From Escherichia coli (GTDB lineage: Bacteria; Pseudomonadota; Gammaproteobacteria; Enterobacterales; Enterobacteriaceae), in the NCBI RefSeq assembly GCF_003991155.1, contig NZ_CP031293.1: DNA of 64,000 nt; one strand, 5' to 3'. The position numbers and the translations under genes are program-made. This document shows positions 1-64,000 of the stretch, piece after piece. The notes under the pieces were generated by a model. That model was not told the origin of the DNA. It worked only from the letters and a program-made list of their open reading frames with translations, and ran no database searches. Each line of letters starts with the position of its first letter. Positions within the stretch are counted from its first letter, which is position 1.

Positions 1-606
1 GGTGCAGATGGTCAGGGCTTTCGCGCCAAATTCTGCAGCGACGCCGTAGATACCAGCTGCTTCCATTTCCACGCCGAGGATGCCGTATTTTTCCATCACG
101 TCGAACATTTCGCCGTCCGGAGAGTAGAACAGGTCAGCGGAGAACAGGTTACCAACGCGAGCATCAACGCCCAGTGCTTTAGCCGCGTCTACCGCGTTAC
201 GCACCATGTCAAAGTCAGCGATAGCGGCAAAGTCATGGTCTTTAAAACGGATACGGTTAACTTTGGAATCGGTGCAGGCACCCATACCGATAACGACGTC
301 GCGCAGTTTTACGTGTGGCAGAACAGCGCCACAGGAGCCTACGCGGATAATTTTCTTCACGCCGAAATCGGTGATCAGTTCTTTGGTGTAGATGGAGCAG
401 GACGGGATACCCATACCGTGACCCATTACGGAAATTTTGCGGCCTTTGTAAGTACCGGTGAAGCCCAGCATACCGCGAACGTTGTTCACTTCACGGGCAT
501 CTTCAAGGAAAGTTTCAGCAATATACTTCGCACGCAGCGGGTCGCCTGGCATCAAAACTACGTCAGCGAAATCGCCCATTTCTGCATTAATGTGTGGGGT
601 AGCCAT
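1..606 (-). CDS. deoD: Purine nucleoside phosphorylase DeoD; 5' part only, 3' end runs off the left edge of the window
   Basis: Reverse-strand translation from the ATG at 606 begins [28 protein letters not shown]...; last gene of the deoCABD operon order. Confidence 0.9.
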
Positions 607-662
607 TGTTTTATCCTTTTTGTGACATAACAAAGGCGGAGTCAACGCTCCGCCCAAATCCA

Positions 663-1907
<1,245 letters not shown>

Positions 1908-1937
1908 TCAAATTTAAATGATCAGATCAGTATACCG

Positions 1938-3262
1938 TTATTCGCTGATACGGCGATAGACAGTTGGTGTGCTTTCCGGTGCTTTATCGGCAAGTTTAAT
2001 TGCCGCTTTCACCGCTTTCGCCGCTTCCTGCCAGCTGTTTTCGTCTTTCGCGTGGATAACTGCCAGCGGACGCTGACCGTCTACCTGGTCGCCCAGACGC
2101 GCCATATCAGTAAAGCCGACGCTGTAATCGATGGTGTCAGATGCCTGACGGCGTCCGCCGCCCATTGCAACCACTGCCATCCCCAGTGCGCGGGTATCCA
2201 TTTCACTGACAAACCCTTCGGTATCAGCATAGACTGCTTTCGTCAGCATCGCTGTCGGCAGATACTTCGCGTAGTTCTCAACGAAGTCAGTCGGGCCTTT
2301 TTGTGCCGCTACCATACGACCAAAGACTTCTGCCGCTTTACCGTTGTCCAGCACCGCCTGCAATTTCGCGCGCGCTTCGGCGTCATCTTTCGCCAGTTTG
2401 CCGGAGATAAGCATCTCTACGCACAGCGCCATTGTGACATCAAACAGACGCGGGTTACGATACTCACCCGTCAGGAACTGCACCGCTTCACGAACTTCAA
2501 CCGCGTTACCTGCACTGGAGGCCAGTACCTGATTCATATCGGTGAGCAGCGCGGTGGTACGCACGCCAGCGCCGTTAGCTACGCCAACAATCGCTTCGGC
2601 AAGGGCTTCAGAAAGTTCGTAGGTCGGCATAAACGCGCCGCTACCCACTTTCACGTCCATCACCAGCGCATCCAGACCTTCCGCCAGTTTCTTCGCCAGG
2701 ATCGAGGCAGTGATCAGCGGGATGGAGTCCACGGTTGCGGTAATATCACGGGTCGCGTAGAAACGTTTATCCGCCGGAGCCAGTGAGCTGGTCTGACCGA
2801 TAATCGCCACGCCGACGTCTTTAATAATTTCGCGGAAACGGTTGTCATCCGGGAAAATGTCGAAGCCAGGGATGGATTCCAGTTTGTCGAGCGTACCGCC
2901 AGTATGACCGAGGCCGCGACCGGAGATCATCGGAATATAGCCGCCGCAGGCTGCGACCATCGGCCCCAACATCAGCGAAGTGACATCGCCGACGCCGCCG
3001 GTCGAGTGTTTATCAACAATCGGGCCATTCAGATGCAGGCTTTTCCAGTCGAGAACGGTTCCTGAATCTCGCATCGCCATGGTCAGCGAGACACGCTCAG
3101 GCATTGTCATATCGTGGAAGAAAATGGTCATCGCGAGGGCGGCAATCTGCCCTTCGGAGATAGTGTTGTCGCGAATACCGTTGATAAAGAAACGAATTTC
3201 TTCATCGCTCAGCGCATGACCATCACGTTTTTTACGAATAATTTCTTGTGCGAGAAACAAGG
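1938..3262 (-). CDS. deoA: Thymidine phosphorylase
   Basis: ORF 1938..3329; likely TTG start at 3262 preceded by GGAGG, giving a 440-aa product beginning (M)[14 protein letters not shown]. Confidence 0.9.
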
Positions 3263-3337
3263 TAACCTCCCGTGGAAAAGAGACGAGGTAATCGGGGAAC
3301 CGGATGAGCATCGCTGCATCATCCGGCAAATCAAGCC

Positions 3338-4117
3338 TTAGTAGCTGCTGGCGCTCTTACCGTCGCCGTGGCCCAGAGCCTTCAGCAGGCTTGCCAGCAG
3401 GCTGGAAGCACCAAAGCGGTAGTGACGCGCATCAGCCCAGTCAGCACCGAACAGTTCATCGGCGATGGAGAGATATTTCTGCGCATCTTCCGCAGTACGC
3501 ACGCCGCCCGCCGGTTTGAAACCAACGGTTTTTTCTACGCCCATATCGCGGATCACTTCCATCATGATGCGCGCGCTTTCCGGCGTCGCATTCACAGCCA
3601 CTTTACCGGTAGAGGTTTTGATGAAGTCAGCACCCGCTTTGATGGAGATTTCAGACGCTTTACGGATCAGCGCTTCGTCTTTCAGTTCTCCGGTTTCAAT
3701 AATCACTTTCAGCAGGACGTTCGCCGCAGCGCAAGCCTCTTTACAGGCTTTCACCAGGTCAAAACCAACCTGCTCGTTACCCGCCATCAGCGCGCGGTAC
3801 GGGAACACCACGTCAACTTCATCGGCACCGTAGGCGATTGCCGCACGGGTTTCTGCCAGCGCGATTTCGATGTCGTCGTTACCGTGTGGGAAGTTAGTTA
3901 CCGTAGCGATACGGATTTCCGGGGTGCCCTGCTCTTTCAGAGTTTTGCGAGCAATCGGGATAAAGCGAGGATAGATACAGATAGCGGCGGTATTGCCGAC
4001 CGGAGTTTTGGCCTGATGACACAGTGCGATCACTTTCTCATCGGTGTCGTCGTCATTCAGGGTGGTCAGGTCCATCAATTTCAGTGCACGCAGGCTGCTT
4101 GCTTTCAGATCAGTCAT
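3338..4117 (-). CDS. deoC: Deoxyribose-phosphate aldolase
   Basis: ORF 3338..4141; internal Met gives a 259-aa product [24 protein letters not shown]...; first gene of the deo operon. Confidence 0.92.
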
Positions 4118-4161
4118 TTCATTCTCCTGGCTTGTCGCCAATAAAATTCACCTTGCGAGTT

Positions 4162-4177
4162 TGTTAGTATTCTAACA
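4162..4177. promoter_or_regulatory. DeoR operator (O2, deoP2-proximal), near-palindrome TGTTAGTATTCTAACA
   Basis: 16-bp palindrome about 45 bp upstream of the deoC start; exactly 599 bp from the second copy at 4761. Confidence 0.75.
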
Positions 4178-4374
4178 TCTACTTCGCAACACACTTCGAT
4201 GTACATCACAATTAAGGAAATCTACTTACAAGTTTGCATCACTGTAATGCGATCTGGTTCAAATAATTCACTTTCAAATGAATGCGTCAGTGGTGGCAAA
4301 CGCATCAGGATCAAAGTGAACATCACGAAACTTCTTACAATGGCGCATCACCTTCGGCATAAAAGGAAAAGAAG

Positions 4375-5925
4375 ATGCCCACTTCTCATGAAAATGCACT
4401 GCAACAACGTTGCCAGCAAATTGTCACCAGCCCGGTACTTAGCCCGGAGCAGAAGCGCCATTTTCTGGCACTGGAAGCAGAAAACAATCTGCCTTACCCC
4501 GCGTTGCCTGCCGAAGCCCGCCGCGCGCTGGATGAGGGGGTAATCTGCGATATGTTTGAAGGTCATGCGCCGTACAAACCGCGCTATGTCTTACCCGATT
4601 ACGCCCGTTTTCTGGCGCACGGTTCCGAATGGCTGGAGCTGGAAGGCGCGAAAGACCTTGATGACGCACTCTCTCTGCTGACCATTCTTTACCACCACGT
4701 ACCGTCGGTCACATCGATGCCGGTCTACCTGGGGCAACTGGATGCGTTGTTGCAACCGTATGTTAGAATTCTAACACAAGACGAGATCGATATTCGAATA
4801 AAACGTTTCTGGCGTTACCTCGACAGAACCCTGCCAGATGCCTTTATGCACGCCAATATCGGCCCGTCTGATTCGCCCATTACCCGCGCAATCTTACGTG
4901 CAGACGCAGAGTTGAAGCAGGTTTCACCGAACCTGACCTTTATCTACGATCCTGAAATCACCCCTGATGACCTGCTGCTGGAAGTGGCGAAGAACATCTG
5001 TGAATGTAGCAAACCGCACATCGCCAACGGTCCGGTGCATGATAAAATTTTCACAAAAGGGGGCTACGGGATTGTGAGCTGTTACAACTCACTGCCGCTG
5101 GCGGGTGGTGGCAGCACGCTGGTACGCCTAAACCTGAAAGCCATTGCCGAGCGCAGTGAATCGCTGGAGGACTTCTTTACGCGCACTCTACCGCACTACT
5201 GCCAACAGCAGATCGCCATCATCGATGCGCGGTGTGAATTCCTCTATCAACAATCACACTTCTTTGAGAATAGCTTCCTGGTGAAAGAAGGGCTGATTAA
5301 CCCTGAACGTTTTGTGCCAATGTTTGGCATGTACGGACTGGCGGAAGCAGTTAACTTACTGTGTGAGAAAGAAGGAATTGTCGCACGTTACGGTAAAGAA
5401 GCCACCGCAAATGAAGTGGGTTATCGCATCAGCGCGCAACTGGCGGAGTTTGTCGCCAATACCCCTGTGAAATATGGCTGGCAAAAACGCGCCATGTTAC
5501 ACGCACAGTCGGGGATCAGTTCCGATATCGGCACCACGCCGGGCGCGCGTTTACCATATGGCGATGAGCCAGATCCGATTACCCATCTGCAAACTGTCGC
5601 CCCGCATCATGCTTATTATTATTCCGGCATCAGCGACATTCTGACGCTCGACGAAACCATCAAACGTAATCCGCAGGCGCTGGTACAGCTTTGCCTCGGT
5701 GCCTTTAAAGCCGGAATGCGTGAATTTACCGCCAATGTCAGCGGTAACGATCTGGTTCGCGTTACTGGTTATATGGTGCGTTTGTCGGATCTGGAAAAAT
5801 ATCGTGCCGAAGGTTCACGTACCAACACCACCTGGCTGGGCGAAGAGGCCGCACGCAACACTCGTATTCTGGAACGCCAGCCGCGCGTGATAAGCCATGA
5901 ACAGCAGATGCGCTTTAGTCAGTAA
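4375..5925 (+). CDS. yjjI: Glycyl-radical-enzyme-like protein YjjI (DUF3029)
   Basis: 516-aa ORF; C-terminal RVTGY motif resembles the glycine-radical signature RVSGY; followed by an overlapping radical SAM activase gene. Confidence 0.85.
4761..4776. promoter_or_regulatory. DeoR operator (O1, deoP1), perfect palindrome TGTTAGAATTCTAACA
   Basis: Perfect 16-bp palindrome; the 599-bp spacing from the 4162 site matches the known O1–O2 distance; lies inside the annotated yjjI ORF. Confidence 0.75.
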
Positions 5926-6760
5926 GATTATCCCCTTCTCCTGCGTTGACGGGCCAGGCAGTCGTCTGGCTCTGTTTTTGCAGGGCTGCAATCTGCGCTG
6001 CAAAAACTGTCACAATCCGTGGACGATGGGACGTTGCAATGATTGCGGGGAGTGCGTGCCACAGTGTCCGCATCAGGCGTTGCAGATTGTTGACGGCAAA
6101 GTGGCGTGGAACGCTGTAGTCTGCGAGCAGTGCGATACCTGCCTGAAGATGTGTCCGCAACATGCCACACCAATGGCGCAATCCATGAGCGTGGATGAGG
6201 TGCTTAGCCATATCCGCAAAGCGGTGCTGTTTATCGAAGGGATAACGGTAAGCGGCGGCGAAGCCACGACCCAGCTGCCGTTTGTGGTGGCGCTGTTTAC
6301 TGCTATCAAAAATGATCCGCAACTGCGCCACCTCACCTGTCTGGTGGACAGTAATGGCATGTTGAGCGAAACCGGCTGGGAAAAATTGCTTCCGGTGTGC
6401 GACGGCGCAATGCTCGATCTCAAAGCGTGGGGGAGCGAATGTCATCAGCAATTAACCGGACGCGATAATCAGCAGATCAAGCGCAGCATCTGTTTGCTGG
6501 CAGAGCGCGGTAAGCTGGCGGAACTGCGTTTGCTGGTAATCCCTGGCCAGGTGGATTATTTGCAACACATCGAAGAACTGGCGGCGTTAATCAAGGGACT
6601 TGGCGATGTTCCGGTACGCCTGAACGCGTTTCATGCCCACGGCGTGTATGGCGAGGCGCAAAGCTGGCCGAGCGCCACGCCGGAAGACGTTGAGCCGTTG
6701 GCTGATGCGTTACAGGAGCGCGGGGTGAGCCGGTTGATATTTCCGGCGCTGTATTTGTGA
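5897..6760 (+). CDS. yjjW: Glycyl-radical enzyme activating enzyme (radical SAM) YjjW
   Basis: 287 aa; N-terminal CNLRCKNC (CxxxCxxC radical SAM motif) plus ferredoxin-like Cys clusters ([24 protein letters not shown]); start overlaps the yjjI 3' end. Confidence 0.85.
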
Positions 6761-6763
6761 CAT

Positions 6764-6890
6764 GCCGGATACGGCCTACGGATCGGCATAAACTTGTAGG
6801 CATGATAAGACGCGTCAAGCGTCGCATCAGGCATTGTGCGCCAGCTGCCGGATGCGGCGTGAACGCCTTATCCGGCCTACGGCACGTTAA
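6764..6890. repeat. REP/BIME-type repetitive extragenic palindromes
   Basis: Repeated GCCGGATGCGGCGTGAACGCCTTATCCGGCCTAC-like units between convergent yjjW and yjjV. Confidence 0.7.
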
Positions 6891-7656
6891 ACAACGTATA
6901 CGTGTTATTAAGCAACACTTCGGCAATTTCATCTGCGGGTTCCAGGCGTAACTCACAAAGCACAGCAAACACCCGCGCGGCCTGTTCCGGGCGGTTAGGC
7001 TGCCCCTGAAAACCGTTGAGCGGCATATCCGGCGCGTCGGTTTCCAGCAACAACGATGCCAGCGGTAATTTTGCGATGACATCGCGGGTTTTACTGGCGC
7101 GTGGATAGGTGATAGTGCCACCTACGCCAATTTTGTAGCCCAGCTGTACAAACCGTTCAGCCTGTTGCAGGCTGCCGGAAAAACCGTGAACCACGCCAGT
7201 ACATGGCAAATCGTGGCGTTTAAGATGCATCGCCAGTTTGTCGTGTGTGCGCCGTGAATGCAGGATCACCGGCAGATCGTAGCGTTTCGCCAGTTTCAGT
7301 TGTTCGTCGAGTAACCACTGCTGCCTCTCAAATTGCGGATCGTCGCCAAAGAGATCCAGACCGATCTCCCCCACCGCCACCACCTTCGCCGGACGCCTTT
7401 CCAGCGCCTGCTGTAGCTGATCAAGAGACACATCGCTATGTTTTTCCAACATACCAGGATGCAAGCCCAATGCGGCATACAGCGGTTGATATTTTTCCGC
7501 TAACGCCTGCACGCGGGCAAAATTTTCCGCCTCTGTCGCCGGAACAATGATCTTGCCTACGCCCGCTTGTGCCGCACGTTGCAGGCTGGCCTCTTCATCG
7601 CCACTAAACGGCGGGAAATCAAAATGGCAGTGGGTGTCGATAAAACGGCAAATCAA
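6877..7656 (-). CDS. yjjV: TatD-family metal-dependent hydrolase/DNase
   Basis: 259 aa; N-terminal IDTHCHFD motif typical of the TatD family; 4-nt overlap with upstream yjjU. Confidence 0.85.
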   Translation of the reverse strand: MICRFIDTHCHFDFPPFSGDEEASLQRAAQAGVGKIIVPATEAENFARVQALAEKYQPLYAALGLHPGMLEKHSDVSLDQLQQALERRPAKVVAVGEIGLDLFGDDPQFERQQWLLDEQLKLAKRYDLPVILHSRRTHDKLAMHLKRHDLPCTGVVHGFSGSLQQAERFVQLGYKIGVGGTITYPRASKTRDVIAKLPLASLLLETDAPDMPLNGFQGQPNRPEQAARVFAVLCELRLEPADEIAEVLLNNTYTLFNVP

Positions 7657-8726
7657 GCCAGATCCTCATTGTTAAATGTCGGGTCGTTCGCCTGCGGAGC
7701 GTCGCTCACTTCGGCAACCAGCGTATCGTTGGCGACTGGCGCAGGCGGAATAACGATCGACTCCGGCGTCACCACCGGCACCAGATGGCGGCTCAGCGGC
7801 GCTTTTTCAGTCAATAATTTACCGACCGTTGCCAGAAAATAACGCCCACATAAACGCCCAAGTTTATAGTCTTCACGCAGCGCCGGAATCCGACTGCCGA
7901 GCGCAATACTATGCAATGGCTTCGGCGGATAAATTTCGAATATCCGCAGCTGGCCCGGTGGTTTCTCAATAAATTGCTGAATCTCACGATAGCTGGTTTC
8001 ATGATGCTGCACCAGATTGACCAGCGGCTGCAGGCTACTGTCACCCAGCCAGCGTTCCATGCGTTTGAACCACTGTGGCGTGTAGTACATTTGTGACGGC
8101 ACAGTGCGTATGACGACCAACGTTTTTGCTCCCTGCCTTGCCGCCTCTTTAACCGGGATCGCATCACTGATCCCACCATCCAGGTAGTTAATACCTTCCA
8201 GCGACACTCCGCTACGATAAAAGCCAGGTATCGCACTGGAGGCGCGAATCACATCCAGCCAGTTTTGTTTAGTTGGCAAAAAGTAATTCGGCGCATAGTC
8301 ATCCTGACGACAGGCGCACATATAAAACGATTTGCCGCTGTCAAATAACCGCGCTGCGGTATCCATTTGCAATGGCATCTGGCTTGCGGTGGCCTCCACC
8401 AGCCAGTCGAGATCGATAAGATTTCCTCCACGGACAAAGCGCAATGGATCGAAAAATTCGCGTTTTGTGGTATAGCGCATGATGACTTTGCGCGCGTAAC
8501 CGGGCTGATTGCAGATATACGCCGAGAGGTTCTGCGCCCCGGCAGATGTGCCGAGATAAAGATCGAAAGGATTAAACTGCGCGCGCATAAACTCATCCAG
8601 CACGCCAGCCGTGAAAATTCCACGCTGTCCGCCGCCTTCGCACACCAGAGCAATCCGTCCAGGCTGGAACGGCCTCAGCGACAACGGCGCAATATTACCA
8701 AGCGTTACAGGTATTCGCTGCCCCAC
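7653..8726 (-). CDS. yjjU: Patatin-like phospholipase family protein YjjU
   Basis: ORF 7653..8762; GxGxxG (CEGGGQRG) and GTSAG patatin motifs; likely GTG start at 8726 giving 357 aa. Confidence 0.85.
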   Translation of the reverse strand: MGQRIPVTLGNIAPLSLRPFQPGRIALVCEGGGQRGIFTAGVLDEFMRAQFNPFDLYLGTSAGAQNLSAYICNQPGYARKVIMRYTTKREFFDPLRFVRGGNLIDLDWLVEATASQMPLQMDTAARLFDSGKSFYMCACRQDDYAPNYFLPTKQNWLDVIRASSAIPGFYRSGVSLEGINYLDGGISDAIPVKEAARQGAKTLVVIRTVPSQMYYTPQWFKRMERWLGDSSLQPLVNLVQHHETSYREIQQFIEKPPGQLRIFEIYPPKPLHSIALGSRIPALREDYKLGRLCGRYFLATVGKLLTEKAPLSRHLVPVVTPESIVIPPAPVANDTLVAEVSDAPQANDPTFNNEDLA

Positions 8727-8847
8727 CTCTGCCTTCCTGTTTTTGTTGTGAAAGAAGGACAAAGTAACGCAATTTATTATTCGCTAAAACCGCAAAAGCC
8801 AGTCCGTTGGACTGGCTTTGGATAAAATTTTCTTAATGGTCTGAAAT

Positions 8848-9009
8848 CTAGGGTCGTTTTCGGCCCATGAACAAACTCACCAGGAACAGAATAATCCCGA
8901 CGACAAAGACAATTTTAGCTGCGCCTGCAGCAGTACCGGCCAGACCACCAAACCCAAGTGCGGCGGCGATTAACGCGATAACCAGAAATATGATGCCCCA
9001 ACGAAACAT
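8848..9009 (-). CDS. ytjA: Small membrane protein YtjA (DUF1328)
   Basis: ORF 8848..9039; internal start gives a 53-aa hydrophobic product [22 protein letters not shown]... Confidence 0.8.
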
Positions 9010-9135
9010 AAGCGTCTCCTTTACCATAGTTAATGTCACCGCTTGATATGAGCGTGAAAATCACTCAATGCGATATTTTTAGTGTGGTGCACATCGCGCC
9101 TCCCGACAAAGTTCGGGAGGACGAATTACGACGAA

Positions 9136-9741
9136 TTACTTAGTTTTCAGATCATTTTTAACGCTTTTCACACCATCTACCGCTTTGGCGATACTTTCAG
9201 CACGGTCACTTTGTGCCTGAGAATCTACGGTACCGGAGAGCTGAACCACACCATCGGTGGTTTCAACTTTCACTTTACGTGAAGGGACAATGTCATCCGC
9301 CAGCAGTTTGGCTTTGATTTCACTGGTGGTGGCGGTGTCACCCGCGTAGCCCTTCACAGAGCCTTCTTTAGCGTCGCGAACGTGCAGTTTGTCGCTGACA
9401 GAGGTCACCCCTTCAACGCCTTTCGCCACTTTCACTGCTTCTTCGGCCTGGGCCTGGCTTTCAACGAAACCGCTCAGGGTCACGACTTTTTGATCGGTTT
9501 TGACAGAGATATCGGTGCTCTTGATGTTGTCATGATCCACCAGGGCCGCCTTCACTTTCGCGGTGATGGCGCTGTCATCCATGAAATTACCGACTTTATT
9601 CATAGAGCTATCGACTTTTTGCCCTGCGCTTTCATTGGTAGTCTGCGCGTTGTTTTCTGCGTAGGCAGAGCCGGTCGCGACGGCAGAGGTCAACATTACA
9701 GCCAGCAGAGTTTTCGAAATCTTCAGTCTTGTCATAGTCAT
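9136..9741 (-). CDS. osmY: Osmotically inducible periplasmic protein OsmY (two BON domains)
   Basis: ORF 9136..9819; internal start [28 protein letters not shown] gives a signal peptide and a 201-aa product. Confidence 0.9.
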
Positions 9742-10133
9742 CGATTTATTCCTGTATGTTTGCTCGTAATTTGAGCCTGGCAACACGAGGTTGCATTGCT
9801 GAATAGGGAGAGACTTCACCCTCTACAGAAGTCAATGGTCGCCATCACAAAAGCGATGGGTGATGAATAACGACCATTACAGCCTCTGAATCAGTTATTA
9901 ATATCGGTAGAATGACAATCGACGGCTTTAGATACTGATATCTACGCATTGAACGGTATTTAACGCCGTCAGAAATGTCATTACTTTGTTAAATATAGAT
10001 CACAATTTTGAAACCGCTCGGGATATCCCCTAAAACATAAGCAAAAGTGAATGTTTTAAGAACATTCCGTAAGCGGCTAATAAGGAAGGGAAATTGACAG
10101 GGCGCAGCGGCTACCGCGCCCTGGAGGCTAGAA

Positions 10134-11723
10134 TTAATGCTCGCGGGTCTGGTGGAACTGAACGTCCGGATAACGTTCCTGCGCCAGGCGCAGATTGACC
10201 ATGCTGGTAGCGATGTAAGCGAGGTTATCGCCGCCATCAAGCGCCAGTTGGCTTTCGTTCTTACGCTTGAACTCTTCGAATTTCTTCGCGTCCGCACATT
10301 CTACCCAGCGGGCGGTGGCAACGTTGACTGACTCATACACTGCTTCAACGTTGTATTCGCTCTTCAGGCGCGCTACCACCACATCAAACTGCAGCACACC
10401 AACCGCGCCAACGATCAAATCGTTGTTGGAGATCGGACGGAACACCTGCACCGCGCCCTCTTCGGAAAGCTGTACCAGCCCTTTGAGCAGCTGTTTTTGC
10501 TTCAGCGGATCTTTCAGGCGGATACGACGGAACAGTTCTGGCGCGAAGTTCGGAATACCGGTGAACTTCATCATCTCACCCTGGGTAAAGGTGTCGCCGA
10601 TCTGAATGGTGCCGTGGTTGTGCAGACCAAGGATATCGCCAGGATACGCTTCTTCAACGTGCGAACGGTCACCCGCCATAAAGGTCAGCGCGTCGGAGAT
10701 CACCACATCTTTCGCAGTACGCACCTGGCGCAGCTTCATGCCTTTTTCATATTTACCGGACACCACACGCATAAACGCCACGCGGTCGCGGTGTTTCGGG
10801 TCCATGTTGGCCTGAATTTTAAATACGAAGCCGGTAAATTTGTCTTCGCTCGCCTCTACGGTACGGGTATCAGTCTGACGCGGCATCGGCGCTGGGGCCC
10901 ACTCCACCAGGCCATCCAGCATATGATCAACGCCGAAGTTACCCAGCGCAGTACCAAAGAACACTGGAGTAATTTCGCCCGCAAGGAACAATTCTTTGTC
11001 GAACTCGTTAGACGCGCCTTTCACCAGTTCCAGTTCGTCACGCAGCTGCTGTGCCAGATCTTCACCAACCGCAGCGTCGAGATCCGGGTTATTCAGCCCT
11101 TTAACAATGCGGACTTCCTGAATGGTGTGGCCTTTACCGCTCTGATAGAGATAGGTTTCATCTTTATAAAGGTGGTAAACGCCTTTAAACAGCTTGCCGC
11201 AGCCAATCGGCCAGGTGATCGGTGCGCAGCCGATTTTCAGCTCGTTCTCAACTTCATCGAGCAGTTCCATCGGGTCGCGGATATCACGGTCAAGTTTGTT
11301 CATAAAGGTGAGGATCGGCGTATCGCGCAGACGGGTAACTTCCATCAGCTTACGGGTACGATCTTCAACACCTTTTGCAGCGTCGATAACCATCAGGCAG
11401 CAGTCCACCGCAGTCAGGGTACGATAGGTATCTTCCGAGAAGTCTTCGTGCCCCGGGGTGTCGAGCAGGTTAACCAGGCAATCGTGATACGGAAACTGCA
11501 TCACAGAAGTAGTAATGGAGATCCCACGCTGCTTTTCCATCTCCATCCAGTCCGACTTAGCGTGCTGGTTGGAACCACGGCCTTTTACTGTACCGGCGGT
11601 CTGAATGGCCTGTCCGAACAGCAGCACCTTCTCGGTGATGGTAGTCTTACCGGCGTCCGGGTGAGAAATAATGGCAAAAGTGCGGCGCTTCGCCACCTCT
11701 TGCAAATAAGGAGACAACGTCAT
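10134..11723 (-). CDS. prfC: Peptide chain release factor 3 (GTPase)
   Basis: ORF 10134..11750; translational GTPase motifs [12 protein letters not shown] and DTPGH; internal start [14 protein letters not shown] gives 529 aa. Confidence 0.93.
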
Positions 11724-11813
11724 AATTCTTTCTTCTTGAGTAAGCGGCATCGCGCCGCGCTTGTTGAAAACGAAAAATTGCGGCTATTTTACCCATCAAC
11801 GGGGGGGAGGCAA

Positions 11814-12491
11814 TCAGTGTTTACACAGGAGCTGCTCCAGTTCGTGCAACGAAGAAACGGTCCAGGTGGGCGCGATGCCTTCTGGTTGCTCGCGATTGTG
11901 CGCATTCAGCCAGCAGGTCGCAAGCCCGGCGTTGATGCCACCGAGAATATCGGACTCGGCAGTGTCGCCAACCATCAGCACGCGTGAACGGTCAGGATTG
12001 CCCGCCTGTTCCAGCGCATAATCGAAAATTTTCTTATTCGGTTTGGCAACGCCAACTTCTTCGGAAATCACCAGCAAATCGAAATAATCACGCAGGCCCG
12101 TGCGTTCCAGACGCACTTGCTGCAAGGCGCTAAAGCCGTTGGTGATGATGCCGATTTTGGCGTTGCCGCGAATGGCATTAAGCAGGGAAACCGCGCCCGG
12201 CAGCGGTGTGCAAATTTCCGCCATGGCATTAATGAAGGCCTCGTTGAGTTTACCTGGCTCGACGTTCAGCCGTTCGGCCCAGCTCTCAAAACGCCCGTGC
12301 TGAAGCTGTAATGAAGTGATCGCGCCGTTTTGATAATCTACCCACAGGGGCTTGTTAACGGCCTGATAGTCCTGAAAATCTTCAGCGGTAAAAGTGACGC
12401 TGTAATCAAGAAACATCCGCTGCAGTCCGGTGAACGAGTCAAAGGTAAACAGCGTTTCATCGGCATCAAAGAAAATCCAGTCCCACTTCAT
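11814..12491 (-). CDS. yjjG: HAD-family pyrimidine 5'-nucleotidase YjjG
   Basis: 225 aa; HAD motif [10 protein letters not shown] at the N-terminus. Confidence 0.88.
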
Positions 12492-12505
12492 TATTCCACC
12501 TTGTC

Positions 12506-12952
12506 TTACATACTGATTGGCAACGCCATGATGATGGCGTCTTCGCGACCGTCCTTGGTGGGGTAGTAATTGCGGCGAATCGTCGCCTCGTTAAAGCCTA
12601 AACTTTCGTACAGGGCAATGGCGGCAGCGTTTGAGGCACGGACTTCCAGCCATAGTGTCGCCACGCCGCGTTTTTCCAGTTCGTCGATCAGATGTTCCAG
12701 CAGCGCCCTTCCCAGCCCCTGACGCTGATAGTCGGGATCGACCGCAATATTGAACAATGTAGCTTCATCCAGCACCACTTGCGTAATCGCAAACGCCGCC
12801 ATTTTGCCGTTTTGCGTTAACTGAAAGTTGAGATAACGCTCGCCCTGATTACTGGCAAAGGTTTTTTCACTCCACGGAAAGGCGTGGGCGCGTTGTTCAA
12901 TGTGGTAAGCCGCTGGTAAATCAGTCGTTTCGAGGGAAGAAATCGTGTTCAT
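12506..12952 (-). CDS. rimI: Ribosomal-protein-S18 alanine N-acetyltransferase (GNAT)
   Basis: 148 aa; GNAT motif [13 protein letters not shown]; overlaps the upstream holD 3' end. Confidence 0.9.
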
Positions 12953-13334
12953 ATGTGCAAATTTGTTGCCATAACGCGGCGCGTGCCGTTGGGTTTGCCC
13001 GTAATTCGGTGAGCGCCGGTGATGCCACCTGAGCGCCTTCCAGTGATAGCGGTTCGTCAGTACCCAACCGCCAGCTGTTGCAGCGACTGCCTTGCGGCAG
13101 CATCGCGATTTTTTCTGGCGTCAGTTGCAGCACTTGATCGGGGCTGACGGTTAATGCGCGCAGAACATCGCTCACTAAAGGATCGGTCAGGGCGGGAAGA
13201 TCATTTGCCACCATCACCAGACGGACGTGTGCCGGGATCGCAATGGCAATCTCCCCCTGCAACGCGCCAGGGCGACGCAGCGACCACTGGGTAATGCCCA
13301 GTTGCTGTAACTGCCAGTCTCGTCGGGATGTCAT
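12921..13334 (-). CDS. holD: DNA polymerase III psi subunit
   Basis: 137 aa; conserved position and overlap with rimI. Confidence 0.88.
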   Translation of the reverse strand: MTSRRDWQLQQLGITQWSLRRPGALQGEIAIAIPAHVRLVMVANDLPALTDPLVSDVLRALTVSPDQVLQLTPEKIAMLPQGSRCNSWRLGTDEPLSLEGAQVASPALTELRANPTARAALWQQICTYEHDFFPRND

Positions 13335-13436
13335 AGCGAATCGCTCCTGTTGTCAGGGGCGCAAATATAGCAAATTCGTCGATACCGCGCCAACATATGG
13401 CTATAATCGCCGCCAGTATCAATTGAGGAGCATTCC

Positions 13437-14468
13437 ATGTCTGCATTTACCCCGGCAAGTGAAGTCTTGCTGCGTCACAGTGATGATTTCGAACAAAGCC
13501 GTATTCTGTTTGCCGGAGACTTACAGGATGACCTGCCCGCGCGTTTAGATACCGCGGCCAGCCGTGCTCATACCCAGCAATTCCACCATTGGCAGGTGTT
13601 AAGCCGCCAGATGGGGGATAACGCCCGTTTTAGTCTGGTCGCCACGGCGGATGATGTCGCAGATTGCGATACGCTGATTTACTACTGGCCGAAGAACAAA
13701 CCGGAAGCCCAGTTCCAGTTGATGAATTTACTTTCTCTGCTGCCGGTGGGCACGGATATTTTTGTCGTTGGCGAGAACCGCAGCGGCGTGCGCAGCGCCG
13801 AGCAGATGCTGGCAGATTATGCGCCGTTGAATAAAGTGGACAGCGCTCGTCGCTGTGGCCTCTATTTTGGTCGTCTGGAAAAACAGCCAGTATTTGATGC
13901 CGATAAATTCTGGGGCGAATATAACGTCGATGGCCTGACGGTCAAAACGCTGCCTGGCGTGTTTAGCCGCGACGGTCTGGATGTCGGTAGCCAGTTGCTG
14001 CTCTCGACGTTAACCCCGCACACGAAAGGTAAAGTGCTGGATGTCGGCTGTGGCGCGGGCGTACTTTCGGTTGCCTTTGCGCGCCATTCACCGAAAATTC
14101 GTCTCACTCTGTGCGATGTCTCTGCGCCAGCGGTAGAAGCCAGCCGCGCAACACTTGCGGCCAACGGTGTTGAAGGTGAAGTCTTTGCCAGTAACGTCTT
14201 TTCCGAGGTGAAAGGTCGTTTTGATATGATCATCTCCAACCCGCCGTTCCACGATGGGATGCAAACCAGCCTCGATGCGGCGCAAACGCTGATTCGCGGC
14301 GCGGTGCGTCATCTTAATAGCGGCGGCGAGCTGCGAATTGTAGCGAACGCCTTCCTGCCTTACCCGGACGTGCTGGATGAGACATTTGGCTTCCACGAAG
14401 TGATCGCGCAAACCGGGCGCTTCAAGGTATATCGCGCCATTATGACCCGCCAGGCGAAGAAAGGTTGA
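13437..14468 (+). CDS. rsmC: 16S rRNA (guanine1207-N2)-methyltransferase
   Basis: 343 aa; SAM-binding [11 protein letters not shown] and NPPFH motifs. Confidence 0.9.
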
Positions 14469-14469
14469 G

Positions 14470-14650
<181 letters not shown>

Positions 14651-14699
14651 TCCTGATGGACATTTTTCCAGCAATTACACCTCCGGCGATAATTAACTA

Positions 14700-14727
14700 T
14701 TGACGAAAAGCTGAAAACCACTAGAAT
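14700..14727 (+). promoter_or_regulatory. Sigma70 promoter of the tRNA-Leu operon (TTGACG, 16-bp spacer, TAGAAT) with GC-rich discriminator
   Basis: Near-consensus -35/-10 hexamers about 40 bp upstream of the first tRNA; GCGCCTCC discriminator typical of stringently controlled stable-RNA promoters. Confidence 0.7.
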
Positions 14728-14768
14728 GCGCCTCCGTGGTAGCAATTCTTTTTAAGAATTGATGGTAT

Positions 14769-14855
14769 GCGAAGGTGGCGGAATTGGTAGACGCGCTAGC
14801 TTCAGGTGTTAGTGTCCTTACGGACGTGGGGGTTCAAGTCCCCCCCCTCGCACCA
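14769..14855 (+). tRNA. leuV: tRNA-Leu (anticodon CAG), copy 1
   Basis: 87-nt sequence GCGAAGGTGGCGGAATTGGTAGACGCG...CTCGCACCA with encoded CCA and long variable arm; anticodon CAG at 14803..14805. Confidence 0.95.
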
Positions 14856-14883
14856 AAAACCACGTTGATATTGCTCGCACTGG

Positions 14884-14970
14884 GCGAAGGTGGCGGAATT
14901 GGTAGACGCGCTAGCTTCAGGTGTTAGTGTTCTTACGGACGTGGGGGTTCAAGTCCCCCCCCTCGCACCA
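14884..14970 (+). tRNA. leuP: tRNA-Leu (anticodon CAG), copy 2; one substitution (T at 14931) relative to copies 1 and 3
   Basis: 87-nt tandem copy, identical apart from the single variable-arm difference. Confidence 0.95.
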
Positions 14971-15004
14971 AACGAGGCGATATCAAAAAAAGTAAGATGA
15001 CTGT

Positions 15005-15091
15005 GCGAAGGTGGCGGAATTGGTAGACGCGCTAGCTTCAGGTGTTAGTGTCCTTACGGACGTGGGGGTTCAAGTCCCCCCCCTCGCACCA
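15005..15091 (+). tRNA. leuQ: tRNA-Leu (anticodon CAG), copy 3
   Basis: 87-nt tandem copy identical to copy 1. Confidence 0.95.
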
Positions 15092-15129
15092 ATTATCTTT
15101 ACTTCCTTTCTTGTTGCTTCCCTGTTTTA

Positions 15130-15366
15130 TCATCCCTGCTTCAAATTCATTATCATCAGCATGATGCCAGCAATAAGCGCCAGGCACGATGGTAGCAAAA
15201 CGTAATGCCGCAACTGTTTGTGATACAGCATCACCGGCGTCAATACTAATCCCATCAGAATGACAATCCGCCACTGATCCGGCGATAAATCCGCATACAT
15301 CAGCCCTGCAATCAGCAATCCCGGCAGCAACACTCCCCAGCCACTGCCCAGCGTACGTTGCAACAT
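15130..15366 (-). CDS. yjjZ: Small inner-membrane protein YjjZ (Fur-regulated)
   Basis: 78-aa hydrophobic product from an internal ATG of ORF 15130..15477; divergent from fhuF with a Fur-box-like site immediately upstream. Confidence 0.65.
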   Translation of the reverse strand: MLQRTLGSGWGVLLPGLLIAGLMYADLSPDQWRIVILMGLVLTPVMLYHKQLRHYVLLPSCLALIAGIMLMIMNLKQG

Positions 15367-15384
15367 GGTTTCATCTCTTTCATT

Positions 15385-15403
15385 GATAATGATAACCAAT
15401 ATC
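15385..15403. promoter_or_regulatory. Fur box (GATAATGATAACCAATATC) in the yjjZ promoter region
   Basis: Close match to the Fur consensus GATAATGATAATCATTATC. Confidence 0.65.
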
Positions 15404-15473
15404 ATATGATAATTTTTATCATTTGCAAGCCAGAGAAATCCCTTGCTATCGGGTAAACCTATCGATAGGATTA

Positions 15474-15488
15474 GCAATCATTATCATT
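15474..15488. promoter_or_regulatory. Fur box (GCAATCATTATCATT) just upstream of fhuF
   Basis: Fur-consensus-like hexamer repeats about 20 bp upstream of the fhuF start. Confidence 0.6.
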
Positions 15489-15506
15489 TAGGTTACTATC
15501 CCGATT

Positions 15507-16295
15507 ATGGCCTATCGTTCCGCACCGCTCTATGAAGATGTTATCTGGCGAACGCATCTCCAGCCGCAGGATGCTGGGCTTGCACAAGCCGTACGGGCGA
15601 CGATCGCCGAACATCGTGAACATTTGCTGGAGTTTATCCGCCTGGATGAACCCGCTCCGCTTAACGCCATGACGCTGGCGCAATGGTCATCACCGAATGC
15701 GCTAAGTTCTCTACTCGCGGTCTATTCCGATCATATCTATCGCAACCAACCTTTGATGATCCGCGAGAACAAACCGCTGATCTCACTATGGGCACAATGG
15801 TATATCGGCCTGATGGTGCCACCATTAATGTTGGCGCTGCTGACGCAGGAAAAAGCATTAGATGTGTCGCCGGAACATTTCCACGTTGAGTTTCACGAAA
15901 CCGGACGCGCCGCCTGTTTCTGGGTCGATGTGTGTGAAGATAAAAACGCAACACCACATTCGCCGCAGCAGCGAATGGAAACGTTAATCAGTCAGGCGCT
16001 GGTTCCGGTTGTGCAGGCACTAGAAGCAACGGGAGAGATTAACGGTAAACTTATCTGGAGCAATACCGGTTATTTGATCAACTGGTATCTGACTGAGATG
16101 AAACAGCTGCTCGGCGAGGCGACGGTTGAATCGCTGCGCCATGCCCTCTTTTTTGAGAAAACGCTCACTACCGGTGAAGATAATCCACTCTGGCGTACCG
16201 TGGTGCTGCGCGACGGCCTGCTGGTGCGCCGCACTTGCTGCCAGCGTTATCGCTTGCCGGATGTGCAGCAATGTGGTGACTGTACGCTGAAATAG
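15507..16295 (+). CDS. fhuF: Ferric-siderophore reductase FhuF (2Fe-2S)
   Basis: 262 aa; C-terminal C-C-x10-C-x2-C cluster (RRTCCQRYRLPDVQQCGDCTLK). Confidence 0.9.
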   Translation: MAYRSAPLYEDVIWRTHLQPQDAGLAQAVRATIAEHREHLLEFIRLDEPAPLNAMTLAQWSSPNALSSLLAVYSDHIYRNQPLMIRENKPLISLWAQWYIGLMVPPLMLALLTQEKALDVSPEHFHVEFHETGRAACFWVDVCEDKNATPHSPQQRMETLISQALVPVVQALEATGEINGKLIWSNTGYLINWYLTEMKQLLGEATVESLRHALFFEKTLTTGEDNPLWRTVVLRDGLLVRRTCCQRYRLPDVQQCGDCTLK

Positions 16296-16333
16296 AAAAA
16301 TTTGCCGGGGAAGTAAACCCGGCATTAAGCGTA

Positions 16334-17011
16334 TTAATAGGGGTGCAACACGTTACTTGCTTCGCAATGACGCATACATAACAGAATGTCTGCGGCCTCC
16401 AACAGCCCTGCATCAGAACTGACGCCCAGTTTCGACATCACATTAAATTTATGTGCACGGATCGTTTTGATATTGCGTTTAAGCTGCTCGGCAATTTGTG
16501 TCATTGAGTAGCCACGCGACATAAAGCGCAATATTTCTCTCTCCGTCGGGCTTAACGTCCGGCTTTGGTTAATGTACCACTGATTGTTCAGTCGATCGGT
16601 CGCCTGACGTACACCATTTAATGACAAAAAGAGTTCCTGATGAAAAATCTCCAGCGTTGACGCTTTACTTAATACACCGTCCAGCGGTGATGGCGACAAT
16701 GAACCAATCAGCCGAGCTTCAATATCATCATCCGCAATAACTAAACGCCGGGTACGCGGAAACTTAATCGCCAGTTCAGTCAGGCAGGATAATCCCTCTC
16801 TGCGCGCACTTCTCATGGCAGAAAAAGAAAAAATGACCGCCGCAAACGAGATCCGCGACATGGCATCCTGAAATGACTCCTGACTGGTATAGGTATGGAG
16901 CTTATAAGGGTTACCCGCAAACTTTCTGAATAAACTCTCAATACCGATACTGCTCATGACGCATTTTTCTATGAGTGCGACATTTCTCTTCTTAATTCGG
17001 CTGTGTTCCAT
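16334..17011 (-). CDS. bglJ: LuxR-family transcriptional regulator BglJ
   Basis: 225 aa; C-terminal LuxR-type HTH ([45 protein letters not shown]); overlaps the yjjQ 3' end. Confidence 0.85.
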
Positions 17012-17694
17012 TCTGCGGCATCTCCATAAACAGAAGGCAAGTTAAGTTCTCTTGCACCCTGCGCGCTATTTATCCATGCATACATTTCAGCGTTGCTGTG
17101 AATTGCCAGTCGACGCATCGCACTGTTTTTTTGGGCGCTGATAGTTTTATTACTTTTCTTAAGCAATGAAGCTATCTGGTTGATGCCCCATCCTTTACCT
17201 AATAGCCGCAGCACTTTGCGCTCTGAAAGAGTGAGAATGACGGAGCGATAGCTAAAATCATGAGTTTCAGTCATTGCCGGGGAGGTCAGCATGGCGCTGA
17301 TACGCTCTGCGTGCGTATTGCCAGAACGCACGGTCTTAACCAGATTCTCAATGGGTTCAACATCAGACAATAATGTCGCCGTAGGGCACATGAGAAGTTC
17401 TACCGCCTGGGAATACCAGGAGCGTGACACCATGAAAACCCAGTGAATTTCCCGATATTGTGAAATTAAAGAATAATAATGTTCACAAACAAAACGTGGA
17501 TCTTCACTTTCACCGGCTAAATCAGCAATGACTAATCCGGAACGACGTAATTGTAATAAAGTAAGGTCCTCCGCAGAGGCGCTGGATATTATTTCATATT
17601 CAGGGAAGTGAGTCCTCATGACCTCTTTTAACCCTGCTTGCATGACAGGTATTTTACTGATAACAATTCCATTTTTGCAGCATCCTGGCAACAT
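16969..17694 (-). CDS. yjjQ: LuxR-family transcriptional regulator YjjQ
   Basis: 241 aa; C-terminal LuxR HTH ([43 protein letters not shown]); AT-rich upstream region. Confidence 0.85.
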
Positions 17695-18312
17695 ATTTCC
17701 TCCACATCCACTGTCTAAAAATCATGATGGTCTATTCAGGATATTCATTCCTTAAATGTTTCCAGCAAATTAATAGATTAAGCGAATAAATTATCCTTAG
17801 CATTCACTTTCATATCAGCATACTCCTGCTGCACAACAACTCCACTGCATGTGTCAGAAGGTTAGCATCAAATGATAACCTAGTGAAATAGCCTGGAGAC
17901 ATTTAAAATATCTACATTAAGTTGTTAGAAATACTTAATGAAAAACAGAATTCTCATTCACTTAATTTATAATTAACTGATATCCCTTCCCGCAGAATGC
18001 AAAATCACACAATCAATATTTATTCAATAAAATCTGATAGTTTTAACTTGTTAAAATTAAAAAACGCGCCCAGTTATCTTTTATCCTGATTCGTAAGGGC
18101 TAAACAATAAATTCATTATAGTGATAATATTCATGCGATAATTTGTTTGCGGCGAGAGATAATTCGCTTTTTAACACCGAGCTTCTCCCGATAACCAGGA
18201 TTAATCAGCGCAATTTTGATCTTAACCTGCCGCAAAACAACCGCGCTTCATGATACAAATGGATTCTCATAATTTGAACAATACGCAGCGCGTCTATGAC
18301 AAAGGGCGAGTT

Positions 18313-19083
18313 ATGCAAACTGAGCAACAGCGAGCCGTGACACGGCTTTGTATCCAGTGTGGATTATTTCTTTTGCAACATGGTGCGGAAAGCGCGTTGG
18401 TTGATGAGCTTTCCTCACGACTGGGTCGGGCGTTGGGAATGGACAGCGTCGAAAGTTCTATCTCTTCGAACGCCATAGTGCTGACAACTATTAAAGATGG
18501 GCAATGCCTGACATCTACACGTAAAAATCACGATCGCGGCATTAATATGCATGTGGTGACTGAAGTCCAGCACATTGTGATTCTGGCGGAGCACCATCTG
18601 CTGGATTACAAAGGCGTAGAGAAACGATTTAGCCAAATTCAGCCATTACGTTACCCAAGATGGCTGGTAGCCTTAATGGTTGGCCTTTCCTGCGCCTGTT
18701 TCTGTAAACTCAATAAAGGTGGCTGGGATGGTGCCGTCATCACCTTCTTTGCCAGTACGGCCGCGATGTATATCCGCCAGCTACTGGCACAACGTCATCT
18801 TCATCCACAGATCAACTTTTGCCTCACCGCTTTCGCCGCCACCACCATTTCCGGATTGCTTTTGCAACTTCCCACTTTCAGCAATACCCCCACCATTGCG
18901 ATGGCCGCCAGCGTTCTGCTGCTGGTGCCGGGCTTTCCGTTGATAAATGCCGTCGCCGATATGTTTAAAGGCCACATCAATACCGGACTGGCACGCTGGG
19001 CGATCGCCAGTCTGCTGACACTGGCTACCTGTGTCGGCGTAGTAATGGCACTGACGATTTGGGGGCTACGCGGATGGGTGTGA
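18313..19083 (+). CDS. yjjP: Inner-membrane protein YjjP (ThrE/DUF1212 family, putative succinate exporter subunit)
   Basis: ORF 18250..19083; start uncertain (internal Met at 18313 gives about 256 aa); multiple TM segments; overlaps yjjB. Confidence 0.8.
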
Positions 19084-19547
19084 TCGAATTTCTGTTAGCG
19101 TTGGCGCAGGATATGATCCTCGCCGCCATTCCAGCGGTCGGCTTTGCAATGGTGTTCAACGTTCCCGTGCGGGCGTTACGCTGGTGTGCGCTGCTTGGCT
19201 CGATAGGTCATGGTTCCCGAATGATCTTAATGACCAGCGGGTTGAATATTGAGTGGTCAACTTTTATGGCTTCTATGCTGGTCGGCACCATTGGTATTCA
19301 ATGGTCGCGCTGGTATCTGGCACATCCGAAAGTGTTTACCGTGGCGGCTGTTATCCCTATGTTCCCTGGCATATCAGCTTATACCGCAATGATTTCGGCG
19401 GTAAAAATCAGCCAGCTAGGTTACAGCGAACCGTTGATGATTACCCTGTTAACCAACTTTCTTACAGCGTCATCGATTGTTGGTGCGTTATCCATCGGTC
19501 TTTCCATTCCTGGATTATGGTTGTACCGCAAGCGCCCTCGCGTATAA
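19074..19547 (+). CDS. yjjB: Inner-membrane protein YjjB (DUF3815), partner of YjjP
   Basis: ORF 19059..19547; hydrophobic about 157 aa; ATG overlaps the yjjP stop. Confidence 0.8.
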
Positions 19548-19653
19548 AATTGCCTCGCTTAAGCACACGGATGAGAGACAGCCTCCTTTCCTCCGTGTGT
19601 TACTATAAAAGTTATCTCCCTTCTCGTTCATCGTTCCATATTTGAGAAACAGT

Positions 19654-20193
19654 ATGTCTTCCAGAGTTTTGACCCCGGACGTCGTTGGTATTGACGCCCT
19701 GGTACACGATCACCAAACCGTTCTGGCAAAAACTGAAGGCGGTGTGGTTGCCGTATTTGCTAACAATGCCCCGGCGTTTTATGCCGTTACGCCTGCACGC
19801 CTGGCTGAACTGCTGGCGCTGGAAGAAAAGCTGGCGCGTCCGGGAAGCGATGTCGCTCTGGACGATCAACTCTATCAGGAACCGCAAGCCGCTCCCGTTG
19901 CTGTACCCATGGGGAAATTTGCCATGTATCCGGACTGGCAACCCGATGCCGACTTTATCCGCCTGGCGGCGCTATGGGGCGTGGCACTAAGAGAGCCGGT
20001 GACCACCGAAGAACTGGCCTCATTCATTGCCTACTGGCAGGCGGAAGGTAAAGTCTTTCACCATGTGCAGTGGCAACAAAAACTGGCGCGCAGCCTGCAA
20101 ATCGGTCGTGCCAGCAACGGCGGACTGCCGAAACGAGATGTGAATACGGTCAGTGAACCTGACAGCCAAATTCCACCAGGATTCAGAGGGTAA
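19654..20193 (+). CDS. dnaT: Primosomal protein DnaT
   Basis: ORF 19642..20193; product [21 protein letters not shown]..., 179 aa; followed directly by dnaC. Confidence 0.9.
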
Positions 20194-20195
20194 CG

Positions 20196-20933
20196 ATGAA
20201 AAACGTTGGCGACCTGATGCAACGCCTGCAAAAAATGATGCCTGCCCATATCAAACCTGCGTTCAAAACGGGTGAAGAACTACTGGCCTGGCAGAAAGAA
20301 CAAGGAGCGATCCGCTCCGCCGCTCTCGAACGTGAAAATCGGGCGATGAAAATGCAGCGCACCTTTAACCGCTCCGGTATTCGTCCACTGCATCAGAACT
20401 GCTCCTTTGAGAACTATCGCGTTGAGTGTGAAGGGCAGATGAATGCGTTAAGCAAAGCGCGCCAGTATGTCGAAGAGTTTGACGGCAACATCGCCAGCTT
20501 CATCTTTTCTGGCAAGCCCGGAACCGGCAAAAACCATCTGGCGGCGGCAATCTGCAACGAGCTGCTGCTACGCGGTAAATCCGTATTGATCATCACCGTG
20601 GCCGATATTATGTCGGCGATGAAAGATACCTTCAGGAATAGCGGTACCAGCGAAGAACAACTGCTTAACGATCTGAGCAACGTTGATCTGCTGGTGATCG
20701 ATGAGATCGGCGTGCAGACCGAATCGAAATACGAAAAAGTGATCATCAACCAGATCGTCGATCGCCGCTCTTCTTCCAAACGCCCAACCGGGATGCTGAC
20801 CAACAGTAATATGGAAGAGATGACCAAGTTGCTGGGCGAACGCGTGATGGACCGTATGCGCCTGGGTAACAGTTTGTGGGTGATCTTCAACTGGGATAGC
20901 TACCGTAGCCGGGTAACGGGTAAAGAGTATTAA
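20196..20933 (+). CDS. dnaC: DNA replication protein DnaC (helicase loader, AAA+)
   Basis: 245 aa; Walker A GKPGTGKNHLAAAI and Walker B LLVIDEIG. Confidence 0.93.
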   Translation: MKNVGDLMQRLQKMMPAHIKPAFKTGEELLAWQKEQGAIRSAALERENRAMKMQRTFNRSGIRPLHQNCSFENYRVECEGQMNALSKARQYVEEFDGNIASFIFSGKPGTGKNHLAAAICNELLLRGKSVLIITVADIMSAMKDTFRNSGTSEEQLLNDLSNVDLLVIDEIGVQTESKYEKVIINQIVDRRSSSKRPTGMLTNSNMEEMTKLLGERVMDRMRLGNSLWVIFNWDSYRSRVTGKEY

Positions 20934-20981
20934 TCCCCGTTTCTGGCGGTATACTGCGACACAATTCCACCTTGAGTAATG

Positions 20982-21476
20982 ATGATGAAAACTGTTAAAC
21001 ATCTTCTGTGCTGTGCCATTGCCGCCAGCGCATTAATTTCCACCGGGGTGCATGCTGCGTCCTGGAAAGATGCGCTCTCCAGCGCCGCCAGCGAACTTGG
21101 CAACCAAAACAGCACGACACAGGAAGGCGGTTGGTCGCTCGCTTCATTAACTAGCTTGCTTAGCAGCGGGAACCAGGCCTTAAGCGCAGATAACATGAAC
21201 AATGCCGCAGGCATACTGCAATACTGCGCGAAGCAGAAGTTGGCTTCGGTAACCGATGCCGAAAACATCAAGAATCAGGTACTGGAAAAACTGGGCCTGA
21301 ACAGTGAAGAGCAAAAAGAAGACACCAACTATCTGGATGGCATTCAGGGTTTGCTGAAAACCAAAGATGGTCAGCAACTCAATCTGGATAATATTGGAAC
21401 GACTCCGCTGGCAGAAAAGGTGAAAACCAAAGCCTGCGATCTGGTGTTAAAGCAGGGGCTGAACTTCATTTCCTGA
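20982..21476 (+). CDS. yjjA: Secreted protein YjjA (DUF2501)
   Basis: About 164 aa with an N-terminal signal peptide (MMKTVKHLLCCAIAASALISTGVHA). Confidence 0.8.
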   Translation: MMKTVKHLLCCAIAASALISTGVHAASWKDALSSAASELGNQNSTTQEGGWSLASLTSLLSSGNQALSADNMNNAAGILQYCAKQKLASVTDAENIKNQVLEKLGLNSEEQKEDTNYLDGIQGLLKTKDGQQLNLDNIGTTPLAEKVKTKACDLVLKQGLNFIS

Positions 21477-21729
21477 ACCGCGAAACGCCGCGTTTTAGCT
21501 GTTACCCGGCTGACGCGGCTCTCTCCTGCCCTTTTCCCTGCTCCTGGACGGTTTTACCCCTGTTACACGGGAAGCGACCGTAATCAAAAAAGTCTGTTTA
21601 TAAACTAATTCCTAACAACATCGCATTTTTTTGACACTAGAATTGCAGCAATATGGCGACGCCATTACATTGTGCTTTTCAAAAAGCTTAAACGTTGGCT
21701 AAACGGCCCGGTTTAGTGAGGATCGCCCG

Positions 21730-24021
21730 TTGTCAGAACTACTCTCTTTCGCCCTTTTTCTCGCCTCTGTGCTGATTTACGCATGGAAAGCGGGACGTAA
21801 CACCTGGTGGTTTGCAGCCACGTTAACGGTGCTGGGGCTATTTGTCGTTTTAAATATCACCCTGTTTGCCAGCGACTATTTTACTGGCGATGGTATTAAC
21901 GACGCGGTTCTCTATACCTTAACCAACAGCCTGACCGGTGCTGGTGTCAGCAAATACATCCTGCCGGGTATCGGCATTGTGCTGGGGCTGACGGCGGTGT
22001 TCGGTGCGCTGGGCTGGATCCTGCGCCGTCGTCGTCATCATCCGCACCATTTTGGTTACAGCCTGCTGGCACTCTTACTGGCGCTGGGTTCAGTGGATGC
22101 CAGCCCGGCATTTCGTCAGATAACGGAACTGGTGAAATCCCAGTCACGCGACGGCGACCCGGACTTTGCGGCTTATTATAAAGAGCCGTCGAAAACTATC
22201 CCTGACCCGAAACTCAACCTGGTTTATATCTACGGCGAAAGTCTCGAGCGAACCTATTTTGATAACGAAGCTTTCCCGGATCTCACGCCTGAACTGGGCG
22301 CGTTGAAAAATGAAGGCCTGGATTTCAGCCACACGCAGCAGCTGCCAGGAACGGATTACACGATTGCGGGCATGGTGGCCTCTCAGTGCGGCATACCGCT
22401 GTTTGCCCCCTTTGAAGGCAACGCCTCCGCCTCTGTCTCCAGCTTCTTCCCGCAGAACATCTGTCTGGGCGATATCCTGAAAAACTCGGGTTATCAGAAC
22501 TATTTCGTGCAGGGCGCGAATCTGCGTTTTGCCGGTAAAGATGTGTTCCTGAAATCGCACGGCTTCGACCACTTATACGGCTCAGAAGAGCTGAAAAGCG
22601 TGGTGGCCGACCCGCACTATCGCAACGACTGGGGATTCTACGACGATACCGTTCTCGACGAAGCGTGGAAAAAGTTTGAAGAGCTTTCCCGCTCAGGTCA
22701 GCGATTCTCACTGTTTACCCTGACGGTCGATACCCATCACCCGGATGGTTTTATCTCGCGCACCTGTAACCGCAAAAAATATGATTTTGACGGTAAGCCG
22801 AATCAGTCATTCAGCGCGGTAAGTTGCAGCCAGGAGAACATCGCGACGTTTATCAACAAAATCAAAGCGTCACCGTGGTTTAAAGATACCGTCATCGTCG
22901 TCTCTTCTGACCATTTAGCGATGAACAACACGGCGTGGAAATACCTCAATAAACAGGATCGCAATAACCTGTTTTTTGTCATCCGTGGCGACAAGCCGCA
23001 GCAAGAGACGCTGACGGTGAAGCGTAACACGATGGATAACGGCGCGACGGTGCTGGACATTCTCGGTGGCGATAACTATCTCGGACTTGGTCGTAGCAGT
23101 TTATCCGGACAGTCGATGTCGGAAATCTTCCTCAATATCAAAGAGAAAACATTGGCGTGGAAGCCGGATATCATCCGCCTGTGGAAATTCCCTAAAGAGA
23201 TGAAAGAGTTCACCATCGACCAGCAGAAAAACATGATTGCCTTCTCGGGTAGCCATTTCCGTTTGCCGCTGCTGTTGCGGGTTTCAGACAAACGCGTGGA
23301 ACCGCTGCCGGAAAGTGAATACTCAGCACCGCTGCGTTTCCAGCTGGCCGATTTCGCTCCACGCGACAATTTCGTCTGGGTTGACCGTTGCTACAAGATG
23401 GCACAACTTTGGGCTCCGGAACTGGCACTCTCCACCGACTGGTGTGTCTCGCAAGGGCAGCTTGGCGGTCAGCAAATTGTCCAGCATGTTGACAAAACAA
23501 CATGGAAGGGCAAAACGGCATTTAAAGATACGGTCATCGACATGGCGCGTTACAAAGGCAATGTCGATACGCTGAAGATTGTTGATAACGATATTCGCTA
23601 CAAAGCCGACAGTTTCATCTTTAACGTCGCCGGTGCGCCAGAAGAGGTGAAACAGTTTAGCGGGATTTCCCGTCCGGAGTCGTGGGGCCGCTGGTCCAAC
23701 GCGCAACTGGGCGATGAAGTAAAAATCGAGTACAAGCATCCGCTGCCGAAGAAATTTGACCTGGTGATTACCGCCAAAGCATACGGCAATAACGCCAGCC
23801 GTCCTATTCCGGTACGCGTAGGCAATGAAGAACAAACCCTTGTGCTGGGCAATGAAGTGACCACCACCACACTGCATTTCGATAACCCAACCGATGCCGA
23901 CACACTGGTAATTGTGCCGCCGGAACCTGTCTCAACCAACGAAGGGAATATCCTCGGACACTCGCCGCGTAAGCTCGGGATCGGCATGGTGGAGATTAAA
24001 GTGGTAGAACGTGAAGGGTAA
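21730..24021 (+). CDS. opgB: Phosphoglycerol transferase I (sulfatase-family) OpgB/MdoB
   Basis: 763 aa; apparent TTG start; N-terminal TM region plus sulfatase-type domain. Confidence 0.88.
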
Positions 24022-24029
24022 TTCCTGAC

Positions 24030-24095
24030 TGATTTGTAGGTCGCATAAGGTGCGGCCTACACGCCTTCTCCGGCTTACAACACACTATTAAGAAA
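24030..24095. repeat. REP-like palindromic element
   Basis: GTAGGTCGCATAAGGTGCGGCCTACACGCCTTCTCCGGCTTACAA-type sequence downstream of opgB. Confidence 0.5.
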
Positions 24096-24158
24096 CAAAA
24101 AAAACAGCGCCCAACACTTCCCCGGACGCTGCATGGCAACTTGAATAATCTCGCCTTA

Positions 24159-25181
24159 TCAGAAAGTAATTACACCCTTAATCAACTCACGATTGTTAAT
24201 CACATCACGTTCGTAGGTTTCTGCCAGCGTGGCGAACGGGTAGCGATGGGTTAACATCATGTCGGCAGTGATTTTCCCTTCCGCCATCAATCGACCGACT
24301 TTAGCGAAATCTTCCGGCGTGGCGTTGCGGCTGCCCATCATCGTCGTTTCTTTTTTATGGAATTCCGGATCGGAGAACTGCAACTCACCTTTAAACAGAC
24401 CGACAAATACCACCGTGCCGCCGTGACGAATCAGATTTACGGTGTTATTCATCGCATGTTGATTACCTGTCGCGTCGATCACTTTCTGCGCCAGCGAACC
24501 ACCAAACTGCGCCCGCAGCTGCGCGTCAAAATCTTCGGCTGACGGGTCCAGTACAGGTAATTCCAGACGCGTTGCCACATGTTCACGGCGCGCCGGACTG
24601 GTATCCGCCACTACCACCTGTGCGCCATCGGCTTTAGCGATTGCCGCCGCGCCCAGACCGATTGGCCCCGCCCCGACCACCAGCACCTGCTCGCCGGGAG
24701 CAATGGCTGCGCGACGCACCGCATGTGCGCTAATAGCGAAAGGTTCAATCAATGCTGCCGCCTGCGGGTCAATACCGTCTGCGGGCAAAATGTTCGCCAC
24801 CGGCACGCTCAAATACTCACTAAAACCGCCATCCTGATGCACGCCAATAACTGAAATTTTTTCACAGCAATTGGTACGACCGCTTTTACATGCAGGGCAT
24901 TGCTGACAGGCAACATAAGGGATCACAGCAACTTGCTGACCATTTTTAAGATCAGCAATATTTTTACCCAGCCCAACAATCTCCCCACATATTTCATGGC
25001 CTAAAACACGTGGATAACTAAAAAATGGTTGATTTCCACCCCAGGCATGAATATCGGTACCGCAAATCCCGACAGACTTAATTTTTATTAATGCTTCATT
25101 GTCACCCGGAATAGGTATCTCGCGTTGTTTCCAGACTAATTCTTTCGGCTGCTGGCAAATTAAAACATTCATCGTAGACAT
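24159..25181 (-). CDS. lgoD: Zn-dependent L-galactonate 5-dehydrogenase (MDR family)
   Basis: ORF 24159..25196; GHEICGEIV Zn-ADH motif and GAGPIGLGAA Rossmann motif. Confidence 0.85.
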   Translation of the reverse strand: MSTMNVLICQQPKELVWKQREIPIPGDNEALIKIKSVGICGTDIHAWGGNQPFFSYPRVLGHEICGEIVGLGKNIADLKNGQQVAVIPYVACQQCPACKSGRTNCCEKISVIGVHQDGGFSEYLSVPVANILPADGIDPQAAALIEPFAISAHAVRRAAIAPGEQVLVVGAGPIGLGAAAIAKADGAQVVVADTSPARREHVATRLELPVLDPSAEDFDAQLRAQFGGSLAQKVIDATGNQHAMNNTVNLIRHGGTVVFVGLFKGELQFSDPEFHKKETTMMGSRNATPEDFAKVGRLMAEGKITADMMLTHRYPFATLAETYERDVINNRELIKGVITF

Positions 25182-25319
25182 GATTCGGCTCTCCATTTTT
25201 TGTTGCCTTAGATATCAATGAAAATGAAAAATGGCAGCGGAACGGAAAATCTGTTTTGTGAAAACACACGCATAAAAATGTTTTAAATCGGGTTTTAATG
25301 GACTCACAAGGAGGAAAAT

Positions 25320-26234
25320 ATGAGTCGTTCACAAAATTTACGCCACAATGTGATTAACCAGGTCATTGATGATATGGCGCGGGGTCATATCCCTTCCCCA
25401 CTTCCATCGCAAAGTGCGCTGGCGGAAATGTACAACATCAGCCGCACTACAGTGCGTCATATTCTCAGCCACTTACGCGAATGCGGCGTCTTAACGCAGG
25501 TTGGAAACGACTATGTTATTGCGCGTAAACCTGACCATGATGACGGTTTCGCCTGTACTACCGCTTCAATGAGTGAACAAAACAAAGTGTTTGAGCAGGC
25601 TTTTTTCACGATGATAAACCAGCGTCAGTTACGCCCTGGGGAAACTTTTTCTGAACTGCAACTGGCTCGGGCCGCGGGTGTCAGCCCGGTTGTAGTAAGA
25701 GAATATCTTTTAAAATTCGGCCGTTATAATCTTATTCAAAGCGAAAAGCGCGGCCAGTGGAGCATGAAGCAATTCGATCAATCCTACGCTGAGCAGCTGT
25801 TTGAGCTACGCGAAATGCTCGAAACACATTCACTTCAGCACTTTCTCAACCTGCCTGATCACGATCCCCGCTGGCTGCAGGCGAAAACCATGCTCGAACG
25901 TCATCGGCTACTGCGTGACAACATCGGCAATAGCTTCCGCATGTTCTCGCAACTTGACAGAGATTTTCACTCCTTACTGCTTTCAGCTGCCGACAATATC
26001 TTTTTTGATCAATCGCTTGAGATCATCTCAGTCATCTTTCATTTTCACTATCAATGGGACGAAAGCGATCTTAAACAGCGCAATATCATTGCCGTCGATG
26101 AGCATATGACCATTCTCAGCGCTCTGATTTGCCGCAGTGACCTGGATGCCACCCTTGCGCTCCGTAACCATTTGAATTCAGCTAAACAATCAATGATTCG
26201 ATCCATTAATGAGAACACGCGTTATGCTCATTAA
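25320..26234 (+). CDS. lgoR: GntR/FadR-like transcriptional regulator of L-galactonate utilisation
   Basis: 304 aa; N-terminal GntR-type HTH (SQSALAEMYNISRTTVRHIL). Confidence 0.8.
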   Translation: MSRSQNLRHNVINQVIDDMARGHIPSPLPSQSALAEMYNISRTTVRHILSHLRECGVLTQVGNDYVIARKPDHDDGFACTTASMSEQNKVFEQAFFTMINQRQLRPGETFSELQLARAAGVSPVVVREYLLKFGRYNLIQSEKRGQWSMKQFDQSYAEQLFELREMLETHSLQHFLNLPDHDPRWLQAKTMLERHRLLRDNIGNSFRMFSQLDRDFHSLLLSAADNIFFDQSLEIISVIFHFHYQWDESDLKQRNIIAVDEHMTILSALICRSDLDATLALRNHLNSAKQSMIRSINENTRYAH

Positions 26235-26448
26235 GTACGGATTAAAAACAGCAAACTATTAGCGGGTGCACGGTTTTATCAAAAGATAAATACCGGGAAA
26301 TTCCCGCTTACCTATGCTCACAATCAGTCGACTAAAAATGTTTTTGTGAGCGGTAGTAAAGTCCTAAAACTTTAACCTGCCGTTAATGTCAACCTTGCGT
26401 AATGCACAATTACGTAAACAATTAAAATTATAAATACAGGAGTCCGGC

Positions 26449-27810
26449 GTGGAAAAAGAAAATATCACCCTCGATCCGCGTTCTTCATTTACTCCATCTT
26501 CGTCGGCAGATATTCCCGTGCCACCAGATGGATTAGTTCAACGCAGTACCCGAATTAAACGCATTCAAACCACCGCCATGTTGTTATTATTTTTTGCGGC
26601 GGTAATCAATTATCTCGACCGCAGTTCGCTGTCGGTAGCAAATTTAACGATTCGTGAAGAATTGGGATTAAGTGCCACCGAAATCGGCGCTTTGCTCTCC
26701 GTGTTTTCACTCGCTTACGGGATTGCGCAACTTCCTTGCGGCCCACTATTGGATCGTAAAGGCCCGCGCCTGATGCTGGGACTGGGGATGTTCTTCTGGT
26801 CACTGTTCCAGGCCATGTCTGGCATGGTGCACAGCTTTACGCAGTTCGTGTTGGTGCGTATCGGTATGGGGATTGGTGAAGCGCCGATGAACCCATGCGG
26901 TGTAAAAGTCATTAACGACTGGTTCAACATCAAAGAGCGCGGACGCCCGATGGGCTTCTTCAACGCAGCTTCTACCATTGGCGTTGCCGTAAGCCCACCG
27001 ATTCTGGCGGCGATGATGCTGGTGATGGGCTGGCGCGGGATGTTTATTACTATTGGTGTACTGGGGATTTTTCTCGCCATCGGCTGGTATATGCTCTATC
27101 GCAACCGCGAGCACGTAGAACTGACTGCCGTTGAACAAGCTTATCTCAATGCAGGTAGCGTCAATGCCCGCCGAGATCCGCTCAGTTTTGCCGAATGGCG
27201 CAGCCTGTTCCGTAACCGCACAATGTGGGGAATGATGCTCGGATTCAGTGGCATCAACTACACTGCGTGGCTGTATCTGGCCTGGCTTCCTGGTTACCTG
27301 CAAACAGCCTATAACCTGGATTTAAAAAGCACAGGGTTGATGGCGGCTATCCCTTTCCTGTTTGGGGCTGCCGGGATGCTGGTCAACGGTTACGTTACTG
27401 ACTGGCTGGTCAAAGGGGGAATGGCTCCGATTAAAAGCCGTAAGATCTGCATTATTGCCGGGATGTTCTGTTCTGCCGCCTTTACGCTGGTCGTACCGCA
27501 AGCGACAACATCCATGACGGCGGTTCTGCTGATTGGCATGGCACTGTTCTGTATTCACTTTGCCGGAACATCCTGCTGGGGCTTGATCCACGTCGCAGTT
27601 GCTTCTCGCATGACGGCATCGGTGGGCAGTATCCAGAACTTTGCCAGCTTCATCTGCGCCTCTTTTGCGCCGATCATTACTGGTTTTATTGTTGATACCA
27701 CCCACTCATTCCGTCTGGCACTAATCATCTGCGGTTGCGTCACTGCGGCGGGTGCACTGGCGTACATCTTCCTGGTTCGTCAGCCGATCAACGACCCACG
27801 GAAAGATTAA
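26449..27810 (+). CDS. lgoT: MFS transporter (L-galactonate:H+ symporter)
   Basis: 453 aa; 12-TM MFS-like profile. Confidence 0.85.
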   Translation: MEKENITLDPRSSFTPSSSADIPVPPDGLVQRSTRIKRIQTTAMLLLFFAAVINYLDRSSLSVANLTIREELGLSATEIGALLSVFSLAYGIAQLPCGPLLDRKGPRLMLGLGMFFWSLFQAMSGMVHSFTQFVLVRIGMGIGEAPMNPCGVKVINDWFNIKERGRPMGFFNAASTIGVAVSPPILAAMMLVMGWRGMFITIGVLGIFLAIGWYMLYRNREHVELTAVEQAYLNAGSVNARRDPLSFAEWRSLFRNRTMWGMMLGFSGINYTAWLYLAWLPGYLQTAYNLDLKSTGLMAAIPFLFGAAGMLVNGYVTDWLVKGGMAPIKSRKICIIAGMFCSAAFTLVVPQATTSMTAVLLIGMALFCIHFAGTSCWGLIHVAVASRMTASVGSIQNFASFICASFAPIITGFIVDTTHSFRLALIICGCVTAAGALAYIFLVRQPINDPRKD

Positions 27811-27817
27811 TCTCCCT

Positions 27818-27852
27818 ATGCCCGATAACATTTTGCTTATCGGGCATTTTTA
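27818..27852 (+). terminator. Rho-independent terminator downstream of lgoT
   Basis: 11-bp stem ATGCCCGATAA/TTATCGGGCAT with 8-nt loop followed by TTTTTAT. Confidence 0.7.
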
Positions 27853-27858
27853 TGGCGA

Positions 27859-29523
27859 TTAAAACGTTTCCCAGTTCTCCCCGCTATCTGCCACGGCCAT
27901 TTTACGCGGCGTAGCTGGCGTCACGGTTTTTACCACAGCCGATGTTTCACGCTGATGTTGCTGCTGTTGCTGAATCCGGAACACTGCCACAGCTTCGGTC
28001 AGGCGACTGGCCTGCTCTTCCAGCGCGGCAGCGGCGGCGGCAGATTCTTCCACCAGCGCGGCGTTCTGTTGAGTTACCCGGTCCATCTCAGCAACCGCTA
28101 ATCCAACCTGATCGATACCACGGCTCTGCTCATCAGAAGCAGAAGCAATTTCGCCCATAATGTCCGTCACGCGGGTCACGGCACTGACAATCTCTGCCAT
28201 GGTTTCCCCGGCGCTTTCGACCAGCGTAGAGCCAACATCTACTTTCCCCACCGAGTCTTCAATCAGGCTTTTAATTTCACGAGCCGCCTGAGCGCTGCGC
28301 TGGGCCAGATTACGCACTTCACCCGCGACCACCGCAAAACCGCGCCCTTGCTCACCCGCGCGCGCTGCTTCAACCGCCGCGTTCAAAGCGAGAATATTGG
28401 TCTGGAAGGCAATGCCGTCAATTACGCTGATAATATCGGCGATTTTCTGCGAACTGGTGGAGATATCGCGCATAGTCTGCACCACGTTATCTACCACTTT
28501 GCCGCCGCGTTGCGCCGTTTCAGAAGCACTTAACGCCAGGTGGCTGGCCTGGCGCGCATTTTCGGCGTTCTGCTTCACCGTTGCGGTCAGTTGCTCCATG
28601 CTGGCTGCCGTCTCTTCCAGCGAAGCGGCCTGTTGCTCGGTGCGCGAAGAGAGATCGTTATTGCCGGTAGCGATTTCGCTGGCACCGCTATAGATGGCAT
28701 TGGCCCCGTTGCGCACATCACCGACGGTACGCATCAGCTCTCCCTGCATATGGCGCAAACTCTCAGCCAGTTGCCCCATCTCATTAGAGCCATCCACCTC
28801 AATCGGTTTCACCAGATCGCCGCCTGCAATATGACGAATGCTGTCAATCAGGCGATTCATTGGCGCTACCAACGAGGCTTTAATACCGAACCAGACGGCG
28901 AAGATGACCGCCAGTACGACGATCATCACGCCCACCAGAATCCACATCGCCTGGCTGTAGGAGGCATTATTATCGCTGACGGCGATATCATAGAGCCGAT
29001 CGTTTTGCTCCATGTAAGCCACATACTGCTTCTCGAAACCGTCCTGATATCCCTGGGTCGGCTGATCAAAGAACTCGTTGATTTTGCCTGCACCTAACAG
29101 TTGGATCAGCTCCGCCAGCGCATTGTGATAAATATCGTAATTTCGTTTGATCTCTGCCGCTGCGGCGGTGCTCTGACGCGGGTCACGCGGCAACGCTTCG
29201 TAATCCGCCCAGTTTTTTTCCGCCTGTTTCAGCGAAATACTGGCACTCTGCATCAGCTCAGCAACGGTTGAACCGCTACCAATATTATTCTGATCCATCA
29301 TGTAGCGGATACCCGCGCGGTTGAGGGTGTTACGCGTCTGCAACAACGCGACCCAGCTGCCATTCAGCGTGGATTGCTGCTGGCGAATGGTTTGTAAAAC
29401 AGTGAAATTTTCTTTGTCATTCTTTAAGGCATTAAAGAACAGACCGCCTGATGTCAGTTGTAAAAGGCCAAAAACGGCCAAAACCAGCAGTAAGCTGGTC
29501 ACGATCTTGATACGTTTTAACAT
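27859..29523 (-). CDS. tsr: Methyl-accepting chemotaxis protein I (serine chemoreceptor)
   Basis: ORF 27859..29538; product from the internal start [19 protein letters not shown]... is 551 aa; HAMP and MCP signalling domains; C-terminal NWETF pentapeptide. Confidence 0.93.
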
Positions 29524-29554
29524 GGTTTCTCTTTCCACTAGACAGATACACTGG

Positions 29555-29581
29555 TTGTCGGCCTGGTGGTGGAAAACTTTA
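29555..29581 (-). promoter_or_regulatory. Sigma28 (FliA) promoter of tsr: TAAAGTTT-N11-GCCGACAA
   Basis: Reverse strand reads TAAAGTTTTCCACCACCAGGCCGACAA, a near-perfect match to the flagellar class 3 consensus TAAAGTTT-N11-GCCGATAA, about 30 bp upstream of the tsr start. Confidence 0.75.
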
Positions 29582-29662
29582 TGCTGTGGAAAAGCGTCGG
29601 CACTGCTTTTGTTGCAGCAAACTTGCGTTTTTTGTGAGGGTCACACTCTATAGCGGCAGTTT

Positions 29663-30568
29663 ATGGTACAAAGTATCAATCTTCTTCGAACCAGTGATAC
29701 TCCTATGGCTTATAGCATCGATATCATCTCCTGCATTACCGAACGGTTTATGGCGTTAACAGCCACTGAAAAGCGTATCGCACAATTTATTCTTGATGAC
29801 GTCTCTGCCGCAGTAGAGTTGCCAATTGCTGAGCTGGCACGGTTAACGCAAACCAGTCAGGCGTCGGTGACGCGTTTTGCCCGTGCACTGGGGTGCAAAG
29901 ATGTCCGCGAGTTGAAAGTCAAACTGGCGCAGTCACTGGCTGTCGGGCAGCGGTTTATTCTCGATGTACCGGATCTTGACGGTGTTCAGGGGATCTACGA
30001 AGCGATTATTAGCGTGCTGGAGACGCATCGTCGTTCGCTGGATATGAATGCCATCAGCCAGGCTGTAAGCTGGTTAAGTCAGGCGCGGCAAATTCTTGCG
30101 TTAGGAACTGGCGGCGGTTCCACTATCTGTTCACAGGAGATTCAGTACCGTTTATTCCGTCTGGGGCTACCGGTGGTCAGTCAGAATGATGCCCTGATGA
30201 TGAGAATGATGTGCTCGGCAGTCATGCCGCAGGATGTGGTGATTGTGCTTTCGCTGGGCGGTTATACACCGGAAATCATCGAAAGTGCGGCAATCGCCCG
30301 TCAGTATGGCGCGCGTGTTATTGCCATTACGCCAGCACAAACACCGCTGGCGGAACAGGTGGATCTGGTATTGCCGTTACTGGTTCAGGAAAGTGATTAC
30401 ATCTTTAAGCCCACCCCTTCCCGCTACGCGATGTTAGCCATGGTCGATGTACTGGCAACAGAACTGGCAATGGCAAATAAAGCGCAGGCGAAAGATCGCC
30501 TGCGGCGGATAAAACTCGTGTTAGACAGCCACCGTGGGGGCGCTAACCGCCAGCCACTTGGCGATTAG
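29663..30568 (+). CDS. RpiR/MurR-family transcriptional regulator (HTH plus SIS sugar-phosphate-binding domain)
   Basis: 301-aa ORF (start may be internal, about 29705); HTH region TEKRIAQFILDD...ELARLTQTSQASVTRFARALG; SIS-like motif LGTGGGS. Confidence 0.75.
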   Translation: MVQSINLLRTSDTPMAYSIDIISCITERFMALTATEKRIAQFILDDVSAAVELPIAELARLTQTSQASVTRFARALGCKDVRELKVKLAQSLAVGQRFILDVPDLDGVQGIYEAIISVLETHRRSLDMNAISQAVSWLSQARQILALGTGGGSTICSQEIQYRLFRLGLPVVSQNDALMMRMMCSAVMPQDVVIVLSLGGYTPEIIESAAIARQYGARVIAITPAQTPLAEQVDLVLPLLVQESDYIFKPTPSRYAMLAMVDVLATELAMANKAQAKDRLRRIKLVLDSHRGGANRQPLGD

Positions 30569-30577
30569 CATTGTCGG

Positions 30578-32047
30578 TTATGCTTCTTCAGGTTTGGTGA
30601 TCACGACACTCTGGTTTTCACGCTCATTGGTGATAATAGCCAAAGCTTCTTCCCGGCTGACCTGACTTGCTGGCGTTACCAACGTCACCAGTACGCCAGC
30701 GACCAGGCTGCCCAGCACTGACGGAATACACGGGTTACCCCAGTAAGCCAGCCAGTCGGCATTCATCAGCACCACAATTGACATCACCATACCGCTCACT
30801 AACGCCGCCAGCGCGCCCTGCCAGTTAAAGCGTAGCCAGAAGCGACCGAGAATCGAGCAGATAAACAGCCCGGACATCAGCATCGAAATCATTTTGGTAA
30901 TGTAGCTGATGATGTCATTAGAGGTCAGAGCAAAGACCAGCGCCAGGCCAATAACAAAGGTCAACATCCAGCGTGAGTAAGTAATGGCCTTGTCCTCCGG
31001 CGGCATTCTGCCGGTAATCATGGTGTAGACGTCGCGCATCATAATCGCCACCGCCGCGATGGCATCGGAGCTGGCAGAAGACATGGTGGCTGAAAGCCCG
31101 GCAATCAGCACCACCAGCCCAAGAATGGCAGGTAAGAAACTGGTCGCGAACAAGAAGGCGTAGTTGCTGTTTTCCAGATTTGGGTTCATGGTGAACGCCG
31201 CCATGCCGATAATGGCAGGCAAAATCGAGAAGAACAGATATAACACCCCAGTAATAACAAACGAACGGCGTACAGAGGGAACATCTTTACCCGAGTAAAT
31301 ACGCTGGCGATAAGACGGTGTGGCCAGTACGCCGACACCAATAACCAGCGCCAGCGAAAGCGCAGGTAGAACGCCCATTTTATCAATCGCAAACAGGCTC
31401 ATCGCTTTTGGGTCCATCGCCTGTTCAATCGCACTCCAGCCGCCAACGTGAACAACGGCGAGAATAGCCATCAATATAAAGCCAAAGAACAGAATTAAGG
31501 CCTGAATGGTGTCTGTCCACACTACCGCCGAATAACCGCCGATAATAACGTAAATCGCAAAAGCTAAGGCGATAATTAATTTTGCTACAGTAAGATCAAT
31601 ACCTGTTGCCCAGGCAAGATACATACTGCCACCTAATATATGCGCCCCCAGCCAGCCAATAGAGGCAATAAATATCATCAGGCCGACAATATTTTTAATT
31701 AAATGACTCCCGCCAGTATAATAAGATATTTCTTCACTCATGGTCATAAAACGTAATTTACGTACCGGTGCAAACAGCCACGCCACCAGTAATATACCTA
31801 CGGCCCCACCGACGCCATAAAGCATTCCGGCCCAGCCATTGCTGTAGCCAAAGCCCACGGCGCCCATACTGGAACCCGTGCCAACCATCGTGGCAACGGT
31901 TGAGCCCAGCGTCAGAAACAGCGGCAACGAACGCCCGCCCAGCAGAAAATCTTCTCCGCTTTTCTGATTACGAGACACAAACCAACCAAGCCAAATCATG
32001 GCGATGGCATAAATAATAAAGCCGACTAAAAAGATATGACTGTTCAT
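30578..32047 (-). CDS. Sodium:solute symporter (SSS) family transporter
   Basis: 489 aa, highly hydrophobic, SSS-like N-terminus (GGRSLPLFLTLGSTVATMVGTGSSMG). Confidence 0.75.
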   Translation of the reverse strand: MNSHIFLVGFIIYAIAMIWLGWFVSRNQKSGEDFLLGGRSLPLFLTLGSTVATMVGTGSSMGAVGFGYSNGWAGMLYGVGGAVGILLVAWLFAPVRKLRFMTMSEEISYYTGGSHLIKNIVGLMIFIASIGWLGAHILGGSMYLAWATGIDLTVAKLIIALAFAIYVIIGGYSAVVWTDTIQALILFFGFILMAILAVVHVGGWSAIEQAMDPKAMSLFAIDKMGVLPALSLALVIGVGVLATPSYRQRIYSGKDVPSVRRSFVITGVLYLFFSILPAIIGMAAFTMNPNLENSNYAFLFATSFLPAILGLVVLIAGLSATMSSASSDAIAAVAIMMRDVYTMITGRMPPEDKAITYSRWMLTFVIGLALVFALTSNDIISYITKMISMLMSGLFICSILGRFWLRFNWQGALAALVSGMVMSIVVLMNADWLAYWGNPCIPSVLGSLVAGVLVTLVTPASQVSREEALAIITNERENQSVVITKPEEA

Positions 32048-32149
32048 AATTCACATCCTGCCAGTAGAGAGAGAATAAAGTAAGAGTTCCCGGAGTGCTG
32101 AATGTATTCAGCACTCAATTGCGGTCTATTTTTTTAATTCTTAAATTTA

Positions 32150-32539
32150 TTAGCGGGTCGCGTTATAACAGGTCACATCGACTTCAACTTTACAATCGAC
32201 AACCAGATCAGCTACACAACAAATACGTGCAGGCGGATTCTCGCCAAAAAATTCTCTGAATACTTTATTAAATGACTGGAAATAGCGGGCGTCGGTCAGG
32301 ATCACTTTCACGTGAACCACATCCGCCAGGCTATAACCGGCTTCAGTCATGATGTCGACACAGTTTTGGATCGCCAGTCGTGACTGTTCAACGATACCGC
32401 CTTCTACCACTTCACCGTTTTTCATGGGGGTTTGCCCGGAGACGTACAGCCAGCCGCCCGCCTCAACCGCCCTGGCAAACGGCAAATGCTGCCCGCCAGT
32501 GCCTGTTCCACCTTCCGTACCGTAACGTTTAATACTCAT
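32150..32539 (-). CDS. RidA/YjgF-family reactive-intermediate (enamine/imine) deaminase
   Basis: About 129 aa; pattern ...VSGQTP...AGYSLADVVHVKVILTD...PAR... typical of RidA family. Confidence 0.7.
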   Translation of the reverse strand: MSIKRYGTEGGTGTGGQHLPFARAVEAGGWLYVSGQTPMKNGEVVEGGIVEQSRLAIQNCVDIMTEAGYSLADVVHVKVILTDARYFQSFNKVFREFFGENPPARICCVADLVVDCKVEVDVTCYNATR

Positions 32540-32548
32540 ATTCACTCC

Positions 32549-34000
32549 TTAATGTGAGGTCTGGCGGCGCAGGAAGCGTCCCGCACGGCCTGTAATATGT
32601 TTATCGGGACCATAGCTCATAACGCCGTTCACCATCACCGCCTCAATGCCATCTGCCGGGCGTTTGGGATCAGAAAAGCTGGCAACATCACGAATGGTTT
32701 GTGGATCGAACAACACCAGGTCCGCAAAATAGCCGACTTTCACCAGCCCACGCTGAGGCAGACGAAAACGGCTGGCAGAAAGCCCGGTCATTTTGTGGAT
32801 AGCCGTGGTCAGTGGGAATAAGCCTTCATCACGGCAATAGTGACCCAGCACGCGAGGGAAAGCGCCCCATAAACGCGGATGCGGCATGGGATCATTGGGC
32901 AGTCCGTCAGAGCCAATCATACTGACCGGATAACTCAACACTCGGCGGACGTCGCGCTCGTCCATGTTGTAATAGATAGCCCCGGCAGGCATCAGCAACT
33001 TCGCGGCCTCCAGCATACTCATCTGCCAGTCGATGGCGATTTGCGCCAGTGTTTTCCCGGCCTGCTGCGGATGTGTTTGTGACCAGGTGATCACAATATC
33101 GAATTCGTCGGTGACTTGTTTGAGATCCAGCGTTGAAGAGCTGGCTGAGTAAGGGTAGACATCGCAGCCAATTTCCTGGTGTTGACGCATTTGGTCAAAA
33201 AAGGCCAACGTTTCTTTTGTCCGCCCCCAGTTTTTCGCCCCGGCGCATTTATGGTGGGAAACCACGACAGGCACTTTGCCATGACGCCCAATACGAAACG
33301 CCTCATCCAGGGCATCGAGAATCGGTTCAAATTCAGAACGCAGATGGGTGGTATAAACGCCCTTCTCACCGGCTAATTCTTCCGCCAGCGCCATGACTTC
33401 TTCGGTAGTCGCCTGAAATGCCGTTGCATAGGCCAGCCCGGAACTTAACCCCAGCGCCCCCTGACTCAACGCCAGACGTAAGTCGGCACGCATAGCGGCA
33501 ATTTCATCCACCGTCGCCGGGCGAAACAGGTCGTCCATATGGTTATTACGCAGCGCCGTATGACCAATCAGCGTGCCAACGTTCAGTGACGGCCTGGCTG
33601 CTTCCACTGCCTGGGCATAGCTTTCAACGGTAGGATAAATAAAGTGCTCTGCTTCCCCCAACAGATTCATCGGGTCAGGAACTTCACCTTTCATTTTCGC
33701 CGACGCCGCACTAATCCCGCAGTTACCGACAATCACCGTAGTGATCCCCTGGCTGATCTTTGGCAGATATTCCGGGATGCGAATAACGTTGATATCGTCA
33801 TGGGTATGAACGTCGATAAACCCTGGTGCCAGCACCCGCCCTTCCCCGTCAATGACCTGCTGCGCCGTAACGTTAAGCGCAGGGGCAATATCGACAATCC
33901 GATCACCTGTTATTGCCACGTCACCGCGAAATTCAGGGCCGCCGCTACCGTCGATAACGGTCACATTTTTGATTAACCAGTCAACCTGCATGTTCGTCAC
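32549..34000 (-). CDS. N-acyl-D-amino-acid deacylase (D-aminoacylase), amidohydrolase superfamily
   Basis: 483 aa; N-terminal IKNVTVIDGSG...APGFIDVHTHDD metal-binding motif characteristic of D-aminoacylases. Confidence 0.75.
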   Translation of the reverse strand: MTNMQVDWLIKNVTVIDGSGGPEFRGDVAITGDRIVDIAPALNVTAQQVIDGEGRVLAPGFIDVHTHDDINVIRIPEYLPKISQGITTVIVGNCGISAASAKMKGEVPDPMNLLGEAEHFIYPTVESYAQAVEAARPSLNVGTLIGHTALRNNHMDDLFRPATVDEIAAMRADLRLALSQGALGLSSGLAYATAFQATTEEVMALAEELAGEKGVYTTHLRSEFEPILDALDEAFRIGRHGKVPVVVSHHKCAGAKNWGRTKETLAFFDQMRQHQEIGCDVYPYSASSSTLDLKQVTDEFDIVITWSQTHPQQAGKTLAQIAIDWQMSMLEAAKLLMPAGAIYYNMDERDVRRVLSYPVSMIGSDGLPNDPMPHPRLWGAFPRVLGHYCRDEGLFPLTTAIHKMTGLSASRFRLPQRGLVKVGYFADLVLFDPQTIRDVASFSDPKRPADGIEAVMVNGVMSYGPDKHITGRAGRFLRRQTSH

Positions 34001-34191
34001 TCCATTTCTGCAATGGTGACAAGTTAACCATTTACAAGGACGAAAAACAGTGGAAAACTACGCAAAACCCAGATGATTTTATGATACTTTTATTCATAAA
34101 TAATAAGATAAATAAACTAAATATTTATATTTCATTTAGTTACAAATGATACTCACATCCGATACGGTGAAAAACTTAAAAGGTAAATGTT

Positions 34192-35412
34192 ATGAAATAC
34201 CACTCAGAACCTCTGGTTCCCCATAAATCTGCCCTGATGCAAATGCCCGCAAATCTCCTTGCCGAAGATGTCTGTTTACCTGCCGCGATCATTAAAAAGC
34301 AGGCCCTGGAGAACAACATTACGTGGATGCAACGCTACGCTGACGCGCGCGGCGTTTCACTGGCACCGCACGGTAAAACCACCATGACGCCGTGGATTTT
34401 TCAGGCGCAGCAGGCGGCTGGTGCCTGGGCAATAGGTGTCGGTAGCGCATGGCAGGCTGGTGCGGCAATGGCGAGCGGTATTCAGCGAGTGCTGATGGTT
34501 AACCAGCTGGTCGGCAAGGCGAATATGCAGTTGATTGCCCAGTTGCAACGACATTACCCGACGGTCGATTTTATCTGCTGTATCGACAGCATTGAGAACG
34601 CCCGCGCTTTGTCTGCCTTTTTTGCCAGTCAGCAACAGACACTGAACGTGATGATTGAGTTGGGTGTCCCCGGCGGGCGCTGTGGTTGCCGCTCAAGGGA
34701 TGCCGCACTGACACTGGCTAAACAGGCAGCCCAATTACCGGGGTTACGCCTGCGGGGGCTTGAGTTATATGAAGGCGTTTTACACGGTGACGCTCCACAA
34801 CCGCAGGTAGAAGCTCTGCTGCGGGATGCCGCACAACTGGCCTGTGATATGGCAAGTCTGGTTGATGGCGAGTTTATTCTCACCGGAGCAGGCACGGTCT
34901 GGTATGACGTGGTGTGCAATATCTGGCTGGCGGCAGAAAAGCCTGATAACTGCCGCATTGTTATTCGCCCTGGCTGCTACATCACTCACGACACCGGGAT
35001 CTACGACGCGGCACAACAACAGTTGCTTGCCCGTGATCCTGTGGCCTGCGATCTGGCAGGCGATCTCACATCTGCGCTGGAACTGGTCGCCATGGTGCAA
35101 TCGGTGCCGGAAGCTGATCGTGCGGTGGTAAATTTTGGTAAGCGTGATTGCGCCTTCGACGCCGGACTGCCGCAACCAGTCGCCCACTACCGCAACGGCA
35201 AATCACTGGCATTTGATCCACAGGCGATTCGCAGTACAGGTATTATGGATCAGCACTGCATGTTGCAACTGTCAGCTAATAGCGACGTGCAAGTGGGGGA
35301 TATTCTGGTGTTTGGCACATCGCATCCGTGCCTGACCTTCGACAAATGGAAAACGTTGTTATTGACTGATGACGACTACAACGTACTGGCAGAATTAGAC
35401 ACTCTCTTCTAA
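34192..35412 (+). CDS. DSD1-family PLP-dependent enzyme (alanine-racemase-fold D-serine dehydratase / D-threonine aldolase-like)
   Basis: 406 aa; putative PLP-lysine motif LAPHGKTTM near the N-terminus; divergent from the deacylase gene. Confidence 0.65.
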   Translation: MKYHSEPLVPHKSALMQMPANLLAEDVCLPAAIIKKQALENNITWMQRYADARGVSLAPHGKTTMTPWIFQAQQAAGAWAIGVGSAWQAGAAMASGIQRVLMVNQLVGKANMQLIAQLQRHYPTVDFICCIDSIENARALSAFFASQQQTLNVMIELGVPGGRCGCRSRDAALTLAKQAAQLPGLRLRGLELYEGVLHGDAPQPQVEALLRDAAQLACDMASLVDGEFILTGAGTVWYDVVCNIWLAAEKPDNCRIVIRPGCYITHDTGIYDAAQQQLLARDPVACDLAGDLTSALELVAMVQSVPEADRAVVNFGKRDCAFDAGLPQPVAHYRNGKSLAFDPQAIRSTGIMDQHCMLQLSANSDVQVGDILVFGTSHPCLTFDKWKTLLLTDDDYNVLAELDTLF

Positions 35413-35536
35413 GAACGCCCCTTCGGTTAATTATCGAAGGGGCATTTTTATTGTGATCTCAATCACATATCCACCCGACGAATAATTCTTGCCCAACCGC
35501 TCACCGCCATTCCTGACCGCTTACATCCCTAAAATA

Positions 35537-35559
35537 ACCACTCAGTTATTTACCTTACT
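35537..35559. promoter_or_regulatory. Possible BtsR (YehT) direct-repeat binding site upstream of btsT
   Basis: ACCACTCA ... ACCTTACT direct-repeat-like motifs about 130 bp upstream of btsT; weak match, from memory of the ACC(G/A)CT(C/T)A motif. Confidence 0.3.
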
Positions 35560-35679
35560 TTACGCGCGCGTAACTCTGGCAACATCACTGCAGGATAGCG
35601 GTCAATTTACCTCCTCAAACGCAACGCAAACCTAGAACGGCTTCGGCCAACTATTAATCAATACATGCCAGGTTTTACT

Positions 35680-37830
35680 ATGGATACTAAAAAGATATTC
35701 AAGCACATACCCTGGGTGATTCTCGGAATCATCGGTGCATTCTGCCTCGCGGTAGTTGCATTACGTCGGGGGGAGCACGTCAGTGCCCTGTGGATCGTGG
35801 TCGCCTCTGTGTCGGTGTATCTGGTGGCTTATCGCTACTACAGTCTGTACATCGCCCAGAAGGTGATGAAACTCGACCCCACGCGCGCGACGCCTGCGGT
35901 TATTAACAACGACGGTCTGAACTATGTTCCGACCAACCGTTACGTGTTGTTTGGTCACCACTTCGCCGCTATCGCCGGTGCTGGTCCGCTGGTTGGTCCG
36001 GTTCTCGCCGCGCAGATGGGCTACCTGCCTGGCACGCTGTGGCTGCTGGCGGGGGTAGTGCTGGCCGGTGCGGTACAGGACTTTATGGTGCTGTTTATCT
36101 CCTCTCGCCGTAACGGCGCATCTCTCGGTGAGATGATCAAAGAAGAGATGGGACCAGTACCGGGGACTATCGCGCTGTTTGGCTGTTTCTTAATCATGAT
36201 CATCATCCTTGCCGTCCTGGCGCTGATTGTGGTTAAAGCCCTGGCCGAAAGTCCGTGGGGTGTCTTCACCGTTTGCTCAACCGTACCGATTGCGCTGTTT
36301 ATGGGTATCTACATGCGCTTTATTCGTCCGGGGCGTGTGGGTGAAGTCTCTGTCATTGGTATCGTGCTGCTGGTTGCCTCTATCTACTTCGGTGGCGTGA
36401 TTGCTCACGATCCGTACTGGGGTCCGGCACTGACCTTTAAAGACACCACCATTACCTTCGCGCTGATTGGCTATGCGTTTGTTTCCGCACTGCTGCCAGT
36501 GTGGCTGATCCTCGCACCGCGCGACTATCTGGCAACCTTCCTGAAAATCGGCGTTATCGTCGGCCTGGCGCTGGGTATCGTGGTGTTGAACCCGGAACTG
36601 AAAATGCCTGCGATGACCCAGTACATTGACGGTACTGGCCCGCTGTGGAAAGGCGCTCTGTTCCCGTTCCTGTTCATCACCATCGCCTGTGGTGCGGTAT
36701 CTGGCTTCCACGCGCTGATCTCTTCCGGTACGACGCCGAAACTGCTGGCTAACGAAACCGACGCGCGTTTCATCGGCTACGGCGCAATGCTGATGGAATC
36801 CTTCGTGGCGATTATGGCGCTGGTTGCTGCGTCCATCATCGAACCGGGTCTTTACTTCGCGATGAACACCCCGCCTGCTGGCCTTGGCATCACCATGCCT
36901 AACCTGCATGAAATGGGTGGCGAGAACGCGCCGATCATCATGGCGCAGCTGAAAGACGTTACCGCACACGCGGCAGCGACCGTCAGCTCCTGGGGCTTCG
37001 TGATTTCGCCAGAGCAGATCCTGCAAACCGCGAAAGACATTGGTGAGCCTTCTGTCCTGAACCGTGCAGGTGGTGCGCCGACGCTGGCGGTAGGTATCGC
37101 TCACGTGTTCCACAAAGTGCTGCCGATGGCTGACATGGGCTTCTGGTATCACTTCGGTATTCTGTTCGAAGCCCTGTTCATCCTGACCGCGCTGGATGCG
37201 GGTACCCGTTCTGGTCGCTTTATGCTTCAAGACCTGCTGGGTAACTTCATCCCGTTCCTGAAAAAAACCGACTCTCTGGTTGCCGGTATCATCGGTACTG
37301 CGGGCTGTGTGGGTCTGTGGGGCTACCTGCTGTATCAGGGCGTGGTCGATCCGCTGGGCGGCGTTAAGAGCCTGTGGCCGCTGTTCGGTATCTCCAACCA
37401 GATGCTGGCAGCCGTAGCGCTGGTACTGGGCACCGTTGTGCTGATTAAGATGAAGCGCACCCAATACATCTGGGTAACTGTTGTTCCGGCTGTATGGCTG
37501 CTTATCTGCACCACCTGGGCGCTGGGCCTGAAACTGTTCAGCACCAACCCGCAGATGGAAGGCTTCTTCTACATGGCAAGCCAGTACAAAGAGAAGATTG
37601 CTAACGGTACTGACCTGACGGCACAGCAGATTGCCAACATGAACCACATCGTTGTGAACAACTACACCAACGCAGGTCTGAGTATTCTGTTCCTGATTGT
37701 GGTGTACAGCATCATCTTCTACGGTTTCAAAACCTGGCTGAAGGTGCGTAACAGCGACAAACGTACTGACAAAGAAACTCCGTACGTTCCAATCCCGGAA
37801 GGCGGCGTGAAGATCTCTTCGCACCACTAA
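35680..37830 (+). CDS. btsT: Pyruvate/H+ symporter BtsT (CstA family)
   Basis: ORF 35665..37830; large polytopic CstA-like membrane protein; probable start MDTKKIFKHIPW. Confidence 0.9.
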   Translation: MDTKKIFKHIPWVILGIIGAFCLAVVALRRGEHVSALWIVVASVSVYLVAYRYYSLYIAQKVMKLDPTRATPAVINNDGLNYVPTNRYVLFGHHFAAIAGAGPLVGPVLAAQMGYLPGTLWLLAGVVLAGAVQDFMVLFISSRRNGASLGEMIKEEMGPVPGTIALFGCFLIMIIILAVLALIVVKALAESPWGVFTVCSTVPIALFMGIYMRFIRPGRVGEVSVIGIVLLVASIYFGGVIAHDPYWGPALTFKDTTITFALIGYAFVSALLPVWLILAPRDYLATFLKIGVIVGLALGIVVLNPELKMPAMTQYIDGTGPLWKGALFPFLFITIACGAVSGFHALISSGTTPKLLANETDARFIGYGAMLMESFVAIMALVAASIIEPGLYFAMNTPPAGLGITMPNLHEMGGENAPIIMAQLKDVTAHAAATVSSWGFVISPEQILQTAKDIGEPSVLNRAGGAPTLAVGIAHVFHKVLPMADMGFWYHFGILFEALFILTALDAGTRSGRFMLQDLLGNFIPFLKKTDSLVAGIIGTAGCVGLWGYLLYQGVVDPLGGVKSLWPLFGISNQMLAAVALVLGTVVLIKMKRTQYIWVTVVPAVWLLICTTWALGLKLFSTNPQMEGFFYMASQYKEKIANGTDLTAQQIANMNHIVVNNYTNAGLSILFLIVVYSIIFYGFKTWLKVRNSDKRTDKETPYVPIPEGGVKISSHH

Positions 37831-37838
37831 CCGTGTTT

Positions 37839-37866
37839 AGCCCCGCTTCGGCGGGGCTTTGTTCTT
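37839..37866 (+). terminator. Rho-independent terminator after btsT
   Basis: Stem AGCCCCGC/GCGGGGCT with TTCG loop followed by TTGTTCTT. Confidence 0.7.
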
Positions 37867-37879
37867 ATCAGAGTGAACT

Positions 37880-38083
37880 ATGTTTGGTAACTTAGGACAG
37901 GCAAAAAAATATCTCGGCCAGGCGGCGAAGATGTTGATTGGCATTCCAGACTACGACAACTACGTCGAGCATATGAAGACCAACCATCCCGACAAGCCGT
38001 ACATGAGCTATGAAGAATTCTTCCGCGAACGCCAGAACGCACGCTACGGCGGCGATGGTAAAGGCGGTATGCGCTGTTGTTAA
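37880..38083 (+). CDS. yjiX: Small protein YjiX (DUF466)
   Basis: 67 aa [33 protein letters not shown]...; directly follows btsT. Confidence 0.85.
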
Positions 38084-38093
38084 CGGAGAGAGC

Positions 38094-39050
38094 ATGAACC
38101 CGATTGCAGTTACCCTACTCACCGGTTTTTTAGGCGCGGGCAAAACTACCCTGCTGCGCCATATTCTTAACGAACAGCACGGCTACAAGATTGCCGTGAT
38201 TGAAAACGAATTCGGCGAAGTCTCCGTTGATGATCAACTGATTGGCGACCGCGCCACGCAGATCAAAACGCTGACCAACGGCTGCATCTGCTGTTCGCGC
38301 TCCAACGAGCTGGAAGACGCACTACTCGACCTGCTGGATAATCTCGACAAGGGCAATATTCAGTTCGACCGTCTGGTCATTGAATGCACCGGCATGGCCG
38401 ATCCCGGCCCGATTATTCAGACCTTTTTCTCCCATGAGATTTTATGCCAGCGCTACCTGCTGGACGGCGTGATTGCGCTGGTGGATGCGGTACATGCCGA
38501 TGAGCAGATGAACCAGTTCACCATCGCCCAGTCACAGGTTGGCTACGCCGACCGTATTCTGCTGACTAAAACCGACGTCGCAGGCGAAGCAGAAAAACTG
38601 CGTGAACGCCTGGCGCGCATCAACGCCCGTGCACCGATCTACACCGTCACCCACGGCGACATCGACCTGGGCCTGCTGTTCAACACCAACGGTTTTATGC
38701 TGGAAGAGAACGTCGTCAGCACCAAACCGCGTTTCCACTTTATCGCGGACAAACAAAACGATATTTCGTCGATTGTGGTGGAACTGGATTACCCGGTAGA
38801 TATCAGCGAAGTTTCCCGCGTGATGGAAAACCTGCTGCTGGAGTCGGCGGATAAACTACTGCGTTACAAAGGGATGCTATGGATTGACGGCGAACCTAAT
38901 CGCCTGCTGTTCCAGGGCGTCCAACGCCTCTACAGCGCCGACTGGGACCGCCCGTGGGGCGATGAAACACCGCATAGCACAATGGTGTTTATCGGGATTC
39001 AGCTGCCGGAGGATGAGATTCGGGCGGCGTTTGCGGGGTTGAGGAAGTAA
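38094..39050 (+). CDS. yjiA: CobW/COG0523-family metal-chaperone GTPase YjiA
   Basis: ORF 38010..39050; product from MNPIAVTLLTGFLGAGKTTLL (P-loop) with CxCC motif GCICCS; 318 aa. Confidence 0.9.
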   Translation: MNPIAVTLLTGFLGAGKTTLLRHILNEQHGYKIAVIENEFGEVSVDDQLIGDRATQIKTLTNGCICCSRSNELEDALLDLLDNLDKGNIQFDRLVIECTGMADPGPIIQTFFSHEILCQRYLLDGVIALVDAVHADEQMNQFTIAQSQVGYADRILLTKTDVAGEAEKLRERLARINARAPIYTVTHGDIDLGLLFNTNGFMLEENVVSTKPRFHFIADKQNDISSIVVELDYPVDISEVSRVMENLLLESADKLLRYKGMLWIDGEPNRLLFQGVQRLYSADWDRPWGDETPHSTMVFIGIQLPEDEIRAAFAGLRK

Positions 39051-39061
39051 TTTTGGATGAT

Positions 39062-39092
39062 GGCCGCCATGTGGCGGCCTGAATTATTTTTT
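39062..39092. terminator. Bidirectional hairpin terminator between convergent yjiA and brnA
   Basis: Inverted repeat GGCCGCCA/TGGCGGCC followed by a T-run (TGAATTATTTTTT). Confidence 0.6.
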
Positions 39093-39386
39093 GTTCTGAT
39101 CGCGCAGCATCGCTTCACGTAAAATTGCGTTCAGGCGAGTTTGATAGCCTTTACCTGGTCGCTTCAACCATTCCATCACATCAGAATCAATACGCACCGA
39201 GGCCTGAGTTTTCAATGGCCGATAAAACTTACCGCGTTCTGCGTTAGACCATTGCTCATCGCTGGAAGGTGGGATATCACTGTAATCAATATCTTCGTCG
39301 GATTTATTCGCCAGCGCCTTCAGTTCGGCCTCATGCTGCACATCGAGTGTAGAGGAGGTCCCTCGTTTATGTTTAACCATGCTCAT
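39084..39386 (-). CDS. brnA: BrnA-like antitoxin (COG3514 / DUF4415 family)
   Basis: About 100 aa from an internal ATG of ORF 39084..39527; motifs IDYSDIP and VRIDSDVMEWLKRPGKGYQTRLNAILREAM typical of BrnA; start overlaps the upstream toxin gene. Confidence 0.75.
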   Translation of the reverse strand: MSMVKHKRGTSSTLDVQHEAELKALANKSDEDIDYSDIPPSSDEQWSNAERGKFYRPLKTQASVRIDSDVMEWLKRPGKGYQTRLNAILREAMLRDQNKK

Positions 39387-39687
39387 AGCGATTCCTCTCT
39401 TTACGATCTGCTTTTCGTGCACTGATGATTCGAATAATTTCATTTCCGCTTTCGAAACGGATGGTATGCGCAACCAGAATAACCACGATGCCGTAAACCA
39501 GGCCGATTGTCTGCCAGCGATACTCACCGTTTTCTATGCGTTCTTGCTGTGACAAATGTTGTGGATCATCAAACACTAACACCGCATCTTCAAAGCGGAT
39601 GCCATGTTTCACCCGATTACTTTTGGCCTTGTTTGCATCCCATTCAAACTCCATTGGCATAGTTGCCATCCCTAATTGTATATACAA
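39373..39687 (-). CDS. brnT: BrnT-like toxin (COG2929 ribonuclease, RelE-like fold)
   Basis: 104-aa ORF (true start may be internal); motifs EFEWDANKAKSNRVKHGIRFEDAVLVFDDP and IRIISARKA typical of BrnT; toxin-first order with 14-nt overlap onto brnA. Confidence 0.75.
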   Translation of the reverse strand: MYIQLGMATMPMEFEWDANKAKSNRVKHGIRFEDAVLVFDDPQHLSQQERIENGEYRWQTIGLVYGIVVILVAHTIRFESGNEIIRIISARKADRKERNRYEHG

Positions 39688-39856
39688 AAATGTATCTACA
39701 ATTATTCTGCAATTATAGCGTTGATGTTGGAAATAGCATCACGTTTTGGATAATCAACCATGAAATTGACAATGAGTGAGTTGGACTTGATTCATCCAAT
39801 AGAATTTCTCGCCTGACATGGCACACTAAACACCTCGCTGTCGTTAAGGGATTACC

Positions 39857-41023
39857 GTGAAAAACTACAAAGTCATTACCCCGCTTTTTCCTACCTATGC
39901 GCAAGTTAAGGCTATGATGAAAGCCGTCTCAGGCTATTCCCTGAAAGCGGTGCGCAATATGATTACTGCCATTCACGAGCAAACCGGTACGCCGCAAAAA
40001 CCCGTTGACTGGTCAGAACCCGACCTGTGGATCAGCGAGCGCTTAACGGGTGAAGATGCCGACATCGCCCGTCGTATTTGGGATACCGATAATCACATCT
40101 TGAACCCGCGCCACAGCTACGGCTGCTACTTATTCCTCAACTATCCCCAGTTTGAGCTGATGGAAAGCACACCAGATGATATCTGGCAGCCCACCTCGCG
40201 CGGGCAAAAATTCCTGCAAGATGACGAAAAAACGCTGCGTTCACTGGACGACCAGGAAGGCATTCTGCAACTGCTTGAGCTGCTGGCTGGCCGGGAAATG
40301 TCGCGCCGCGCCGATTTATTGCCGGAATGGCAGGCCTTTTTGCATCAGCATTCGAAATTCGCGTCAGCAAGTTCAGTGAAAAGCACGCTCTACTCCCGTC
40401 TCTATAACCTTATCGACCGTGACATGGTTAACCGTGAAGGCATGAGCTATCGCATCACCGATACCGGGCGCGCCTGGCTTGGAAAAGCGTTGCCAGCACG
40501 AAAAAGCGATCCGCGTAAAGAGCTGTTGGAAGCGGTAAAACGCTATAACGAACAGCAAAAAGAGCTGCTGCGCGAACAAATCAGCACGATGAACCCGTAC
40601 AAATTTGAGCAACTGGTTGGTCAATTACTGGAAGCAATGGGCTACGAGCAGGTCGAAGTGACCAAAGCCTCAGGCGACAAAGGTGTGGACGTGATTGGTC
40701 AGGTGCAGGTCGGCATCACCACTATTACCGAAGTGGTGCAGGTCAAAAGAATGCAGAACACTATCACTCGCCCGTATATCGACCAGTTGCGCGGGGCGTT
40801 GCCTTACCACAAAGCCATTCGCGGTACGCTCATCACCACCGGGAAATTTGCGGCGAAATGTGCAGAAGCGGCGCTCTTTCCGGGTGCCGCGCCCATTACG
40901 CTTATCGACGGCGATCGTTTACTGGAACTGTTAATCGAAAATAACGTCGGCATTCGCCGCAGCAATGCAGTGGAATTGCTGGATGTGGATTTGCAGTTGT
41001 TTGATGAGCTGGAGATGGATTAA
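39857..41023 (+). CDS. Mrr-family (type IV-like) restriction endonuclease with extended N-terminal region
   Basis: 388 aa with GTG start; C-terminal Mrr catalytic-like core (NPYKFEQLVGQLLEAMGY...SGDKGVDVIG...EVVQVKR) and an Mrr-like C-terminal tail; N-terminal half about 80 aa longer than K-12 Mrr (304 aa, from memory). Confidence 0.7.
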   Translation: MKNYKVITPLFPTYAQVKAMMKAVSGYSLKAVRNMITAIHEQTGTPQKPVDWSEPDLWISERLTGEDADIARRIWDTDNHILNPRHSYGCYLFLNYPQFELMESTPDDIWQPTSRGQKFLQDDEKTLRSLDDQEGILQLLELLAGREMSRRADLLPEWQAFLHQHSKFASASSVKSTLYSRLYNLIDRDMVNREGMSYRITDTGRAWLGKALPARKSDPRKELLEAVKRYNEQQKELLREQISTMNPYKFEQLVGQLLEAMGYEQVEVTKASGDKGVDVIGQVQVGITTITEVVQVKRMQNTITRPYIDQLRGALPYHKAIRGTLITTGKFAAKCAEAALFPGAAPITLIDGDRLLELLIENNVGIRRSNAVELLDVDLQLFDELEMD

Positions 41024-41067
41024 AGGGCGAAATCTGCCGCCTCTACCATTACAATACGGAGTTCATC

Positions 41068-41244
41068 GTGGTCAAAGCACCAACTAAAAAAGCCAAAGCA
41101 AAGAAAAGCTCTGAAGAAACATTATGTGATACCACAAACCAATTTCGTGGTAGCGTTGAGTCCTCCGAATACAAGCACGTGGTGTTAAGCCTCGTGCTCC
41201 AGAAACTCATCAGCGATAAGTTTGAAGCACGCCGCAAAAAATGA
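41068..41244 (+). pseudogene. Type I R-M methyltransferase HsdM N-terminal fragment (about 58 codons, then stop)
   Basis: GTG start with GGAG RBS; translation ...LCDTTNQFRGSVESSEYKHVVLSLVLQKLISDKFEARRKK* resembles the HsdM N-terminal domain; ends at TGA within an A6 tract. Confidence 0.5.
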
Positions 41245-41903
41245 TTGCCGAAGCGTTAAAAGCTGATGGGATGGAAGAAATTTATTTTTCTGGCGACAAA
41301 AAAGCGGAATCTATCGATATTTTTGACGAAGATTATCTGGCGCGAATTAACAAGATCAAACTTCCAGCAACGAAGATCCTGTTATTACAAAAATTACTGG
41401 AAAAAGCGATCAGCGAGTTCAGGAAAGTGAACCAGTTGCAAGGGATTAACTTCACCCGCCGCTTCCAGGCGATTATAGATCGTTATAATGAGCGGCGAGA
41501 AGATGATGTACTCAACGGTGAAGAATTCGATACATTCAGTCAGGAAATGATTGATATTATCTATGATATTAAAACCGAAATGGGCACCTGGGCCGATTTA
41601 GGCATTGATATTGAAGAAAAAGCCTTTTTCGACATTCTTGCTCATATGCGCGATAAATATCAGTTCACCTATGACGATGAAAAAATGCTGTCACTGGCAA
41701 AAGAGATGAAAAGCGTTGTTGACAACACATCGAAATATCCTGACTGGAGTAAACGCGATGATATTAAAGCGAAACTGAAAGTTGAACTTATTCTGCTTCT
41801 ACACAAGCATAAGTTCCCGCCAGTAGCGAATGATGATGTTTATATGGGTGTGCTGGCACAGGCAGAGAATTTTAAAGAACATCATATGAGTGCTTTAAAT
41901 TAA
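41241..41903 (+). pseudogene. Type I restriction enzyme HsdR C-terminal fragment (DUF3387-like)
   Basis: 220-aa ORF starting at the ATGA overlap with the upstream fragment; motifs LGIDIEEKAFFDIL and ...LLLHKHKFPP... resemble the HsdR C-terminal domain as I recall it; no helicase/nuclease core present. Confidence 0.5.
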
Positions 41904-41910
41904 TTATGAA

Positions 41911-41936
41911 GGCCGGATACACTTTGTTATCCGGCC
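41911..41936 (+). terminator. Stem-loop (possible terminator) after the hsdR remnant
   Basis: 9-bp perfect inverted repeat GGCCGGATA/TATCCGGCC with 8-nt loop; no strong T-run. Confidence 0.4.
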
Positions 41937-42022
41937 ATTCTGAATTAACGTTAATTTCTCTTCCAGATCTTTCCAGTAACGCTTTTATTATTTTCTATTT
42001 TTAGCTGGACTTTCCCTGTATT

Positions 42023-42042
42023 TACTGATGATATATCCAGGT
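42023..42042. promoter_or_regulatory. LexA (SOS) box in the symE promoter: TACTGATGATATATCCAGGT
   Basis: CTG-N10-CAG with AT-rich centre, about 75 bp upstream of the symE start codon. Confidence 0.7.
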
Positions 42043-42059
42043 ATTTAGCGCGGTGCGAA

Positions 42060-42136
42060 TGTGCGCCAACACACCCGCACCGCTCATCACAATCCCTATT
42101 TCACGAGAATAGTAATCATGACTGACACGCATTCTA
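42060..42136 (-). ncRNA. symR: Probable SymR antisense sRNA (antitoxin of SymE), approximate coordinates
   Basis: Inferred from the known cis-antisense arrangement over the symE RBS and start codon; boundaries not determined from sequence. Confidence 0.35.
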
Positions 42137-42456
42137 TTGCACAACCGTTCGAAGCAGAAGTCTCCCCGGCAAATAACCGTCAATTAACCGTGAGTTATGC
42201 GAGCCGCTACCCGGATTACAGCCGTATTCCCGCCATCACCCTGAAAGGTCAGTGGCTGGAAACCGCCGGTTTTGCTACCGGCACGGCGGTAGATGTCAAA
42301 GTGATGGAAGGCTGTATTGTCCTCACCGCCCAACCACCCGCCGCCGAAGAGAGCGAACTGATGCAGTCACTGCGCCAGGTGTGCAAGCTGTCGGCGCGTA
42401 AACAAAGGCAGGTGCAGGATTTTATTGGGGTGATTAGTAGCAAAACGCCACGCTAA
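42118..42456 (+). CDS. symE: SOS-induced toxin SymE (AbrB-fold RNA-cleaving protein)
   Basis: ORF 42061..42456; product [48 protein letters not shown]... matches SymE. Confidence 0.88.
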
Positions 42457-42497
42457 GTTTCTCTCCCCTTCCCCATACGGAAAGGGGAATTGCCCCC

Positions 42498-42662
42498 TCA
42501 CTCCACATCTTCCCTGCGTAACCCAATATCCCTCAACCGCTCATCACTCATCTGCTGTAACACCCGCCGGGCCTGCATTTGCCGCCGCCAACGCCTCACT
42601 GCCTGCCAGAGTTGCACAAGTCCAATAAACGGTGCTTTAGCTTTGTTTTCGTGAAATTCCAT
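42498..42662 (-). CDS. yjiS: Small DUF1127 protein YjiS (54 aa)
   Basis: Hand-translated reverse-strand ORF MEFHENKAKAPFIGLVQLWQAVRRWRRQMQARRVLQQMSDERLRDIGLRREDVE* with GGAGG RBS; below the 60-aa cutoff of the ORF track. Confidence 0.75.
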   Translation of the reverse strand: MEFHENKAKAPFIGLVQLWQAVRRWRRQMQARRVLQQMSDERLRDIGLRREDVE

Positions 42663-42838
42663 CTGCTGCCTCCTCATCTTTCAGAGGCTTCATCATCCGC
42701 CTTCTGGCAGCTCACAATACAGATGCAAATATTAGTTTTATTTAACATACAGACAGGTTAAAACAGCATCTGCATCCGGTTTTTTAGCCTCATCTGTACC
42801 GGTTTTTCCCTCTGTATGGTCCAAATAAGGAATACAGC

Positions 42839-44251
42839 ATGACGCGTTATCAACATCTGGCGACTCTGCTTGCCGAGCGGATTGAGCAAGGGCTGTATCG
42901 TCACGGGGAGAAATTGCCGTCGGTGCGCAGCTTGAGTCAGGAGCACGGCGTCAGTATCAGCACCGTGCAGCAGGCGTACCAGACGCTGGAGACGATGAAG
43001 CTCATCACTCCGCAGCCGCGTTCGGGTTATTTTGTCGCACAACGGAAAGCCCAGCCGCCAGTACCGCCGATGACGCGTCCGGTGCAGCGCCCGGTGGAAA
43101 TTACCCAGTGGGATCAGGTGCTGGATATGCTGGAGGCGCATAGCGACAGTTCCATTGTTCCGTTAAGTAAAAGCACGCCGGATGTCGAAACGCCCAGCCT
43201 GAAACCGCTGTGGCGGGAGCTAAGCCGGGTGGTGCAGCATAATCTGCAAACCGTTCTCGGTTATGACTTGTTAGCCGGTCAGCGAGTGTTGCGAGAGCAG
43301 ATTGCCCGCCTGATGCTCGACAGCGGCTCGGTGGTCACCGCCGATGACATCATCATTACTAGCGGCTGCCATAACTCGATGTCGCTAGCGTTAATGGCGG
43401 TGTGTAAACCGGGCGATATTGTCGCGGTCGAATCCCCCTGTTATTACGGTTCGATGCAGATGCTGCGCGGCATGGGCGTGAAAGTGATTGAAATCCCCAC
43501 CGATCCAGAAACAGGCATCAGCGTTGAAGCGCTGGAACTGGCGCTGGAGCAGTGGCCGATTAAAGGCATCATTCTGGTGCCAAACTGTAATAATCCGCTG
43601 GGATTTATTATGCCGGACGCGCGCAAACGGGCCGTTCTCTCTCTCGCTCAGCGTCATGATATTGTGATTTTTGAAGATGATGTCTACGGCGAACTGGCAA
43701 CGGAGTATCCGCGCCCGCGGACCATTCATTCCTGGGATATCGACGGGCGAGTGCTGTTGTGCAGCTCGTTCAGTAAAAGTATTGCTCCAGGCCTGCGCGT
43801 GGGTTGGGTCGCACCGGGGCGTTATCACGATAAACTGATGCATATGAAATACGCCATCAGCAGCTTTAATGTGCCGTCCACGCAAATGGCGGCGGCAACG
43901 TTTGTGCTGGAAGGTCACTATCATCGCCATATCCGGCGGATGCGGCAGATCTATCAGCGCAATTTGGCGCTTTATACCTGCTGGATACGGGAATATTTTC
44001 CCTGCGAAATCTGTATTACGCGCCCGAAAGGCGGATTTTTACTGTGGATAGAATTGCCTGAACAGGTCGATATGGTTTGCGTTGCGCGGCAGCTATACCG
44101 CATAAAAATCCAGGTGGCGGCAGGCTCGATTTTCTCAGCTTCCGGCAAATACCGTAATTGTCTGCGCATCAACTGCGCTTTGCCGCTCAGCGAAACCTAT
44201 CGCGAAGCACTGAAGCAAATTGGCGAAGCCGTGTATCGGGCAATGGAATGA
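42839..44251 (+). CDS. yjiR: MocR/GabR-type transcriptional regulator (GntR HTH fused to PLP aminotransferase-like domain)
   Basis: 470 aa; N-terminal GntR HTH (LPSVRSLSQEHGVSISTVQQAYQTLE) and large aminotransferase class I-like C-terminal domain. Confidence 0.85.
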   Translation: MTRYQHLATLLAERIEQGLYRHGEKLPSVRSLSQEHGVSISTVQQAYQTLETMKLITPQPRSGYFVAQRKAQPPVPPMTRPVQRPVEITQWDQVLDMLEAHSDSSIVPLSKSTPDVETPSLKPLWRELSRVVQHNLQTVLGYDLLAGQRVLREQIARLMLDSGSVVTADDIIITSGCHNSMSLALMAVCKPGDIVAVESPCYYGSMQMLRGMGVKVIEIPTDPETGISVEALELALEQWPIKGIILVPNCNNPLGFIMPDARKRAVLSLAQRHDIVIFEDDVYGELATEYPRPRTIHSWDIDGRVLLCSSFSKSIAPGLRVGWVAPGRYHDKLMHMKYAISSFNVPSTQMAAATFVLEGHYHRHIRRMRQIYQRNLALYTCWIREYFPCEICITRPKGGFLLWIELPEQVDMVCVARQLYRIKIQVAAGSIFSASGKYRNCLRINCALPLSETYREALKQIGEAVYRAME

Positions 44252-44329
44252 ATTCGAAATAGTGGCGAGCCCCCTGATTTCCTCTCACGAATAGCGTGTG
44301 ACTCGTTTTATCTTTGCAGGGTCATCTCC

Positions 44330-44460
44330 ACGTTCCAGTATGGCTTAGGCAAATTGCGCTTCGTTCATGCCGGATGCCATGTGAACGCCTTACCAGGTCT
44401 ACAAAATTTTTAAAGTTCAATATATTGAATGGGTTATGTAGACCTGATAAGCGTAGCACA
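44330..44460. repeat. REP/BIME palindromic units
   Basis: GCCGGATGCCATGTGAACGCCTTACCAGGTCTAC and inverted GTAGACCTGATAAGCGTAGCACATCAGGC copies between yjiR and rpnD. Confidence 0.7.
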
Positions 44461-44493
44461 TCAGGCAGCTTTGCGTTTGTCATCGGCCTCTGA

Positions 44494-45450
44494 TTAGTAC
44501 TCGATCCATGGATCGCGCTTGCTTTCAGGCAAGGGCTGATCTAATGCCTGCATTTGCTCTGCCGAAAGTCCGGTATATCGTTGTATCCATTCAGGATCCG
44601 CCCCATTCTGCAACAACAATCGGAGGAGGCTCTTTTCCCCTTCTTCTTTCCCTTCTTTCCTCCCCCTCTCCCTTCCCAACAGCCATCCATCATTATGAAT
44701 TCGCTCTGCAATCGTCATTATTCGCTCCCTGTGTTGTGGCATTCGACGGATAAGTTCGCTGATAAACTCATTAAAACGCGCTTCATCGCCAGTCAGTAAA
44801 ATGTAATTTAACAGCGCGGTTATCTGGCTGTCATTAGCGCACCCTGTAACCAGTAATACTGCCAGTTGATCAATAAGCCCCATTAGATCGCGCTGGCGAA
44901 TATGCTTTTGGATCAACTCCAGCAGGGCGACTCTGCGATGCTGCACAATCTCGTCGTCTGGCACGACAGTGACATCCACCAGCGGGAACGCTGCGGTATA
45001 AAGCTTCCGTGCGGTAGCCGGGTCGGCAAATTCATCCAGCCAGCACAAAGACCAGGGGTAAGGACTACGGCTACCGTGATAAAACAGCATCGGGATGACC
45101 AGCGGTAGCGGCCGGCGTTTATCATGCTCGATATGGCGCTGCATCACCGCCATGGAATATCGCATCAGGCGAAAGGCCATATGGATATCCTCGCGGCTCT
45201 GATGTTCAATCACCACATAAATATAGCCATCTCCTTCGCGGGTCTTTACCGACCACAGAATATCGGAATGTAGCGCCCGCAATTTTTCATCGACAAAGCT
45301 GGCGTATTCCAGTTTTAAGCTGTCGAGATCGCACAGTTCACGTAAATCTTTGGGTAAGTGGATCTCCATAAAATCCCGCGCGGTGTCAGGGTGGGTGAGA
45401 AAAGATTTAAATAATGCGTCATGCGGCGTGCTGGTCGTGAAGTTTGTCAT
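44494..45450 (-). CDS. rpnD: Rpn-family recombination-promoting nuclease (PD-(D/E)XK, transposase_31-like); intact ORF
   Basis: 318 aa; N-terminal HDALFKSFL motif typical of Rpn/YhgA-like proteins; E/G/K-rich low-complexity C-terminal linker. Confidence 0.75.
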
Positions 45451-45916
45451 GGCGATCCGTCACCTGTAGATAAGATGGCCCGACTGTAGCGACTAACAAA
45501 ACCATTCTCACCCGGCAATTTCTCGTTCCCCGAGGTGCTTTCCAGGCTATTTTTGTTCCTCTGCAAACGATACATTTTTCCGGAAACAGGCTCGCATTTT
45601 ACATTTCCTGTACCCGGCAGATATTCCCCTTTCCACCGCACTCTTTTGATTAACCGCAAATTTTAATTACACTTAAGGTGTATATTTTCTATGCAACCCA
45701 TCAATTCAAGAGGTGTAATGTGCTGATGACTATTTGTAATCGTTATACATTCTGACCTGGAGTCAGAAGGTATTTCTCTGTCTGTATGTTCACAGGCAGT
45801 GTGGTTGATTACATGAAATTCAGTACATTTGCCCGTCTCGCCTGCCTTTCGTCATTACCGACGGTATTGAATTTCGTTTTCCCCATTGGGATTCTCCGGA
45901 CAAGGAGTTGTTTGTT

Positions 45917-47149
45917 ATGCCACGTTTTTTTGCCCGCCATGCCGCCACGCTGTTTTTCCCGATGGCGTTGATTTTGTATGACTTTGCTGCGTATCTGTCG
46001 ACGGACCTGATCCAGCCAGGGATCATTAATGTGGTCCGTGATTTTAATGCCGATGTCAGTCTGGCCCCTGCTGCCGTCAGTCTCTATCTCGCTGGAGGCA
46101 TGGCATTGCAGTGGCTGCTGGGGCCGCTTTCCGACAGGATTGGCCGCAGGCCGGTGCTGATTACCGGGGCGTTAATTTTTACCCTTGCCTGCGCCGCGAC
46201 AATGTTCACCACGTCAATGACACAATTTCTTATCGCGCGTGCAATTCAGGGCACCAGTATCTGTTTTATTGCCACCGTTGGTTATGTCACGGTGCAGGAG
46301 GCGTTCGGACAGACAAAAGGGATCAAGTTGATGGCGATTATCACCTCCATCGTACTGATTGCGCCGATTATTGGCCCGCTTTCCGGCGCAGCTCTGATGC
46401 ACTTTGTGCACTGGAAAGTCCTTTTTGCCATCATTGCGGTTATGGGTTTTATCTCATTTGTCGGCTTGCTGCTGGCGATGCCAGAGACGGTGAAGCGCGG
46501 CGCGGTTCCGTTTAGCGCCAAAAGCGTCTTACGCGATTTTCGCAATGTCTTTTGCAACCGGCTGTTCCTCTTTGGCGCGGCAACCATCGCCCTCAGCTAT
46601 ATCCCAATGATGAGCTGGGTGGCTGTCTCGCCGGTGATCCTGATCGATGCGGGCGGCTTAACAACTTCGCAGTTCGCCTGGACGCAGGTTCCGGTATTCG
46701 GCGCGGTGATTGTCGCGAATGCCATCGTGGCGCGTTTCGTTAAAGATCCGACCGAACCGCGGTTTATCTGGCGTGCCGTACCCCTTCAACTGGTCGGCCT
46801 CGCGCTGTTGATTATCGGCAATCTGCTGTCGCCACACGTCTGGCTGTGGTCGGTGCTCGGCACCAGTCTGTATGCTTTCGGGATTGGTTTGATCTTCCCG
46901 ACCTTATTCCGCTTTACGCTGTTTTCCAATAACTTACCGAAAGGGACCGTCTCCGCATCGCTGAATATGGTGATCCTGATGGTGATGTCTGTCTCGGTCG
47001 AAATCGGCCGCTGGCTGTGGTTTAACGGCGGTCGCTTGCCGTTTCATCTGTTAGCCGTTGTGGCAGGCGTTATCGTCGTTTTCACCCTGGCCGGATTGCT
47101 TAATCGCGTGCGCCAACATCAGGCTGCCGAGCTGGCGGAGGAGCGGTGA
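45917..47149 (+). CDS. mdtM: MFS multidrug efflux transporter MdtM
   Basis: ORF 45908..47149; 12-TM MFS; product from [23 protein letters not shown], about 410 aa. Confidence 0.88.
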
Positions 47150-47190
47150 TTTTTGCGCGATCCTGCCGTCAGGCTCTATTCTTAACGTTA

Positions 47191-48470
47191 TGAATAAACT
47201 CATCGAACTCAGACGCGCCAAAATGTTGGCGCTCTCTTTACTGCTTATCGCCGCTGCTACCTTTGTCGTTACGCTGTTTTTGCCGCCCAATTTTTGGGTG
47301 AGCGGCGTGAAGGCGATTGCTGAAGCGGCGATGGTCGGCGCGCTGGCTGACTGGTTTGCGGTGGTGGCGCTATTTCGCCGCGTGCCGATTCCGATCATTT
47401 CTCGTCATACGGCGATTATCCCGCGTAATAAAGACCGGATTGGCGAAAATCTCGGTCAGTTCGTGCAGGAAAAATTTCTCGATACCCAATCGCTGGTGGC
47501 ATTGATTCGACGTCACGAACCGGCGTTGTTGATTGGCAACTGGTTTAGTCAGCCAGAAAACGCCCGCCGCGTTGGTCAGCATCTGTTGCAGATCATGAGT
47601 GGTTTTCTTGAACTGACCGATGATGCGCGTATTCAGCGCCTGCTTAAGCGCGCGGTCCACCGGGCGATTGATAAGGTTGATCTTTCTGGCACCAGTGCGT
47701 TGATGCTGGAGAGTATGACCAAAAACGATCGTCATCAGGTGCTGCTCGATACGCTGATCGCACAGTTGATCGCCCTTCTCCAGCGCGATAAATCGCGCAA
47801 GTTTATCGCCCAGCAGATTGTTCGCTGGCTGGAGAGTGAGCATCCACTGAAAGCCAAAATTCTCCCCACTGAATGGCTGGGCGAACATAGCGCGGAGTTA
47901 GTTTCTGACGCGGTGAATTCTTTGCTTGATGATATTAGTCGCGATCGTGCGCATCAGATCCGCCATGCATTTGATCGCGCCACTTTTGCCCTGATCGACA
48001 AGTTGAAAAACGATCCTGAAATGGCAGCGCGAGCCGATGCCGTAAAAAGCTATCTGAAAGAAGATGAAGCTTTTAACCGCTATCTCAGTGAATTGTGGGG
48101 GGATTTGCGGGAATGGCTGAAAGCGGATATCAACAGTGAAGATTCTCGTGTGAAAGAACGCATCGCACGAGCGGGTCAATGGTTTGGCGAAACGTTAATT
48201 GCCGATGATGCCTTGCGGGCGTCGTTAAATGGTCACCTGGAACAAGCCGCGCACCGCGTCGCGCCTGAGTTTTCCGCATTCCTGACGCGCCACATCAGCG
48301 ATACGGTAAAAAGCTGGGATGCCAGGGATATGTCGCGGCAAATCGAGTTAAATATCGGCAAAGATCTGCAGTTTATTCGTGTTAACGGTACGCTGGTTGG
48401 CGGATGTATTGGGCTGATTTTATATTTGCTGTCGCAGCTCCCGGCCTTGTTCCCCCTCGGCAATTTTTAG
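47191..48470 (+). CDS. yjiN: DUF445-family inner-membrane protein YjiN
   Basis: ORF 47058..48470; likely start [19 protein letters not shown] at 47191 (about 426 aa). Confidence 0.8.
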
Positions 48471-48585
48471 AAATCCATGAAAAACTAAGTGGCTAACCGC
48501 GAGAGAGATCAAATAAACCATACTAAAAGAATGGTAATAATGTGGCCTCTTTTCATTATCTCCCGTGGTACGGGGAAGGAAAATC

Positions 48586-49737
48586 ATGTCACTTGTCACC
48601 GATCTACCCGCTATTTTCGATCAGTTCTCTGAAGCTCGCCAGAAAGGCTTTCTCACCGTCATGGATCTCAAGGAGCGCGGCATTCCGCTGGTTGGCACTT
48701 ACTGCACCTTTATGCCGCAAGAGATCCCGATGGCAGCCGGTGCGGTTGTGGTTTCGCTCTGTTCCACCTCTGATGAAACCATTGAAGAAGCGGAGAAAGA
48801 TCTGCCGCGCAACCTCTGCCCGCTGATTAAAAGCAGCTACGGCTTTGGCAAAACCGATAAATGCCCCTACTTCTACTTTTCGGATCTGGTGGTCGGTGAA
48901 ACCACCTGCGACGGCAAAAAGAAAATGTATGAATACATGGCGGAGTTTAAGCCCGTGCATGTGATGCAATTGCCCAACAGCGTTAAGGACGATGCCTCGC
49001 GTGCATTATGGAAAGCTGAGATGCTGCGCTTACAAAAAGCGGTAGAGGAACGTTTTGGACACGAGATTAGCGAAGATGCTCTGCGCGATGCCATTGTGCT
49101 GAAAAACCGCGAACGTCGCGCACTGGCTAATTTTTATCATCTTGGGCAGTTAAATCCTCCGGCGCTTAGCGGCAGCGACATTCTGAAAGTGGTCTACGGC
49201 GCAACCTTCCGGTTCGATAAAGAGGCGTTGGTTGACGAACTGGATGCAATGACCGCCCGCGTTCGTCAGCAGTGGGAAGAAGGCCAGCGACTGGACCCGC
49301 GTCCACGCATTTTAATCACCGGCTGCCCAATTGGCGGCGCAGCAGAGAAAGTGGTGCGCGCGATTGAAGAGAATGGCGGCTGGGTTGTCGGTTATGAAAA
49401 CTGCACTGGGGCGAAAGCGACCGAGCAATGCGTGGCGGAAACGGGCGATGTCTACGACGCGCTGGCGGATAAATATCTGGCGATTGGCTGCTCCTGTGTT
49501 TCGCCGAACGATCAGCGCCTGCAAATGCTCAGCCAGATGGTTGAAGAATATCAGGTCGATGGCGTAGTTGATGTGATTTTGCAGGCGTGCCATACCTACG
49601 CGGTGGAATCGCTGGCGATTAAACGTCATGTGCGTCAGCAGCACAACATTCCTTATATCGCTATTGAAACAGACTACTCCACCTCAGATGTCGGGCAGCT
49701 CAGCACCCGTGTCGCGGCCTTTATTGAGATGCTGTAA
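48586..49737 (+). CDS. yjiM: 2-hydroxyacyl-CoA dehydratase-like protein YjiM (HgdB/BcrB family component)
   Basis: ORF 48565..49737; product from MSLVTDLPA, 383 aa; adjacent to its putative ATPase activator yjiL. Confidence 0.8.
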   Translation: MSLVTDLPAIFDQFSEARQKGFLTVMDLKERGIPLVGTYCTFMPQEIPMAAGAVVVSLCSTSDETIEEAEKDLPRNLCPLIKSSYGFGKTDKCPYFYFSDLVVGETTCDGKKKMYEYMAEFKPVHVMQLPNSVKDDASRALWKAEMLRLQKAVEERFGHEISEDALRDAIVLKNRERRALANFYHLGQLNPPALSGSDILKVVYGATFRFDKEALVDELDAMTARVRQQWEEGQRLDPRPRILITGCPIGGAAEKVVRAIEENGGWVVGYENCTGAKATEQCVAETGDVYDALADKYLAIGCSCVSPNDQRLQMLSQMVEEYQVDGVVDVILQACHTYAVESLAIKRHVRQQHNIPYIAIETDYSTSDVGQLSTRVAAFIEML

Positions 49738-49746
49738 GGAGTGGCA

Positions 49747-51693
<1,947 letters not shown>

Positions 51694-51760
51694 CAGGCTG
51701 GCATATTTCACCTTTTTGTTATTAACTTGTTAACAACAAAAATGACATACAAGGTTAAAC

Positions 51761-52939
51761 ATGCCTTCGTCCTCGCATCCCGTAGAACGCTTTTCTTTCA
51801 GCACCGCGCTTTTCGGGATGCTGGTTCTGACCCTAGGTATGGGATTAGGTCGCTTCCTTTATACGCCTATGTTGCCCGTCATGATGGCGGAAGGGGCGTT
51901 TTCATTTAGCCAGCTCTCGTGGATTGCCAGCGGCAACTATGCGGGGTATCTGGCTGGCAGTCTGCTATTTTCGTTTGGCGCATTTCACCAGCCGTCGCGC
52001 CTACGCCCATTTCTGTTGGTTTCTGCCCTGGCGAGCGGGTTGTTGATCCTCGCAATGGCATGGTTGCCGCCATTTATTCTGGTGTTATTGATTCGCTTCC
52101 TGGCGGGTGTCGCCAGCGCCGGTATGCTGATTTTTGGTTCGACGCTGATTATGCAGCACACGCGCCATCCTTTTGTGCTGGCAGCTTTGTTTTCTGGCGT
52201 TGGCATTGGCATTGCACTGGGCAACGAATATGTTCTGGCAGGCCTGCATTTTGCCTTATCCTCGCAAACGTTATGGCAAGGCGCCGGGGCGCTTTCTGGC
52301 ATGATGCTGATTGCACTTACGCTTTTAATGCCCTCGAAAAAACACGCCATCGCACCAATGCCATTGGCAAAAACGGAGCAACAGATAATGAGCTGGTGGT
52401 TACTGGCTATTCTGTACGGCCTGGCGGGATTTGGTTATATCATCGTCGCGACTTACCTGCCGCTCATGGCGAAAGATGCAGGCTCACCATTGTTAACCGC
52501 CCATCTCTGGACGTTAGTCGGCTTATCAATTGTGCCAGGCTGCTTTAGCTGGCTATGGGCAGCAAAACGTTGGGGGGCTTTGCCTTGCCTGACGGCGAAT
52601 TTGCTGGTGCAGGCTATCAGTGTGCTGCTTACTCTCGCCAGCGACTCTCCTCTCTTGCTTATCATTAGTAGTATCGGTTTTGGCGGTACCTTTATGGGCA
52701 CGACATCTCTGGTGATGACTATCGCCCGCCAACTGAGCGTTCCGGGAAATCTCAATCTTTTAGGCTTTGTGACGCTCATTTACGGCATTGGACAAATCCT
52801 CGGCCCGGCGCTGACCAGTATGCTCGGCAATGGAACATCGGCGCTTGCCGGCGCCACTCTCTGCGGCGCGGCGGCGTTGTTTATTGCTGCGCTTATCAGC
52901 ACAGTACAATTATTTAAGCTGCAAGTGGTCACTTCATGA
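51761..52939 (+). CDS. yjiJ: MFS transporter YjiJ (DUF1228)
   Basis: 392-aa polytopic membrane protein. Confidence 0.8.
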
Positions 52940-52951
52940 GGAGTGTTTCCC

Positions 52952-53506
52952 TTACCACTCAAGAAATTCGACCGCAACCGTTGATGTCAGCCAGACTCCG
53001 TTTTCCGCTTGCCAGAAAGGGATGCCTCGTTTCGCCATTTCCTGTGCTTTGACGGTTAAGATAACCGGCGATCCGTGTCTTGCTCCCACTTTGCGTGCCG
53101 TTGCTTCATCAGCAGAGAGATGCACGTAATGACGCTCCCCTGCAATCAGCCCCTGTTTTTTTATCTCGTCAAGGAAACGGCTTGCCGTACCGTGGTAAAG
53201 AAACTGTGGCGGTGTTTTTTCGGCAAAGGAAATAGCGACCTGCGAAGTCGAATGCCCCTGAACCGCGCGGATGCACCTACCATCACTGGAATAACTAAAA
53301 CGCTTTTTATCACTGGTGGCGACCACGGTATCCAGCAATGTACGGGTTAATCGCTTGCCCGCTTTTTGGGCACAAAGTATGAGCTTATCGATATCCGCCC
53401 ATCCTTCACGGTCAAGTACGATACCAATCGCCTCCGGTTTGTGTCGGAGGACAAAACTTAAAAACTTGCTCGTATCCGCCAGCTCTTTTTCGTTGTACTT
53501 TGCCAT
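52952..53506 (-). CDS. kptA: RNA 2'-phosphotransferase KptA (Tpt1 family)
   Basis: ORF 52952..53608; product from [24 protein letters not shown], 184 aa. Confidence 0.88.
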
Positions 53507-53755
53507 CTCGTTTTCGTCCCTGGATTTTCTGTTTTTATTTACTGATGTCATTGTCACTGGGTTTATGAATTTTCTGCAACTCAATCCTGCGCAGAGCCTT
53601 TTCCACACAGCGTAATTTTTCCGCTATGCAAAAAACGCATAGCCAGAAACATACTTGCATTTTCCCCATACCCACATGGCTGATAAGGTTTTTCCGCTCC
53701 AGGAATTTTCCTGGCTCAAGCAACACACAAACACAAAAAAACAATGGGGATTGTT

Positions 53756-54439
53756 ATGACACAACAAGGGGATGCTGTAGCCGGGGAGCTGGCGACAGAA
53801 AAAGTGGGCATTAAAGGGTATCTGGCTTTTTTTCTCACCATAATCTTTTTTTCCGGTGTTTTTTCCGGAACAGACAGCTGGTGGCGCGTTTTTGATTTTT
53901 CCGTTCTGAACGGATCGTTTGGGCAACTGCCTGGTGCGAACGGAGCCACCACCTCATTTCGCGGGGCGGGTGGCGCGGGGGCTAAAGATGGCTTTCTCTT
54001 TGCGCTGGAGCTGGCACCGTCAGTCATTCTCTCTCTGGGGATTATTTCAATTACCGATGGTCTTGGTGGATTACGCGCCGCGCAGCAGTTAATGACACCT
54101 GTGCTAAAACCGTTGTTGGGCATTCCAGGGATCTGCTCGCTGGCGCTGATCGCTAACCTGCAAAACACGGATGCCGCCGCCGGTATGACCAAAGAGCTGG
54201 CGCAGGAAGGTGAAATTACCGAACGCGATAAAGTGATTTTCGCCGCATATCAAACCAGCGGTAGCGCCATCATCACCAACTACTTCTCTTCCGGCGTCGC
54301 GGTGTTTGCCTTTCTGGGCACGTCCGTAATCGTACCTTTAGCCGTCATCCTGGTGTTTAAATTTGTCGGAGCCAACATTTTGCGCGTCTGGCTTAACTTC
54401 GAAGAACGTCGCAACCCAACGCAAGGAGCGCAAGCATGA
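53756..54439 (+). CDS. yjiH: Nucleoside-recognition-domain membrane protein YjiH
   Basis: ORF 53744..54439; membrane protein; start overlaps with downstream yjiG. Confidence 0.8.
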   Translation: MTQQGDAVAGELATEKVGIKGYLAFFLTIIFFSGVFSGTDSWWRVFDFSVLNGSFGQLPGANGATTSFRGAGGAGAKDGFLFALELAPSVILSLGIISITDGLGGLRAAQQLMTPVLKPLLGIPGICSLALIANLQNTDAAAGMTKELAQEGEITERDKVIFAAYQTSGSAIITNYFSSGVAVFAFLGTSVIVPLAVILVFKFVGANILRVWLNFEERRNPTQGAQA

Positions 54440-54897
54440 CAACTCAGGTCCGCAAAAACGTCATGGATATGTTTATCGATGGCGCGCGCCGTGGCTTTAC
54501 TATCGCCACCACCAACCTGCTGCCAAACGTGGTGATGGCGTTTGTCATCATTCAGGCGCTGAAAATTACCGGCCTGCTCGACTGGGTGGGGCATATCTGT
54601 GAACCGGTAATGGCGCTGTGGGGATTACCCGGTGAAGCGGCAACCGTCCTTTTAGCCGCATTAATGAGTATGGGCGGCGCAGTCGGTGTTGCCGCCAGTC
54701 TGGCGACCGCTGGCGCATTAACCGGCCACGATGTCACCGTTTTACTGCCCGCGATGTATTTAATGGGCAACCCGGTGCAAAATGTCGGTCGCTGCCTGGG
54801 GACAGCCGAAGTGAATGCCAAATATTACCCGCATATCATTACGGTCTGCGTGATTAACGCATTGCTGTCGATCTGGGTTATGCAGCTTATTGTTTAA
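54436..54897 (+). CDS. yjiG: SpmB-like inner-membrane protein YjiG
   Basis: 153 aa; 4-nt overlap with yjiH; upstream of iadA. Confidence 0.82.
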   Translation: MTTQVRKNVMDMFIDGARRGFTIATTNLLPNVVMAFVIIQALKITGLLDWVGHICEPVMALWGLPGEAATVLLAALMSMGGAVGVAASLATAGALTGHDVTVLLPAMYLMGNPVQNVGRCLGTAEVNAKYYPHIITVCVINALLSIWVMQLIV

Positions 54898-54909
54898 CAA
54901 GGAGTTACC

Positions 54910-56082
54910 ATGATTGATTATACCGCAGCCGGTTTTACCCTGCTGCAGGGAGCGCATTTGTATGCGCCGGAAGATCGGGGAATTTGCGATGTCCTCGTCG
55001 CTAACGGCAAAATTATCGCCGTTGCCAGTAATATCCCTTCTGACATTGTACCGGACTGCACGGTTGTCGATCTCAGCGGGCAAATCCTCTGCCCAGGTTT
55101 TATTGATCAACACGTCCATTTGATTGGCGGTGGCGGCGAAGCAGGTCCCACGACGCGCACGCCGGAAGTGGCGCTAAGTCGCCTGACGGAAGCGGGCGTC
55201 ACGTCAGTGGTTGGTCTGCTGGGCACCGACTCTATCTCTCGCCACCCGGAATCCCTGCTCGCCAAGACCCGTGCGCTCAATGAAGAAGGCATCAGCGCCT
55301 GGATGCTGACCGGCGCTTATCATGTCCCTTCCCGCACTATTACGGGTTCCGTGGAAAAAGACGTGGCGATTATCGATCGCGTGATTGGTGTGAAATGCGC
55401 CATCTCTGATCACCGTTCTGCCGCACCGGACGTTTATCACCTGGCTAATATGGCGGCGGAATCCCGCGTTGGCGGTTTGCTCGGCGGCAAACCTGGCGTC
55501 ACCGTGTTCCACATGGGCGACAGTAAAAAGGCGTTACAGCCTGTCTATGACCTGCTGGAAAACTGCGATGTGCCGATCAGCAAGCTGCTGCCGACCCACG
55601 TTAACCGCAACGTTCCGTTGTTTGAGCAGGCGCTGGAGTTCGCGCGCAAAGGCGGCACCATCGACATCACCAGCAGCATTGACGAACCGGTCGCCCCTGC
55701 CGAAGGTATTGCCCGCGCCGTTCAGGCGGGTATTCCGCTGGCACGCGTCACCCTCAGCTCCGACGGCAACGGTAGCCAGCCGTTCTTCGATGACGAAGGG
55801 AATTTAACCCATATCGGTGTTGCCGGTTTTGAAACGTTGCTGGAAACCGTGCAGGTGCTGGTCAAAGACTATGATTTCAGTATCAGCGATGCCCTGCGCC
55901 CGCTCACCAGTAGCGTAGCCGGTTTCCTTAACCTGAGCGGGAAAGGCGAAATTCTGCCAGGCAATGACGCAGACTTACTGGTCATGACGCCAGAATTGCG
56001 CATTGAGCAGGTATACGCTCGCGGCAAACTGATGGTCAAAGACGGCAAAGCCTGCGTGAAAGGAACGTTTGAAACGGCTTAA
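54910..56082 (+). CDS. iadA: Isoaspartyl dipeptidase (amidohydrolase superfamily)
   Basis: 390 aa; metal-binding GFIDQHVHLIGGGGE motif. Confidence 0.9.
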   Translation: MIDYTAAGFTLLQGAHLYAPEDRGICDVLVANGKIIAVASNIPSDIVPDCTVVDLSGQILCPGFIDQHVHLIGGGGEAGPTTRTPEVALSRLTEAGVTSVVGLLGTDSISRHPESLLAKTRALNEEGISAWMLTGAYHVPSRTITGSVEKDVAIIDRVIGVKCAISDHRSAAPDVYHLANMAAESRVGGLLGGKPGVTVFHMGDSKKALQPVYDLLENCDVPISKLLPTHVNRNVPLFEQALEFARKGGTIDITSSIDEPVAPAEGIARAVQAGIPLARVTLSSDGNGSQPFFDDEGNLTHIGVAGFETLLETVQVLVKDYDFSISDALRPLTSSVAGFLNLSGKGEILPGNDADLLVMTPELRIEQVYARGKLMVKDGKACVKGTFETA

Positions 56083-56146
56083 ACGGTTGTCAGCCGCCCG
56101 AATGGACGTAGAATGCCCGCAAGGGCGGCTGACAGAGTAAAACGTA

Positions 56147-57058
56147 ATGGATGGCTGTGGTGCGGTTTTGCATAATATTGAAACAAAATGGCTTTATGAT
56201 TTTCTGACCCTGGAAAAATGCCGCAACTTTTCCCAGGCGGCAGTCAGTCGCAACGTCTCGCAACCGGCATTCAGCCGCCGCATCCGTGCACTGGAACAGG
56301 CGATTGGCGTTGAATTGTTTAACCGCCAGGTGACGCCGCTGCAACTCTCGGAACAAGGGAAAATCTTTCATTCGCAGATCCGCCATCTGTTGCAACAGTT
56401 AGAAAGCAATCTGGCAGAGCTGCGTGGCGGCAGCGATTACGCGCAACGTAAAATCAAGATAGCCGCTGCACACTCTCTTTCCCTCGGTCTGTTACCGTCC
56501 ATTATCAGCCAGATGCCGCCGCTCTTTACCTGGGCGATTGAAGCCATTGATGTCGATGAAGCGGTCGATAAACTGCGTGAAGGGCAAAGTGACTGTATTT
56601 TTTCCTTTCACGACGAAGATTTGCTGGAAGCACCATTTGACCACATTCGCTTATTTGAATCTCAATTGTTCCCCGTCTGCGCCAGTGACGAACACGGAGA
56701 AGCACTTTTTAACCTCGCGCAGCCACACTTTCCGTTACTGAATTACAGCCGCAACTCCTACATGGGGCGATTGATTAATCGCACCCTGACGCGCCACAGT
56801 GAGTTAAGTTTCAGCACCTTTTTTGTCTCTTCGATGAGCGAGCTTTTAAAGCAGGTTGCCCTCGACGGCTGTGGAATTGCCTGGTTGCCGGAGTATGCCA
56901 TCCAACAAGAAATTCGCAGCGGGAAGCTCGTTGTGCTTAATCGGGACGAACTAGTGATCCCGATTCAGGCTTACGCATACAGGATGAACACCCGTATGAA
57001 TCCCGTTGCCGAACGCTTCTGGCGTGAACTGCGCGAGCTGGAGATTGTGCTTAGCTGA
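56147..57058 (+). CDS. hypT: LysR-type transcriptional regulator HypT (hypochlorite-responsive)
   Basis: 303 aa; N-terminal LysR HTH ([29 protein letters not shown]). Confidence 0.85.
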
Positions 57059-57443
57059 CATTCTCCAGCGTCGCACTACGCCAACCGCCATTATCCCAGA
57101 CCAGATCAAACGTTAGCGGTTCATCGTCGTGGTACAGCATTATCTCAAGGCAGATCGCCAGCGTGTGGCAGTACGCTTCTTTCAAATTGACCTGCAACGC
57201 CGCAATCCGTGGCTCATGAAATAACAGTGCAGAACGCAGCTGACGGCAATACCAGCCCTGAAGATGTTTGTCGCTCTGGTTATGCAGTTGCCACTCGGGC
57301 ATGCCTGAAACAAGTAATGACGGTAATGCCGAATGAGGAGAATTAAAAAGTGTGAGGAGATCGCTGCATACCGATTTACGCAGCGATGACGTTTTATTGC
57401 CTGAAATTTCAGGTAAAACAGCCTGAAGTGATTGGCGCATCAT
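57051..57443 (-). CDS. iraD: Anti-adaptor protein IraD (RssB inhibitor, DNA-damage induced)
   Basis: ORF 57051..57452; internal start MMRQSL gives about 130 aa; 3' end overlaps hypT. Confidence 0.8.
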
Positions 57444-58115
57444 TTTGCGCACTCCTGACGTTTAGCAACATATGCGGCTTGCCCTGAACACCGGGCACCA
57501 CTGTATTGATGCTCATTTTCCATAGCCATTCCCTTTTGTTCATTACATCCATGTCAGTCTGAGACAGGCCTGAATCCTGTCAGCAAAGTATAAAACCTTA
57601 CTTGCCTATGAATATCTACTGACTTTTCAGGAAAAAAGTCATGATTTGATAAAAATCATCAAACTCAAAAAAAAACTGCTAGTATATTCTGAATATTCCG
57701 AATAGTTATGTAGATGAAAATACTTGTCACCGCCGCTACTTAATTCCGGTGGGAAATTATTTATTTCCGCATAATCAGCCATGTATTATTTGAAACAATT
57801 AGTTTGTAAATAATATAAATTGATAACATATCAAATACATCAAAAATACCATTCACAGGCATTATTAATATAGACATCAATATAGCAACATCAAATTCCA
57901 ATTAGTAATAAGATATGCTTTTTAATTGCATGAAAATAATTTCAAATGAGCGTTTTTTGATACTTTAGAGTGTTTCCTACCCTTTAATATCACCGTGTAG
58001 AGTTGATATCACTACAACAGAAACATGCATGTCATTTGTTTACTTCTCTTTTTACTACAGAAAAATTTATCTATTTTTCTAAACATCAGTGAAATACTCC
58101 TAAAAGGTAACTATT

Positions 58116-58946
58116 ATGTCTATGCCATTAAGCAATGCCCTTCAGAGCCAAATTATTACAGATAATCACTTCCTTCATCATCCAAAAGTCGACAGTGAGT
58201 TAACACGTCGATATGAATATGCACGCCTGGATACGGAAAATATCTATCTTCTGCCTCTTGCTCGTGGCAATAACCATAATTACGATGGAAAAAGCGTTGT
58301 CGAAATTAGAAAACTTGATATTAGTAAAGAGCCCTGGCCATTTAATTATGTGACAGAAACATGCAGAGAATCCGATGGTATTACAACAACAGGACGTATG
58401 CTCTATCGAAACTTGAAAATCACCACAGTTTTAGACGAAATATATGGTGGTATATGTAAAAAGGCGCATGCTGCCACAGAGTTAGCAGAAGGATTAAGGC
58501 TAAATTTATTTATGAAGAGCCCTTCCTATCCTGTTGAGGACTATACAGTTCATGAAATAACATTAGGCCCTGGTTGCAATGTTCCAGGTTACGCCGGAAC
58601 CACGATAGGATATATTTCAACCCTTCCAGCTTCTCAGGCAAAAAGATGGACCAATGAGCAGCCAAGGATTGATATCTATATTGATCAGATAATGACGGTA
58701 ACAGGGGTAGCAAATTCTTCCGGATTCGCCCTTGCCGCATTACTTAATGCTAATATTGAGTTGGGTAATGACCCAATAATTGGTATAGAAGCCTATCCCG
58801 GTACCGCGGAGATCCATGCAAAAATGGGATATAAAGTTATCCCGGGTGATGAAAATGCACCACTCAAACGTATGACTCTGCAACCGTCATCTCTTCCAGA
58901 ACTGTTTGAATTAAAAAATGGTGAATGGAATTATATTGGTAAATAA
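58116..58946 (+). CDS. yjiC: Uncharacterised protein YjiC
   Basis: 276-aa ORF with low-GC AT-rich codon usage, preceded by a long AT-rich intergenic region. Confidence 0.7.
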   Translation: MSMPLSNALQSQIITDNHFLHHPKVDSELTRRYEYARLDTENIYLLPLARGNNHNYDGKSVVEIRKLDISKEPWPFNYVTETCRESDGITTTGRMLYRNLKITTVLDEIYGGICKKAHAATELAEGLRLNLFMKSPSYPVEDYTVHEITLGPGCNVPGYAGTTIGYISTLPASQAKRWTNEQPRIDIYIDQIMTVTGVANSSGFALAALLNANIELGNDPIIGIEAYPGTAEIHAKMGYKVIPGDENAPLKRMTLQPSSLPELFELKNGEWNYIGK

Positions 58947-59048
58947 CTACCAGGAACAATGAGTACTAATATTCAGGTTATACAGATATTTAAACAATAC
59001 CCTGCAATTTACAAAGTAATACTCATTGCGACTTCTTAATTTAAGAAA

Positions 59049-59073
59049 GCGCAAGAAACGTTTACCCTTGCGC
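59049..59073 (-). terminator. Rho-independent terminator downstream of uxuR (shared with convergent yjiC)
   Basis: Stem GCGCAAG/CTTGCGC; on the reverse strand it is followed by TTTCTTAAATT. Confidence 0.6.
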
Positions 59074-59086
59074 TTATCATAATAAG

Positions 59087-59860
59087 TCAGGCGTCGACTT
59101 TATCCAGCGGCCATGAATCAAACAGATAGCCATCAAAATAAATATCGTCAACGTTCGAGAATTCCAGCAGACGTTGCTTAACGTTTTCCAGATGCTGCCA
59201 CATTGCCAGCTTCGCCGCTCGGGCATCTTTTTTGATTAACGCGGCGAGGATCTGTTTGTGATCGCCCAACCACTCTTTGCGATACAGGCTGTCATCCAGA
59301 TGGCTGTGCAACTGGATCCACATTGGATTGTTTTCCCGCCACTGCCAGGACTGACGGAACAGCTCCACCAGCATGCTGTTATGCGTTGCTTCGGCAATAG
59401 CGAGATGGAACTGCATGTCACCGCTTTCGCTGCTGCCCGGCGCACTGGAAGCCAGTTCACGCTCTTCCAGTTGCAATGCCTGACGCATTTTGACGATATC
59501 TTCGCGGGTAGCCTGCAAAGCGGCAAACTCGGCGATGTTGCTCTCCAATAACTGCCGCGCCTGTAACAGCTCAAAAGGACCGGCATCGTTGCAGACGTTG
59601 GCATCCGGACTGTCTGTGTTCTGGCTGCCTGAGTTATCAAGAACATAGATACCGGCACCCCGGCGTACTTCCACCAGCCCTTTGATCTCCAGCATGATCA
59701 GCGCTTCACGTACCACCGTCCGCGTGACATCAAGCATTTCTGCAATTTCACGCTCCGGCGGCAGCCGTTCGCCAGGATTGTACGGCGTCTTTATGATCAG
59801 ATCGCGGATCATCGCCCCGACTTCCTGGTAAGGTCTTTGCGCAGAGGTGGCAGATTTCAT
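59087..59860 (-). CDS. uxuR: GntR/FadR-family repressor of hexuronate utilisation
   Basis: 257 aa; GntR HTH (LPPEREIAEMLDVTRTVVREAL) plus FCD domain. Confidence 0.9.
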   Translation of the reverse strand: MKSATSAQRPYQEVGAMIRDLIIKTPYNPGERLPPEREIAEMLDVTRTVVREALIMLEIKGLVEVRRGAGIYVLDNSGSQNTDSPDANVCNDAGPFELLQARQLLESNIAEFAALQATREDIVKMRQALQLEERELASSAPGSSESGDMQFHLAIAEATHNSMLVELFRQSWQWRENNPMWIQLHSHLDDSLYRKEWLGDHKQILAALIKKDARAAKLAMWQHLENVKQRLLEFSNVDDIYFDGYLFDSWPLDKVDA

Positions 59861-59879
59861 GGTGTTGTGTCCGTTAGGT

Positions 59880-59945
59880 GCGGTTAATCAAATTTTTGCC
59901 GGATGCGGCGTGAACGCCTTATCCGGCCTACAACGGGCAATTTTA
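59880..59945. repeat. REP palindromic unit
   Basis: TGCCGGATGCGGCGTGAACGCCTTATCCGGCCTACAA between uxuB and uxuR. Confidence 0.7.
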
Positions 59946-60074
59946 CGGCCCCCGTTAATCTCAAACTATACCATTAGCACTGGAAGTTGGCACGTACAGG
60001 TGGGCAAAAAAACGAAAACTGGTCAACCAAATATCAGTTTGATTGACCAGTAAGTCTGTAGGGTAATCAGTTAG

Positions 60075-61535
60075 TTACAGCGCAGCCACACACTCGCGCG
60101 CACCGCGTTCGCACAGCTGCTGATATGCCGCCGTCACTGCGCCAACAAAGTCGGCATTCTGCGGCAGATCATCGGCAAAAATACCGCTCAGGCCCAGCAG
60201 CGCTTTCACGCGGTCTGCGCCCTGATACTGCGCGTTGATCTTCTGGAACTCCGCCAGCATCGGGTCGACCACGTCAATGGCATTACCCTGCTCATCCACG
60301 CCCTGGGTGTAACGCATCCAGCCAGCCACGCCCAGCGCCAGGTGACGCCAGCTGCCGCCGTTTTGCAGGTGCAGACGCACCGGGTCCAGCAGACGCTGCG
60401 GTAACTTCTGGCTGCCGTCCATCGCAATCTGCCAGGTACGGTGACGCAGAGACGGGTTGCTGAAACGCTCGATCAGCAGCGTCGCATAGGCGTTCAGGTC
60501 TGTACCTTCCGGCATCGACAGCGTTGGCGCTTGTTCCTGCATCATCAGGGCAAAGGCCGCTTTGCGATAATCCGGGTTAGTCATGGTGTCGGCAATGGTT
60601 TCATAGCCACCGAGGTAACCGAGGTACGCCAGGAAAGAGTGGCTGCCGTTCAGCATACGCAGCTTCATCATTTCGAACGGTACAACGTCTGCAACGAACT
60701 GTGCGCCCACTTTATCCCAGTCCGGACGACCATTAACGAAGTTATCTTCAATCACCCACTGACGGAACGGTTCGCAGGCAATGGCGCACGGGTCGTAAAC
60801 ACCCAGCTGGTCAGCAATTTCCTGTAAGGTTTCTGGCGTCGCCGCCGGAACGATGCGGTCAACCATGGTGCACGGGAAGGTGACGTTCTCTTCAATCCAT
60901 GCCGCCAGCTGTGGATCACGCGCCTGAGCCAGCCCCAGAACCGCGACCTTCGCCACATGACCGTTTTCACGTACGTTGTCGCAGGACATCACCGTAAACG
61001 CTTTCAGCCCTTTTTCACGACGCAGACGCAGGGCTTCTACGATGTAACCAATCGCGGACTTCGGCGCAGTCGGGTTTTCCAGATCGTGCTTAATCAGCGG
61101 ATTATTGAGATCCAGCTGACCGCTTGCCGCATCGGCGCAATAACCTTTCTCTGTGACCGTCAGGGAGACAATCGCCGTCTGCGGACGCGCCATCGCGTTG
61201 AGAATACCTTCACAACCGTCGATTTCCGGGTGCAGGGCTTCTTTCATCGAACCGATAATTTTCAGCTCGGTGCTTTCTGCGCCTTTTTCCGCCACGGTGT
61301 ACAGCAGTTGCTGTTTTTTCAGGTTTTCGATCAGCACGCGGTCGTTACCTGGCATCAGGTTAACTTCGCAGATACCCCAGTCGCTGTCGGTACTTTCCAG
61401 CAGATGATGGGTATACAGCGCCTGGTGCGCGCGGTGAAACGCTCCGCAACCGAGATGCACAATGCGTGATTCCAGACGAGAATGATCCCATGACGGGCGG
61501 GCAACCGGCAGATTGCTGTCAACAATAGTAGTCAT
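60075..61535 (-). CDS. uxuB: D-mannonate oxidoreductase (fructuronate reductase)
   Basis: 486 aa; N-terminal Rossmann motif IVHLGCGAFHRAHQA. Confidence 0.9.
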   Translation of the reverse strand: MTTIVDSNLPVARPSWDHSRLESRIVHLGCGAFHRAHQALYTHHLLESTDSDWGICEVNLMPGNDRVLIENLKKQQLLYTVAEKGAESTELKIIGSMKEALHPEIDGCEGILNAMARPQTAIVSLTVTEKGYCADAASGQLDLNNPLIKHDLENPTAPKSAIGYIVEALRLRREKGLKAFTVMSCDNVRENGHVAKVAVLGLAQARDPQLAAWIEENVTFPCTMVDRIVPAATPETLQEIADQLGVYDPCAIACEPFRQWVIEDNFVNGRPDWDKVGAQFVADVVPFEMMKLRMLNGSHSFLAYLGYLGGYETIADTMTNPDYRKAAFALMMQEQAPTLSMPEGTDLNAYATLLIERFSNPSLRHRTWQIAMDGSQKLPQRLLDPVRLHLQNGGSWRHLALGVAGWMRYTQGVDEQGNAIDVVDPMLAEFQKINAQYQGADRVKALLGLSGIFADDLPQNADFVGAVTAAYQQLCERGARECVAAL

Positions 61536-61615
61536 CGTAAACTCCAGAATCCGTCTTCAGAGAGTGACGGCAAGGAAGAAGGAACCGGCACGGCGCGCAG
61601 CCATGCCGGTGGATA

Positions 61616-62800
61616 TTAACGGCTAAAGAAAGCGCGCTGGATCGCCAGTTCGACACCGCGAACTTCGGCCAGGCCTTTCAGACGACCAATTGCGGAGTAA
61701 CCTGGGTTGGTTTTCTTCTTCAGGTCGTCCAGCATCTGATGACCGTGGTCCGGACGCATCGGGATCAGGTCTTCTTTGCCTTCCGCTTTACGACGGTGTT
61801 CTTCTTCAACAATCGCTTTCACCACTTCGTACATATCAACGTCACCGTTCAGGTGCGCCGCTTCGTGGAAGGTTTTCGGGTTATCTTCACGCATGGTGGA
61901 ACGCAGATGGGTGAAGTAAATACGCGGACCGAACTGCTTGATCATATCAACCAGATCGTTGTCAGCACGCACGCCGTAGGAACCGGTGCACATGGTGAAA
62001 CCGTTCGCCATGCTGTTTACGGTATCAACCATCCACTGCATATCTTCAATGGTGGAAACAATGCGCGGCAGGCCGAGGATTGGGCGCGGCGGATCGTCCG
62101 GGTGAACAGCCATACGGACGCCAACTTCTTCCGCAACTGGAATGATCGCCTTCAGGAAGACCGCAAAGTTTTCGCGCAGTTTGGCTTTGTCGATATCTTT
62201 GTACAGCTCCAGGTGCTTACGGAACTGGTCGAGGGTGTACCCTTCTTCCGCGCCCGGCAGACCGGCAATGATGTTACGGGTCAGACGCGCTTTGTCTTCG
62301 TCGCTCATAGTGGCGAAGCGTTCAGCTGCCTGAGCAATTTCTTCTTCGGTGTAATCCGCTTCCGCACCTGGGCGTTTCAGGATATGCATTTCGAATGCAG
62401 CGAATTCGATCTGGTCGAAGCGCAGAGCTTTGGAGCCGTCTGGCAGCACGTATTCGAGGTCAGTACGGGTCCAGTCGAGCACCGGCATGAAGTTGTAGCA
62501 CACGGTGCGAATGCCGCACTGCGCCAGGTTGCGCAGGGTCTGCTGATAGTTAGCAATCCACTGCTCATAGTTGCCAGTGTGGGTTTTGATATCTTCGTGA
62601 ATTGGTACGCTTTCAACGACAGACCACACCAGGCCTGCGTCTTCAACGATCGCCTTGCGTTTGAGGATCTCTTCTACGGACCATACTTCGCCGTTCGGGA
62701 TATGGTGCAGCGCGGTAACCACGCCAGTTGCGCCCGCCTGACGGACATCAGCTAAAGAAACCGGATCGTTTGGGCCGTACCAGCGCCAGGTCTGTTCCAT
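61616..62800 (-). CDS. uxuA: D-mannonate dehydratase
   Basis: ORF 61616..62836; product from [23 protein letters not shown], 394 aa. Confidence 0.92.
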
Positions 62801-63139
62801 GATTTTTCCTCTTTCACATAGTGGGTTCCACAGCAAAGAGACGTGGAGCCCCGGAGTTGTTTAGGTATCCGGATGAACAACCAGACCGCAGCCGTGGCGT
62901 TGCATCGGATGAGATGGCGTATAAGTTCTACCTTTTGGTAAGACATGTCAACCCGAATTCTAAAATTGGTTAACCACATCACAAGAATTTCACTCTCATG
63001 GTTGTTGCTGCAAATTGCATCAAAGGGTAATCGATGGTTATTGATCAGAGGATGTGACATTCATCGCAACAATGGTTGACCAATTTACATAACATGTCGC
63101 CCAAAATAACAACGGTTCAACCAGGTAAGGTAAAACGTT

Positions 63140-64000
63140 ATGCATGTGCTTAACATTCTCTGGGTGGTATTCGGCATTGGTCTGATGCTGGTACTGAATT
63201 TGAAGTTCAAAATCAATTCAATGGTGGCTTTGTTGGTGGCGGCGCTGTCCGTCGGGATGCTGGCGGGCATGGATTTGATGTCGCTGCTGCACACCATGAA
63301 AGCGGGCTTCGGCAACACGCTGGGGGAACTGGCTATCATCGTGGTGTTCGGTGCGGTCATCGGTAAATTGATGGTCGACTCCGGCGCGGCTCACCAGATA
63401 GCACATACGCTGCTGGCGCGTCTCGGTCTGCGCTATGTACAGCTGTCGGTGATTATCATCGGCCTGATTTTCGGTCTGGCGATGTTTTATGAAGTGGCCT
63501 TTATCATGTTAGCGCCGCTGGTTATTGTTATTGCCGCCGAAGCTAAAATTCCGTTCCTGAAACTGGCGATCCCGGCAGTAGCAGCTGCCACTACCGCACA
63601 TTCACTGTTCCCACCGCAGCCGGGTCCGGTGGCGCTGGTGAATGCTTATGGCGCGGATATGGGGATGGTTTATATCTATGGCGTACTGGTGACGATCCCA
63701 AGTGTAATCTGCGCAGGTCTGATCCTGCCGAAGTTCCTCGGCAATCTTGAGCGCCCAACGCCATCATTCCTGAAAGCAGATCAACCGGTAGATATGAATA
63801 ATCTGCCCTCTTTCGGCGTTTCGATTCTGGTGCCGCTGATCCCGGCGATCATTATGATCTCCACCACCATCGCCAATATCTGGCTGGTAAAAGATACCCC
63901 TGCCTGGGAAGTGGTTAACTTTATCGGTTCCTCGCCGATTGCAATGTTTATTGCGATGGTGGTTGCATTCGTACTCTTTGGCACCGCGCGTGGTCATGAC
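63140..64000 (+). CDS. gntP: GntP-family permease (fructuronate/gluconate transporter); 5' part only, continues past the right edge of the window
   Basis: Hand-translated open frame from the ATG at 63140 ([36 protein letters not shown]...) with no stop before the window end; divergent from uxuA. Confidence 0.8.

Follow-up and report, generated by a model that had tools for sequence, protein, structure and literature searches.

The locus between tsr and btsT in Escherichia coli raises two questions, namely what the DNA found there in some strains encodes and how it came to occupy that place. In the K-12 derivative HST04 the two genes are divergent neighbours separated by a 377-bp spacer, in agreement with the adjacency that the original prediction had given for K-12, and the roughly 6 kb of extra DNA that it had noted in the window (the whole 64,000-nucleotide stretch of E. 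coli DNA analysed here) measures 5,913 bp. This segment, 29584..35496, stands where K-12 has 135 bp of unrelated sequence, and thus constitutes a replacement rather than a clean insertion. Homology of the window to the K-12 empty site ends at position 29583 and resumes at 35497, the segment being flanked, as had been predicted, by the tsr promoter and by the region upstream of btsT. Gene coordinates are those of the PGAP annotation of NZ_CP029747.1, a record that is 100% identical, and families were assigned through NCBIfam, Pfam and PDB sequence matches, which support the five protein families named beforehand. The start of btsT, implied at 35665, is annotated at 35680. All five genes of the segment are intact, with full-length open reading frames.

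27859..29523, minus strand: tsr, serine chemoreceptor, left core flank (NCBIfam equivalog PRK15041, 1225 bits against a cutoff of 947; PGAP)
29584..35496, no strand: variable segment (blastn against the K-12 empty site; junction alignments)
29705..30568, plus strand: ongR, MurR/RpiR-family regulator with HTH_6 and SIS domains, predicted repressor
30578..32047, minus strand: ongIT, sodium:solute symporter (SSS), predicted GlcNAc1A importer
32150..32539, minus strand: ongD, RidA family, predicted enamine/imine deaminase acting on the OngC product
32549..33991, minus strand: ongB, amidohydrolase of D-aminoacylase fold, subtype V, predicted GlcNAc1A deacetylase
34192..35412, plus strand: ongC, fold-type III PLP enzyme, DSD1-like, predicted D-glucosaminate ammonia-lyase yielding KDG
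35680..37830, plus strand: btsT, pyruvate/H+ symporter, right core flank (PGAP; NCBIfam CstA-family match)

By homology, the genes of the segment make up a reduced version of the published ong cluster, which was described in Pseudoalteromonas in 2022 and allows growth on N-acetyl-D-glucosaminic acid (GlcNAc1A), a chitin oxidation product (Jiang et al., Nat Commun, PMC9537276). Experiments in P. prydzensis established the pathway, the essential nature of each gene, the role of OngR as a repressor and the SSS transporter (PMC9537276). Compared with a Pseudoalteromonas ong cluster whose own OngB has 92% identity to the characterised PpOngB, all five proteins are homologous over their full length: OngR displays 44% identity, OngIT, of the SSS superfamily, 58% over 473 residues, OngD, of the Rid family, 84%, OngB 54%, and OngC 45% over 386 residues. 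The best NCBIfam match of OngR is HexR, under the cutoff, and its enterobacterial orthologues in conserved synteny are 77-86% identical to it; OngC carries Pfam domains PF01168 and PF14031, and its top PDB match is 3GWQ (E = 1.6e-106). The original prediction was right in its family names but stopped there, the set being the known ong catabolic core. This identity is not new, since the ong-positive organisms in Supplementary Data 3 of the 2022 paper already include 13 E. coli strains, one Escherichia sp. and E. fergusonii ECD227; all of these Escherichia have precisely the present five genes, with lpmo, ongOT-1, kdgK and ongA lacking (PMC9537276).

The substrate and the regulation in E. coli are proposed here by homology to proteins that are 44-58% identical, OngD (84%) excepted. 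OngIT, a Na+/solute symporter, would bring in GlcNAc1A, and possibly free D-glucosaminate as well; OngB would remove the acetyl group of GlcNAc1A to give D-glucosaminate, from which the PLP enzyme OngC would eliminate water and ammonia, generating 2-keto-3-deoxygluconate (KDG), while OngD, the RidA protein, would hydrolyse the enamine/imine intermediate arising from OngC. KDG would then be converted to pyruvate and glyceraldehyde-3-phosphate via core-genome KdgK and Eda; core kdgK, which 5,421 of 5,426 E. coli genomes possess, makes up for the kinase missing from the cluster. OngR, as an RpiR/SIS repressor, would silence the two divergent units, ongB-ongD-ongIT and ongC, as long as no sugar acid or phosphosugar of the pathway has accumulated. 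Because an LPMO, an outer-membrane receptor and a hexosaminidase are missing, as is an uptake system for chitin oligomers, E. coli would be able to use only monomer that other organisms have set free, a substrate source in nature that is assumed here.

At least 80% of the island, the threshold by which carriers were defined among complete E. coli genomes (n = 5,426), is present in 193 of them (3.6%), always on the chromosome, and approximately 96% are without the cluster. With K-12 also lacking the genes, their accessory status, as originally proposed, holds; they are not core in most E. coli. Decayed copies exist: in strain HH45 ongB is truncated and ongC carries a frameshift, and in strain E272 ongIT contains an internal stop. 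Outside E. coli, Pluralibacter and an enterobacterial contig labelled Chryseobacterium sp. 18061 have the cluster in the tsr-btsT gap; in Leclercia its neighbours are tsr and lgoT, and both E. fergusonii and Escherichia sp. E1V33 have it next to tsr. The clusters of Klebsiella, Raoultella, Leclercia, Pluralibacter, Buttiauxella, Kluyvera, Cedecea and others share the gene order and orientation of E. coli, with proteins 72-96% identical, and in some genera likewise lie between tsr (or lgoT) and btsT. Most of them differ from the E. coli cluster in that ongIT and ongR are separated by two further genes, one for a KDPG/KDPGal-type aldolase, the other an uncharacterised open reading frame of about 290 residues that has no NCBIfam match and is listed in the 2022 paper as a sugar kinase (PMC9537276). 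This aldolase scores best against a 2-dehydro-3-deoxy-6-phosphogalactonate aldolase model, a result that counts against the ong reading and leaves the exact sugar configuration assigned to enterics provisional. Some clusters of other Enterobacterales lack ongIT, and the transporters present form two classes by divergence, with 73-76% and 81-90% identity to E. coli OngIT. The five-gene form is also found in Pseudescherichia, Franconibacter, Izhakiella and Shimwellia.

The non-coding parts of the locus hold the following elements.

29524..29583, minus strand: tsr leader/promoter haplotype linked to the ong cluster (alignment of carriers with non-carriers)
29555..29581, minus strand: tsr sigma-28-type promoter, whose reverse complement reads TAAAGTTT-N11-GCCGACAA
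32094..32116, minus strand: perfect 9-bp stem-loop in the ongD-ongIT spacer, GAGTGCTGA-ATGTAT-TCAGCACTC, read from sequence
33992..34191, no strand: divergent ongB/ongC control region (multi-genus alignment)
35417..35453, plus strand: intrinsic-terminator-like hairpin, 11 pairs and a T-run, after ongC (consensus scan; inverted-repeat search)
35452..35467, no strand: putative CRP-like site TGTGATCTCAATCACA upstream of btsT, read from sequence

Variable DNA begins 2 nt upstream of the tsr promoter, which matches the sigma-28 consensus at 15 of 16 positions and is conserved in every locus variant and genus aligned. Over 29524..29583 carriers are 100% identical to each other and 75-77% identical to K-12-type and empty-site strains; a single haplotype is common to all non-carriers shown, including those with the hpa (4-hydroxyphenylacetate) cluster, and the carrier type also occurs in Escherichia sp. 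E1V33. Within the ongB/ongC spacer, three blocks that E. coli shares with other Enterobacterales (34021-34038, 34043-34067 and 34082-34096) are invariant or nearly so in 18 enterobacterial species, with no conservation outside them in the multi-genus alignment, and the second block (34043-34067) has no further occurrence in the window; all three are candidates for promoter elements or OngR operators. A homologous ongC-btsT spacer occurs in another genus, in which the CRP-like site is identical and in the same place, K-12 having the variant TGTGATATGAATCACA.

A generic D-amino-acid module was also tried for the five genes and rejected, as the set matches the ong core instead. In such a module, which we hold to be unlikely, the transporter would import N-acyl-D-amino acids such as N-acetyl-D-serine or -threonine, the amidohydrolase would deacylate them, the DSD1-type enzyme would deaminate the resulting D-amino acids to 2-oxo acids and RidA would clear the imine. 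It finds backing in KleDacyl, the K. pneumoniae OngB orthologue (PDB 9G5M), which is about 87% identical to E. coli OngB and 99.6% identical to the gene within the K. pneumoniae ong cluster, and for which D-acylase activity in vitro on N-acetyl-D-Met, -Phe and -Trp has been published, GlcNAc1A not being among its listed substrates; P. prydzensis OngC, moreover, also deaminates D-Ser and D-Thr (PMC9537276). However, KleDacyl is weak on N-acetyl-D-Met (Km 32 mM, kcat 90 per minute) when compared to PpOngB on GlcNAc1A (Km 9.8 mM, kcat 15 per second; Wang et al. 2025, PMC12017989), so that its D-acylase activity looks like a side activity, and PpOngB showed no activity on N-acetyl-D-amino acids (PMC12017989). 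The active site also speaks for the deacetylase: the window OngB, 54% identical to the PpOngB crystal sequence (PDB 9KB1; E = 6e-167), retains 17 of 18 metal, catalytic and substrate residues (positions from PMC12017989), the Cys/His/His metal site and catalytic Asp among them, Gly348 to Asn being the sole change. All of Ser292, Gln298, Ser290, Ala193 and Ala256, which set GlcNAc1A deacetylases apart from D-aminoacylases (JBC 2025, PMC12017989), are present, position 292 holding Ser rather than Thr and position 298 Gln rather than Leu or Arg, and small residues standing where the D-aminoacylases have Phe and Met. Further points against an amino-acid pathway are the regulator of RpiR/SIS type, nearest HexR, the transporter, an OngIT orthologue, and the aldolase and adjacent open reading frame of most enterobacterial clusters, for which such a pathway would have no use.

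As for the origin of the segment, it had been framed as an island inserted between two promoters; a recent foreign acquisition through a site-specific or illegitimate event, the rival reading in line with that wording, we regard as very unlikely. Its rarity and its absence from K-12 would suit such an event, as would the 97-98.5% DNA identity of the ong genes between E. coli and E. fergusonii against only 81% for the neighbouring tsr, a disparity that indicates horizontal exchange between species. Yet no integrase or IS was found within the island and no tRNA gene at its junctions, and the longest direct or inverted repeat common to both junctions is 6 nt, below shuffled controls, much as the original prediction had reported for integrase, IS and obvious flanking repeats. 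G+C content is 51.5% for the island against 51.3% for the whole window, GC3 is native too, diversity among E. coli carriers (0-2.5%) is similar to that of flanking core genes (0.1-3.6%), and the closest OngB copies outside Escherichia are only about 78-86% identical, so that no recent outside donor is visible. The shared locus and gene order across genera, the homologous right-hand spacer, the native composition and the deletion and pseudogene intermediates together point to a long residence of the ong cluster in the tsr-btsT gap of Enterobacteriaceae, with most E. coli lacking it, and "inserted" is not upheld; loss and recombinational exchange between Escherichia species fit better, and the exchange may proceed by homologous recombination through the conserved flanks, with no need for a mobile element. 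It is likewise very unlikely that the segment is a non-functional remnant heading for deletion, lacking LPMO, outer-membrane receptor, hexosaminidase and its own kinase. The presence of only five of the eight model-cluster genes, the loss or original absence of the cluster in 96% of E. coli and the lesions in E272 and HH45 fit a remnant, but the five frames are intact in the window, the missing kinase is a core gene, the control-region blocks are kept across genera and the five-gene form is retained in four further genera. In addition, OngIT has one protein accession in strains whose DNA is 2.1-2.4% apart, which indicates purifying selection, and OngIT, OngR and OngB accessions are identical in strains differing by up to 2.4% in the DNA of these genes. 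Taken jointly, a reduced ong cluster that would encode a GlcNAc1A pathway, and that has long occupied the tsr-btsT gap and is exchanged by recombination, is the reading to which we assign a probability of about 0.78.

Within E. coli, the closest parallel at this locus is the hpa cluster, whose hpaC lies next to btsT in 2,066 of 5,426 genomes (38%). Like ong, it fills the tsr-btsT gap within the same limits at the tsr promoter and in the region upstream of btsT, and is a catabolic module of the presence/absence type without mobility genes; its pathway is unrelated, and it is far commoner in E. coli. Strains B, C and W have the hpa cluster, which is not known from K-12. The hpa cluster is directly adjacent to the ong cluster in E. 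fergusonii, and the two modules are also side by side in Klebsiella. The Salmonella dga pathway likewise feeds D-glucosaminate into the KDPG/Entner-Doudoroff route, and employs a PTS transporter, a phosphorylated intermediate and an unrelated ammonia-lyase; its genes have no known homologues in the E. coli ong segment. D-aminoacylases share with OngB the fold, the Cys/His/His metal site, the catalytic Asp and the residues anchoring the acetamido and carboxylate groups, and differ in the pocket, where OngB has Ser for Thr, Gln for Leu/Arg and Ala for Phe and Met; assays in the literature found them inactive on GlcNAc1A (PMC12017989). With the ong system of P. prydzensis ACAM 620, finally, E. 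coli has homologues of OngR, OngIT, OngD, OngB and OngC in common, whereas the TonB-dependent receptor (ongOT-1), the GH20 hexosaminidase (ongA) and the in-cluster kdgK belong to P. prydzensis only, and lpmo is not listed for E. coli ong strains (PMC9537276). The P. prydzensis genes form the operons ongCRBD and ongIT-kdgK-ongA, while in E. coli ongC stands alone, divergent from ongB-ongD-ongIT, with ongR convergent at the far end; and the hosts themselves differ, one being a gut bacterium and the other a marine chitin degrader.

The five genes that lie between tsr and btsT in this Escherichia coli chromosome, named here ongR, ongIT, ongD, ongB and ongC, appear by sequence-level criteria to constitute the catabolic core for N-acetyl-D-glucosaminic acid (GlcNAc1A), for which the ong cluster has been described. 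In a derivative of K-12 (HST04), tsr and btsT are divergent neighbours, as stated in the original prediction, with 377 bp between them. Homology between the window and K-12 is last seen at 29583 and is back at 35497, and therefore 5,913 bp replace 135 bp of unrelated K-12 sequence. The left break falls 2 nt upstream of the sigma-28-type promoter of tsr, and the right break immediately precedes the conserved btsT leader. The window matches the chromosome of E. coli 2016C-3878 (NZ_CP029747.1) at 100% identity.

Features of the tsr-btsT locus (window positions)
27859..29523, minus strand: tsr
29555..29581, reverse complement: sigma-28-type promoter of tsr, reading TAAAGTTT-N11-GCCGACAA
29705..30568, plus strand: MurR/RpiR regulator (ongR), intact
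30578..32047, minus strand: sodium:solute symporter (ongIT), intact
32150..32539, minus strand: RidA protein (ongD), intact
32549..33991, minus strand: D-aminoacylase-like amidohydrolase (ongB), intact
34021-34038, 34043-34067 and 34082-34096: conserved blocks of the ongB/ongC spacer, from a multi-species alignment
34192..35412, plus strand: fold-type III PLP enzyme (ongC), intact
35417..35443: strong terminator-like hairpin 3' of ongC
35452..35467: candidate CRP-like site, by sequence, TGTGATCTCAATCACA
35680..37830, plus strand: btsT

None of the marks of a mobile genomic island (an integrase, recombinase or insertion sequence; a border tRNA or att repeats; atypical composition) is found here. 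The segment holds no integrase or insertion sequence, its G+C content is 51.5% vs 51.3% for the window, and an Rfam scan of the whole window placed no known RNA family within it; direct or inverted repeats at the junctions do not rise above chance, the longest being 6 nt and shorter than those of shuffled controls. The results on junctions, genes, repeats and composition therefore confirm what had originally been observed: some 6 kb of extra DNA with five intact genes, whose named families are recovered by NCBIfam, Pfam (PF01168 and PF14031) and PDB sequence matches; a tsr promoter and a btsT leader retained at the segment edges, where the limits of K-12 homology place them; and borders devoid of integrase, insertion sequence or flanking repeats. 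The further proposal that the genes are accessory in E. coli also stands, since 193 of 5,426 complete genomes carry them, and their function can now be named; the description of the segment as an inserted island does not, given its native G+C, the same position of the cluster in other genera and a right-hand spacer that is homologous across genera.

GlcNAc1A is the C1-oxidised sugar acid that LPMOs leave on the ends of chitin fragments, and its catabolism begins with OngB, the enzyme from Pseudoalteromonas prydzensis (PpOngB, 9KB1) having been crystallised. Jiang et al. 2022 defined an eight-gene ong cluster that encodes a TonB-dependent receptor (ongOT-1), a GH20 hexosaminidase (ongA), an SSS importer (ongIT), the GlcNAc1A deacetylase (ongB), a PLP deaminase that converts D-glucosaminate to 2-keto-3-deoxygluconate (KDG) and ammonia (ongC), a RidA protein that is essential in the model organism with its precise role unassigned (ongD), an RpiR-family repressor (ongR), and kdgK (PMC9537276). 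Against a reference cluster from a Pseudoalteromonas strain, its OngB sharing 92% identity with PpOngB, the E. coli OngR, OngIT, OngD, OngB and OngC align over their full lengths with 44, 58, 84, 54 and 45% identity. For OngC, which has the domains PF01168 and PF14031, the alignment spans 386 aa (E = 3e-118), and its gene adjoins ongB divergently; RidA-family OngD, SSS-family OngIT and RpiR-family OngR are found with both enzymes within one cluster.

The amidohydrolase matches PpOngB (54% identity, E = 6e-167) and the Klebsiella ‘amidohydrolase family protein’ 9G5M (about 87% identity) far better than it does classical D-aminoacylases in PDB sequence comparisons. Wang et al. 2025 mapped the GlcNAc1A-binding residues and the positions that set OngB enzymes apart from D-aminoacylases: the OngB-type pocket holds Ser292, Gln298, Ser290, Glu226 and small residues at 193, 256 and 348, whereas D-aminoacylases have Thr in place of Ser292, Leu or Arg in place of Gln298, and a hydrophobic or charged side-chain pocket with Phe, Met and Met lining the cavity (PMC12017989). 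E. coli OngB has the D-aminoacylase fold and shares 17 of the 18 residues compared with PpOngB. It retains the Cys/His/His metal site and the catalytic Asp, as well as Ser292, Gln298, Ser290, Ala193 and Ala256 (PpOngB numbering), the only change being Gly348 to Asn; residue comparison reveals no D-aminoacylase-type side-chain pocket.

At this locus the pathway stops at the core. Neither the cluster nor the 64-kb window encodes an AA10 LPMO, the TonB-dependent receptor OngOT or the periplasmic GH20 hexosaminidase OngA, and no kinase gene, kdgK included, lies between tsr and btsT; the locus therefore falls short of a complete oxidative chitin pathway, and without ongA, ongOT and lpmo only free monomer should be usable. 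This agrees with Supplementary Data 3 of Jiang et al., where 13 E. coli strains, E. fergusonii ECD227 and one Escherichia sp. are ong-positive, the Escherichia entries having exactly these five genes, with lpmo, ongOT-1 and ongA marked absent in E. coli (PMC9537276). A core kdgK gene lies elsewhere on the chromosome in 5,421 of the 5,426 complete E. coli sequences, and eda, too, is known to belong to the core genome. In this species, GlcNAc1A would be imported by OngIT and deprived of its acetate by OngB, OngC would eliminate ammonia to give KDG while OngD hydrolyses the reactive enamine/imine, and the core-genome KdgK and Eda would complete the route, with the divergent ongB-ongD-ongIT and ongC units presumably repressed by OngR.

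The substrate of these clusters in enteric bacteria may, less probably, be N-acetyl-D-amino acids. The Klebsiella structure 9G5M is of an enzyme described in print as a D-acylase, ‘KleDacyl’, with a Km of 32 mM and a kcat of 90.5 per minute on N-acetyl-D-Met; the substrates listed in its specificity tests are all N-acetyl amino acids, so that GlcNAc1A was not among them, and the paper makes no mention of OngB (PMC12149444). KleDacyl is 99.6% identical to the ongB product of the K. pneumoniae ATCC 13883 ong cluster (compared locus L047:3761-5200), whose gene sits between ongC and ongD. This weak D-acylase activity in a close orthologue, together with the ability of the model-organism OngC to deaminate D-Ser and D-Thr as well (PMC9537276), speaks for amino-acid substrates. 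Against them stand the residues of E. coli OngB at the discriminating positions (Ser286, Gln292, Ala187, Ala250 and Asn342 in its own numbering), which do not form a D-aminoacylase-type pocket, and the properties of PpOngB, whose D-acylase activity is undetectable and which acts on GlcNAc1A with a Km of 9.8 mM and a kcat of 15.4 per second (PMC12017989). The clusters of most other Enterobacterales, in addition, contain a KDPG/KDPGal-type aldolase gene between ongIT and ongR, adjacent to an ORF of about 290 aa that has no NCBIfam match; an in-cluster aldolase supports a 2-keto-3-deoxy sugar acid as product over an amino-acid-derived 2-oxo acid. We thus favour GlcNAc1A as the substrate and read the D-acylase activity of KleDacyl as a probable weak side reaction. 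It is also possible, though rather unlikely, that the enterobacterial OngB clade is bifunctional, combining GlcNAc1A deacetylase and D-acylase activities, in which case the cluster would detoxify or use N-acetyl-D-amino acids as well.

In the 200-bp ongB/ongC spacer, the three blocks listed are invariant or nearly so in 18 enterobacterial species, the remainder being unconserved, and they are candidate promoter or operator elements. Outside the spacer, the window has no further copies of the two best-conserved blocks beyond what chance would give, and a search of three intergenic regions for a palindromic OngR operator yielded nothing but imperfect, A+T-rich repeats and the terminator of ongC. 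The 102-nt ongD-ongIT spacer contains a perfect 9-bp stem with a 6-nt loop (32094-32116), which could be an intercistronic processing or stability element. Purifying selection on the proteins is evident, because the RefSeq accessions of OngIT, OngR and OngB stay the same between strains despite DNA differences of up to 2.4% in their genes.

All occurrences of the cluster in the complete E. coli genomes are on the chromosome, with one decayed copy in addition to the 193 carriers. Carriers include strains of ST457 (MRY15-131, with a 100% identical island) and ST117 (APEC O2-211), sequence types that for these two strains were taken from publications, and many of the listed carriers are poultry isolates. 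The same gap is filled by the 4-hydroxyphenylacetate (hpa) cluster in 2,066 genomes, as judged by hpaC abutting btsT, while 35 ong carriers have an extra nine-gene hydroxyproline-type module between ongC and btsT; the part of the module that was probed, its Ldh-family gene, never occurs without ong. In the other genomes sampled, tsr and btsT are directly adjacent, as in K-12. The nine-gene module (L007:15088-25118 in E. coli E272, L008:1-8531, and also Escherichia sp. E1V33) resembles those of hydroxyproline catabolism, with a 4-hydroxyproline epimerase, FAD and 2Fe-2S oxidoreductases, a DHDPS-like enzyme, an aldehyde dehydrogenase, an APC permease, an Ldh-family oxidoreductase and an AraC regulator. 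A single gene for a hypothetical 180-aa protein occupies the gap in E. coli 2009C-3378 (L005:1853-2395), and in hpa-type E. coli E62 the btsT start codon is immediately preceded by an insertion of about 115 bp (L003, about 3245-3360), which appears to resemble the consensus of an ERIC/IRU repeat (GTGAATCCCC..GGAGCTTACA..AGTAAGTGAC..GGGGTGAACG). Local alignment of the 135-bp K-12-specific spacer with the island, the hpa and hydroxyproline modules and the loci of other genera gave scores of 18-23, with 13-20 for shuffled sequence; scores at or barely above the shuffled range mean that the K-12 filler is not demonstrable as a remnant. The tsr-btsT gap is a modular catabolic locus, in which hpa, hydroxyproline and ong modules occur in varying combinations and different E. 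coli lineages retain different ones, and not the target of an unknown insertion mechanism.

With one genome scanned per species, about 50 species of Enterobacterales proved to have the same cluster with its gene order unchanged. It is flanked by tsr and btsT in Pluralibacter and in an enterobacterial contig that bears the label Chryseobacterium sp. 18061, adjoins tsr and lgoT in Leclercia, and adjoins lgoT in the Klebsiella oxytoca group (K. michiganensis, K. oxytoca, K. grimontii and K. spallanzanii); in K. pneumoniae, hpaR and an Ldh-family gene adjoin ongC, in E1V33 the cluster adjoins tsr and is accompanied by the hydroxyproline module, and in E. fergusonii the order is hpa, hpaR, ongC, ongB-ongD-ongIT, ongR, tsr. 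The ongC-btsT spacer of the window is homologous to that of the Chryseobacterium-labelled contig, with an identical CRP-like site, and the arrangement is therefore old rather than a fresh scar. Relative to E. coli, OngIT proteins fall into two divergence classes, of 73-76% and 81-90% identity (L009-L058), that cut across genera (75% in K. michiganensis, 89% in K. oxytoca and K. grimontii), and several Kluyvera, Cedecea and Buttiauxella loci have no ongIT, which suggests that the transporter gene has been replaced.

In E. coli, some copies of the cluster are eroded: a stop codon interrupts ongIT in E272, and HH45 (L065:5938-8282) is left with only a truncated ongB and a frameshifted ongC, ongR, ongIT and ongD being gone; here a K-12-type tsr leader and 11 nt of the K-12-specific spacer run into the interior of ongB (window position 33125) at an 8-bp microhomology, ATCCAGCG. 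Exchange between species is also evident, as the ong genes are more alike than the flanking tsr: between E. coli and E. fergusonii they are 97.1-98.5% identical in DNA, with 80.8% for the adjacent tsr, and between E. coli and E1V33 they are 90-99% identical, with 88% for tsr and 83% for lgoT. Carriers within E. coli show similar divergence in the island (0-2.5%) and in the flanking genes (0.1-3.6%). In our reading, the cluster is an old resident of the tsr-btsT locus that most E. coli lack, and it has been shuffled within Escherichia by homologous recombination through conserved flanks.

The tsr leader and promoter (29524-29583) exist as two deeply diverged haplotypes, 75-77% identical. One is common to the ong carriers examined and resembles that of E1V33, and the other, the K-12 type, is seen in the empty-site, hpa and other strains examined; both have the same sigma-28 -35 element, and their -10 elements are one base apart (GCCGACAA vs GCCGAAAA). 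The last 19 nt of ongC (35393-35412) likewise occur in two versions, that of the window and that of E272, E1V33 and E. fergusonii, which encode the same peptide, AELDTLF, with 8 synonymous differences and mark a recombination breakpoint inside ongC. Formation of the right junction by deletion of hpa from an E. fergusonii-like composite was rejected as a simple explanation, because this end of ongC has not been truncated but recoded at synonymous positions, and the spacer that follows it shares homology with its counterpart in another genus.

Elsewhere in the window, the ‘immigration control’ region adjoining yjiA (39084-42456) is remodelled: it contains a BrnT/BrnA toxin-antitoxin pair, a stand-alone restriction endonuclease, hsdM and hsdR fragments, and symE with the SymR antisense RNA (Rfam match 42047-42123), without the intact hsd/mrr set of K-12. 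Two naRNA4 (CssrE) REP-type elements, three tandem tRNA-Leu genes and a gene for an Rpn-family recombination-promoting nuclease (6799-6877, 14547-14629, 14769-15088, 44494-45450) appear ordinary for this chromosomal region.

As to why the core is kept, many of the isolates listed for ST457 and ST117 are poultry-derived. In lineages of this type, all that is kept of the oxidative chitin pathway, the core for monomer catabolism, might serve as a scavenging trait, the GlcNAc1A or D-glucosaminate coming from LPMO-bearing microbes or from oxidised insect or fungal chitin in the diet; taken as a whole this proposal is rather unlikely, at roughly one chance in five, and the source of free monomer in the gut is assumed. 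If true, scavenging would open up a private supply of carbon and nitrogen to these strains in the gut.

Literature searches by RefSeq protein accession returned nothing on the E. coli ong proteins, and no paper was found that tests the E. coli ong genes or discusses their chromosomal position. The main finding is nevertheless to be regarded as already known, because the pathway, the cluster and its presence in E. coli have been published (PMC9537276), and current understanding is not overturned. The additions are small: the history of the locus, the conserved blocks that may control it, and the recognition that the Klebsiella ‘D-acylase’ is an OngB orthologue, by which an inconsistency in the literature comes to light, the enzyme crystallised under that name in 2025 (9G5M) being the ongB product of the Klebsiella ong cluster.

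Follow-up and report, generated by a model that had tools for sequence, protein, structure and literature searches.

What do the five genes in the tsr-btsT interval of this Escherichia coli DNA do, and on which compound would their products act? They form an island of 5.9 kb within the window, the 64-kb stretch analysed here, and an earlier note had read them as a catabolic route for an N-acyl-D-amino acid that passes through a D-serine- or D-threonine-like intermediate. Our comparisons indicate that the island probably (at a probability of about 0.8) encodes the five core proteins of a catabolic module named ong, for oxidised N-acetylglucosamine. An N-acetyl amino-sugar acid, either GlcNAc1A or an epimer, is its most likely substrate. 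For E. coli, we infer each biochemical step, the epimer that serves as substrate and the connection to host kinases and aldolases from homology, conserved synteny and active-site residues.

Five genes between tsr and btsT

Alignment of the K-12 tsr-btsT intergenic spacer against the window by blastn showed that 135 bp of the spacer are swapped for the island; on either side, up to position 29583 and again beginning at 35497, the window aligns with K-12 at 94-97%. The features are:

29584..35496, no strand: the island, with its limits relative to K-12 (blastn)
29705..30568, plus strand: ongR-like regulator of the MurR/RpiR family with HTH_6 and SIS domains (PGAP start 29705; longest ORF from 29663)
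30578..32047, minus strand: ongIT-like sodium:solute symporter (TIGR00813, 3.8e-49)
32150..32539 (ORF 32150-32545), minus strand: ongD-like RidA-family protein (TIGR00004, 3.3e-23)
32549..33991 (ORF 32549-34000), minus strand: ongB-like metal-dependent de-N-acetylase, a subtype V amidohydrolase of the D-aminoacylase fold (PDB matches)
33992..34191, no strand: divergent control region between ongB and ongC (intergenic alignment and promoter scan)
34192..35412, plus strand: ongC-like fold-type III PLP-dependent deaminase (ammonia-lyase), with Pfam domains PF01168 (Ala_racemase_N) and PF14031 (D-ser_dehydrat)
35417..35443, plus strand: intrinsic-terminator-like hairpin directly 3' of the ongC stop codon, with an 11-pair stem (7 G-C) followed by a T-run

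All five open reading frames are found at these coordinates, with intact frames that are full-length compared to their homologues. The symporter, RidA, D-aminoacylase-family and PLP enzyme genes that the earlier note had placed at 30578-35412 are all present; its RpiR/SIS regulator, whose counterpart in the homologous ong cluster is a repressor, is present as well, but the gene ends at 30568, just outside the start given for the group.

The genes are arranged as ongC, ongB-ongD-ongIT and ongR, with one divergent and one convergent junction between these units. The five genes occur in the identical order in 10 of 13 enterobacterial loci fetched, the remaining three being without the symporter, and also in Klebsiella pneumoniae and Serratia odorifera. 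In Vibrio and Pseudoalteromonas, all five are co-located in a different order. Such recurrence shows that the grouping is not due to chance. In the divergent control region, an alignment of 15 Enterobacterales sequences revealed three conserved blocks (about 34082-34096, 34043-34067 and 34023-34038), in addition to a promoter-like minus-strand site (34173-34146) found by the promoter scan, which together provide candidate promoters or a candidate OngR operator.

Correspondence with the ong cluster of marine bacteria

Contrary to the earlier note, which did not recognise this gene combination as characterised, the pathway is already known: it was published in 2022 for marine bacteria, and the E. 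coli layout is listed in the same study. The ong cluster of Pseudoalteromonas prydzensis ACAM 620 mediates the catabolism of GlcNAc1A (2-acetamido-2-deoxy-D-gluconate, or N-acetyl-glucosaminic acid), which derives from chitin oxidised by lytic polysaccharide monooxygenases (LPMOs) (Jiang et al., Nat Commun 2022, PMC9537276). Deletions in P. prydzensis showed that each gene is needed for growth on GlcNAc1A, and OngB, OngC and KdgK convert GlcNAc1A in vitro to GlcN1A, then 2-keto-3-deoxygluconate (KDG) and finally KDG-6-P (PMC9537276). Supplementary Data 3 of that study marks 13 E. coli strains with the exact C-B-D-IT-R layout as 'ong cluster +'; lpmo, ongOT-1 and ongA are absent from the E. coli rows, and the presence of LPMO, OngOT and OngA also varies among other 'ong +' genomes (PMC9537276). 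The scheme of import, deacylation and a PLP step with RidA, as put forward in the earlier note, is essentially the one demonstrated for the homologous ong cluster, and Jiang et al. themselves likened the ong reactions to D-amino-acid degradation (PMC9537276). In formal terms the substrate is an N-acetyl-β-hydroxy-D-amino acid, which is why that reaction logic holds.

The detection rule of Jiang et al. calls for at least four co-located ong homologues (E < 1e-5, identity > 30%), and the island encodes five, at 44-84% identity to the Pseudoalteromonas ong cluster. The comparison cluster was that of Pseudoalteromonas sp. ZZD1; its OngB and the characterised PpOngB share 92% identity. The OngR-like protein shares 44% identity over its full length with ZZD1 OngR and 51-55% with Vibrio homologues, and has HexR as its top NCBIfam match (8.3e-59, under the cut-off of that model). 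It is predicted to repress the cluster, by analogy with P. prydzensis OngR, a demonstrated repressor (PMC9537276). The OngIT-like symporter, with 58% identity over 473 aa to ZZD1 OngIT and 68-69% to Vibrio homologues, is predicted to import the amino-sugar acid across the inner membrane. The OngD-like protein, 84% identical to ZZD1 OngD with the 'PAR' arginine conserved, is predicted to deaminate the enamine/imine that leaves the PLP enzyme; growth of P. prydzensis on GlcNAc1A requires ongD, the biochemical role of OngD being putative (PMC9537276).

The five core components, the metal site of OngB, its sugar-binding residues apart from a pocket change at Gly348, and the predicted RpiR-repressor logic are common to the P. 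prydzensis cluster and the island, which encodes both an OngC-type PLP deaminase and an OngD RidA protein beside OngB. However, the order in P. prydzensis is C-R-B-D plus IT-kdgK-A, and the island is without the TonB-dependent receptor OngOT, the GH20 enzyme OngA, the PfkB-type KDG kinase KdgK and the LPMO. None of these four was found in the 64-kb window, which also contains no other kinase, and the island itself contains neither kinase nor aldolase. These absences argue against the ong assignment, as does the identity of only 45% between the OngC-like protein and the characterised lineage. A literature search found no E. coli or enterobacterial report of growth on GlcNAc1A, of a GlcNAc1A deacetylase or of a GlcN1A deaminase.

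The same gaps could mean that the island in E. coli is an incomplete remnant that is being lost and confers no usable phenotype, with no dedicated kinase and aldolase, outer-membrane uptake or oligomer hydrolase. In line with this, the full island is carried by only 193 of 5,426 complete E. coli genomes (3.6%), and the dgoK'/dgoA' pair that relatives keep in-cluster is found in no E. coli genome. Nevertheless, none of the five frames is disrupted, copies with 100% identity occur in many genomes of human, cattle, chicken and water origin, Franconibacter and Shimwellia also keep the five-gene form, and dgoK/dgoA are present elsewhere in E. coli. Moreover, kdgK and eda are present elsewhere in E. 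coli, and monomers of amino-sugar-acid size pass porins, both of which counter the idea of a remnant. Altogether, we regard a remnant as unlikely.

The 2-amino-2-deoxy-gluconate route under sigma-54/DgaR control resembles the proposed island route, in that 2-amino-2-deoxy-gluconate is converted via a PLP ammonia-lyase to a keto-deoxy sugar acid phosphate. By contrast, it starts with phosphorylation via a PTS, its PLP enzyme is unrelated to that of the island, and it has no deacetylase, RidA protein or SSS transporter. None of its genes is in the island.

The deacetylase pocket and the PLP enzyme

Search of the PDB revealed that the OngB-like protein matches KleDacyl (9g5m; 1e-281, 84% identity), PpOngB (9kb1; 4e-167, 54% identity) and D-aminoacylase (1m7j; 3.9e-136, 47% identity), with a score against PpOngB (560 bits) higher than those against true D-aminoacylases (458 and 392 bits). 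Compared to the PpOngB-GlcNAc1A complex (OngB structures 9KB1/9KB3; Wang et al., JBC 2025, PMC12017989), 17 of 18 functional residues are kept. The metal/catalytic set Cys94, His219, His249 and Asp365 (long-ORF numbering) corresponds to Cys97, His222, His252 and Asp368 of PpOngB. In addition, the E. coli enzyme keeps Ser290, Ser292, Glu226 and Gln298, which bind the hydroxyls of GlcNAc1A in the PpOngB crystal complex, together with Ala193 and Ala256, two small residues of the pocket. Six of the seven residues that distinguish OngB (these six and Gly348) are therefore identical, the seventh being changed from Gly348 to Asn, which is found at this position in all Enterobacterales, Paraburkholderia and Achromobacter homologues examined. 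The OngB signature is common to 80/80 related loci fetched.

The D-aminoacylase of Alcaligenes faecalis DA1 (AfDam, 1M7J) and the N-acyl-D-glutamate deacylase of Bordetella bronchiseptica (BbDam, 3GIP) share with the E. coli enzyme the fold, the Cys/His/His/Asp site and the anchoring residues for the N-acetyl group and the alpha-carboxylate. However, their identity to it is at most 47%, and their pocket is hydrophobic in AfDam or lined by Arg295 in BbDam, whereas that of the E. coli enzyme is small and polar. In the E. coli enzyme, Ala, Ala, Gln, Asn and Ser take the place of the D-aminoacylase pocket residues Phe191, Met254, Leu298 and Met346 and of a Thr at the position of PpOngB 292, so that its pocket is of the OngB type and not that of a true D-aminoacylase. 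Both AfDam and BbDam are inactive on GlcNAc1A.

We consider it very unlikely that the island serves to break down ordinary N-acyl-D-amino acids (N-acetyl-D-serine, -threonine or -methionine, for example) by means of a D-aminoacylase and a D-serine dehydratase. KleDacyl does cleave N-acetyl-D-Met, N-acetyl-D-Phe and N-acetyl-D,L-Trp, whereas it shows no activity with Met, Phe and norvaline in their L-forms (PMC12149444). As KleDacyl, at 84% identity, is the closest biochemically studied relative of the E. coli enzyme, this speaks against GlcNAc1A as substrate, with the proviso that the assayed panel did not include GlcNAc1A. The D-specific activity is, however, very weak, with a Km of 19-32 mM and a kcat/Km of 1.5-2.8 min-1 mM-1, and it was on this activity, without regard to genomic context, that KleDacyl was published as a general D-acylase (PMC12149444). 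The value of 2.8 min-1 mM-1 (Km 32 mM) equals about 47 M-1 s-1, roughly 30-fold lower than the 1.6 mM-1 s-1 of PpOngB on GlcNAc1A. PpOngB and two homologues are inactive on every N-acetyl-D-amino acid assayed. In PMC9537276, N-acetyl-D-serine and N-acetyl-D-glutamate were hydrolysed by the characterised OngB barely or not at all. Together with the OngB-type pocket of the E. coli enzyme, these data speak against N-acetyl-D-serine or -threonine, which the earlier note had named as compounds to try. Moreover, an RpiR/SIS regulator and in-cluster kinases and aldolases for keto-deoxy sugar acids would make no sense for derivatives of serine or methionine. The presence in orthologous clusters of 2-keto-3-deoxy-hexonate kinases and aldolases, or of a GntP sugar-acid transporter, fits a sugar acid rather than a simple amino acid.

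The OngC-like protein shares 45% identity over 386 aa with ZZD1 OngC, and its relatives in the PDB include 'D-serine deaminase' (3gwq), D-threonine aldolases and D-threo-3-hydroxyaspartate dehydratase. Its predicted PLP lysine, Lys62 in the segment 'PHGKT', coincides in the alignment with the PLP-lysine motif found in D-threonine aldolase and D-threo-3-hydroxyaspartate dehydratase, and its C-terminal part has an 'SHPC' motif (His378/Cys380). By analogy with the chicken and yeast D-serine dehydratases, this His-x-Cys motif may be a zinc site. The family of DSD1-type D-serine dehydratase, D-threonine aldolase and D-threo-3-hydroxyaspartate dehydratase shares with it the fold type III, the C-terminal D-ser_dehydrat domain and the PLP lysine motif, but is distant, at 67-100 bits compared to 340 bits for OngC. 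The fact that OngC deaminates D-serine and D-threonine in vitro (PMC9537276) favours an amino-acid substrate; yet OngC-type enzymes form a clade separate from the DSD1-type family, with this deamination as a side activity. The OngC-like enzyme is predicted to convert 2-amino-2-deoxy-hexonate to 2-keto-3-deoxy-hexonate and ammonia, and not serine to pyruvate.

The proposed route and the epimer of its substrate

We propose that the OngIT-like SSS symporter would take up a 2-acetamido-2-deoxy-hexonic acid. Homology points to GlcNAc1A, the monomer set free from chitin that is cut by LPMOs, as the most likely one. As no LPMO, GH20 OngA or TonB-dependent receptor is encoded in the window, E. coli would scavenge this monomer from other organisms. 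The zinc-dependent OngB-like amidohydrolase would strip the acetyl group to give 2-amino-2-deoxy-hexonate, a beta-hydroxy-D-alpha-amino acid, from which the PLP-dependent OngC-like enzyme would eliminate the beta-hydroxyl and the amino group to yield ammonia and 2-keto-3-deoxy-hexonate, while the RidA-like OngD may speed hydrolysis of the released enamine/imine. The keto acid would enter the Entner-Doudoroff or the De Ley-Doudoroff branch; since the island has no kinase or aldolase, the last steps to pyruvate and glyceraldehyde-3-phosphate would fall to host KdgK/Eda (or DgoK/DgoA). Until the substrate is present, the RpiR-type OngR-like protein would repress the divergent ongC and ongB-D-IT units.

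The KleDacyl cluster of K. pneumoniae (PDB 9G5M/9GV8; PMC12149444) has the order ongC, ongB-ongD-ongIT and ongR as in E. coli, and both are close to lgoT/lgoR/lgoD-like genes. In the Klebsiella cluster, however, ongIT and ongR are separated by two additional genes, which encode a DGOK-family kinase and a DgoA-type aldolase. Such a pair is in-cluster in Klebsiella, Leclercia and Serratia, and lies between ongIT and ongR in 8 of 13 Enterobacterales loci fetched, besides those of K. pneumoniae and S. odorifera. The kinase matches Pfam PF05035 (4.4e-90), and the aldolase fits the KDPGal-aldolase model (302 bits) better than Eda models (about 120 bits). In the clusters of Vibrio, Andreprevotia and P. 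entomophila, a PfkB-type KdgK is found instead, in Vibrio along with Eda. The type of kinase and aldolase would report the substrate epimer, because the C4 stereochemistry should survive the OngB and OngC reactions. DgoK/DgoA-type genes in the closest clusters, taken with Asn at position 348, suggest that the substrate may not be GlcNAc1A itself.

It is possible, although we hold it to be doubtful, that the Enterobacterales ong branch is specialised for the C4 epimer, converting N-acetyl-D-galactosaminate via D-galactosaminate to 2-keto-3-deoxy-D-galactonate (KDGal), to be finished by DgoK/DgoA, with OngB specificity partly switched by the change of Gly348 to Asn. Only two columns of the OngB alignment separate 15 DgoKA-type from 6 KdgK-type loci, and one of them is this pocket position. 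Nevertheless, with about 18 functional residues, one of two discriminating columns would hit such a residue by chance with a probability of ~8%, which makes the coincidence only suggestive. In KleDacyl, the equivalent Asn342 directly contacts a glycerol molecule bound in a polar area that connects to the catalytic cleft (PMC12149444), and in a neighbour-joining tree the Asn-type OngB proteins do not form one clade. Canonical dgoA is present in 5,021 of 5,426 E. coli genomes, although the kinase and aldolase are missing from the E. coli island itself. By contrast, the PpOngB residues that touch the C3-C6 hydroxyls of GlcNAc1A are all unchanged in E. coli, and S. odorifera, an LPMO carrier according to Jiang et al. 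(PMC9537276), has a cluster of the DgoK/DgoA type. In Paraburkholderia, sugar dehydrogenase and ABC transporter genes accompany the DgoK/DgoA pair, which has an IclR regulator of its own in front and may be merely adjacent. Moreover, a literature search found no natural source of N-acetyl-galactosaminate.

By homology, then, GlcNAc1A is the most likely substrate of the probable ong core in E. coli. If instead the galacto-epimer were correct, the enterobacterial branch, including the crystallised 'KleDacyl', would represent an undescribed galacto-epimer pathway and not a GlcNAc1A pathway, and the five-gene form of E. coli would plug into the chromosomal dgo operon.

Genes, limits and distribution of the island

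Five intact genes lie between tsr and btsT, assigned from the ORF list, NCBIfam, RefSeq annotation and Pfam taken together.

Features of the island and its flanks (window coordinates)
27859-29523, minus strand, tsr, island flank
29705-30568, plus strand, RpiR/SIS regulator
30578-32047, minus strand, SSS-family symporter
32150-32539, minus strand, RidA-family protein
32549-33991, minus strand, D-aminoacylase-family amidohydrolase
34192-35412, plus strand, fold-type III PLP enzyme
35417-35443, strong terminator-like hairpin directly after the PLP gene
35680-37830, plus strand, btsT, island flank

The earlier note had given 30578-35412 for the gene combination; the last four genes occupy exactly these coordinates, and the regulator, also confirmed, sits just upstream of that start. 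In K-12, the tsr-btsT spacer is 377 bp long, of which 135 bp is swapped for window 29584-35496. The complete island is present in 193 of the 5,426 complete E. coli genomes, in copies that are often 100% identical, from isolates of human, cattle, chicken and water origin. The cluster adjoins tsr in Leclercia and lies near lgoT/lgoR/lgoD-like genes in Klebsiella, and neither the ORF list nor the RefSeq annotation of the island contains an integrase-like or transposase-like ORF. These features fit an old enterobacterial locus that some lineages have retained and others have lost better than a mobile island of the classical kind.

Further along the window, yjiA is followed by a brnA/brnT toxin-antitoxin pair and a gene for a 388-residue Mrr-like restriction protein (39084-39660 and 39857-41023), compared to a 304-residue mrr directly after yjiA in K-12. 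These genes fall in the variable immigration-control region, and the GC content falls to 0.40 at 41000-42000.

Similarity to the ong cluster and the deacetylase pocket

The decisive lead came from a solved-structure search with the amidohydrolase, which matched an "Amidohydrolase family protein" of Klebsiella pneumoniae (PDB 9G5M; E 1e-281, 84% identity), "PpOngB" (PDB 9KB1; E 4e-167, 54% identity) and the Alcaligenes D-aminoacylase (PDB 1M7J; E 3.9e-136, 47% identity). PpOngB acts first among the enzymes of the ong pathway, the catabolism of oxidised N-acetylglucosamine in Pseudoalteromonas prydzensis, for which Jiang et al. (2022, PMC9537276) established the steps through gene deletion, complementation and in vitro assay. 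OngB deacetylates 2-acetamido-2-deoxy-D-gluconate (GlcNAc1A) to GlcN1A, from which the PLP enzyme OngC releases ammonia, leaving 2-keto-3-deoxygluconate (KDG) to be phosphorylated by KdgK; OngD, a RidA protein, is essential in vivo, and OngR is a repressor (PMC9537276). The reaction logic proposed in the earlier note is right and agrees with this description by the discoverers of the pathway.

Because a 2.7-kb contig was the only place where the exact PpOngB sequence turned up, the P. prydzensis ACAM 620 cluster is represented here by that of Pseudoalteromonas sp. ZZD1, with an OngB sharing 92% identity with PpOngB. Full-length identities between E. coli and ZZD1 are 44% for OngR, 58% for the symporter OngIT, 84% for OngD, 54% for OngB and 45% for OngC; the corresponding values against Vibrio clusters are 51-55%, 68-69%, 85-86%, 61-62% and 44-46%. 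Moreover, Jiang et al. mark as "ong cluster +" 13 strains of E. coli, together with E. fergusonii and one Escherichia sp., all with consecutive ongC, ongB, ongD, ongIT and ongR and without lpmo, ongOT-1, kdgK and ongA (PMC9537276, Supplementary Data 3). This layout is exactly that of the island, although E. coli is absent from the discussion in their main text (PMC9537276). The gene combination, which the earlier note did not recognise as characterised in E. coli, belongs at the level of homology to a published pathway of which the E. coli island is already a catalogued member. Our literature search found neither experimental work on any enterobacterial ong cluster nor a study of the island in E. 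coli or Klebsiella. We set aside the "D-glucosaminate degradation" described for E. coli STc95 as an account of the island, since its pathway entry, MetaCyc PWY-7310, is in our reading the dga PTS route, which is unrelated.

The structure of PpOngB with bound GlcNAc1A separates residues common to D-aminoacylases from those specific to OngB (Wang et al. 2025, PMC12017989). The former comprise the Cys97/His222/His252 metal site, the catalytic Asp368 and the acetamido/carboxylate anchors Leu116, Tyr194, Lys254, Tyr285, Ser291, Leu370 and Arg379 (PMC12017989). The sugar hydroxyls are bound by the OngB-specific Ser290, Ser292, Gln298 and Glu226, with D-aminoacylases having Thr at Ser292 and Leu or Arg at Gln298, whereas Ala193, Ala256 and Gly348 replace hydrophobic Phe, Met and Met, respectively (PMC12017989). 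In a gap-free alignment, 17 of these 18 positions are identical in the E. coli deacetylase, the sole mismatch being Asn342 of the 480-residue E. coli protein in place of Gly348, and the specificity loop is near-identical (YPYSASSSTLDLKQVTDEFD in E. coli, YPYAASSSTLDLNQVTDDFD in PpOngB). The OngB signature is present in all 80 best related loci of the contig scan, a set containing no Pseudoalteromonas. PpOngB and two homologues deacetylated only GlcNAc1A and no N-acetyl-D-amino acid, whereas two reference D-aminoacylases behaved oppositely (PMC12017989). The PLP enzyme carries its PLP lysine, Lys62, in a PHGKT motif that lines up with the corresponding motif in the solved structures of D-threonine aldolases and D-threo-3-hydroxyaspartate dehydratase, and it also has a C-terminal SHPC motif; the "PAR" arginine is present in the RidA-like protein.

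The earlier note had favoured N-acyl-D-amino acids such as N-acetyl-D-serine or N-acetyl-D-threonine. The main support for this literal reading is the sole biochemical datum for the subfamily, namely the activity of the K. pneumoniae enzyme of 9G5M/9GV8 (KleDacyl), which is 84% identical to the E. coli enzyme and was published as a general D-acylase for biocatalysis (PMC12149444). However, it acts only weakly on N-acetyl-D-Met (Km 32 mM, kcat 90 min-1, kcat/Km 2.8 min-1 mM-1) (PMC12149444), with an efficiency roughly 30-fold below that of PpOngB on GlcNAc1A (1.6 mM-1 s-1; PMC12017989), and GlcNAc1A goes unmentioned in that paper (PMC12149444). The KleDacyl gene (10001-11440 in the K. pneumoniae loci L082/L083), the counterpart of window 32549-33991, lies inside an ong-type cluster with the same gene order as the E. 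coli island, and the OngB-specific pocket residues are present. We interpret the D-acylase activity as promiscuity in an enzyme of the OngB type; the physiological assignment of 9G5M/9GV8 as a general D-acylase is probably wrong, and 9G5M most likely belongs to the sugar-acid deacetylase family. The substrate most likely belongs instead to a more specific class, the sugar acids. A sugar-acid substrate also agrees with the Andreprevotia cluster (L075), where a gene for a GntP-family gluconate-type transporter (7750-9093) lies between ongC and ongR in place of the symporter.

The symporter is missing from the clusters of Enterobacter sp. Ag1, Cedecea neteri and RIT693 (L009, L010 and L018). In Pseudomonas, about 60 loci (within L013-L077, around 9100-11440), from dozens of species among the best 80 loci, combine ongR with an ongB that bears the full OngB signature; neither ongC nor ongD was found within 10 kb in these loci, except in P. 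entomophila (L040).

Downstream enzymes and the configuration of the substrate

The Vibrio clusters encode Eda and a PfkB-type KdgK that scores 368 bits on the KdgK model, for instance at 13867-15443 of locus L059, and KdgK is also encoded in the Andreprevotia and P. entomophila clusters. By contrast, two other genes lie between ongIT and ongR in 8 of the 13 Enterobacterales loci fetched, as well as in K. pneumoniae and Serratia odorifera.

DgoKA-type gene pairs in Enterobacterales clusters
L001, 13476-14973
L082, 13526-14984
L086, 11437-12892

One gene encodes a DGOK-family kinase, identified by Pfam (PF05035, 4.4e-90) with no match in the NCBIfam search; the other encodes an aldolase scoring 302 bits on the KDPGal-aldolase model but only ~120 bits when Eda models are used. 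The scoring of these genes by Jiang et al. is inconsistent: some rows give 'kdgK', others '-' (PMC9537276). As OngB and OngC leave C4 untouched, a DgoK/DgoA pair would imply a galacto-configured product, 2-keto-3-deoxy-galactonate, and hence N-acetyl-D-galactosaminate as substrate.

That this galacto epimer is the substrate of the Enterobacterales branch is a tentative reading. Besides the presence of the pair in most Enterobacterales clusters fetched, only two OngB columns perfectly split the 15 DgoKA-type from the 6 KdgK-type loci, one being pocket position 348, with Asn in the former and Gly or Cys in the latter. The corresponding Asn342 of KleDacyl touches a glycerol bound in a polar area that connects to the catalytic cleft (PMC12149444), and the Asn type is not monophyletic in a neighbour-joining tree. 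However, every residue contacting the hydroxyls of GlcNAc1A is unchanged in E. coli, Serratia odorifera, listed as LPMO-positive (PMC9537276), is of the DgoKA type, and the chance that one of two splitting columns falls within the ~18 functional residues is ~8%. In addition, the Paraburkholderia DgoK/DgoA pair is part of an adjacent IclR-regulated sugar-oxidation cluster and is therefore not taken as a second, independent link between Asn348 and DgoK/DgoA.

The E. coli island contains neither kinase nor aldolase. A seven-gene version was sought in 5,426 E. coli genomes and rejected, as no dgoK'/dgoA' pair was found in the island and only the canonical dgoA matched (~71% DNA identity). The core genome of E. 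coli includes kdgK and eda, and 5,021 of the 5,426 genomes carry the canonical dgoA. By rough estimate, we give GlcNAc1A a probability of about 0.5 as the E. coli substrate; the galacto epimer is a possible but unlikelier candidate, with other substrates taking the remainder.

Proposed pathway, regulation and biological meaning

By homology to the tested Pseudoalteromonas system, the SSS symporter would take up the free amino-sugar acid, the metal-dependent amidohydrolase would deacetylate it, and the PLP enzyme would catalyse an α,β-elimination, with RidA aiding hydrolysis of the enamine/imine. The resulting 2-keto-3-deoxy-hexonate could then enter host KdgK/Eda or DgoK/DgoA. As E. coli is without the LPMO, outer-membrane receptor and GH20 enzyme, it would consume monomer made by others.

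The RpiR-type protein is predicted to repress divergent promoters in 33992-34191. Three blocks of this region (~34082-34096, 34043-34067 and 34023-34038) are near-invariant in 15 Enterobacterales ongC-ongB intergenic regions, and the sequence outside them has diverged. A GTATCA(T) motif occurs twice in 33992-34191, and the conserved blocks contain no convincing palindrome as an OngR operator. Among curated families, the regulator (29705-30568) is closest to HexR, with a score of 199 bits that falls short of the cut-off. HexR responds to KDPG, a phosphorylated keto-deoxy sugar acid. For OngR-type repressors, a downstream intermediate could be the effector instead of the imported substrate.

The island leaves the understanding of such pathways unchanged. 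Only the variant combining DgoK/DgoA with Asn348 and the probable mis-assignment of 9G5M are likely to yield something new, and new biochemistry could come only from the split between DgoK/DgoA and KdgK/Eda. For the species, the capacity to use an oxidised amino-sugar acid as a carbon and nitrogen source may extend to about 1 in 28 complete E. coli genomes, the compound being scavenged from neighbours that oxidise chitin or possibly arising through oxidative chemistry.

Follow-up and report, generated by a model that had tools for sequence, protein, structure and literature searches.

The immigration control region (ICR, 'hotspot 36') of Escherichia coli lies between yjiA and yjiS/yjiR, and the cassettes found there combine a type I restriction-modification (R-M) system with a type IV-like nuclease and with toxin-antitoxin modules. 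In K-12, the cassette has the order mrr-hsdRMS (family IA)-symE-mcrBC, and in CFT073 the order is DUF262-hsdRMS (family IB)-symE-GmrSD, so that type IA is paired with mrr and mcrBC and type IB with DUF262/GmrSD at the same site. A third version, with the order brnA-brnT-REase-hsdM-hsdS-hsdR-symE, is present, e.g., in Nissle. A different type of partnership is represented by PrrC, an anticodon nuclease integrated in an hsd locus; EcoPrrI holds it latent, and inhibition of the type I enzyme by a phage sets it free. According to a review published in 2025, only type I families IA, IB, and ID occur at the ICR, along with type IV enzymes of three families and the modules brnAT, symE/symR, and rpn (PMC12707154).

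The window analyzed here, a stretch of 64,000 nt of E. coli DNA, carries at the site of the K-12 and CFT073 cassettes a variant in which the type I part is dead. The features of the locus are compiled in Table 1; the ORF list yielded the same layout as RefSeq gives for a genome that is 100% identical. The original prediction that this site, a known immigration-control hotspot, differs in gene content from K-12 was borne out: brnA/brnT, a nuclease with an Mrr_cat domain, and hsdM'/'hsdR fragments of a dead type I system were all found in the interval between yjiA and symE, and mcrBC, yjiT, and yjiV are missing before yjiS/yjiR. The K-12 gene order given in the original prediction proved to match the K-12 locus upon inspection (yjiA-mrr-hsdR-hsdM-hsdS-symE-mcrBC-yjiV-yjiT-yjiS). 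The window and the Nissle cassette share 96% identity outside of a deletion, and the parent cassette is intact in Nissle, Salmonella, E. albertii, and Klebsiella. The interval is, therefore, very probably a decayed copy of a standard ICR cassette with the order yjiA/brnA-brnT/nuclease-hsdM-hsdS-hsdR/symR/symE/yjiS. The complete explanation, which blends this account of the locus with a type IV mechanism for the nuclease, is likely to be correct. Three independent modules are left intact in the window, namely, brnTA, the stand-alone nuclease, and symE/symR. The latter has the organization of a SymE/SymR type I toxin-antitoxin system, in that symR RNA is encoded antisense to the 5' end of the symE ORF. 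In the NCBIfam search, SymE was the only protein that scored, and BrnT, BrnA, and the nuclease were without a match.

Table 1. Features of the yjiA-yjiR region, with positions counted from the first nucleotide of the window.
Feature	Position	Strand	Basis
yjiA, conserved left anchor of the ICR	38094..39050	+	RefSeq annotation of identical genome; ORF list
G+C-rich hairpin GGCCGCCATGTGGCGGCC	39062..39079		Consensus scan, pattern match only
brnA antitoxin gene, 100 aa	39084..39386	-	Pfam BrnA_antitoxin (PF14384), E=6.5e-17; PGAP 'BrnA antitoxin family protein'
brnT toxin gene, 95 aa	39373..39660	-	Pfam BrnT_toxin (PF04365), residues 7-88 on model positions 1-77 of 77, E=5.8e-24; PGAP 'BrnT family toxin'
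Palindrome, 14-nt arms TAATTGTATATACA-AAAA-TGTATCTACAATTA	39673..39704		Inverted-repeat search
Nuclease gene, 388 aa, intact, RefSeq 'restriction endonuclease'	39857..41023	+	PADLOC PDLC04796; Pfam Mrr_cat
hsdM' remnant (N-terminal pseudogene)	41068..41244	+	PADLOC MTase_I matches; PGAP pseudogene; Nissle comparison
Deletion junction	41239..41251		blastn vs. Nissle locus; inspection of three sequences
'hsdR remnant (C-terminal pseudogene)	41241..41903 (PGAP start about 41235)	+	PADLOC REase_I; blastp; PGAP pseudogene
symR antisense antitoxin RNA	42047..42123	-	Rfam RF01809, 88.9 bits (gathering score 61)
symE, right end of variable segment	42118..42456	+	NCBIfam NF010128, 221.8 bits (cut-off 132)
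yjiS	42498..42662	-	RefSeq annotation of 100%-identical genome
yjiR	42839..44251	+	RefSeq annotation of 100%-identical genome

Comparison with the Nissle locus (blastn) revealed that 5,435 bp are missing, from codon 59 of hsdM to codon 867 of hsdR, with the junction at a 10-bp microhomology, AAATGATTGC(C/A)GA, that hsdM and hsdR have in common where the locus is intact. The hsdM' remnant comprises codons 1-58 of the 539 codons of Nissle hsdM and ends at a stop codon created by a frameshift. Of the 1,087 hsdR codons, the final 220 (residues 868-1087) are retained in the 'hsdR remnant, which is 96.8% identical to Nissle HsdR and matches positions 820-1027 of the 1029 positions of the PADLOC REase_I profile PDLC03040 (E=1.7e-84). 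At the junction, the A-run is one A shorter, which breaks the frame. In this lineage, a deletion via the microhomology eliminated hsdS completely and hsdM and hsdR for the most part, and the loss of one base in the A-run then broke the fused hsdM-hsdR frame. There is no hsdS, and hsdM and hsdR are both marked as pseudogenes by PGAP; type I restriction or modification from this locus is impossible. The deletion of hsd genes via microhomology represents another route of ICR decay, beside the far more common IS1 deletion described below. In strains with this allele, there is no longer a type I barrier at this site, a point to bear in mind with respect to transformability.

The HsdM protein of the Nissle-type cassette is only 24% identical to that of family IA (K-12) and 27% identical to that of family IB (CFT073), and the HsdR proteins are barely alignable, whereas the HsdM identity to the Klebsiella ICR homologues is 91-94%. 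An assignment to family IB, considered on the basis of the EcoAO83I/CFT073 paper, was rejected in view of these identities and because the CFT073 locus harbors the other cassette. The ancestral type I system was neither IA nor IB and most likely belonged to family ID (members StySBLI/KpnAI/EcoR9I), an assignment made by elimination together with the repertoire given in the review (PMC12707154). An hsd remnant is also present beside the nuclease gene in Enterobacteriaceae bacterium RIT693, but it is at another locus and lacks nucleotide similarity beyond the nuclease gene; by these sequence comparisons, it is an independent event and not the same deletion.

To what extent this configuration is represented in E. 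coli was assessed in 5,426 complete genomes. The identical 3,067 bp segment is present in 75 of these, with every gene annotated in RefSeq. The nuclease gene was found in 880 genomes (16%), mostly in the undeleted parent form, and the brnT-nuclease junction is present in all 880; among the listed genomes with the hsd deletion, the nuclease is 100% conserved. brnTA is more widespread (2,112 genomes). In about 1,100 genomes other than the 880, brnTA is kept after the nuclease was removed by an IS1 deletion; here, the cassette sequence ends 14 bp short of the nuclease start, and an IS1 remnant follows that is joined directly to mdtM. The proposal that the toxin-antitoxin pair and the nuclease constitute an uncharacterised defense arrangement was not supported by this analysis: the 75 identical segments and the 880 genomes with brnT next to the nuclease are annotated by PGAP, the nuclease matches the PDC-S02 family, and brnAT is among the modules listed for the ICR (PMC12707154), so that the arrangement is common and, for the most part, already annotated as known systems. 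The allele in the window is an ordinary, known version of the ICR.

The brnT and brnA genes are located on the minus strand with the toxin gene first, adjoin each other in one operon, and overlap by 14 nt. The original prediction had described them as a convergent pair; the BrnTA domains are indeed both present, but the genes are co-directional, and it is the operon that is convergent with yjiA. The type II BrnT/BrnA system was reportedly first described in Brucella abortus, and the copy in the window resembles it in the presence of both Pfam domains, the leading position of the toxin gene, and the overlapping ORFs, as judged here from the genes. It would constitute a self-contained type II toxin-antitoxin operon, with the ribonuclease toxin BrnT neutralised by BrnA. 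A palindrome with 93% complementary arms is located 13-44 nt upstream of the brnT start; it is a candidate operator, at which the operon is probably autoregulated.

In the nuclease, a helical linker connects an N-terminal winged-helix region (residues ~10-210) with a C-terminal Mrr_cat domain of the PD-QxK type (residues 243-359, E=3.8e-29). The protein matches the PADLOC PDC-S02 model PDLC04796 over its full length (E=2.1e-207, 686.7 bits), with residues 1-386 aligned to positions 1-383 of the 390 in the profile; PDC-S02 is a computational candidate, defined as a single gene without linkage to type I R-M. The predicted catalytic residues D278, E292, Q295, and K297 show no variation among 20 homologues, which range from E. 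coli to Chloroflexi, and they correspond to the VQAKR motif in the alignment with EcoKMrr. The similarity to EcoKMrr comprises the C-terminal Mrr_cat domain with PD-QxK and the genomic location, with yjiA and a type I system as neighbors, and may extend to an N-terminal winged-helix part, as judged from the AF2 model. However, the two proteins differ in length (304 aa for EcoKMrr, 388 aa here), the identity (31% over 173 aa) is confined to the catalytic domain, and the Pfam search of the nuclease yielded no match to Mrr_N. Its N-terminal 215 residues lack sequence similarity to Mrr and apparently form two winged-helix units in the AF2 model. The original designation as a Mrr-family nuclease is to be qualified accordingly. 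The AF2 model, in which the catalytic domain is of moderate confidence (pLDDT 44-60 at residues 300-350), produced fold matches to winged-helix proteins, FokI, BpuJI, and MspJI. FokI (E=6.8e-4) and the recognition domain of BpuJI ranked first in Foldseek, but these matches are weak and their TM scores did not exceed 0.31; the sole match in a sequence search against PDB chains, to the catalytic domain of MspJI, is also weak (E=0.019). The dN/dS value of 0.04 relative to the Nissle allele points to strong purifying selection.

The most likely reading, with about an even chance in our estimate, is that the nuclease is an orphaned type IV-like (modification-dependent) restriction enzyme. The winged-helix region would bind DNA and the Mrr_cat domain would cleave it, with a preference for modified DNA and an anti-phage effect. 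No cognate methyltransferase is apparent: stand-alone loci lack an adjacent one, and the only methyltransferase gene of the window is the 58-codon fragment. In the parent cassette, modified DNA that gets past the type I system would be left to the nuclease, in the way that mrr and mcrBC complement EcoKI in K-12. The nuclease family is abundant, strongly conserved in E. coli, including Nissle 1917, and recurrent beside type I systems; it is a candidate for the type IV partner of the cassette.

The neighborhood of the nuclease gene allows for two other readings. brnTA and the nuclease gene are divergent neighbors across a 196-bp A+T-rich intergenic region and might form one composite defense system, e.g., with the toxin-antitoxin pair controlling or backing up the nuclease. 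In addition to the invariable co-occurrence in the 880 E. coli genomes, the pairing is found in E. albertii, Citrobacter sedlakii, C. youngae, and Salmonella. However, these co-occurrences are all at the single yjiA locus in close relatives and, therefore, reflect shared ancestry of the cassette, whereas brnTA is missing at 65 of 68 species-level nuclease loci (and present at 3). The nuclease gene directly neighbors yjiA in Citrobacter sp. FP75, Enterobacter sp. Bisph1, and Pluralibacter and is ~1.6 kb away from it in Yokenella; brnTA is absent in all four. Conversely, the ~1,100 genomes with the IS1 remnant keep brnTA after nuclease loss, and neither BrnT nor BrnA matched a PADLOC model. The palindrome was considered as a sign of shared regulation and dismissed, given that it is on the brnT side of the spacer, with ~150 bp left to the nuclease start, and is kept in the IS1 variants that lack the nuclease. 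brnTA and the nuclease are separable modules, in both directions; a composite system is very improbable, and the two should not be counted as one, although the complete co-occurrence may indicate a lineage-specific functional link within E. coli. More can be said for the second reading, that the nuclease is a dedicated type I accessory, functionally coupled to Hsd in the manner of PrrC/EcoPrrI and left here as an orphan by the deletion. A type I gene is located within 700 bp of the nuclease gene in 25 of the 68 loci (19 of the 42 loci with full flanks); the genes involved belong to at least three type I families, and the gene order takes at least five forms. An insertion of the nuclease gene between hsdR and hsdM, in the same orientation as these and separated from them by 24-128 nt, is found in 9 species, similar to the location of prrC in the type IC hsd operon. 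Because, according to a review, type I systems are present in only about half of the genomes, with roughly one per genome, the adjacency expected by chance should be well under 1%. On the other hand, about half of the full-flank loci lack a nearby type I gene, e.g., a Chloroflexi locus with the nuclease gene among housekeeping genes and a Modicisalibacter locus with the gene after BREX, and the intact nuclease is kept in the 75 E. coli genomes with the hsd deletion, which argues against an obligate Hsd antidote. PrrC differs in being an RNA anticodon nuclease, whereas the protein analyzed here is, by sequence, a PD-QxK DNA nuclease that is not embedded in the window, also occurs alone, and survives hsd loss; a dependence on Hsd proteins is not indicated. 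Furthermore, co-location of type IV enzymes with modification-based systems, as in the case of mrr and EcoKI, explains the linkage without physical coupling; BrxU, which is co-located with BREX, is another type IV enzyme beside such a system. Dedicated coupling to Hsd is, accordingly, rather unlikely. It is also doubtful, and somewhat more so, that the PDC-S02/PDLC04796 nuclease is a fourth type I component, e.g., a second-line nuclease that is set free or activated once a phage anti-restriction protein has disabled the type I enzyme; in that case, the window would represent a natural 'uncoupled' state of the nuclease.

The features of the protein bear on two further possibilities, each with a low probability. 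The nuclease could be inactive as a restriction enzyme; its nuclease fold would then be degenerate, with the protein binding DNA or acting as a regulator, or its gene would be decaying after the loss of its partner. Indeed, Pfam also matches it to NA-iREase1 ('inactive restriction endonuclease', E=1.7e-13), E. coli B with a cloned PDC-S02 member was not protected from T4, T5, or T7 (bioRxiv 10.1101/2024.09.26.614923), and even for EcoKMrr, no in vitro activity is described according to a review. PDC-S02 has several HMMs, however, and the protein in the phage test may be a distant relative of the nuclease in the window. The Mrr_cat match is much stronger than that to NA-iREase1, the four catalytic residues are invariant as far as Chloroflexi, and the full-length ORF, its dN/dS value, and its complete conservation among the listed deletion-bearing genomes speak against decay, so that inactivity appears quite improbable. 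The FokI and BpuJI matches are compatible with a type IIS-like enzyme, which would recognize a specific sequence in unmodified form by means of the tandem winged-helix region, whereas a methyltransferase encoded elsewhere in the genome would protect the host. Yet these matches are weak, no methyltransferase gene is consistently next to the nuclease gene, and the nuclease is highly conserved while the neighboring HsdS proteins vary (23-53% identity), with no matched modification specificity apparent; such an enzyme is the most remote of the options considered.

With respect to transcription signals, the promoter scan yielded 5 sites, compared with 5.7 expected in shuffled sequence, and thus no excess. 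The G+C-rich hairpin between the convergent yjiA and brnA genes is likely to be a shared terminator, judging from its pattern.

The gene layout of the interval between yjiA and symE (39051-42117) was derived from the ORF list of the window and from the RefSeq annotation of E. coli 2016C-3878, which is identical across the whole interval; the two sources agree. Together with the Pfam matches, they reproduce the gene content originally proposed for this site, namely, brnTA, a gene for an Mrr-family nuclease and a type I restriction-modification (R-M) remnant. The K-12 layout given for comparison is correct against the K-12 locus, and mcrBC, yjiT and yjiV are indeed missing from the window interval. 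One detail had to be revised: brnT and brnA had been described as a convergent pair, but they are co-directional, with the toxin gene first and a 14-nt overlap; the convergence is between their operon and yjiA.

Genes and gene remnants from yjiA to yjiR (window coordinates)
Feature	Position	Strand	Evidence
yjiA	38094-39050	+	ORF list, RefSeq annotation
brnA	39084-39386	-	ORF list, RefSeq annotation; Pfam BrnA_antitoxin
brnT	39373-39660	-	ORF list, RefSeq annotation; Pfam BrnT_toxin
'restriction endonuclease', 388 aa	39857-41023	+	RefSeq annotation; Pfam Mrr_cat at residues 243-359
hsdM N-terminal pseudogene	41068-41244	+	RefSeq annotation
hsdR C-terminal pseudogene	about 41235-41903	+	RefSeq annotation
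symR	42047-42123	-	Rfam, above gathering score
symE	42118-42456	+	NCBIfam SymE, above cut-off
yjiS	42498-42662	-	ORF list, RefSeq annotation
yjiR	42839-44251	+	ORF list, RefSeq annotation

The immigration control region (ICR) of E. coli is a long-studied site of replaceable cassettes bounded by yjiA and yjiS/yjiN, and its literature supports the earlier designation of the site as a restriction and defense hotspot. According to a 2025 review (PMC12707154), the type IA, IB and ID systems of the ICR are accompanied by distinct type IV genes, and three toxin-antitoxin systems are named there, brnAT, symE/symR and rpn. The K-12 ICR carries a type IA system with mrr and mcrBC, and that of CFT073 a type IB system (EcoAI family) with DUF262/GmrSD genes. 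The HsdM of the undeleted cassette found in E. coli Nissle is 24% identical to that of IA and 27% identical to that of IB, and the HsdR subunits are scarcely alignable. On these alignments with IA and IB, the Nissle-type hsd genes represent a third family, most likely ID by elimination. The rpn-family gene in the rpnD/yjiQ position (44494-45450, minus strand) is an intact 318-aa ORF in the window and likewise in Nissle, whereas K-12 rpnD is an annotated pseudogene.

The window aligned with the Nissle locus in two blocks at 96% identity, 38000-41251 and 41239-43000, which correspond to positions 1307-4578 and 10001-11763 of the Nissle locus; relative to the latter, 5,435 bp are absent from the window. 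At their overlap, the two blocks share a short microhomology, AAATGATTGC(C/A)GA, of which the intact locus has copies in hsdM and in hsdR. The type I remnants comprise residues 1-58 of the 539 of HsdM and residues 868-1087 of the 1,087 of HsdR. The recombination between hsdM and hsdR would itself have kept the frame; an A-run with six A's in the window versus seven in Nissle creates a stop after codon 58. Both pieces carry pseudogene annotation, in agreement with the decayed remnant described originally; the window locus cannot yield type I restriction or modification. The hsdR remnant (41241-41903) has its own ATG at the start, a free 220-aa HsdR C-terminal domain being translatable in principle, and weakly matches PADLOC PDC-S15 (E=1.3e-6).

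The frequencies of the different forms of the cassette were determined among 5,426 complete E. coli genomes. The nuclease gene is present in 880 of these, as is the brnT-nuclease junction, and brnTA in 2,112. The whole 3,067-bp interval was found at a coverage of at least 80% in 75 genomes, 30 of which, all 100% identical, were among the matches listed. In about 1,100 genomes, the match to brnT and the spacer stops 14 bp short of the nuclease start codon, at window position 39843. In all three such genomes examined (one ST131 isolate; loci L003, L011, L012), the breakpoint is followed by an IS1 remnant and then directly by mdtM, the nuclease gene, hsdMSR, symE, yjiS, yjiR and rpn all being lost. 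The intact parent cassette, brnA-brnT-nuclease-hsdM-hsdS-hsdR-symE, occurs in Nissle, Salmonella and E. albertii, and Klebsiella has a version without brnTA. Of the three forms in which this well-populated cassette occurs, the window therefore shows the rarest. Among cassettes with brnTA, the form most often met is the IS1-type deletion, which leaves brnTA as the sole ICR gene. Further deletion variants were observed. E. coli B-1109 has a nuclease gene truncated after 683 nt and joined directly to hsdR, and in strains 2A, GN03139 and BL12 all that is left is roughly the final 258 bp of the segment with the hsdR remnant (window 41693-41950).

In E. coli, brnT is the invariable neighbor of the nuclease gene, but every copy sits at one locus and the copies have a common ancestry. 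A different picture emerged from 68 species-level loci encoding a nuclease homologue, which were fetched and searched for BrnT, BrnA, HsdM, HsdS and HsdR. brnTA was present in only three of them, which are Escherichia or Citrobacter loci at the yjiA site. In contrast, yjiA and the nuclease gene are 136-610 bp apart in Citrobacter sp. FP75, Enterobacter sp. Bisph1 and Pluralibacter, and about 1.6 kb apart in Yokenella, with no brnTA between them. Given these nuclease-only loci and the E. coli genomes, about 1,100 in number, with brnTA only, the modules are separable in both directions, and the novel toxin-antitoxin-plus-nuclease defense arrangement of the original prediction is not supported. 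A palindrome with 14-nt arms, located 13-44 nt upstream of brnT at the spacer end farthest from the nuclease gene, would suit brnTA autoregulation. The PADLOC models gave no match for BrnT or BrnA. The nuclease is an end-to-end match to model PDLC04796 of the PADLOC phage-defense candidate PDC-S02 (E=2e-207). The segment occurs commonly and has both annotation and earlier catalogue entries (75 genomes; PDC-S02; the 2025 review), and the locus is very probably a decayed standard cassette of independent modules.

The nuclease family is strongly conserved over its full length, with 902 homologues found and 52% identity between the E. coli and Chloroflexi proteins. Residues D278, E292, Q295 and K297 are invariant among the aligned homologues and align with the catalytic motif of EcoKMrr, the Mrr of K-12, to which the nuclease is 31% identical across its last 173 residues. 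Pfam yielded no significant match in the N-terminal 215 residues. The AlphaFold model (mean pLDDT 79.6; >90 for residues 10-210) contains helix-plus-hairpin units that, in Foldseek, weakly match the FokI and BpuJI recognition domains. Between the window and Nissle alleles, 37 changes are synonymous and 6 non-synonymous (dN/dS 0.04). As a system, PDC-S02 is still a candidate rather than proven, and a randomly chosen member did not protect E. coli B against T4, T5 or T7 (bioRxiv 10.1101/2024.09.26.614923).

A type I gene was located within 700 bp of the nuclease gene in 25 of the 68 loci, and in 19 of the 42 flanked by 5 kb or more on each side. The order nuclease-hsdM-hsdS-hsdR is found in the enteric ICR and in Mixta; in Serratia, the nuclease gene is convergent with hsdR-hsdS-hsdM, and Kushneria has the order hsdR-hsdS-TIR-hsdM-nuclease. 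In nine species of several proteobacterial orders, including Pseudomonas, Thiocystis, Polaromonas and Limnobacter, the order is hsdR-nuclease-hsdM-hsdS, the nuclease gene lying on the strand of the hsd genes and separated from its neighbors by 24-128 nt. More than one family is represented among the neighboring type I systems (HsdR with EcoEI_R_C or with T1RH-like_C; HsdM of 480, 539 or 786 aa). Type I systems are present in about half of genomes, according to review text, and chance adjacency to the nuclease gene would therefore be far below 1%, by our own rough estimate. Elsewhere, the nuclease gene follows a BREX cluster in one locus and lies among housekeeping genes in another.

The nuclease is predicted, with roughly even confidence, to be a type IV-like restriction enzyme, because it combines a winged-helix reader with an intact PD-QxK nuclease, without a methyltransferase of its own, and because it sits beside modification-based systems, the same kind of place that mrr takes in K-12 and the DUF262/GmrSD genes in CFT073. 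Such an enzyme would attack DNA whose foreign modifications put it out of reach of the type I partner. The main alternative, a real functional coupling of the nuclease to the type I enzyme, appears improbable. The intact nuclease gene survives in 75 genomes without hsd genes and is frequently solitary, which argues against obligate dependence. The activity of PDC-S02-type nucleases is a matter of relevance well beyond the window, to 880 E. coli genomes and numerous further species.

Some individual loci deserve mention. In the nine embedded loci (L035, L040, L047, L049, L050, L051, L052, L057, L059), the nuclease gene spans about 8001-9130 in the full-length ones. In Kushneria indalinina (L013), a TIR-domain gene (5520-6482) lies between hsdS and hsdM, and the last gene of the operon encodes the nuclease homologue. 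In Enterobacteriaceae bacterium RIT693 (L024, 9270-9817), away from the yjiA site, short fragments resembling HsdM and HsdR come after a nuclease homologue, apparently an independent instance of type I decay next to a nuclease that has stayed intact. Elsewhere in the window, tsr and btsT, directly adjoining in K-12, Nissle, CFT073 and the ST131 isolate, are separated by a metabolic islet of about 5.7 kb (29705-35412) with genes for a MurR/RpiR regulator, a sodium:solute symporter, a RidA-family protein, an N-acyl-D-amino-acid deacylase and an amino acid deaminase.

Follow-up and report, generated by a model that had tools for sequence, protein, structure and literature searches.

The Immigration Control Region (ICR) is the textbook defense island of Escherichia coli. 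At its yjiA end, strain K-12 carries EcoKMrr (304 aa), encoded by a solitary gene that adjoins type I hsd genes, and the nuclease gene described here shares this setting. Mrr accounted for 22% of ICRs in one survey (PMC12707154), and EcoKMrr has never been shown to cleave in vitro (review PMC12707154), so Mrr-type enzymes can be cryptic. The gene also matches PDC-S02, a phage-defense candidate of PADLOC, with residues 1-386 of the 388-residue protein aligning to positions 1-383 of 390 of model PDLC04796 (E = 2.1e-207); PDC-S02 is, however, a computational candidate class with several sub-models. Our literature search found neither a mechanism or domain analysis of PDC-S02 nor a published activity or characterization of this nuclease subfamily, and in the single published test of a PDC-S02 representative, whose subfamily is not stated, E. 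coli B was not protected from T4, T5, or T7. END nucleases were considered as a match and rejected because their reader is an inactive EndoIII (PMC12191111).

The complete coding sequence occupies positions 39857..41023 (+ strand) of the 64,000-nucleotide stretch of E. coli DNA that we analyzed (the window). It encodes 388 aa from a GTG start to a TAA stop at 41021-41023, a length and start given in the initial annotation and shared by the open reading frame listing and by RefSeq, which labels the identical coordinates in a 100%-identical genome as 'restriction endonuclease' (WP_000800823.1, 100% identity). The sequence AAGGGA (39846..39851, + strand), read as Shine-Dalgarno-like, lies 5 nt upstream of the GTG, and the start is supported by the motif KVxTPLFPTY, which begins at about residue 5, includes the invariant P9, and is conserved in distant homologues. 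The gene is indeed divergent from brnTA, as initially noted, with brnT/brnA located at 39084-39660 on the minus strand. The 196 bp of intergenic sequence that separate brnT from the nuclease gene (39661..39856) presumably serve as promoter region; a promoter scan returned + strand sites at 39663-39691 and 39727-39754, but such sites are no more numerous than in shuffled controls, and we therefore do not assert a promoter. brnTA was rejected as a functional partner of the nuclease, since it adjoins yjiA in many E. coli genomes that lack the nuclease gene, and is regarded as a neighbor only.

The C-terminal half of the protein is related to Mrr nucleases. Residues 243-359 (40583..40933, + strand) match the Mrr_cat PD-(D/E)XK domain (Pfam PF04471, E = 3.8e-29) over model positions 2-115 of 115, with a score of 101.6 bits that is twice that of the weaker match to the Pfam 'inactive REase' family NA-iREase1 (E = 1.7e-13, 51 bits). 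The two motifs from which an Mrr-type PD-(D/E)XK core had been proposed, SGDKGVDVIG and EVVQVKR, fall at residues 272-281 and 292-298 and mark the catalytic motif region D274-K297 (40676..40747, + strand), which reads GDKGVD278...E292-VV-Q295-V-K297. On alignment, the PD-QxK residues are intact, and D274, D278, E292, Q295, and K297 do not vary among 52 homologues, with identities down to 51% and distant phyla represented; D278, Q295, and K297 are the counterparts of D203, Q219, and K221 in EcoKMrr. By BLASTP, residues 216-383 align with residues 137-304 of EcoKMrr (31% identity, E = 1e-19), so the similarity takes in the C-terminal tail, as the comparison to K-12 Mrr in the initial annotation implied, and not the N-terminus. 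The shared segment starts with a linker (residues 216-246; 40502..40594, + strand), mostly a single long helix (219-244) in the AF2 model, which aligns with the EcoKMrr linker 137-165 and whose possible role is that of a dimerization element. It is followed, beyond Mrr_cat, by an acidic C-terminal tail (residues 366-388; 40952..41020, + strand), which resembles the EcoKMrr C-terminus and has low model confidence. The PADLOC mREase_IV model PDLC03657 likewise covers only the C-terminal half of the protein (model positions 143-315 of 317). The closest solved structures for the nuclease domain are the catalytic domains of MspJI and AspBHI (Foldseek, E = 3.6e-6), and a search of all PDB chains with the whole protein sequence returned the MspJI catalytic domain as the sole match (phmmer, E = 0.019). 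No family match was found in NCBIfam for the protein, and PHROGs gave nuclease-domain matches and weak HTH matches only.

The N-terminal 215 residues comprise two domains. Domain 1 (residues 1-135; 39857..40261, + strand) is helical and specific to this family. It contains a putative winged-helix core, in that helices 55-62, 65-76, and 84-94 and a hairpin at 102-112 fit the fold; two further N-terminal helices and a conserved loop are peculiar to the family. The invariant residues of domain 1 are Q42, G44, P46, D51, W52, P55, W58, W75, N83, P84, R85, and G89. Domain 2, hereafter wH2 (residues 136-215; 40262..40501, + strand), is a canonical winged helix and is basic, with a pI of about 10. In the AF2 model (pLDDT 80-95), residues 136-211 form three helices (136-144, 151-165, and 171-187) and then a beta-hairpin wing (strands 191-194 and 197-200), which is the winged-helix topology, and profile searches of Pfam, NCBIfam, and PHROG gave weak winged-helix matches (HVO_A0261_N at 0.012, HTH_45, Sso10a, and phrog_2440). 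Helix 171-187 is the presumed recognition helix, and the invariant residues R181 and R188 lie within or just past it. The model agrees with the earlier proposal of two winged-helix-like N-terminal segments, one of them canonical and the other a putative core within a larger domain.

The module is not a standard Mrr_N with insertions, a possibility that the initial annotation had raised. PF14338 (Mrr_N) has no match in the nuclease protein at E<=10, and it does not occur in the precomputed Pfam annotation of any of the 120 homologues listed. Comparing the N-terminal domain of EcoKMrr with the module by hmmsearch and hhalign gave no significant match; all that aligned was a wing motif of 18-29 residues, with a probability of 4-7%. 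When domain 1 or wH2 was aligned with EcoKMrr_N, or domain 1 with wH2, hhalign again aligned only this short wing motif, (W/Y)x(P/I/L)TxxGxx(F/W)(L/V), at 4-38% probability, and we therefore claim neither internal duplication nor descent from Mrr_N. The module belongs to no Pfam family and has no solved relative, structure comparison detected no known modification-reader fold in it, and matches to Hook3 obtained with the N-domain profile among all PDB chains were spurious. The two proteins thus share an Mrr_cat PD-QxK nuclease, a helical linker, and a C-terminal tail, but the 215-aa, two-domain reader without Mrr_N is unrelated in sequence to that of EcoKMrr, and full-length collinear similarity is missing. 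EcoKMrr is specific for m6A and m5C in some contexts, and this specificity cannot be assumed for the nuclease.

The same module recurs on other effectors. The nuclease protein has >900 homologues, and among the best 150 of the 380 representative clusters, nearly all proteins of sufficient length carry domain 1 followed by wH2, the exceptions without a wH2 match being P0149, P0177, and P0179. Downstream of the module, P0138, P0164, P0172, and P0188 contain an McrB AAA+ GTPase (NF008457, E-values 1e-63 to 1e-104; domain 1 E-values 1e-33 to 1e-41), and a McrC gene directly follows P0188 inside a defense island. An HNH effector is fused to the module in P0165, AFDB contains fusions with DUF1524 and AAA+, and further effectors are NsnA/PD-T4-2A-like, PDC-M26A-like, and QatA-like. 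Some relatives have a DNA-binding domain N-terminal to the module, HARE-HTH in 13/20 and Mrr_N in 4/20; genuine Mrr_N is found only as such an extra domain, in four longer relatives. In the McrBC systems (e.g., P0188 with McrC), the identical reader takes the place of the m5C-reading domain of E. coli McrB, whereas the effector is a GTP-dependent AAA+ motor with a separate McrC nuclease rather than a fused Mrr_cat; they possibly represent the 'NTD-wH-NTPase' class mentioned, not studied, in PMC11037411. Because it is re-used on McrBC-, HNH-, and GmrSD-type effectors, the module is likely a new DNA-feature reader. It may also specify a different modified-DNA target, a suggestion made initially from the sequence that gains strength from the McrB, HNH, and DUF1524 fusions. 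Since the gene itself is common, generically annotated, and matched by PDC-S02, the novelty is in the reader module, not in the gene's existence.

We consider the gene product to be probably, though by no means certainly, a solitary Type IV (modification-dependent) restriction endonuclease of the Mrr superfamily, whose reader is a previously undescribed two-domain module and not Mrr_N. Within the window, no cognate methyltransferase was found, the sole hsdM being a pseudogene fragment, and the reader is shared with other Type IV effectors, namely McrB with McrC and the HNH and DUF1524 fusions. In the mechanism that we propose, the basic wH2 would give general affinity for duplex DNA, and domain 1 would search that DNA for something foreign, most probably a modification of base or backbone outside E. 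coli's own repertoire, using invariant aromatic and polar residues predicted to lie in the loop that precedes the winged-helix core and where its recognition helix begins. Two or more protomers would be paired through the long linker helix and the nuclease domains, and the PD-QxK site (D278, Q295, K297) would cut DNA near the bound site. We infer the modification dependence, the division of labor between the reader domains, and the oligomerization for this protein.

Two groups of modification-dependent enzymes resemble this architecture. The Mrr-like MspJI and AspBHI family also joins a reader to a PD-(D/E)XK nuclease in a single chain; its reader is an SRA-like base-flipping domain, a fold that is not predicted in the module. 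The winged-helix-fusion m6A-dependent enzymes (DpnI, HhiV4I, and families in PMC11037411) share the combination of a winged-helix reader with an interchangeable nuclease but no sequence similarity with the nuclease protein, and whereas those enzymes detect Gm6ATC made by Dam, which renders them toxic to Dam+ E. coli, the nuclease gene is stably maintained in E. coli, a species that is normally Dam+.

A different interpretation, which we regard as rather unlikely, holds that this is a defense nuclease that does not read modification at all: The module would sense a DNA structure or sequence context, such as replication intermediates, DNA ends, or a motif particular to phages, or else a phage protein, and the nuclease would be autoinhibited, as in FokI-like sequestration or in Shedu-type sensor-regulated nucleases. 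FokI, a Type IIS enzyme with several winged-helix-like recognition sub-domains, a C-terminal PD-(D/E)XK domain, and regulated cleavage, is the best structural analogue of domain 1 and of the whole chain, a weak likeness at TM 0.2-0.3 and 10-14% identity, with TM 0.22-0.30 and 10% identity in the Foldseek comparison. The occurrence of the module on the non-classical QatA-like ATPase, NsnA/PD-T4-2A-like, and PDC-M26A-like effectors fits such a sensor, as does the lack of a detectable modification-reader fold. T4 DNA is hypermodified with glucosyl-hmC, and the tested PDC-S02 representative failed to block this phage. However, the McrB/McrC, HNH, and DUF1524 fusions, together with the added HARE-HTH and Mrr_N domains, are combinations characteristic of modification-dependent enzymes. 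FokI is sequence-specific and has a cognate methyltransferase, whereas no functional methyltransferase was found beside the nuclease gene in the window; a sequence-specific nuclease without one should be self-toxic, yet intact alleles are kept under purifying selection.

Among complete E. coli genomes, the nuclease gene is present in 880/5426 (16%) and classical mrr in 952/5426, a similar frequency, and the orientation of the two genes relative to yjiA and hsd differs. In the window, the neighbors are brnTA and an hsdM/hsdR pseudogene scar; the nuclease gene is intact, but the type I operon has been destroyed. In about 800 E. coli genomes (an estimate from the 880 carriers less the 75 with the scar and from the few loci inspected), the gene is followed after 63 bp, in the same orientation, by an intact hsdM-hsdS-hsdR. 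This arrangement speaks for a functional link to the neighboring type I R-M system instead of an independent enzyme, either as a back-up upon anti-restriction inhibition or as a co-transcribed hsdMSR accessory, and so do the results of a terminator scan, which found no terminator-like site on the + strand between the nuclease stop codon and the hsdM remnant, and the positions of the Serratia homologues and of classical mrr in K-12, which abut hsdR. We nonetheless judge such a link improbable, given that the window allele, beside its destroyed operon, is 100% identical across at least 15 genomes, that the gene is oriented differently relative to hsd in E. coli and in Serratia, that the PADLOC model is a single-gene candidate, and that homologues occur beside BREX, on a plasmid, and in non-defense contexts without type I genes. 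Where type I systems are adjacent, they have their own HsdR. With the gene beside intact type I hsdMSR in other E. coli, a modification-dependent nuclease is evidently not triggered by that methylation; the usual Dam+ Dcm+ state of E. coli would bring Gm6ATC and Cm5CWGG under the same argument from tolerated methylation.

Outside E. coli, the neighborhoods of the gene vary. Homologues are found beside BREX and beside a type I R-M system with an SBD-HNH gene, the copy on a conjugative Vibrio plasmid adjoins a methyltransferase-helicase-GIY-YIG cluster, and in a Chloroflexi genome, the neighborhood is not defense-related. A tblastn search of plasmids turned up a full-length copy only on the Vibrio plasmid and on an E. 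coli replicon of 834 kb that is mislabelled. The corresponding search of phage genomes found no full-length phage copy, as the full-length match and one partial match came from Salmonella contigs that are mislabelled; a further match, in a 6-kb record of a faecal 'Bacteriophage sp.', covers the nuclease half only (29% identity).

The nuclease open reading frame is intact and under purifying selection. The two E. coli alleles compared (window versus L008) are separated by 36 synonymous and 6 non-synonymous differences (dN/dS 0.044), none of the latter in the nuclease half, and this ratio, together with the >900 homologues, places the reading frame far beyond chance. Little credence can be given to the view that the gene is cryptic or decaying, or that its product binds DNA but is nuclease-dead, with no present restriction function: The NA-iREase1 match, the truncated alleles in several E. 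coli lineages, the negative test of the PDC-S02 representative, and the largely cryptic nature of EcoKMrr itself speak for it, but the catalytic residues are all invariant across distant phyla, the nuclease half is free of non-synonymous change, and Mrr_cat clearly outscores the inactive family.

More tentatively, and with the odds against it, domain 1 and wH2 may constitute a new family of DNA-modification readers, recognizing a foreign modification beyond those covered by the known Type IV enzymes of E. coli (McrA, McrBC, EcoKMrr, and GmrSD) and serving as a cassette in at least 6 effectors (Mrr_cat, McrBC, HNH, DUF1524, NsnA-like, and QatA-like). Candidate targets would then include a hypermodified phage base, 7-deazaguanine, phosphorothioate, or methylation in a context that E. 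coli never makes, and about one in six E. coli strains would carry an unrecognized restriction specificity at the ICR. Newly found readers have time and again been turned into epigenetic mapping tools, as with MspJI, AbaSI, and DpnI. In surveys, the label 'Mrr' lumps together at least two different specificity modules. To our knowledge, nobody has asked what this nuclease restricts, although it is an ICR gene about as frequent as classical mrr; if active, it would stand in the way of transformation, conjugation, and phage therapy as an unmapped barrier in many strains of clinical and environmental origin.

The 388-amino-acid window nuclease is real and intact. As the initial annotation described, it is encoded by an ORF at 39857-41023 (+) with a GTG start, which lies 5 nt downstream of a Shine-Dalgarno-like AAGGGA. 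The start codon is further supported because conservation among homologues begins at about residue 5 (KVxTPLFPTY, with P9 invariant). A RefSeq CDS from strain 2016C-3878 (WP_000800823.1), labeled only 'restriction endonuclease', is 100% identical.

Pfam assigns residues 243-359 to Mrr_cat (E = 3.8e-29, 102 bits), and BLASTP aligns residues 216-383 with residues 137-304 of EcoKMrr, the classical K-12 Mrr (31% identity, E = 1e-19), spanning the linker, catalytic domain and C-terminal tail, with nothing upstream of residue 216. The stretch GDKGVD278 ... E292-VV-Q295-V-K297, the counterpart of D203 ... Q219-A-K221 in EcoKMrr, is invariant across a 52-sequence alignment with identities down to 51%, thus bearing out the Mrr-type PD-(D/E)XK core and K-12-like tail recognized earlier. 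The top Foldseek matches of the full-length model are the MspJI and AspBHI catalytic domains. Judged by its sequence, the protein belongs to the Mrr_cat superfamily; a second Pfam match, to the family NA-iREase1 ('inactive REase'), is weaker (51 bits vs. 102 bits for Mrr_cat) and does not outweigh the conserved catalytic residues.

In contrast to this EcoKMrr-like half, the N-terminal 215 residues differ from EcoKMrr. Pfam found nothing significant in this segment and no Mrr_N, only weak winged-helix (wH) profiles at 151-208; NCBIfam returned no family for it, and the PADLOC Mrr-type model mREase_IV covers just the C-terminal half of the protein. Lacking both Mrr_N and full-length collinearity, the window nuclease is not an EcoKMrr orthologue. 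An AlphaFold2 model of the full protein, built with the 52-sequence alignment (pLDDT 84.9), comprises a helical domain 1 (residues 14-133) with a hairpin at 102-112, a domain 2 of textbook winged-helix topology (136-211; wH2), a single long helix (219-244) and, C-terminal to it, the nuclease domain. Modeled separately, domain 1 reached a pLDDT of 92.1 and a pTM of 0.84. Since all 43 significant Foldseek matches in AFDB50 come from the same family, with E-values beyond them dropping sharply to >0.1, and given the predicted topology, domain 1 is probably a family-specific domain around a divergent wH core (H55-62, H65-76, H84-94, wing 102-112). The earlier proposal of two winged-helix-like N-terminal segments was thus essentially right. 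The invariant residues of domain 1 (Q42, G44, P46, D51, W52, P55, W58, W75, N83, P84, R85 and G89) occupy the loop that leads into the wH core and the beginning of the putative recognition helix; domain 1 is acidic and domain 2 basic (pI ~10). Descent from Mrr_N, or internal duplication of domain 1 and wH2, is not demonstrable, as an 18-29-residue wing motif alone aligns (4-38% probability).

The full-length architecture is kept in Enterobacterales, Halomonadaceae, Thiocystis, Deinococcus and Chloroflexi, and a domain 1 profile retrieved only 380 clusters from 1.84 billion representative proteins. Parsing the best 150 of these with local HMMs, we found wH2 after domain 1 in almost all proteins of sufficient length; three (P0149, P0177 and P0179) gave no wH2 match. 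In the majority, including the window nuclease and its ~390-aa relatives, this dom1-wH2 module is followed by Mrr_cat. In others, the effector is an McrB-type AAA+ GTPase (P0138, P0164, P0172 and P0188; NF008457, E 1e-63 to 1e-104), HNH (P0165), NsnA/PD-T4-2A-like (P0162), PDC-M26A-like (P0183 and P0185), a QatA-like ATPase (P0238) or, in AFDB entries, DUF1524 and AAA+. An McrC gene lies directly 3' of P0188. This defence island, on a metagenome contig (locus L011, 938-9833), carries NOV_C, GmrSD_N and AIPR genes, then a 922-aa McrB and McrC; this McrB has a 405-residue leader without a Pfam match, apparently a further uncharacterised domain, ahead of dom1-wH2 and the AAA+ domain. 'NTD-wH-NTPase' fusions paired with McrC, which Helbrecht et al. 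mentioned without studying them (PMC11037411), may be the same class as the dom1-wH2-McrB proteins. Among 20 longer Mrr_cat relatives, 13 carry one or two HARE-HTH domains ahead of the module and four a genuine Mrr_N; in these, dom1-wH2 supplements a classical reader instead of replacing it. Variants with added or doubled domains in the alignment of relatives include P0121, P0157, P0161, P0148, P0210 and ~13 HARE-HTH-bearing relatives; P0121 (637 aa) has the module twice, in tandem. Such mixing of varied effectors and added HARE-HTH or Mrr_N domains is the combinatorial pattern typical of readers in Type IV restriction.

The best-supported reading, which we consider fairly probable, is that the window nuclease is a solitary Type IV restriction endonuclease in which dom1-wH2 would bind DNA and sense a foreign feature, protomers would pair via the linker and nuclease domains, and the PD-QxK site would cut nearby. 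A modification-independent sensor nuclease, for which a FokI-like analogy and the fusion of the module to non-Type-IV effectors speak, appears unlikely.

[quoted passage not shown] In the scar (41068-41903, +), an N-terminal piece of hsdM (41068-41241) is fused to a C-terminal piece of hsdR (41235-41903). Strain HD12481 retains the whole hsdM-hsdS-hsdR type I operon; relative to it, the window has lost ~5.5 kb from the interior (11273-16796 of the HD12481 locus). A 13-bp overlap between the two blastn segments (41239-41251) suggests that the junction formed at a microhomology, and of 5426 complete E. coli genomes only 75 carry this scar. That the nuclease gene is intact here although the hsd operon is destroyed weakens the reading, which we consider improbable, that the nuclease is an accessory to the type I system next to it. 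The divergent toxin-antitoxin pair brnA (39084-39386, -) and brnT (39373-39660, -) was rejected as a partner: it adjoins yjiA in many E. coli without the nuclease and is thus an independent ICR cassette, a mere neighbor. The ICR of the window has neither mcrBC nor classical mrr, nor an intact type I system, but it retains symE (~42118-42456) and contains an Rpn-family (YhgA-like) recombination-promoting nuclease gene (44494-45450, -). Between tsr and btsT, which abut in K-12, an extra five-gene block (~29705-35412; MurR/RpiR regulator, sodium:solute symporter, RidA, N-acyl-D-amino-acid deacylase and amino-acid deaminase) looks like a D-amino-acid utilisation islet.

The nuclease occurs as one chromosomal copy in 880 of the 5426 genomes (classical mrr in 952), apparently with intact hsdM-hsdS-hsdR directly downstream in most carriers. 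For the solitary Type IV enzyme, methylation by the neighboring type I system is thus evidently no trigger; E. coli is normally Dam+ Dcm+, so Gm6ATC and Cm5CWGG would not trigger it either. Between two E. coli alleles, dN/dS is 0.044 (36 synonymous and 6 non-synonymous substitutions), and the nuclease half is free of non-synonymous change. Shortened alleles (206-287 aa; P0072, P0074, P0077, P0048 and UniProt B7MMP1 of strain S88) stand for tens to >100 member sequences, pointing to repeated inactivation in some lineages and strong purifying selection in others. Such selection and the invariant catalytic residues make a cryptic or inactive protein implausible.

Elsewhere, homologues adjoin BREX in Modicisalibacter and type I hsdRSM with an SBD-HNH gene in Serratia; the neighborhood of one Chloroflexi homologue is not defence-related. 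The Vibrio parahaemolyticus conjugative plasmid pHLE-202008 (1902-9158) encodes a full-length homologue (48% identical), last in a co-oriented cluster after a 2.7-kb DNA methyltransferase gene, a helicase-related protein and a GIY-YIG nuclease; the cluster is possibly a composite defence locus carried by a mobile element.

The window nuclease is a full-length match to PADLOC candidate PDC-S02. The sole experimental test found, of one PDC-S02 representative against T4, T5 and T7, was negative. A recent EcoSal review reports 'Mrr' in 22% of ICRs without telling this form apart, and our literature searches found no paper on the N-terminal module or the activity of this subfamily. We regard the finding as of moderate interest, because the reader module is portable and unclassified and because the nuclease is so prevalent at a classic locus.

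Follow-up and report, generated by a model that had tools for sequence, protein, structure and literature searches.

Two hsd Fragments in the Escherichia coli Immigration Control Region as the Probable Scar of a Type I hsdM-hsdS-hsdR Operon

RESULTS AND DISCUSSION

The ends of an hsd operon without its middle

How did the first codons of an hsdM gene come to lie against the last codons of an hsdR gene, and does what remains still serve any purpose? The question is raised by a 64,000-nucleotide stretch of E. coli DNA (the window), in which the order of genes, btsT, yjiX, yjiA, brnA/brnT, an Mrr-family endonuclease gene, two hsd fragments, SymR, symE, yjiS, yjiR, and an rpn gene, marks the neighbourhood as the E. 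coli immigration control region. A 2025 review (PMC12707154) treats this locus as a defence island occupied in alternation by systems of types IA, IB, and ID and also carrying brnAT, symE/symR, and rpn. An earlier note on this DNA had described a 58-codon ORF with a GTG start, a 220-aa ORF beginning at an overlapping ATG in the -1 frame, and an A6 tract, and had quoted peptides from the ORFs. All of these are present in the sequence, and the assignment of the ORFs to HsdM and HsdR is borne out by Pfam.

The first fragment, the hsdM' remnant (ORF1; 41068..41244, plus strand), consists of hsdM codons 1-58, starting with GTG, followed by an out-of-frame TGA (41242-41244) that lies within GCAAAAAATGA. 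It was recognized by its match to Pfam HsdM_N (PF12161; E = 6.9e-6; score, 27.2 bits; cutoff, 24.5; profile positions 4-44 of 135), by alignment to intact hsdM, and by its annotation as a pseudogene by PGAP, and it is 86% identical to the matching intact HsdM over residues 16-58. The second fragment, the 'hsdR remnant (ORF2; 41241..41903, plus strand), corresponds to hsdR codons 868-1087, the all-helical C-terminal tail, and was recognized by the same three kinds of evidence. It starts with ATG, encodes 220 aa in the -1 frame relative to ORF1, overlaps ORF1 by the 4 nt ATGA, matches Pfam T1RH-like_C (PF11867, formerly DUF3387; E = 9.5e-54; profile positions 125-328 of 329), and is 96.8% identical to residues 868-1087 of one intact E. 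coli HsdR. Each ORF covers only part of its Pfam domain, and neither therefore represents a whole domain. An AlphaFold model of the ORF2 product is all helical (pLDDT 81.6), with residues 1-25 predicted to be disordered, and has no specific structural match among solved proteins. Similarly, when the PDB was searched by sequence with intact HsdR, the sole match was to the EcoR124I motor region (residues 142-510; E = 2e-24), leaving the tail without a solved relative.

Searches of the 64-kb window by tblastn with intact HsdM, HsdS, and HsdR recovered these two pieces and nothing else of hsd. HsdM matched over residues 16-54 alone, and the N6-adenine methyltransferase domain (N6_Mtase, PF02384) is missing, ORF1 representing only part of HsdM_N. 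HsdS, with its two target-recognition domains, had no match anywhere in the window. HsdR matched over residues 866-1087 only, and Pfam found only part of T1RH-like_C, so that the PD-(D/E)xK nuclease and the SF2 helicase motor are also missing. The absence of hsdS and of a methyltransferase or helicase core had been claimed in the earlier note and holds for the entire window. With no catalytic or DNA-binding domain left and only partial Pfam domains, the locus is unable to restrict or methylate DNA, and it is very probably a non-functional scar of a type I hsdM-hsdS-hsdR operon in the immigration control region. A feature of this kind is already known: it is an ordinary pseudogene scar, and the RefSeq annotation flags both pieces as pseudogenes that are "incomplete; partial in the middle of a contig." What we add here is its history at the level of single bases, an in-frame deletion at a microhomology followed by stepwise erosion that included the change from A7 to A6. 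Carriers of the scar have no working type I system in the immigration control region; they should transform more easily and should miss the corresponding m6A motif.

The flanks of the scar are those of an intact operon. On the left lies an intact gene for a 388-aa Mrr-family restriction endonuclease (39857..41023, plus strand; Pfam Mrr_cat, E = 1.6e-29). This mrr-like gene precedes hsdM in all intact alleles, and the same order is found at loci L001, L002, L006, and L008. The spacer between it and hsdM (41024..41067, plus strand), defined by alignments to intact loci, is 44 nt long in the window versus 63 nt in intact alleles, 19 nt having been lost after 41055. On the right lies the gene for the antitoxin sRNA SymR (42047..42123, minus strand), which scores 88.9 bits with Rfam RF01809 (gathering score, 61) and runs antisense to the beginning of symE; symE itself was identified by an NCBIfam match (E = 1.9e-66). 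SymR marks the usual hsdR-symE boundary. Just 3' of the hsdR stop codon is a hairpin (41900..41948, plus strand) with the core GGCCGGATA...TATCCGGCC and a minimum free energy of -21.8 kcal/mol (z = -5.9); none of 200 shuffled sequences folded equally well, and the hairpin is not followed by a T run. Intact loci align colinearly with this region as far as symE, and the hairpin belongs to the original 3' terminus of the hsd operon, kept whole in the scar; it probably represents either the operon terminator or an mRNA-stabilizing element. Farther to the left, between yjiA and the mrr-like gene, a BrnT/BrnA toxin-antitoxin pair is encoded on the minus strand (39084-39687), an arrangement found in every intact allele of the haplotype; in a genome of the ST80 type (L011), brnT has been cut down to a fragment.

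A deletion of about 5.44 kb within a short direct repeat

The intact loci used for comparison, those of E05, JA0257, Nissle 1917, and 19AR0656, have the order mrr-like gene, hsdM (539 aa), hsdS, hsdR (1087 aa), and symE. Intact alleles (Nissle 1917, E05, JA0257, and ST131 strains) occupy the same site as the window fragments, with yjiA, brnTA, and the mrr-like gene to the left and symE/SymR and yjiS to the right; they have the same terminator hairpin, and they are 96-98% identical to the window DNA in the hsdR tail and 90-93% identical at the 5' end of hsdM. The alignment of window positions 40900-41251 begins in the last part of the mrr-like gene, crosses the spacer, and extends 185 nt into hsdM, and positions 41239-42100 align to hsdR from nt 2600 onward and through to symE. 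The DNA missing from between these segments amounts to 5,435 bp relative to E05 (L001) and 5,462 bp relative to JA0257 (L002), and comprises hsdM codons 62-539, the whole of hsdS, and hsdR codons 1-867. Compared with the intact alleles, therefore, the window has lost about 5.44 kb specifying the methyltransferase domain, the entire specificity subunit, and the nuclease and motor domains of HsdR, and it differs further in having a frameshift, a GTG start codon, and the shortened spacer. These results agree with the earlier note, which had interpreted the locus as an internal deletion that left only the ends of an hsdM-hsdS-hsdR system and had proposed alignment to intact E. coli type I loci as a means of mapping its endpoints: the intact loci are colinear with the remnants, PGAP independently calls the pieces partial pseudogenes, and the endpoints map to 41239-41251.

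This interval (41239..41251, plus strand), which contains both junction and crossover, was defined by overlapping BLAST alignments, a three-row alignment of window, hsdM, and hsdR, and codon phases. It includes AAATGATTGC, a 10-nt exact repeat (13 of 14 nt when extended) between hsdM codons 58-61 and hsdR codons 867-870. Intact hsdM reads CGC CGC AAA AAA ATG ATT GCC GAT and intact hsdR reads CGT GAA ATG ATT GCA GAA GCG, and the parental sites are identical in all six of the intact alleles (CGCCGC-A7-TGATTGCC in hsdM and GAAATGATTGCA in hsdR). In the window, the C at 41249 is of the hsdM type, the following GA is common to both genes, and the sequence is exclusively that of hsdR from 41252. The ATG of the repeat serves as codon 59 in hsdM and as codon 868 in hsdR, in phase 0 in both cases (Met59-Ile-Ala and Met868-Ile-Ala). 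Because the repeat has the same codon phase in the two genes, the primary product of a crossover there is an in-frame, 278-codon hsdM'::'hsdR fusion, and because Met868 falls within the microhomology, the hsdR tail now reads as a 220-aa ORF. Overall, the alignments indicate that one illegitimate recombination event at a short direct repeat removed the missing DNA. What can be held against this explanation is that the direct intact parent has not been found: the sampled intact alleles are 90-93% identical to the hsdM' piece, and among 5,426 complete genomes there is no intact allele more than 95% identical to it.

Five clustered substitutions (41270, 41271, 41273, 41289, and 41290, producing V11M and L17S) lie 20 to 40 nt 3' of the junction. 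They are common to the window and to remnants of the ST80 type, and they are found in no intact allele and not in the A7 remnant described below. Error-prone repair during the deletion event could account for the cluster, as could a short tract of conversion.

Loss of one A as a second lesion

The A6 tract (41236..41241, plus strand) was characterized by alignment to intact hsdM alleles and to a second remnant, L004. Each of the six intact hsdM alleles has an A7 run, as does L004, versus A6 in the window, where the frame is shifted by -1. When one A was restored in silico, an uninterrupted ORF of 278 codons resulted, which means that the split into two ORFs is a second lesion and not the deletion join itself; the ATGA stop-start overlap, for its part, exists only because Met59/Met868 sits in the microhomology. 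The earlier note had placed the junction "across an A6 tract." The A6 tract, however, is the result of a later loss and does not represent the mechanism of the deletion, whose two ends were joined at the microhomology AAATGATTGC, which takes in the 3' end of the A run.

The A7 remnant came to light in a protein search with ORF2, which retrieved a 296-aa E. coli protein (P0003) containing both HsdM_N and T1RH-like_C, encoded at locus L004 of the draft assembly GCA_031444885.1, the only assembly in which an A7 in-frame remnant was found. L004 resembles the window in having the same junction, the same 19-nt loss from the spacer, and the changes A2V, F44L, and F47L. It differs in that its A7 run keeps hsdM' and 'hsdR in frame, in that the junction reads GCA rather than GCC, in that the start position is occupied by GAG (GTG in the window and ATG in intact alleles), and in that a +1 T insertion near the stop codon shifts the last codons. 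Downstream, L004 has an hsdS fragment and an Eco57I-like methylase gene where the window has symE. In this further rearrangement of the island (L004 7595-9435), the hsdS fragment encodes 192 aa and the N6_Mtase/Eco57I-like gene encodes 332 aa. All other junction-spanning sequences that we read or measured have A6, namely, three loci from complete genomes, three metagenome contigs, and all of the junction-spanning matches listed, each of which is 1 nt shorter than the A7 queries. No exact match to an A7 query was found in complete genomes, and no A7 form was found in metagenomes.

The order of events suggested by these comparisons is as follows. A crossover in the AAATGATTGC repeat first joined hsdM and hsdR in frame. 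In the common ancestor of all remnants, ATG would then have changed to GTG, 19 nt of the spacer would have been lost, and three amino acid changes would have arisen. Finally, in the window lineage, one A of the A7 run would have been lost, probably by replication slippage, so that the hsdM' frame came to stop at TGA and the hsdR tail became a separate ORF starting at the overlapping ATG.

Distribution of the scar and number of origins

The scar is present in 75 of 5,426 complete E. coli genomes, in at least two sub-lineages, and PGAP calls both of its pieces partial pseudogenes there; about 950 of the same genomes have close homologues of the hsdR tail, mostly within an intact gene. It is likely that all remnants descend from a single, already deleted ancestral allele. 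The alternative that the same junction arose more than once, the microhomology being a recurrent hotspot for deletion, is improbable. At the very base that tells the two parents apart, the A6 form has C, as in hsdM, and the A7 form has A, as in hsdR; this is what two separate crossovers would give, and the single-origin model consequently needs either an extra substitution or a recombination tract. Furthermore, the two forms have no derived site in common on the hsdR side, where each tail resembles at least one intact allele more closely than it resembles its counterpart in the other form. Set against this are the marks on the hsdM side that are common to all remnants and found in no intact allele (the 19-nt loss, the change of ATG to GTG, and three nonsynonymous changes), together with a chance of only about 1% that the same repeat would be used again. 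Homologous recombination with intact alleles at a later time could also have produced the pattern on the hsdR side; such recombination, if it extended up to the junction, would account for both the junction base and the lack of shared changes in hsdR. The idea that the repeat is a special hotspot is itself weakened by its ordinariness: the operon contains about 100 direct repeats that measure 9 nt or more, several of which are longer than the 10-nt repeat used, and about five 10-mers shared between hsdM and hsdR are expected by chance.

Erosion of the remnants under relaxed constraint

The probable descent from one deleted ancestor can be followed in the substitutions of the three remnant types compared, those of the window, of the ST80-type sub-lineage (L011), and of L004. 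All three types, and no intact allele, have the 19-nt spacer loss, A41058G, A2V, F44L, F47L, and an A-to-G change at base 1 of the start codon. The window and ST80 lineage has in addition acquired G14S, F15S, W20C, L26F, and L45Q, and the window alone has A23T. In hsdM', the changes on remnant lineages were nonsynonymous in 10 cases and synonymous in 1, versus 0 and 6, respectively, among intact alleles (Fisher p = 0.0006). In hsdR', private changes on the remnant branches were nonsynonymous in 10 cases and synonymous in 8, versus 3 and 16 in a deep comparison between intact alleles (p = 0.017). Likewise, dN/dS was 0 to 0.08 among intact alleles and 0.2 to 0.7 in the hsdR tail in pairs that include remnants. 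The numbers of substitutions behind these tests are small, and dN/dS for hsdR' stays below 1; nevertheless, constraint is clearly relaxed in the remnants relative to the intact alleles. Pure decay is not a perfect description, since the nonsynonymous share in hsdR' is below the naive neutral expectation (p = 0.015). This shortfall may reflect residual constraint, changes that predate the deletion in an unsampled parent, recombination with intact alleles, or small numbers.

The locus has the properties of a pseudogene: it is colinear with intact homologues but truncated, its essential domains are gone, and it has lesions beyond the truncation, namely, the A7-to-A6 frameshift, the ATG-to-GTG change, and the 19-nt spacer loss, to which the sister remnant adds a GAG start and a +1 insertion. 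It thus offers an example of the loss of a defence-island cassette and its subsequent erosion by deletion, start-codon change, spacer loss, and homopolymer frameshift.

Could the remnants still be expressed?

A crude scan of the plus strand upstream of ORF1 revealed no promoter-like site, although read-through from the mrr-like gene into the remnants is possible. Translation of ORF1 and ORF2 is also possible, judging from signals in the sequence that are compatible with it: a GGAG motif (41058-41061) lies 6 nt upstream of the GTG of ORF1, and the ATGA stop-start overlap between the two ORFs is the classic arrangement for translational coupling. The A-to-G change at 41058, common to all remnants, converts AGAG to GGAG, a better Shine-Dalgarno motif than that found in intact alleles.

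In EcoKI and EcoR124I, the C-terminal region of HsdR docks onto the methyltransferase. It is therefore conceivable, though very unlikely, that ORF2 is still made by termination-reinitiation at ATGA and acts as a stand-alone protein, for example as a decoy on type I methyltransferase cores that would lessen restriction by related systems. Beyond the GGAG motif and the ATGA overlap, such a reading could draw on the confidently predicted all-helical fold, on the dN/dS of the tail, which is below 1, and on the persistence of the scar in 75 genomes and at least two sub-lineages. Opposed to it are the incomplete Pfam match, which lacks the first 124 profile positions, and the predicted disorder of the first 25 residues, the want of a promoter-like site 5' of the remnants and of a specific structural match, and the state of the sister remnant L004, which has no start codon and has a frameshifted C terminus. 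Moreover, short proteins of other organisms with DUF3387 as their only domain vary in length from 131 to 380 aa, and all of the contexts examined are decayed or fragmented type I loci. We accordingly rejected ORF2 as a stand-alone conserved protein, the contexts of P0005, P0058, P0026, and P0050 all being decayed loci, and database entries of 130 to 380 aa named "DUF3387 domain-containing protein" should be read with caution, as most are scars of this kind and do not constitute a protein family. The more specific proposal, that the ATGA overlap or slippage of Lys-tRNA would yield an HsdR-tail decoy that retains the docking surface and damps restriction by a co-resident or incoming type ID system, is less probable still; if true, it would explain why the remnant has persisted across divergent lineages.

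The earlier note had left room for a frameshifted single gene. As history this was partly right, given that an in-frame join was later followed by the change from A7 to A6. For the locus to be read today as one gene, hsdM'::'hsdR, there would have to be -1 slippage of tRNA-Lys on AAA AAA, transcriptional slippage, or phase variation between A6 and A7, and we consider this highly improbable. Runs of Lys codons are prone to slippage, here as six A's followed by a stop codon, restoring one A produces the 278-aa ORF, and a natural in-frame A7 version exists. However, the site, C AAA AAA followed by TGA, does not fit the X XXY YYZ pattern of canonical heptamers, and we identified no stimulatory element; in the sequences read or measured, the A run does not vary in length within the lineage, and six or seven A's are few for a phase-variable tract; the sole A7 copy lacks the native start codon; and the fusion would unite two partial domains without catalytic function. 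Least credible of all is that the two ORFs reflect a homopolymer error in sequencing or assembly of a truly in-frame fusion, since, for all that the frameshift sits in a homopolymer, 57 complete genomes, produced by many laboratories on many platforms, have the identical sequence around the junction (>=99% identity), and A6 also appears in three independent metagenome contigs.

The parent family and other scars of the same operon

HsdM of the parent type is only 24% identical to that of K-12 (type IA) and 27% identical to that of CFT073 (type IB), compared with identities that are typically above 80 to 90% for HsdM and HsdR within one type I family. The HsdR proteins of K-12 (1170 aa) and CFT073 (810 aa; named "EcoAI/FtnUII family" by PGAP) have no detectable similarity to the 220-aa tail, and intact HsdR of the parent type gives only weak motor-motif matches to them. 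Type IA EcoKI (K-12) and type IB EcoAI/EcoCFTI (CFT073) occupy the same yjiA-symE interval (PMC12707154). Their loci differ from that of the parent in having the order hsdR-hsdM-hsdS on the opposite strand. A type IA or IB parent is ruled out by the HsdM identities, the gene order, and the HsdR lengths. Members of the type ID family include StySBLI, EcoR9I, and KpnAI. Only types IA, IB, and ID have been reported at this locus (PMC12707154), and since the parent is neither IA nor IB, it was probably, by exclusion, a type ID system.

Other scars of the same operon consist of hsdR 3' ends beside the downstream neighbour; their breakpoints and replacement genes differ, and none has the 41239-41251 junction. 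In KFu014 (L012 7002-7211), the last 210 nt of hsdR lie beside symE, and a gene for a 3'-5' exonuclease replaces brnTA, the mrr-like gene, and the hsd genes. This type of scar forms a second, commoner class, about 136 complete genomes covering the tail only partly. In SLDY13, the hsdR tail lies beside IS3 and a group II intron. E. coli G5 (L007 1-3415) illustrates another route to inactivation, with IS1A in hsdM and an internal stop codon in the mrr-like gene while hsdS and hsdR are intact.

Comparable remnants occur outside this setting. A Cocleimonas metagenome-assembled genome (L015 3562-4239; L016 2309-2986) contains a 225-aa HsdR-tail ORF, 76% identical to ORF2, between fic and mcrBC and without hsdM or hsdS, and the N-terminal boundary of this tail falls no more than about 8 residues from the breakpoint in E. 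coli. On a metagenome contig (SRR13612679_8132; L005 3112-3543), a 143-aa in-frame fusion of HsdM_N to an HsdR tail (P0111), with a different junction, lies directly 5' of a DarT/macrodomain (DarTG) pair; deletion fusions of the M'::'R type thus recur in unrelated defence islands. Finally, VTB96815v (L009 1883-8145 and 13868-15403) has a complete hsdM-hsdS-hsdR operon of the same family outside the immigration control region, with a tyrosine integrase gene and tRNA-Phe about 6 kb downstream, suggesting that the operon may travel on an integrative island too.
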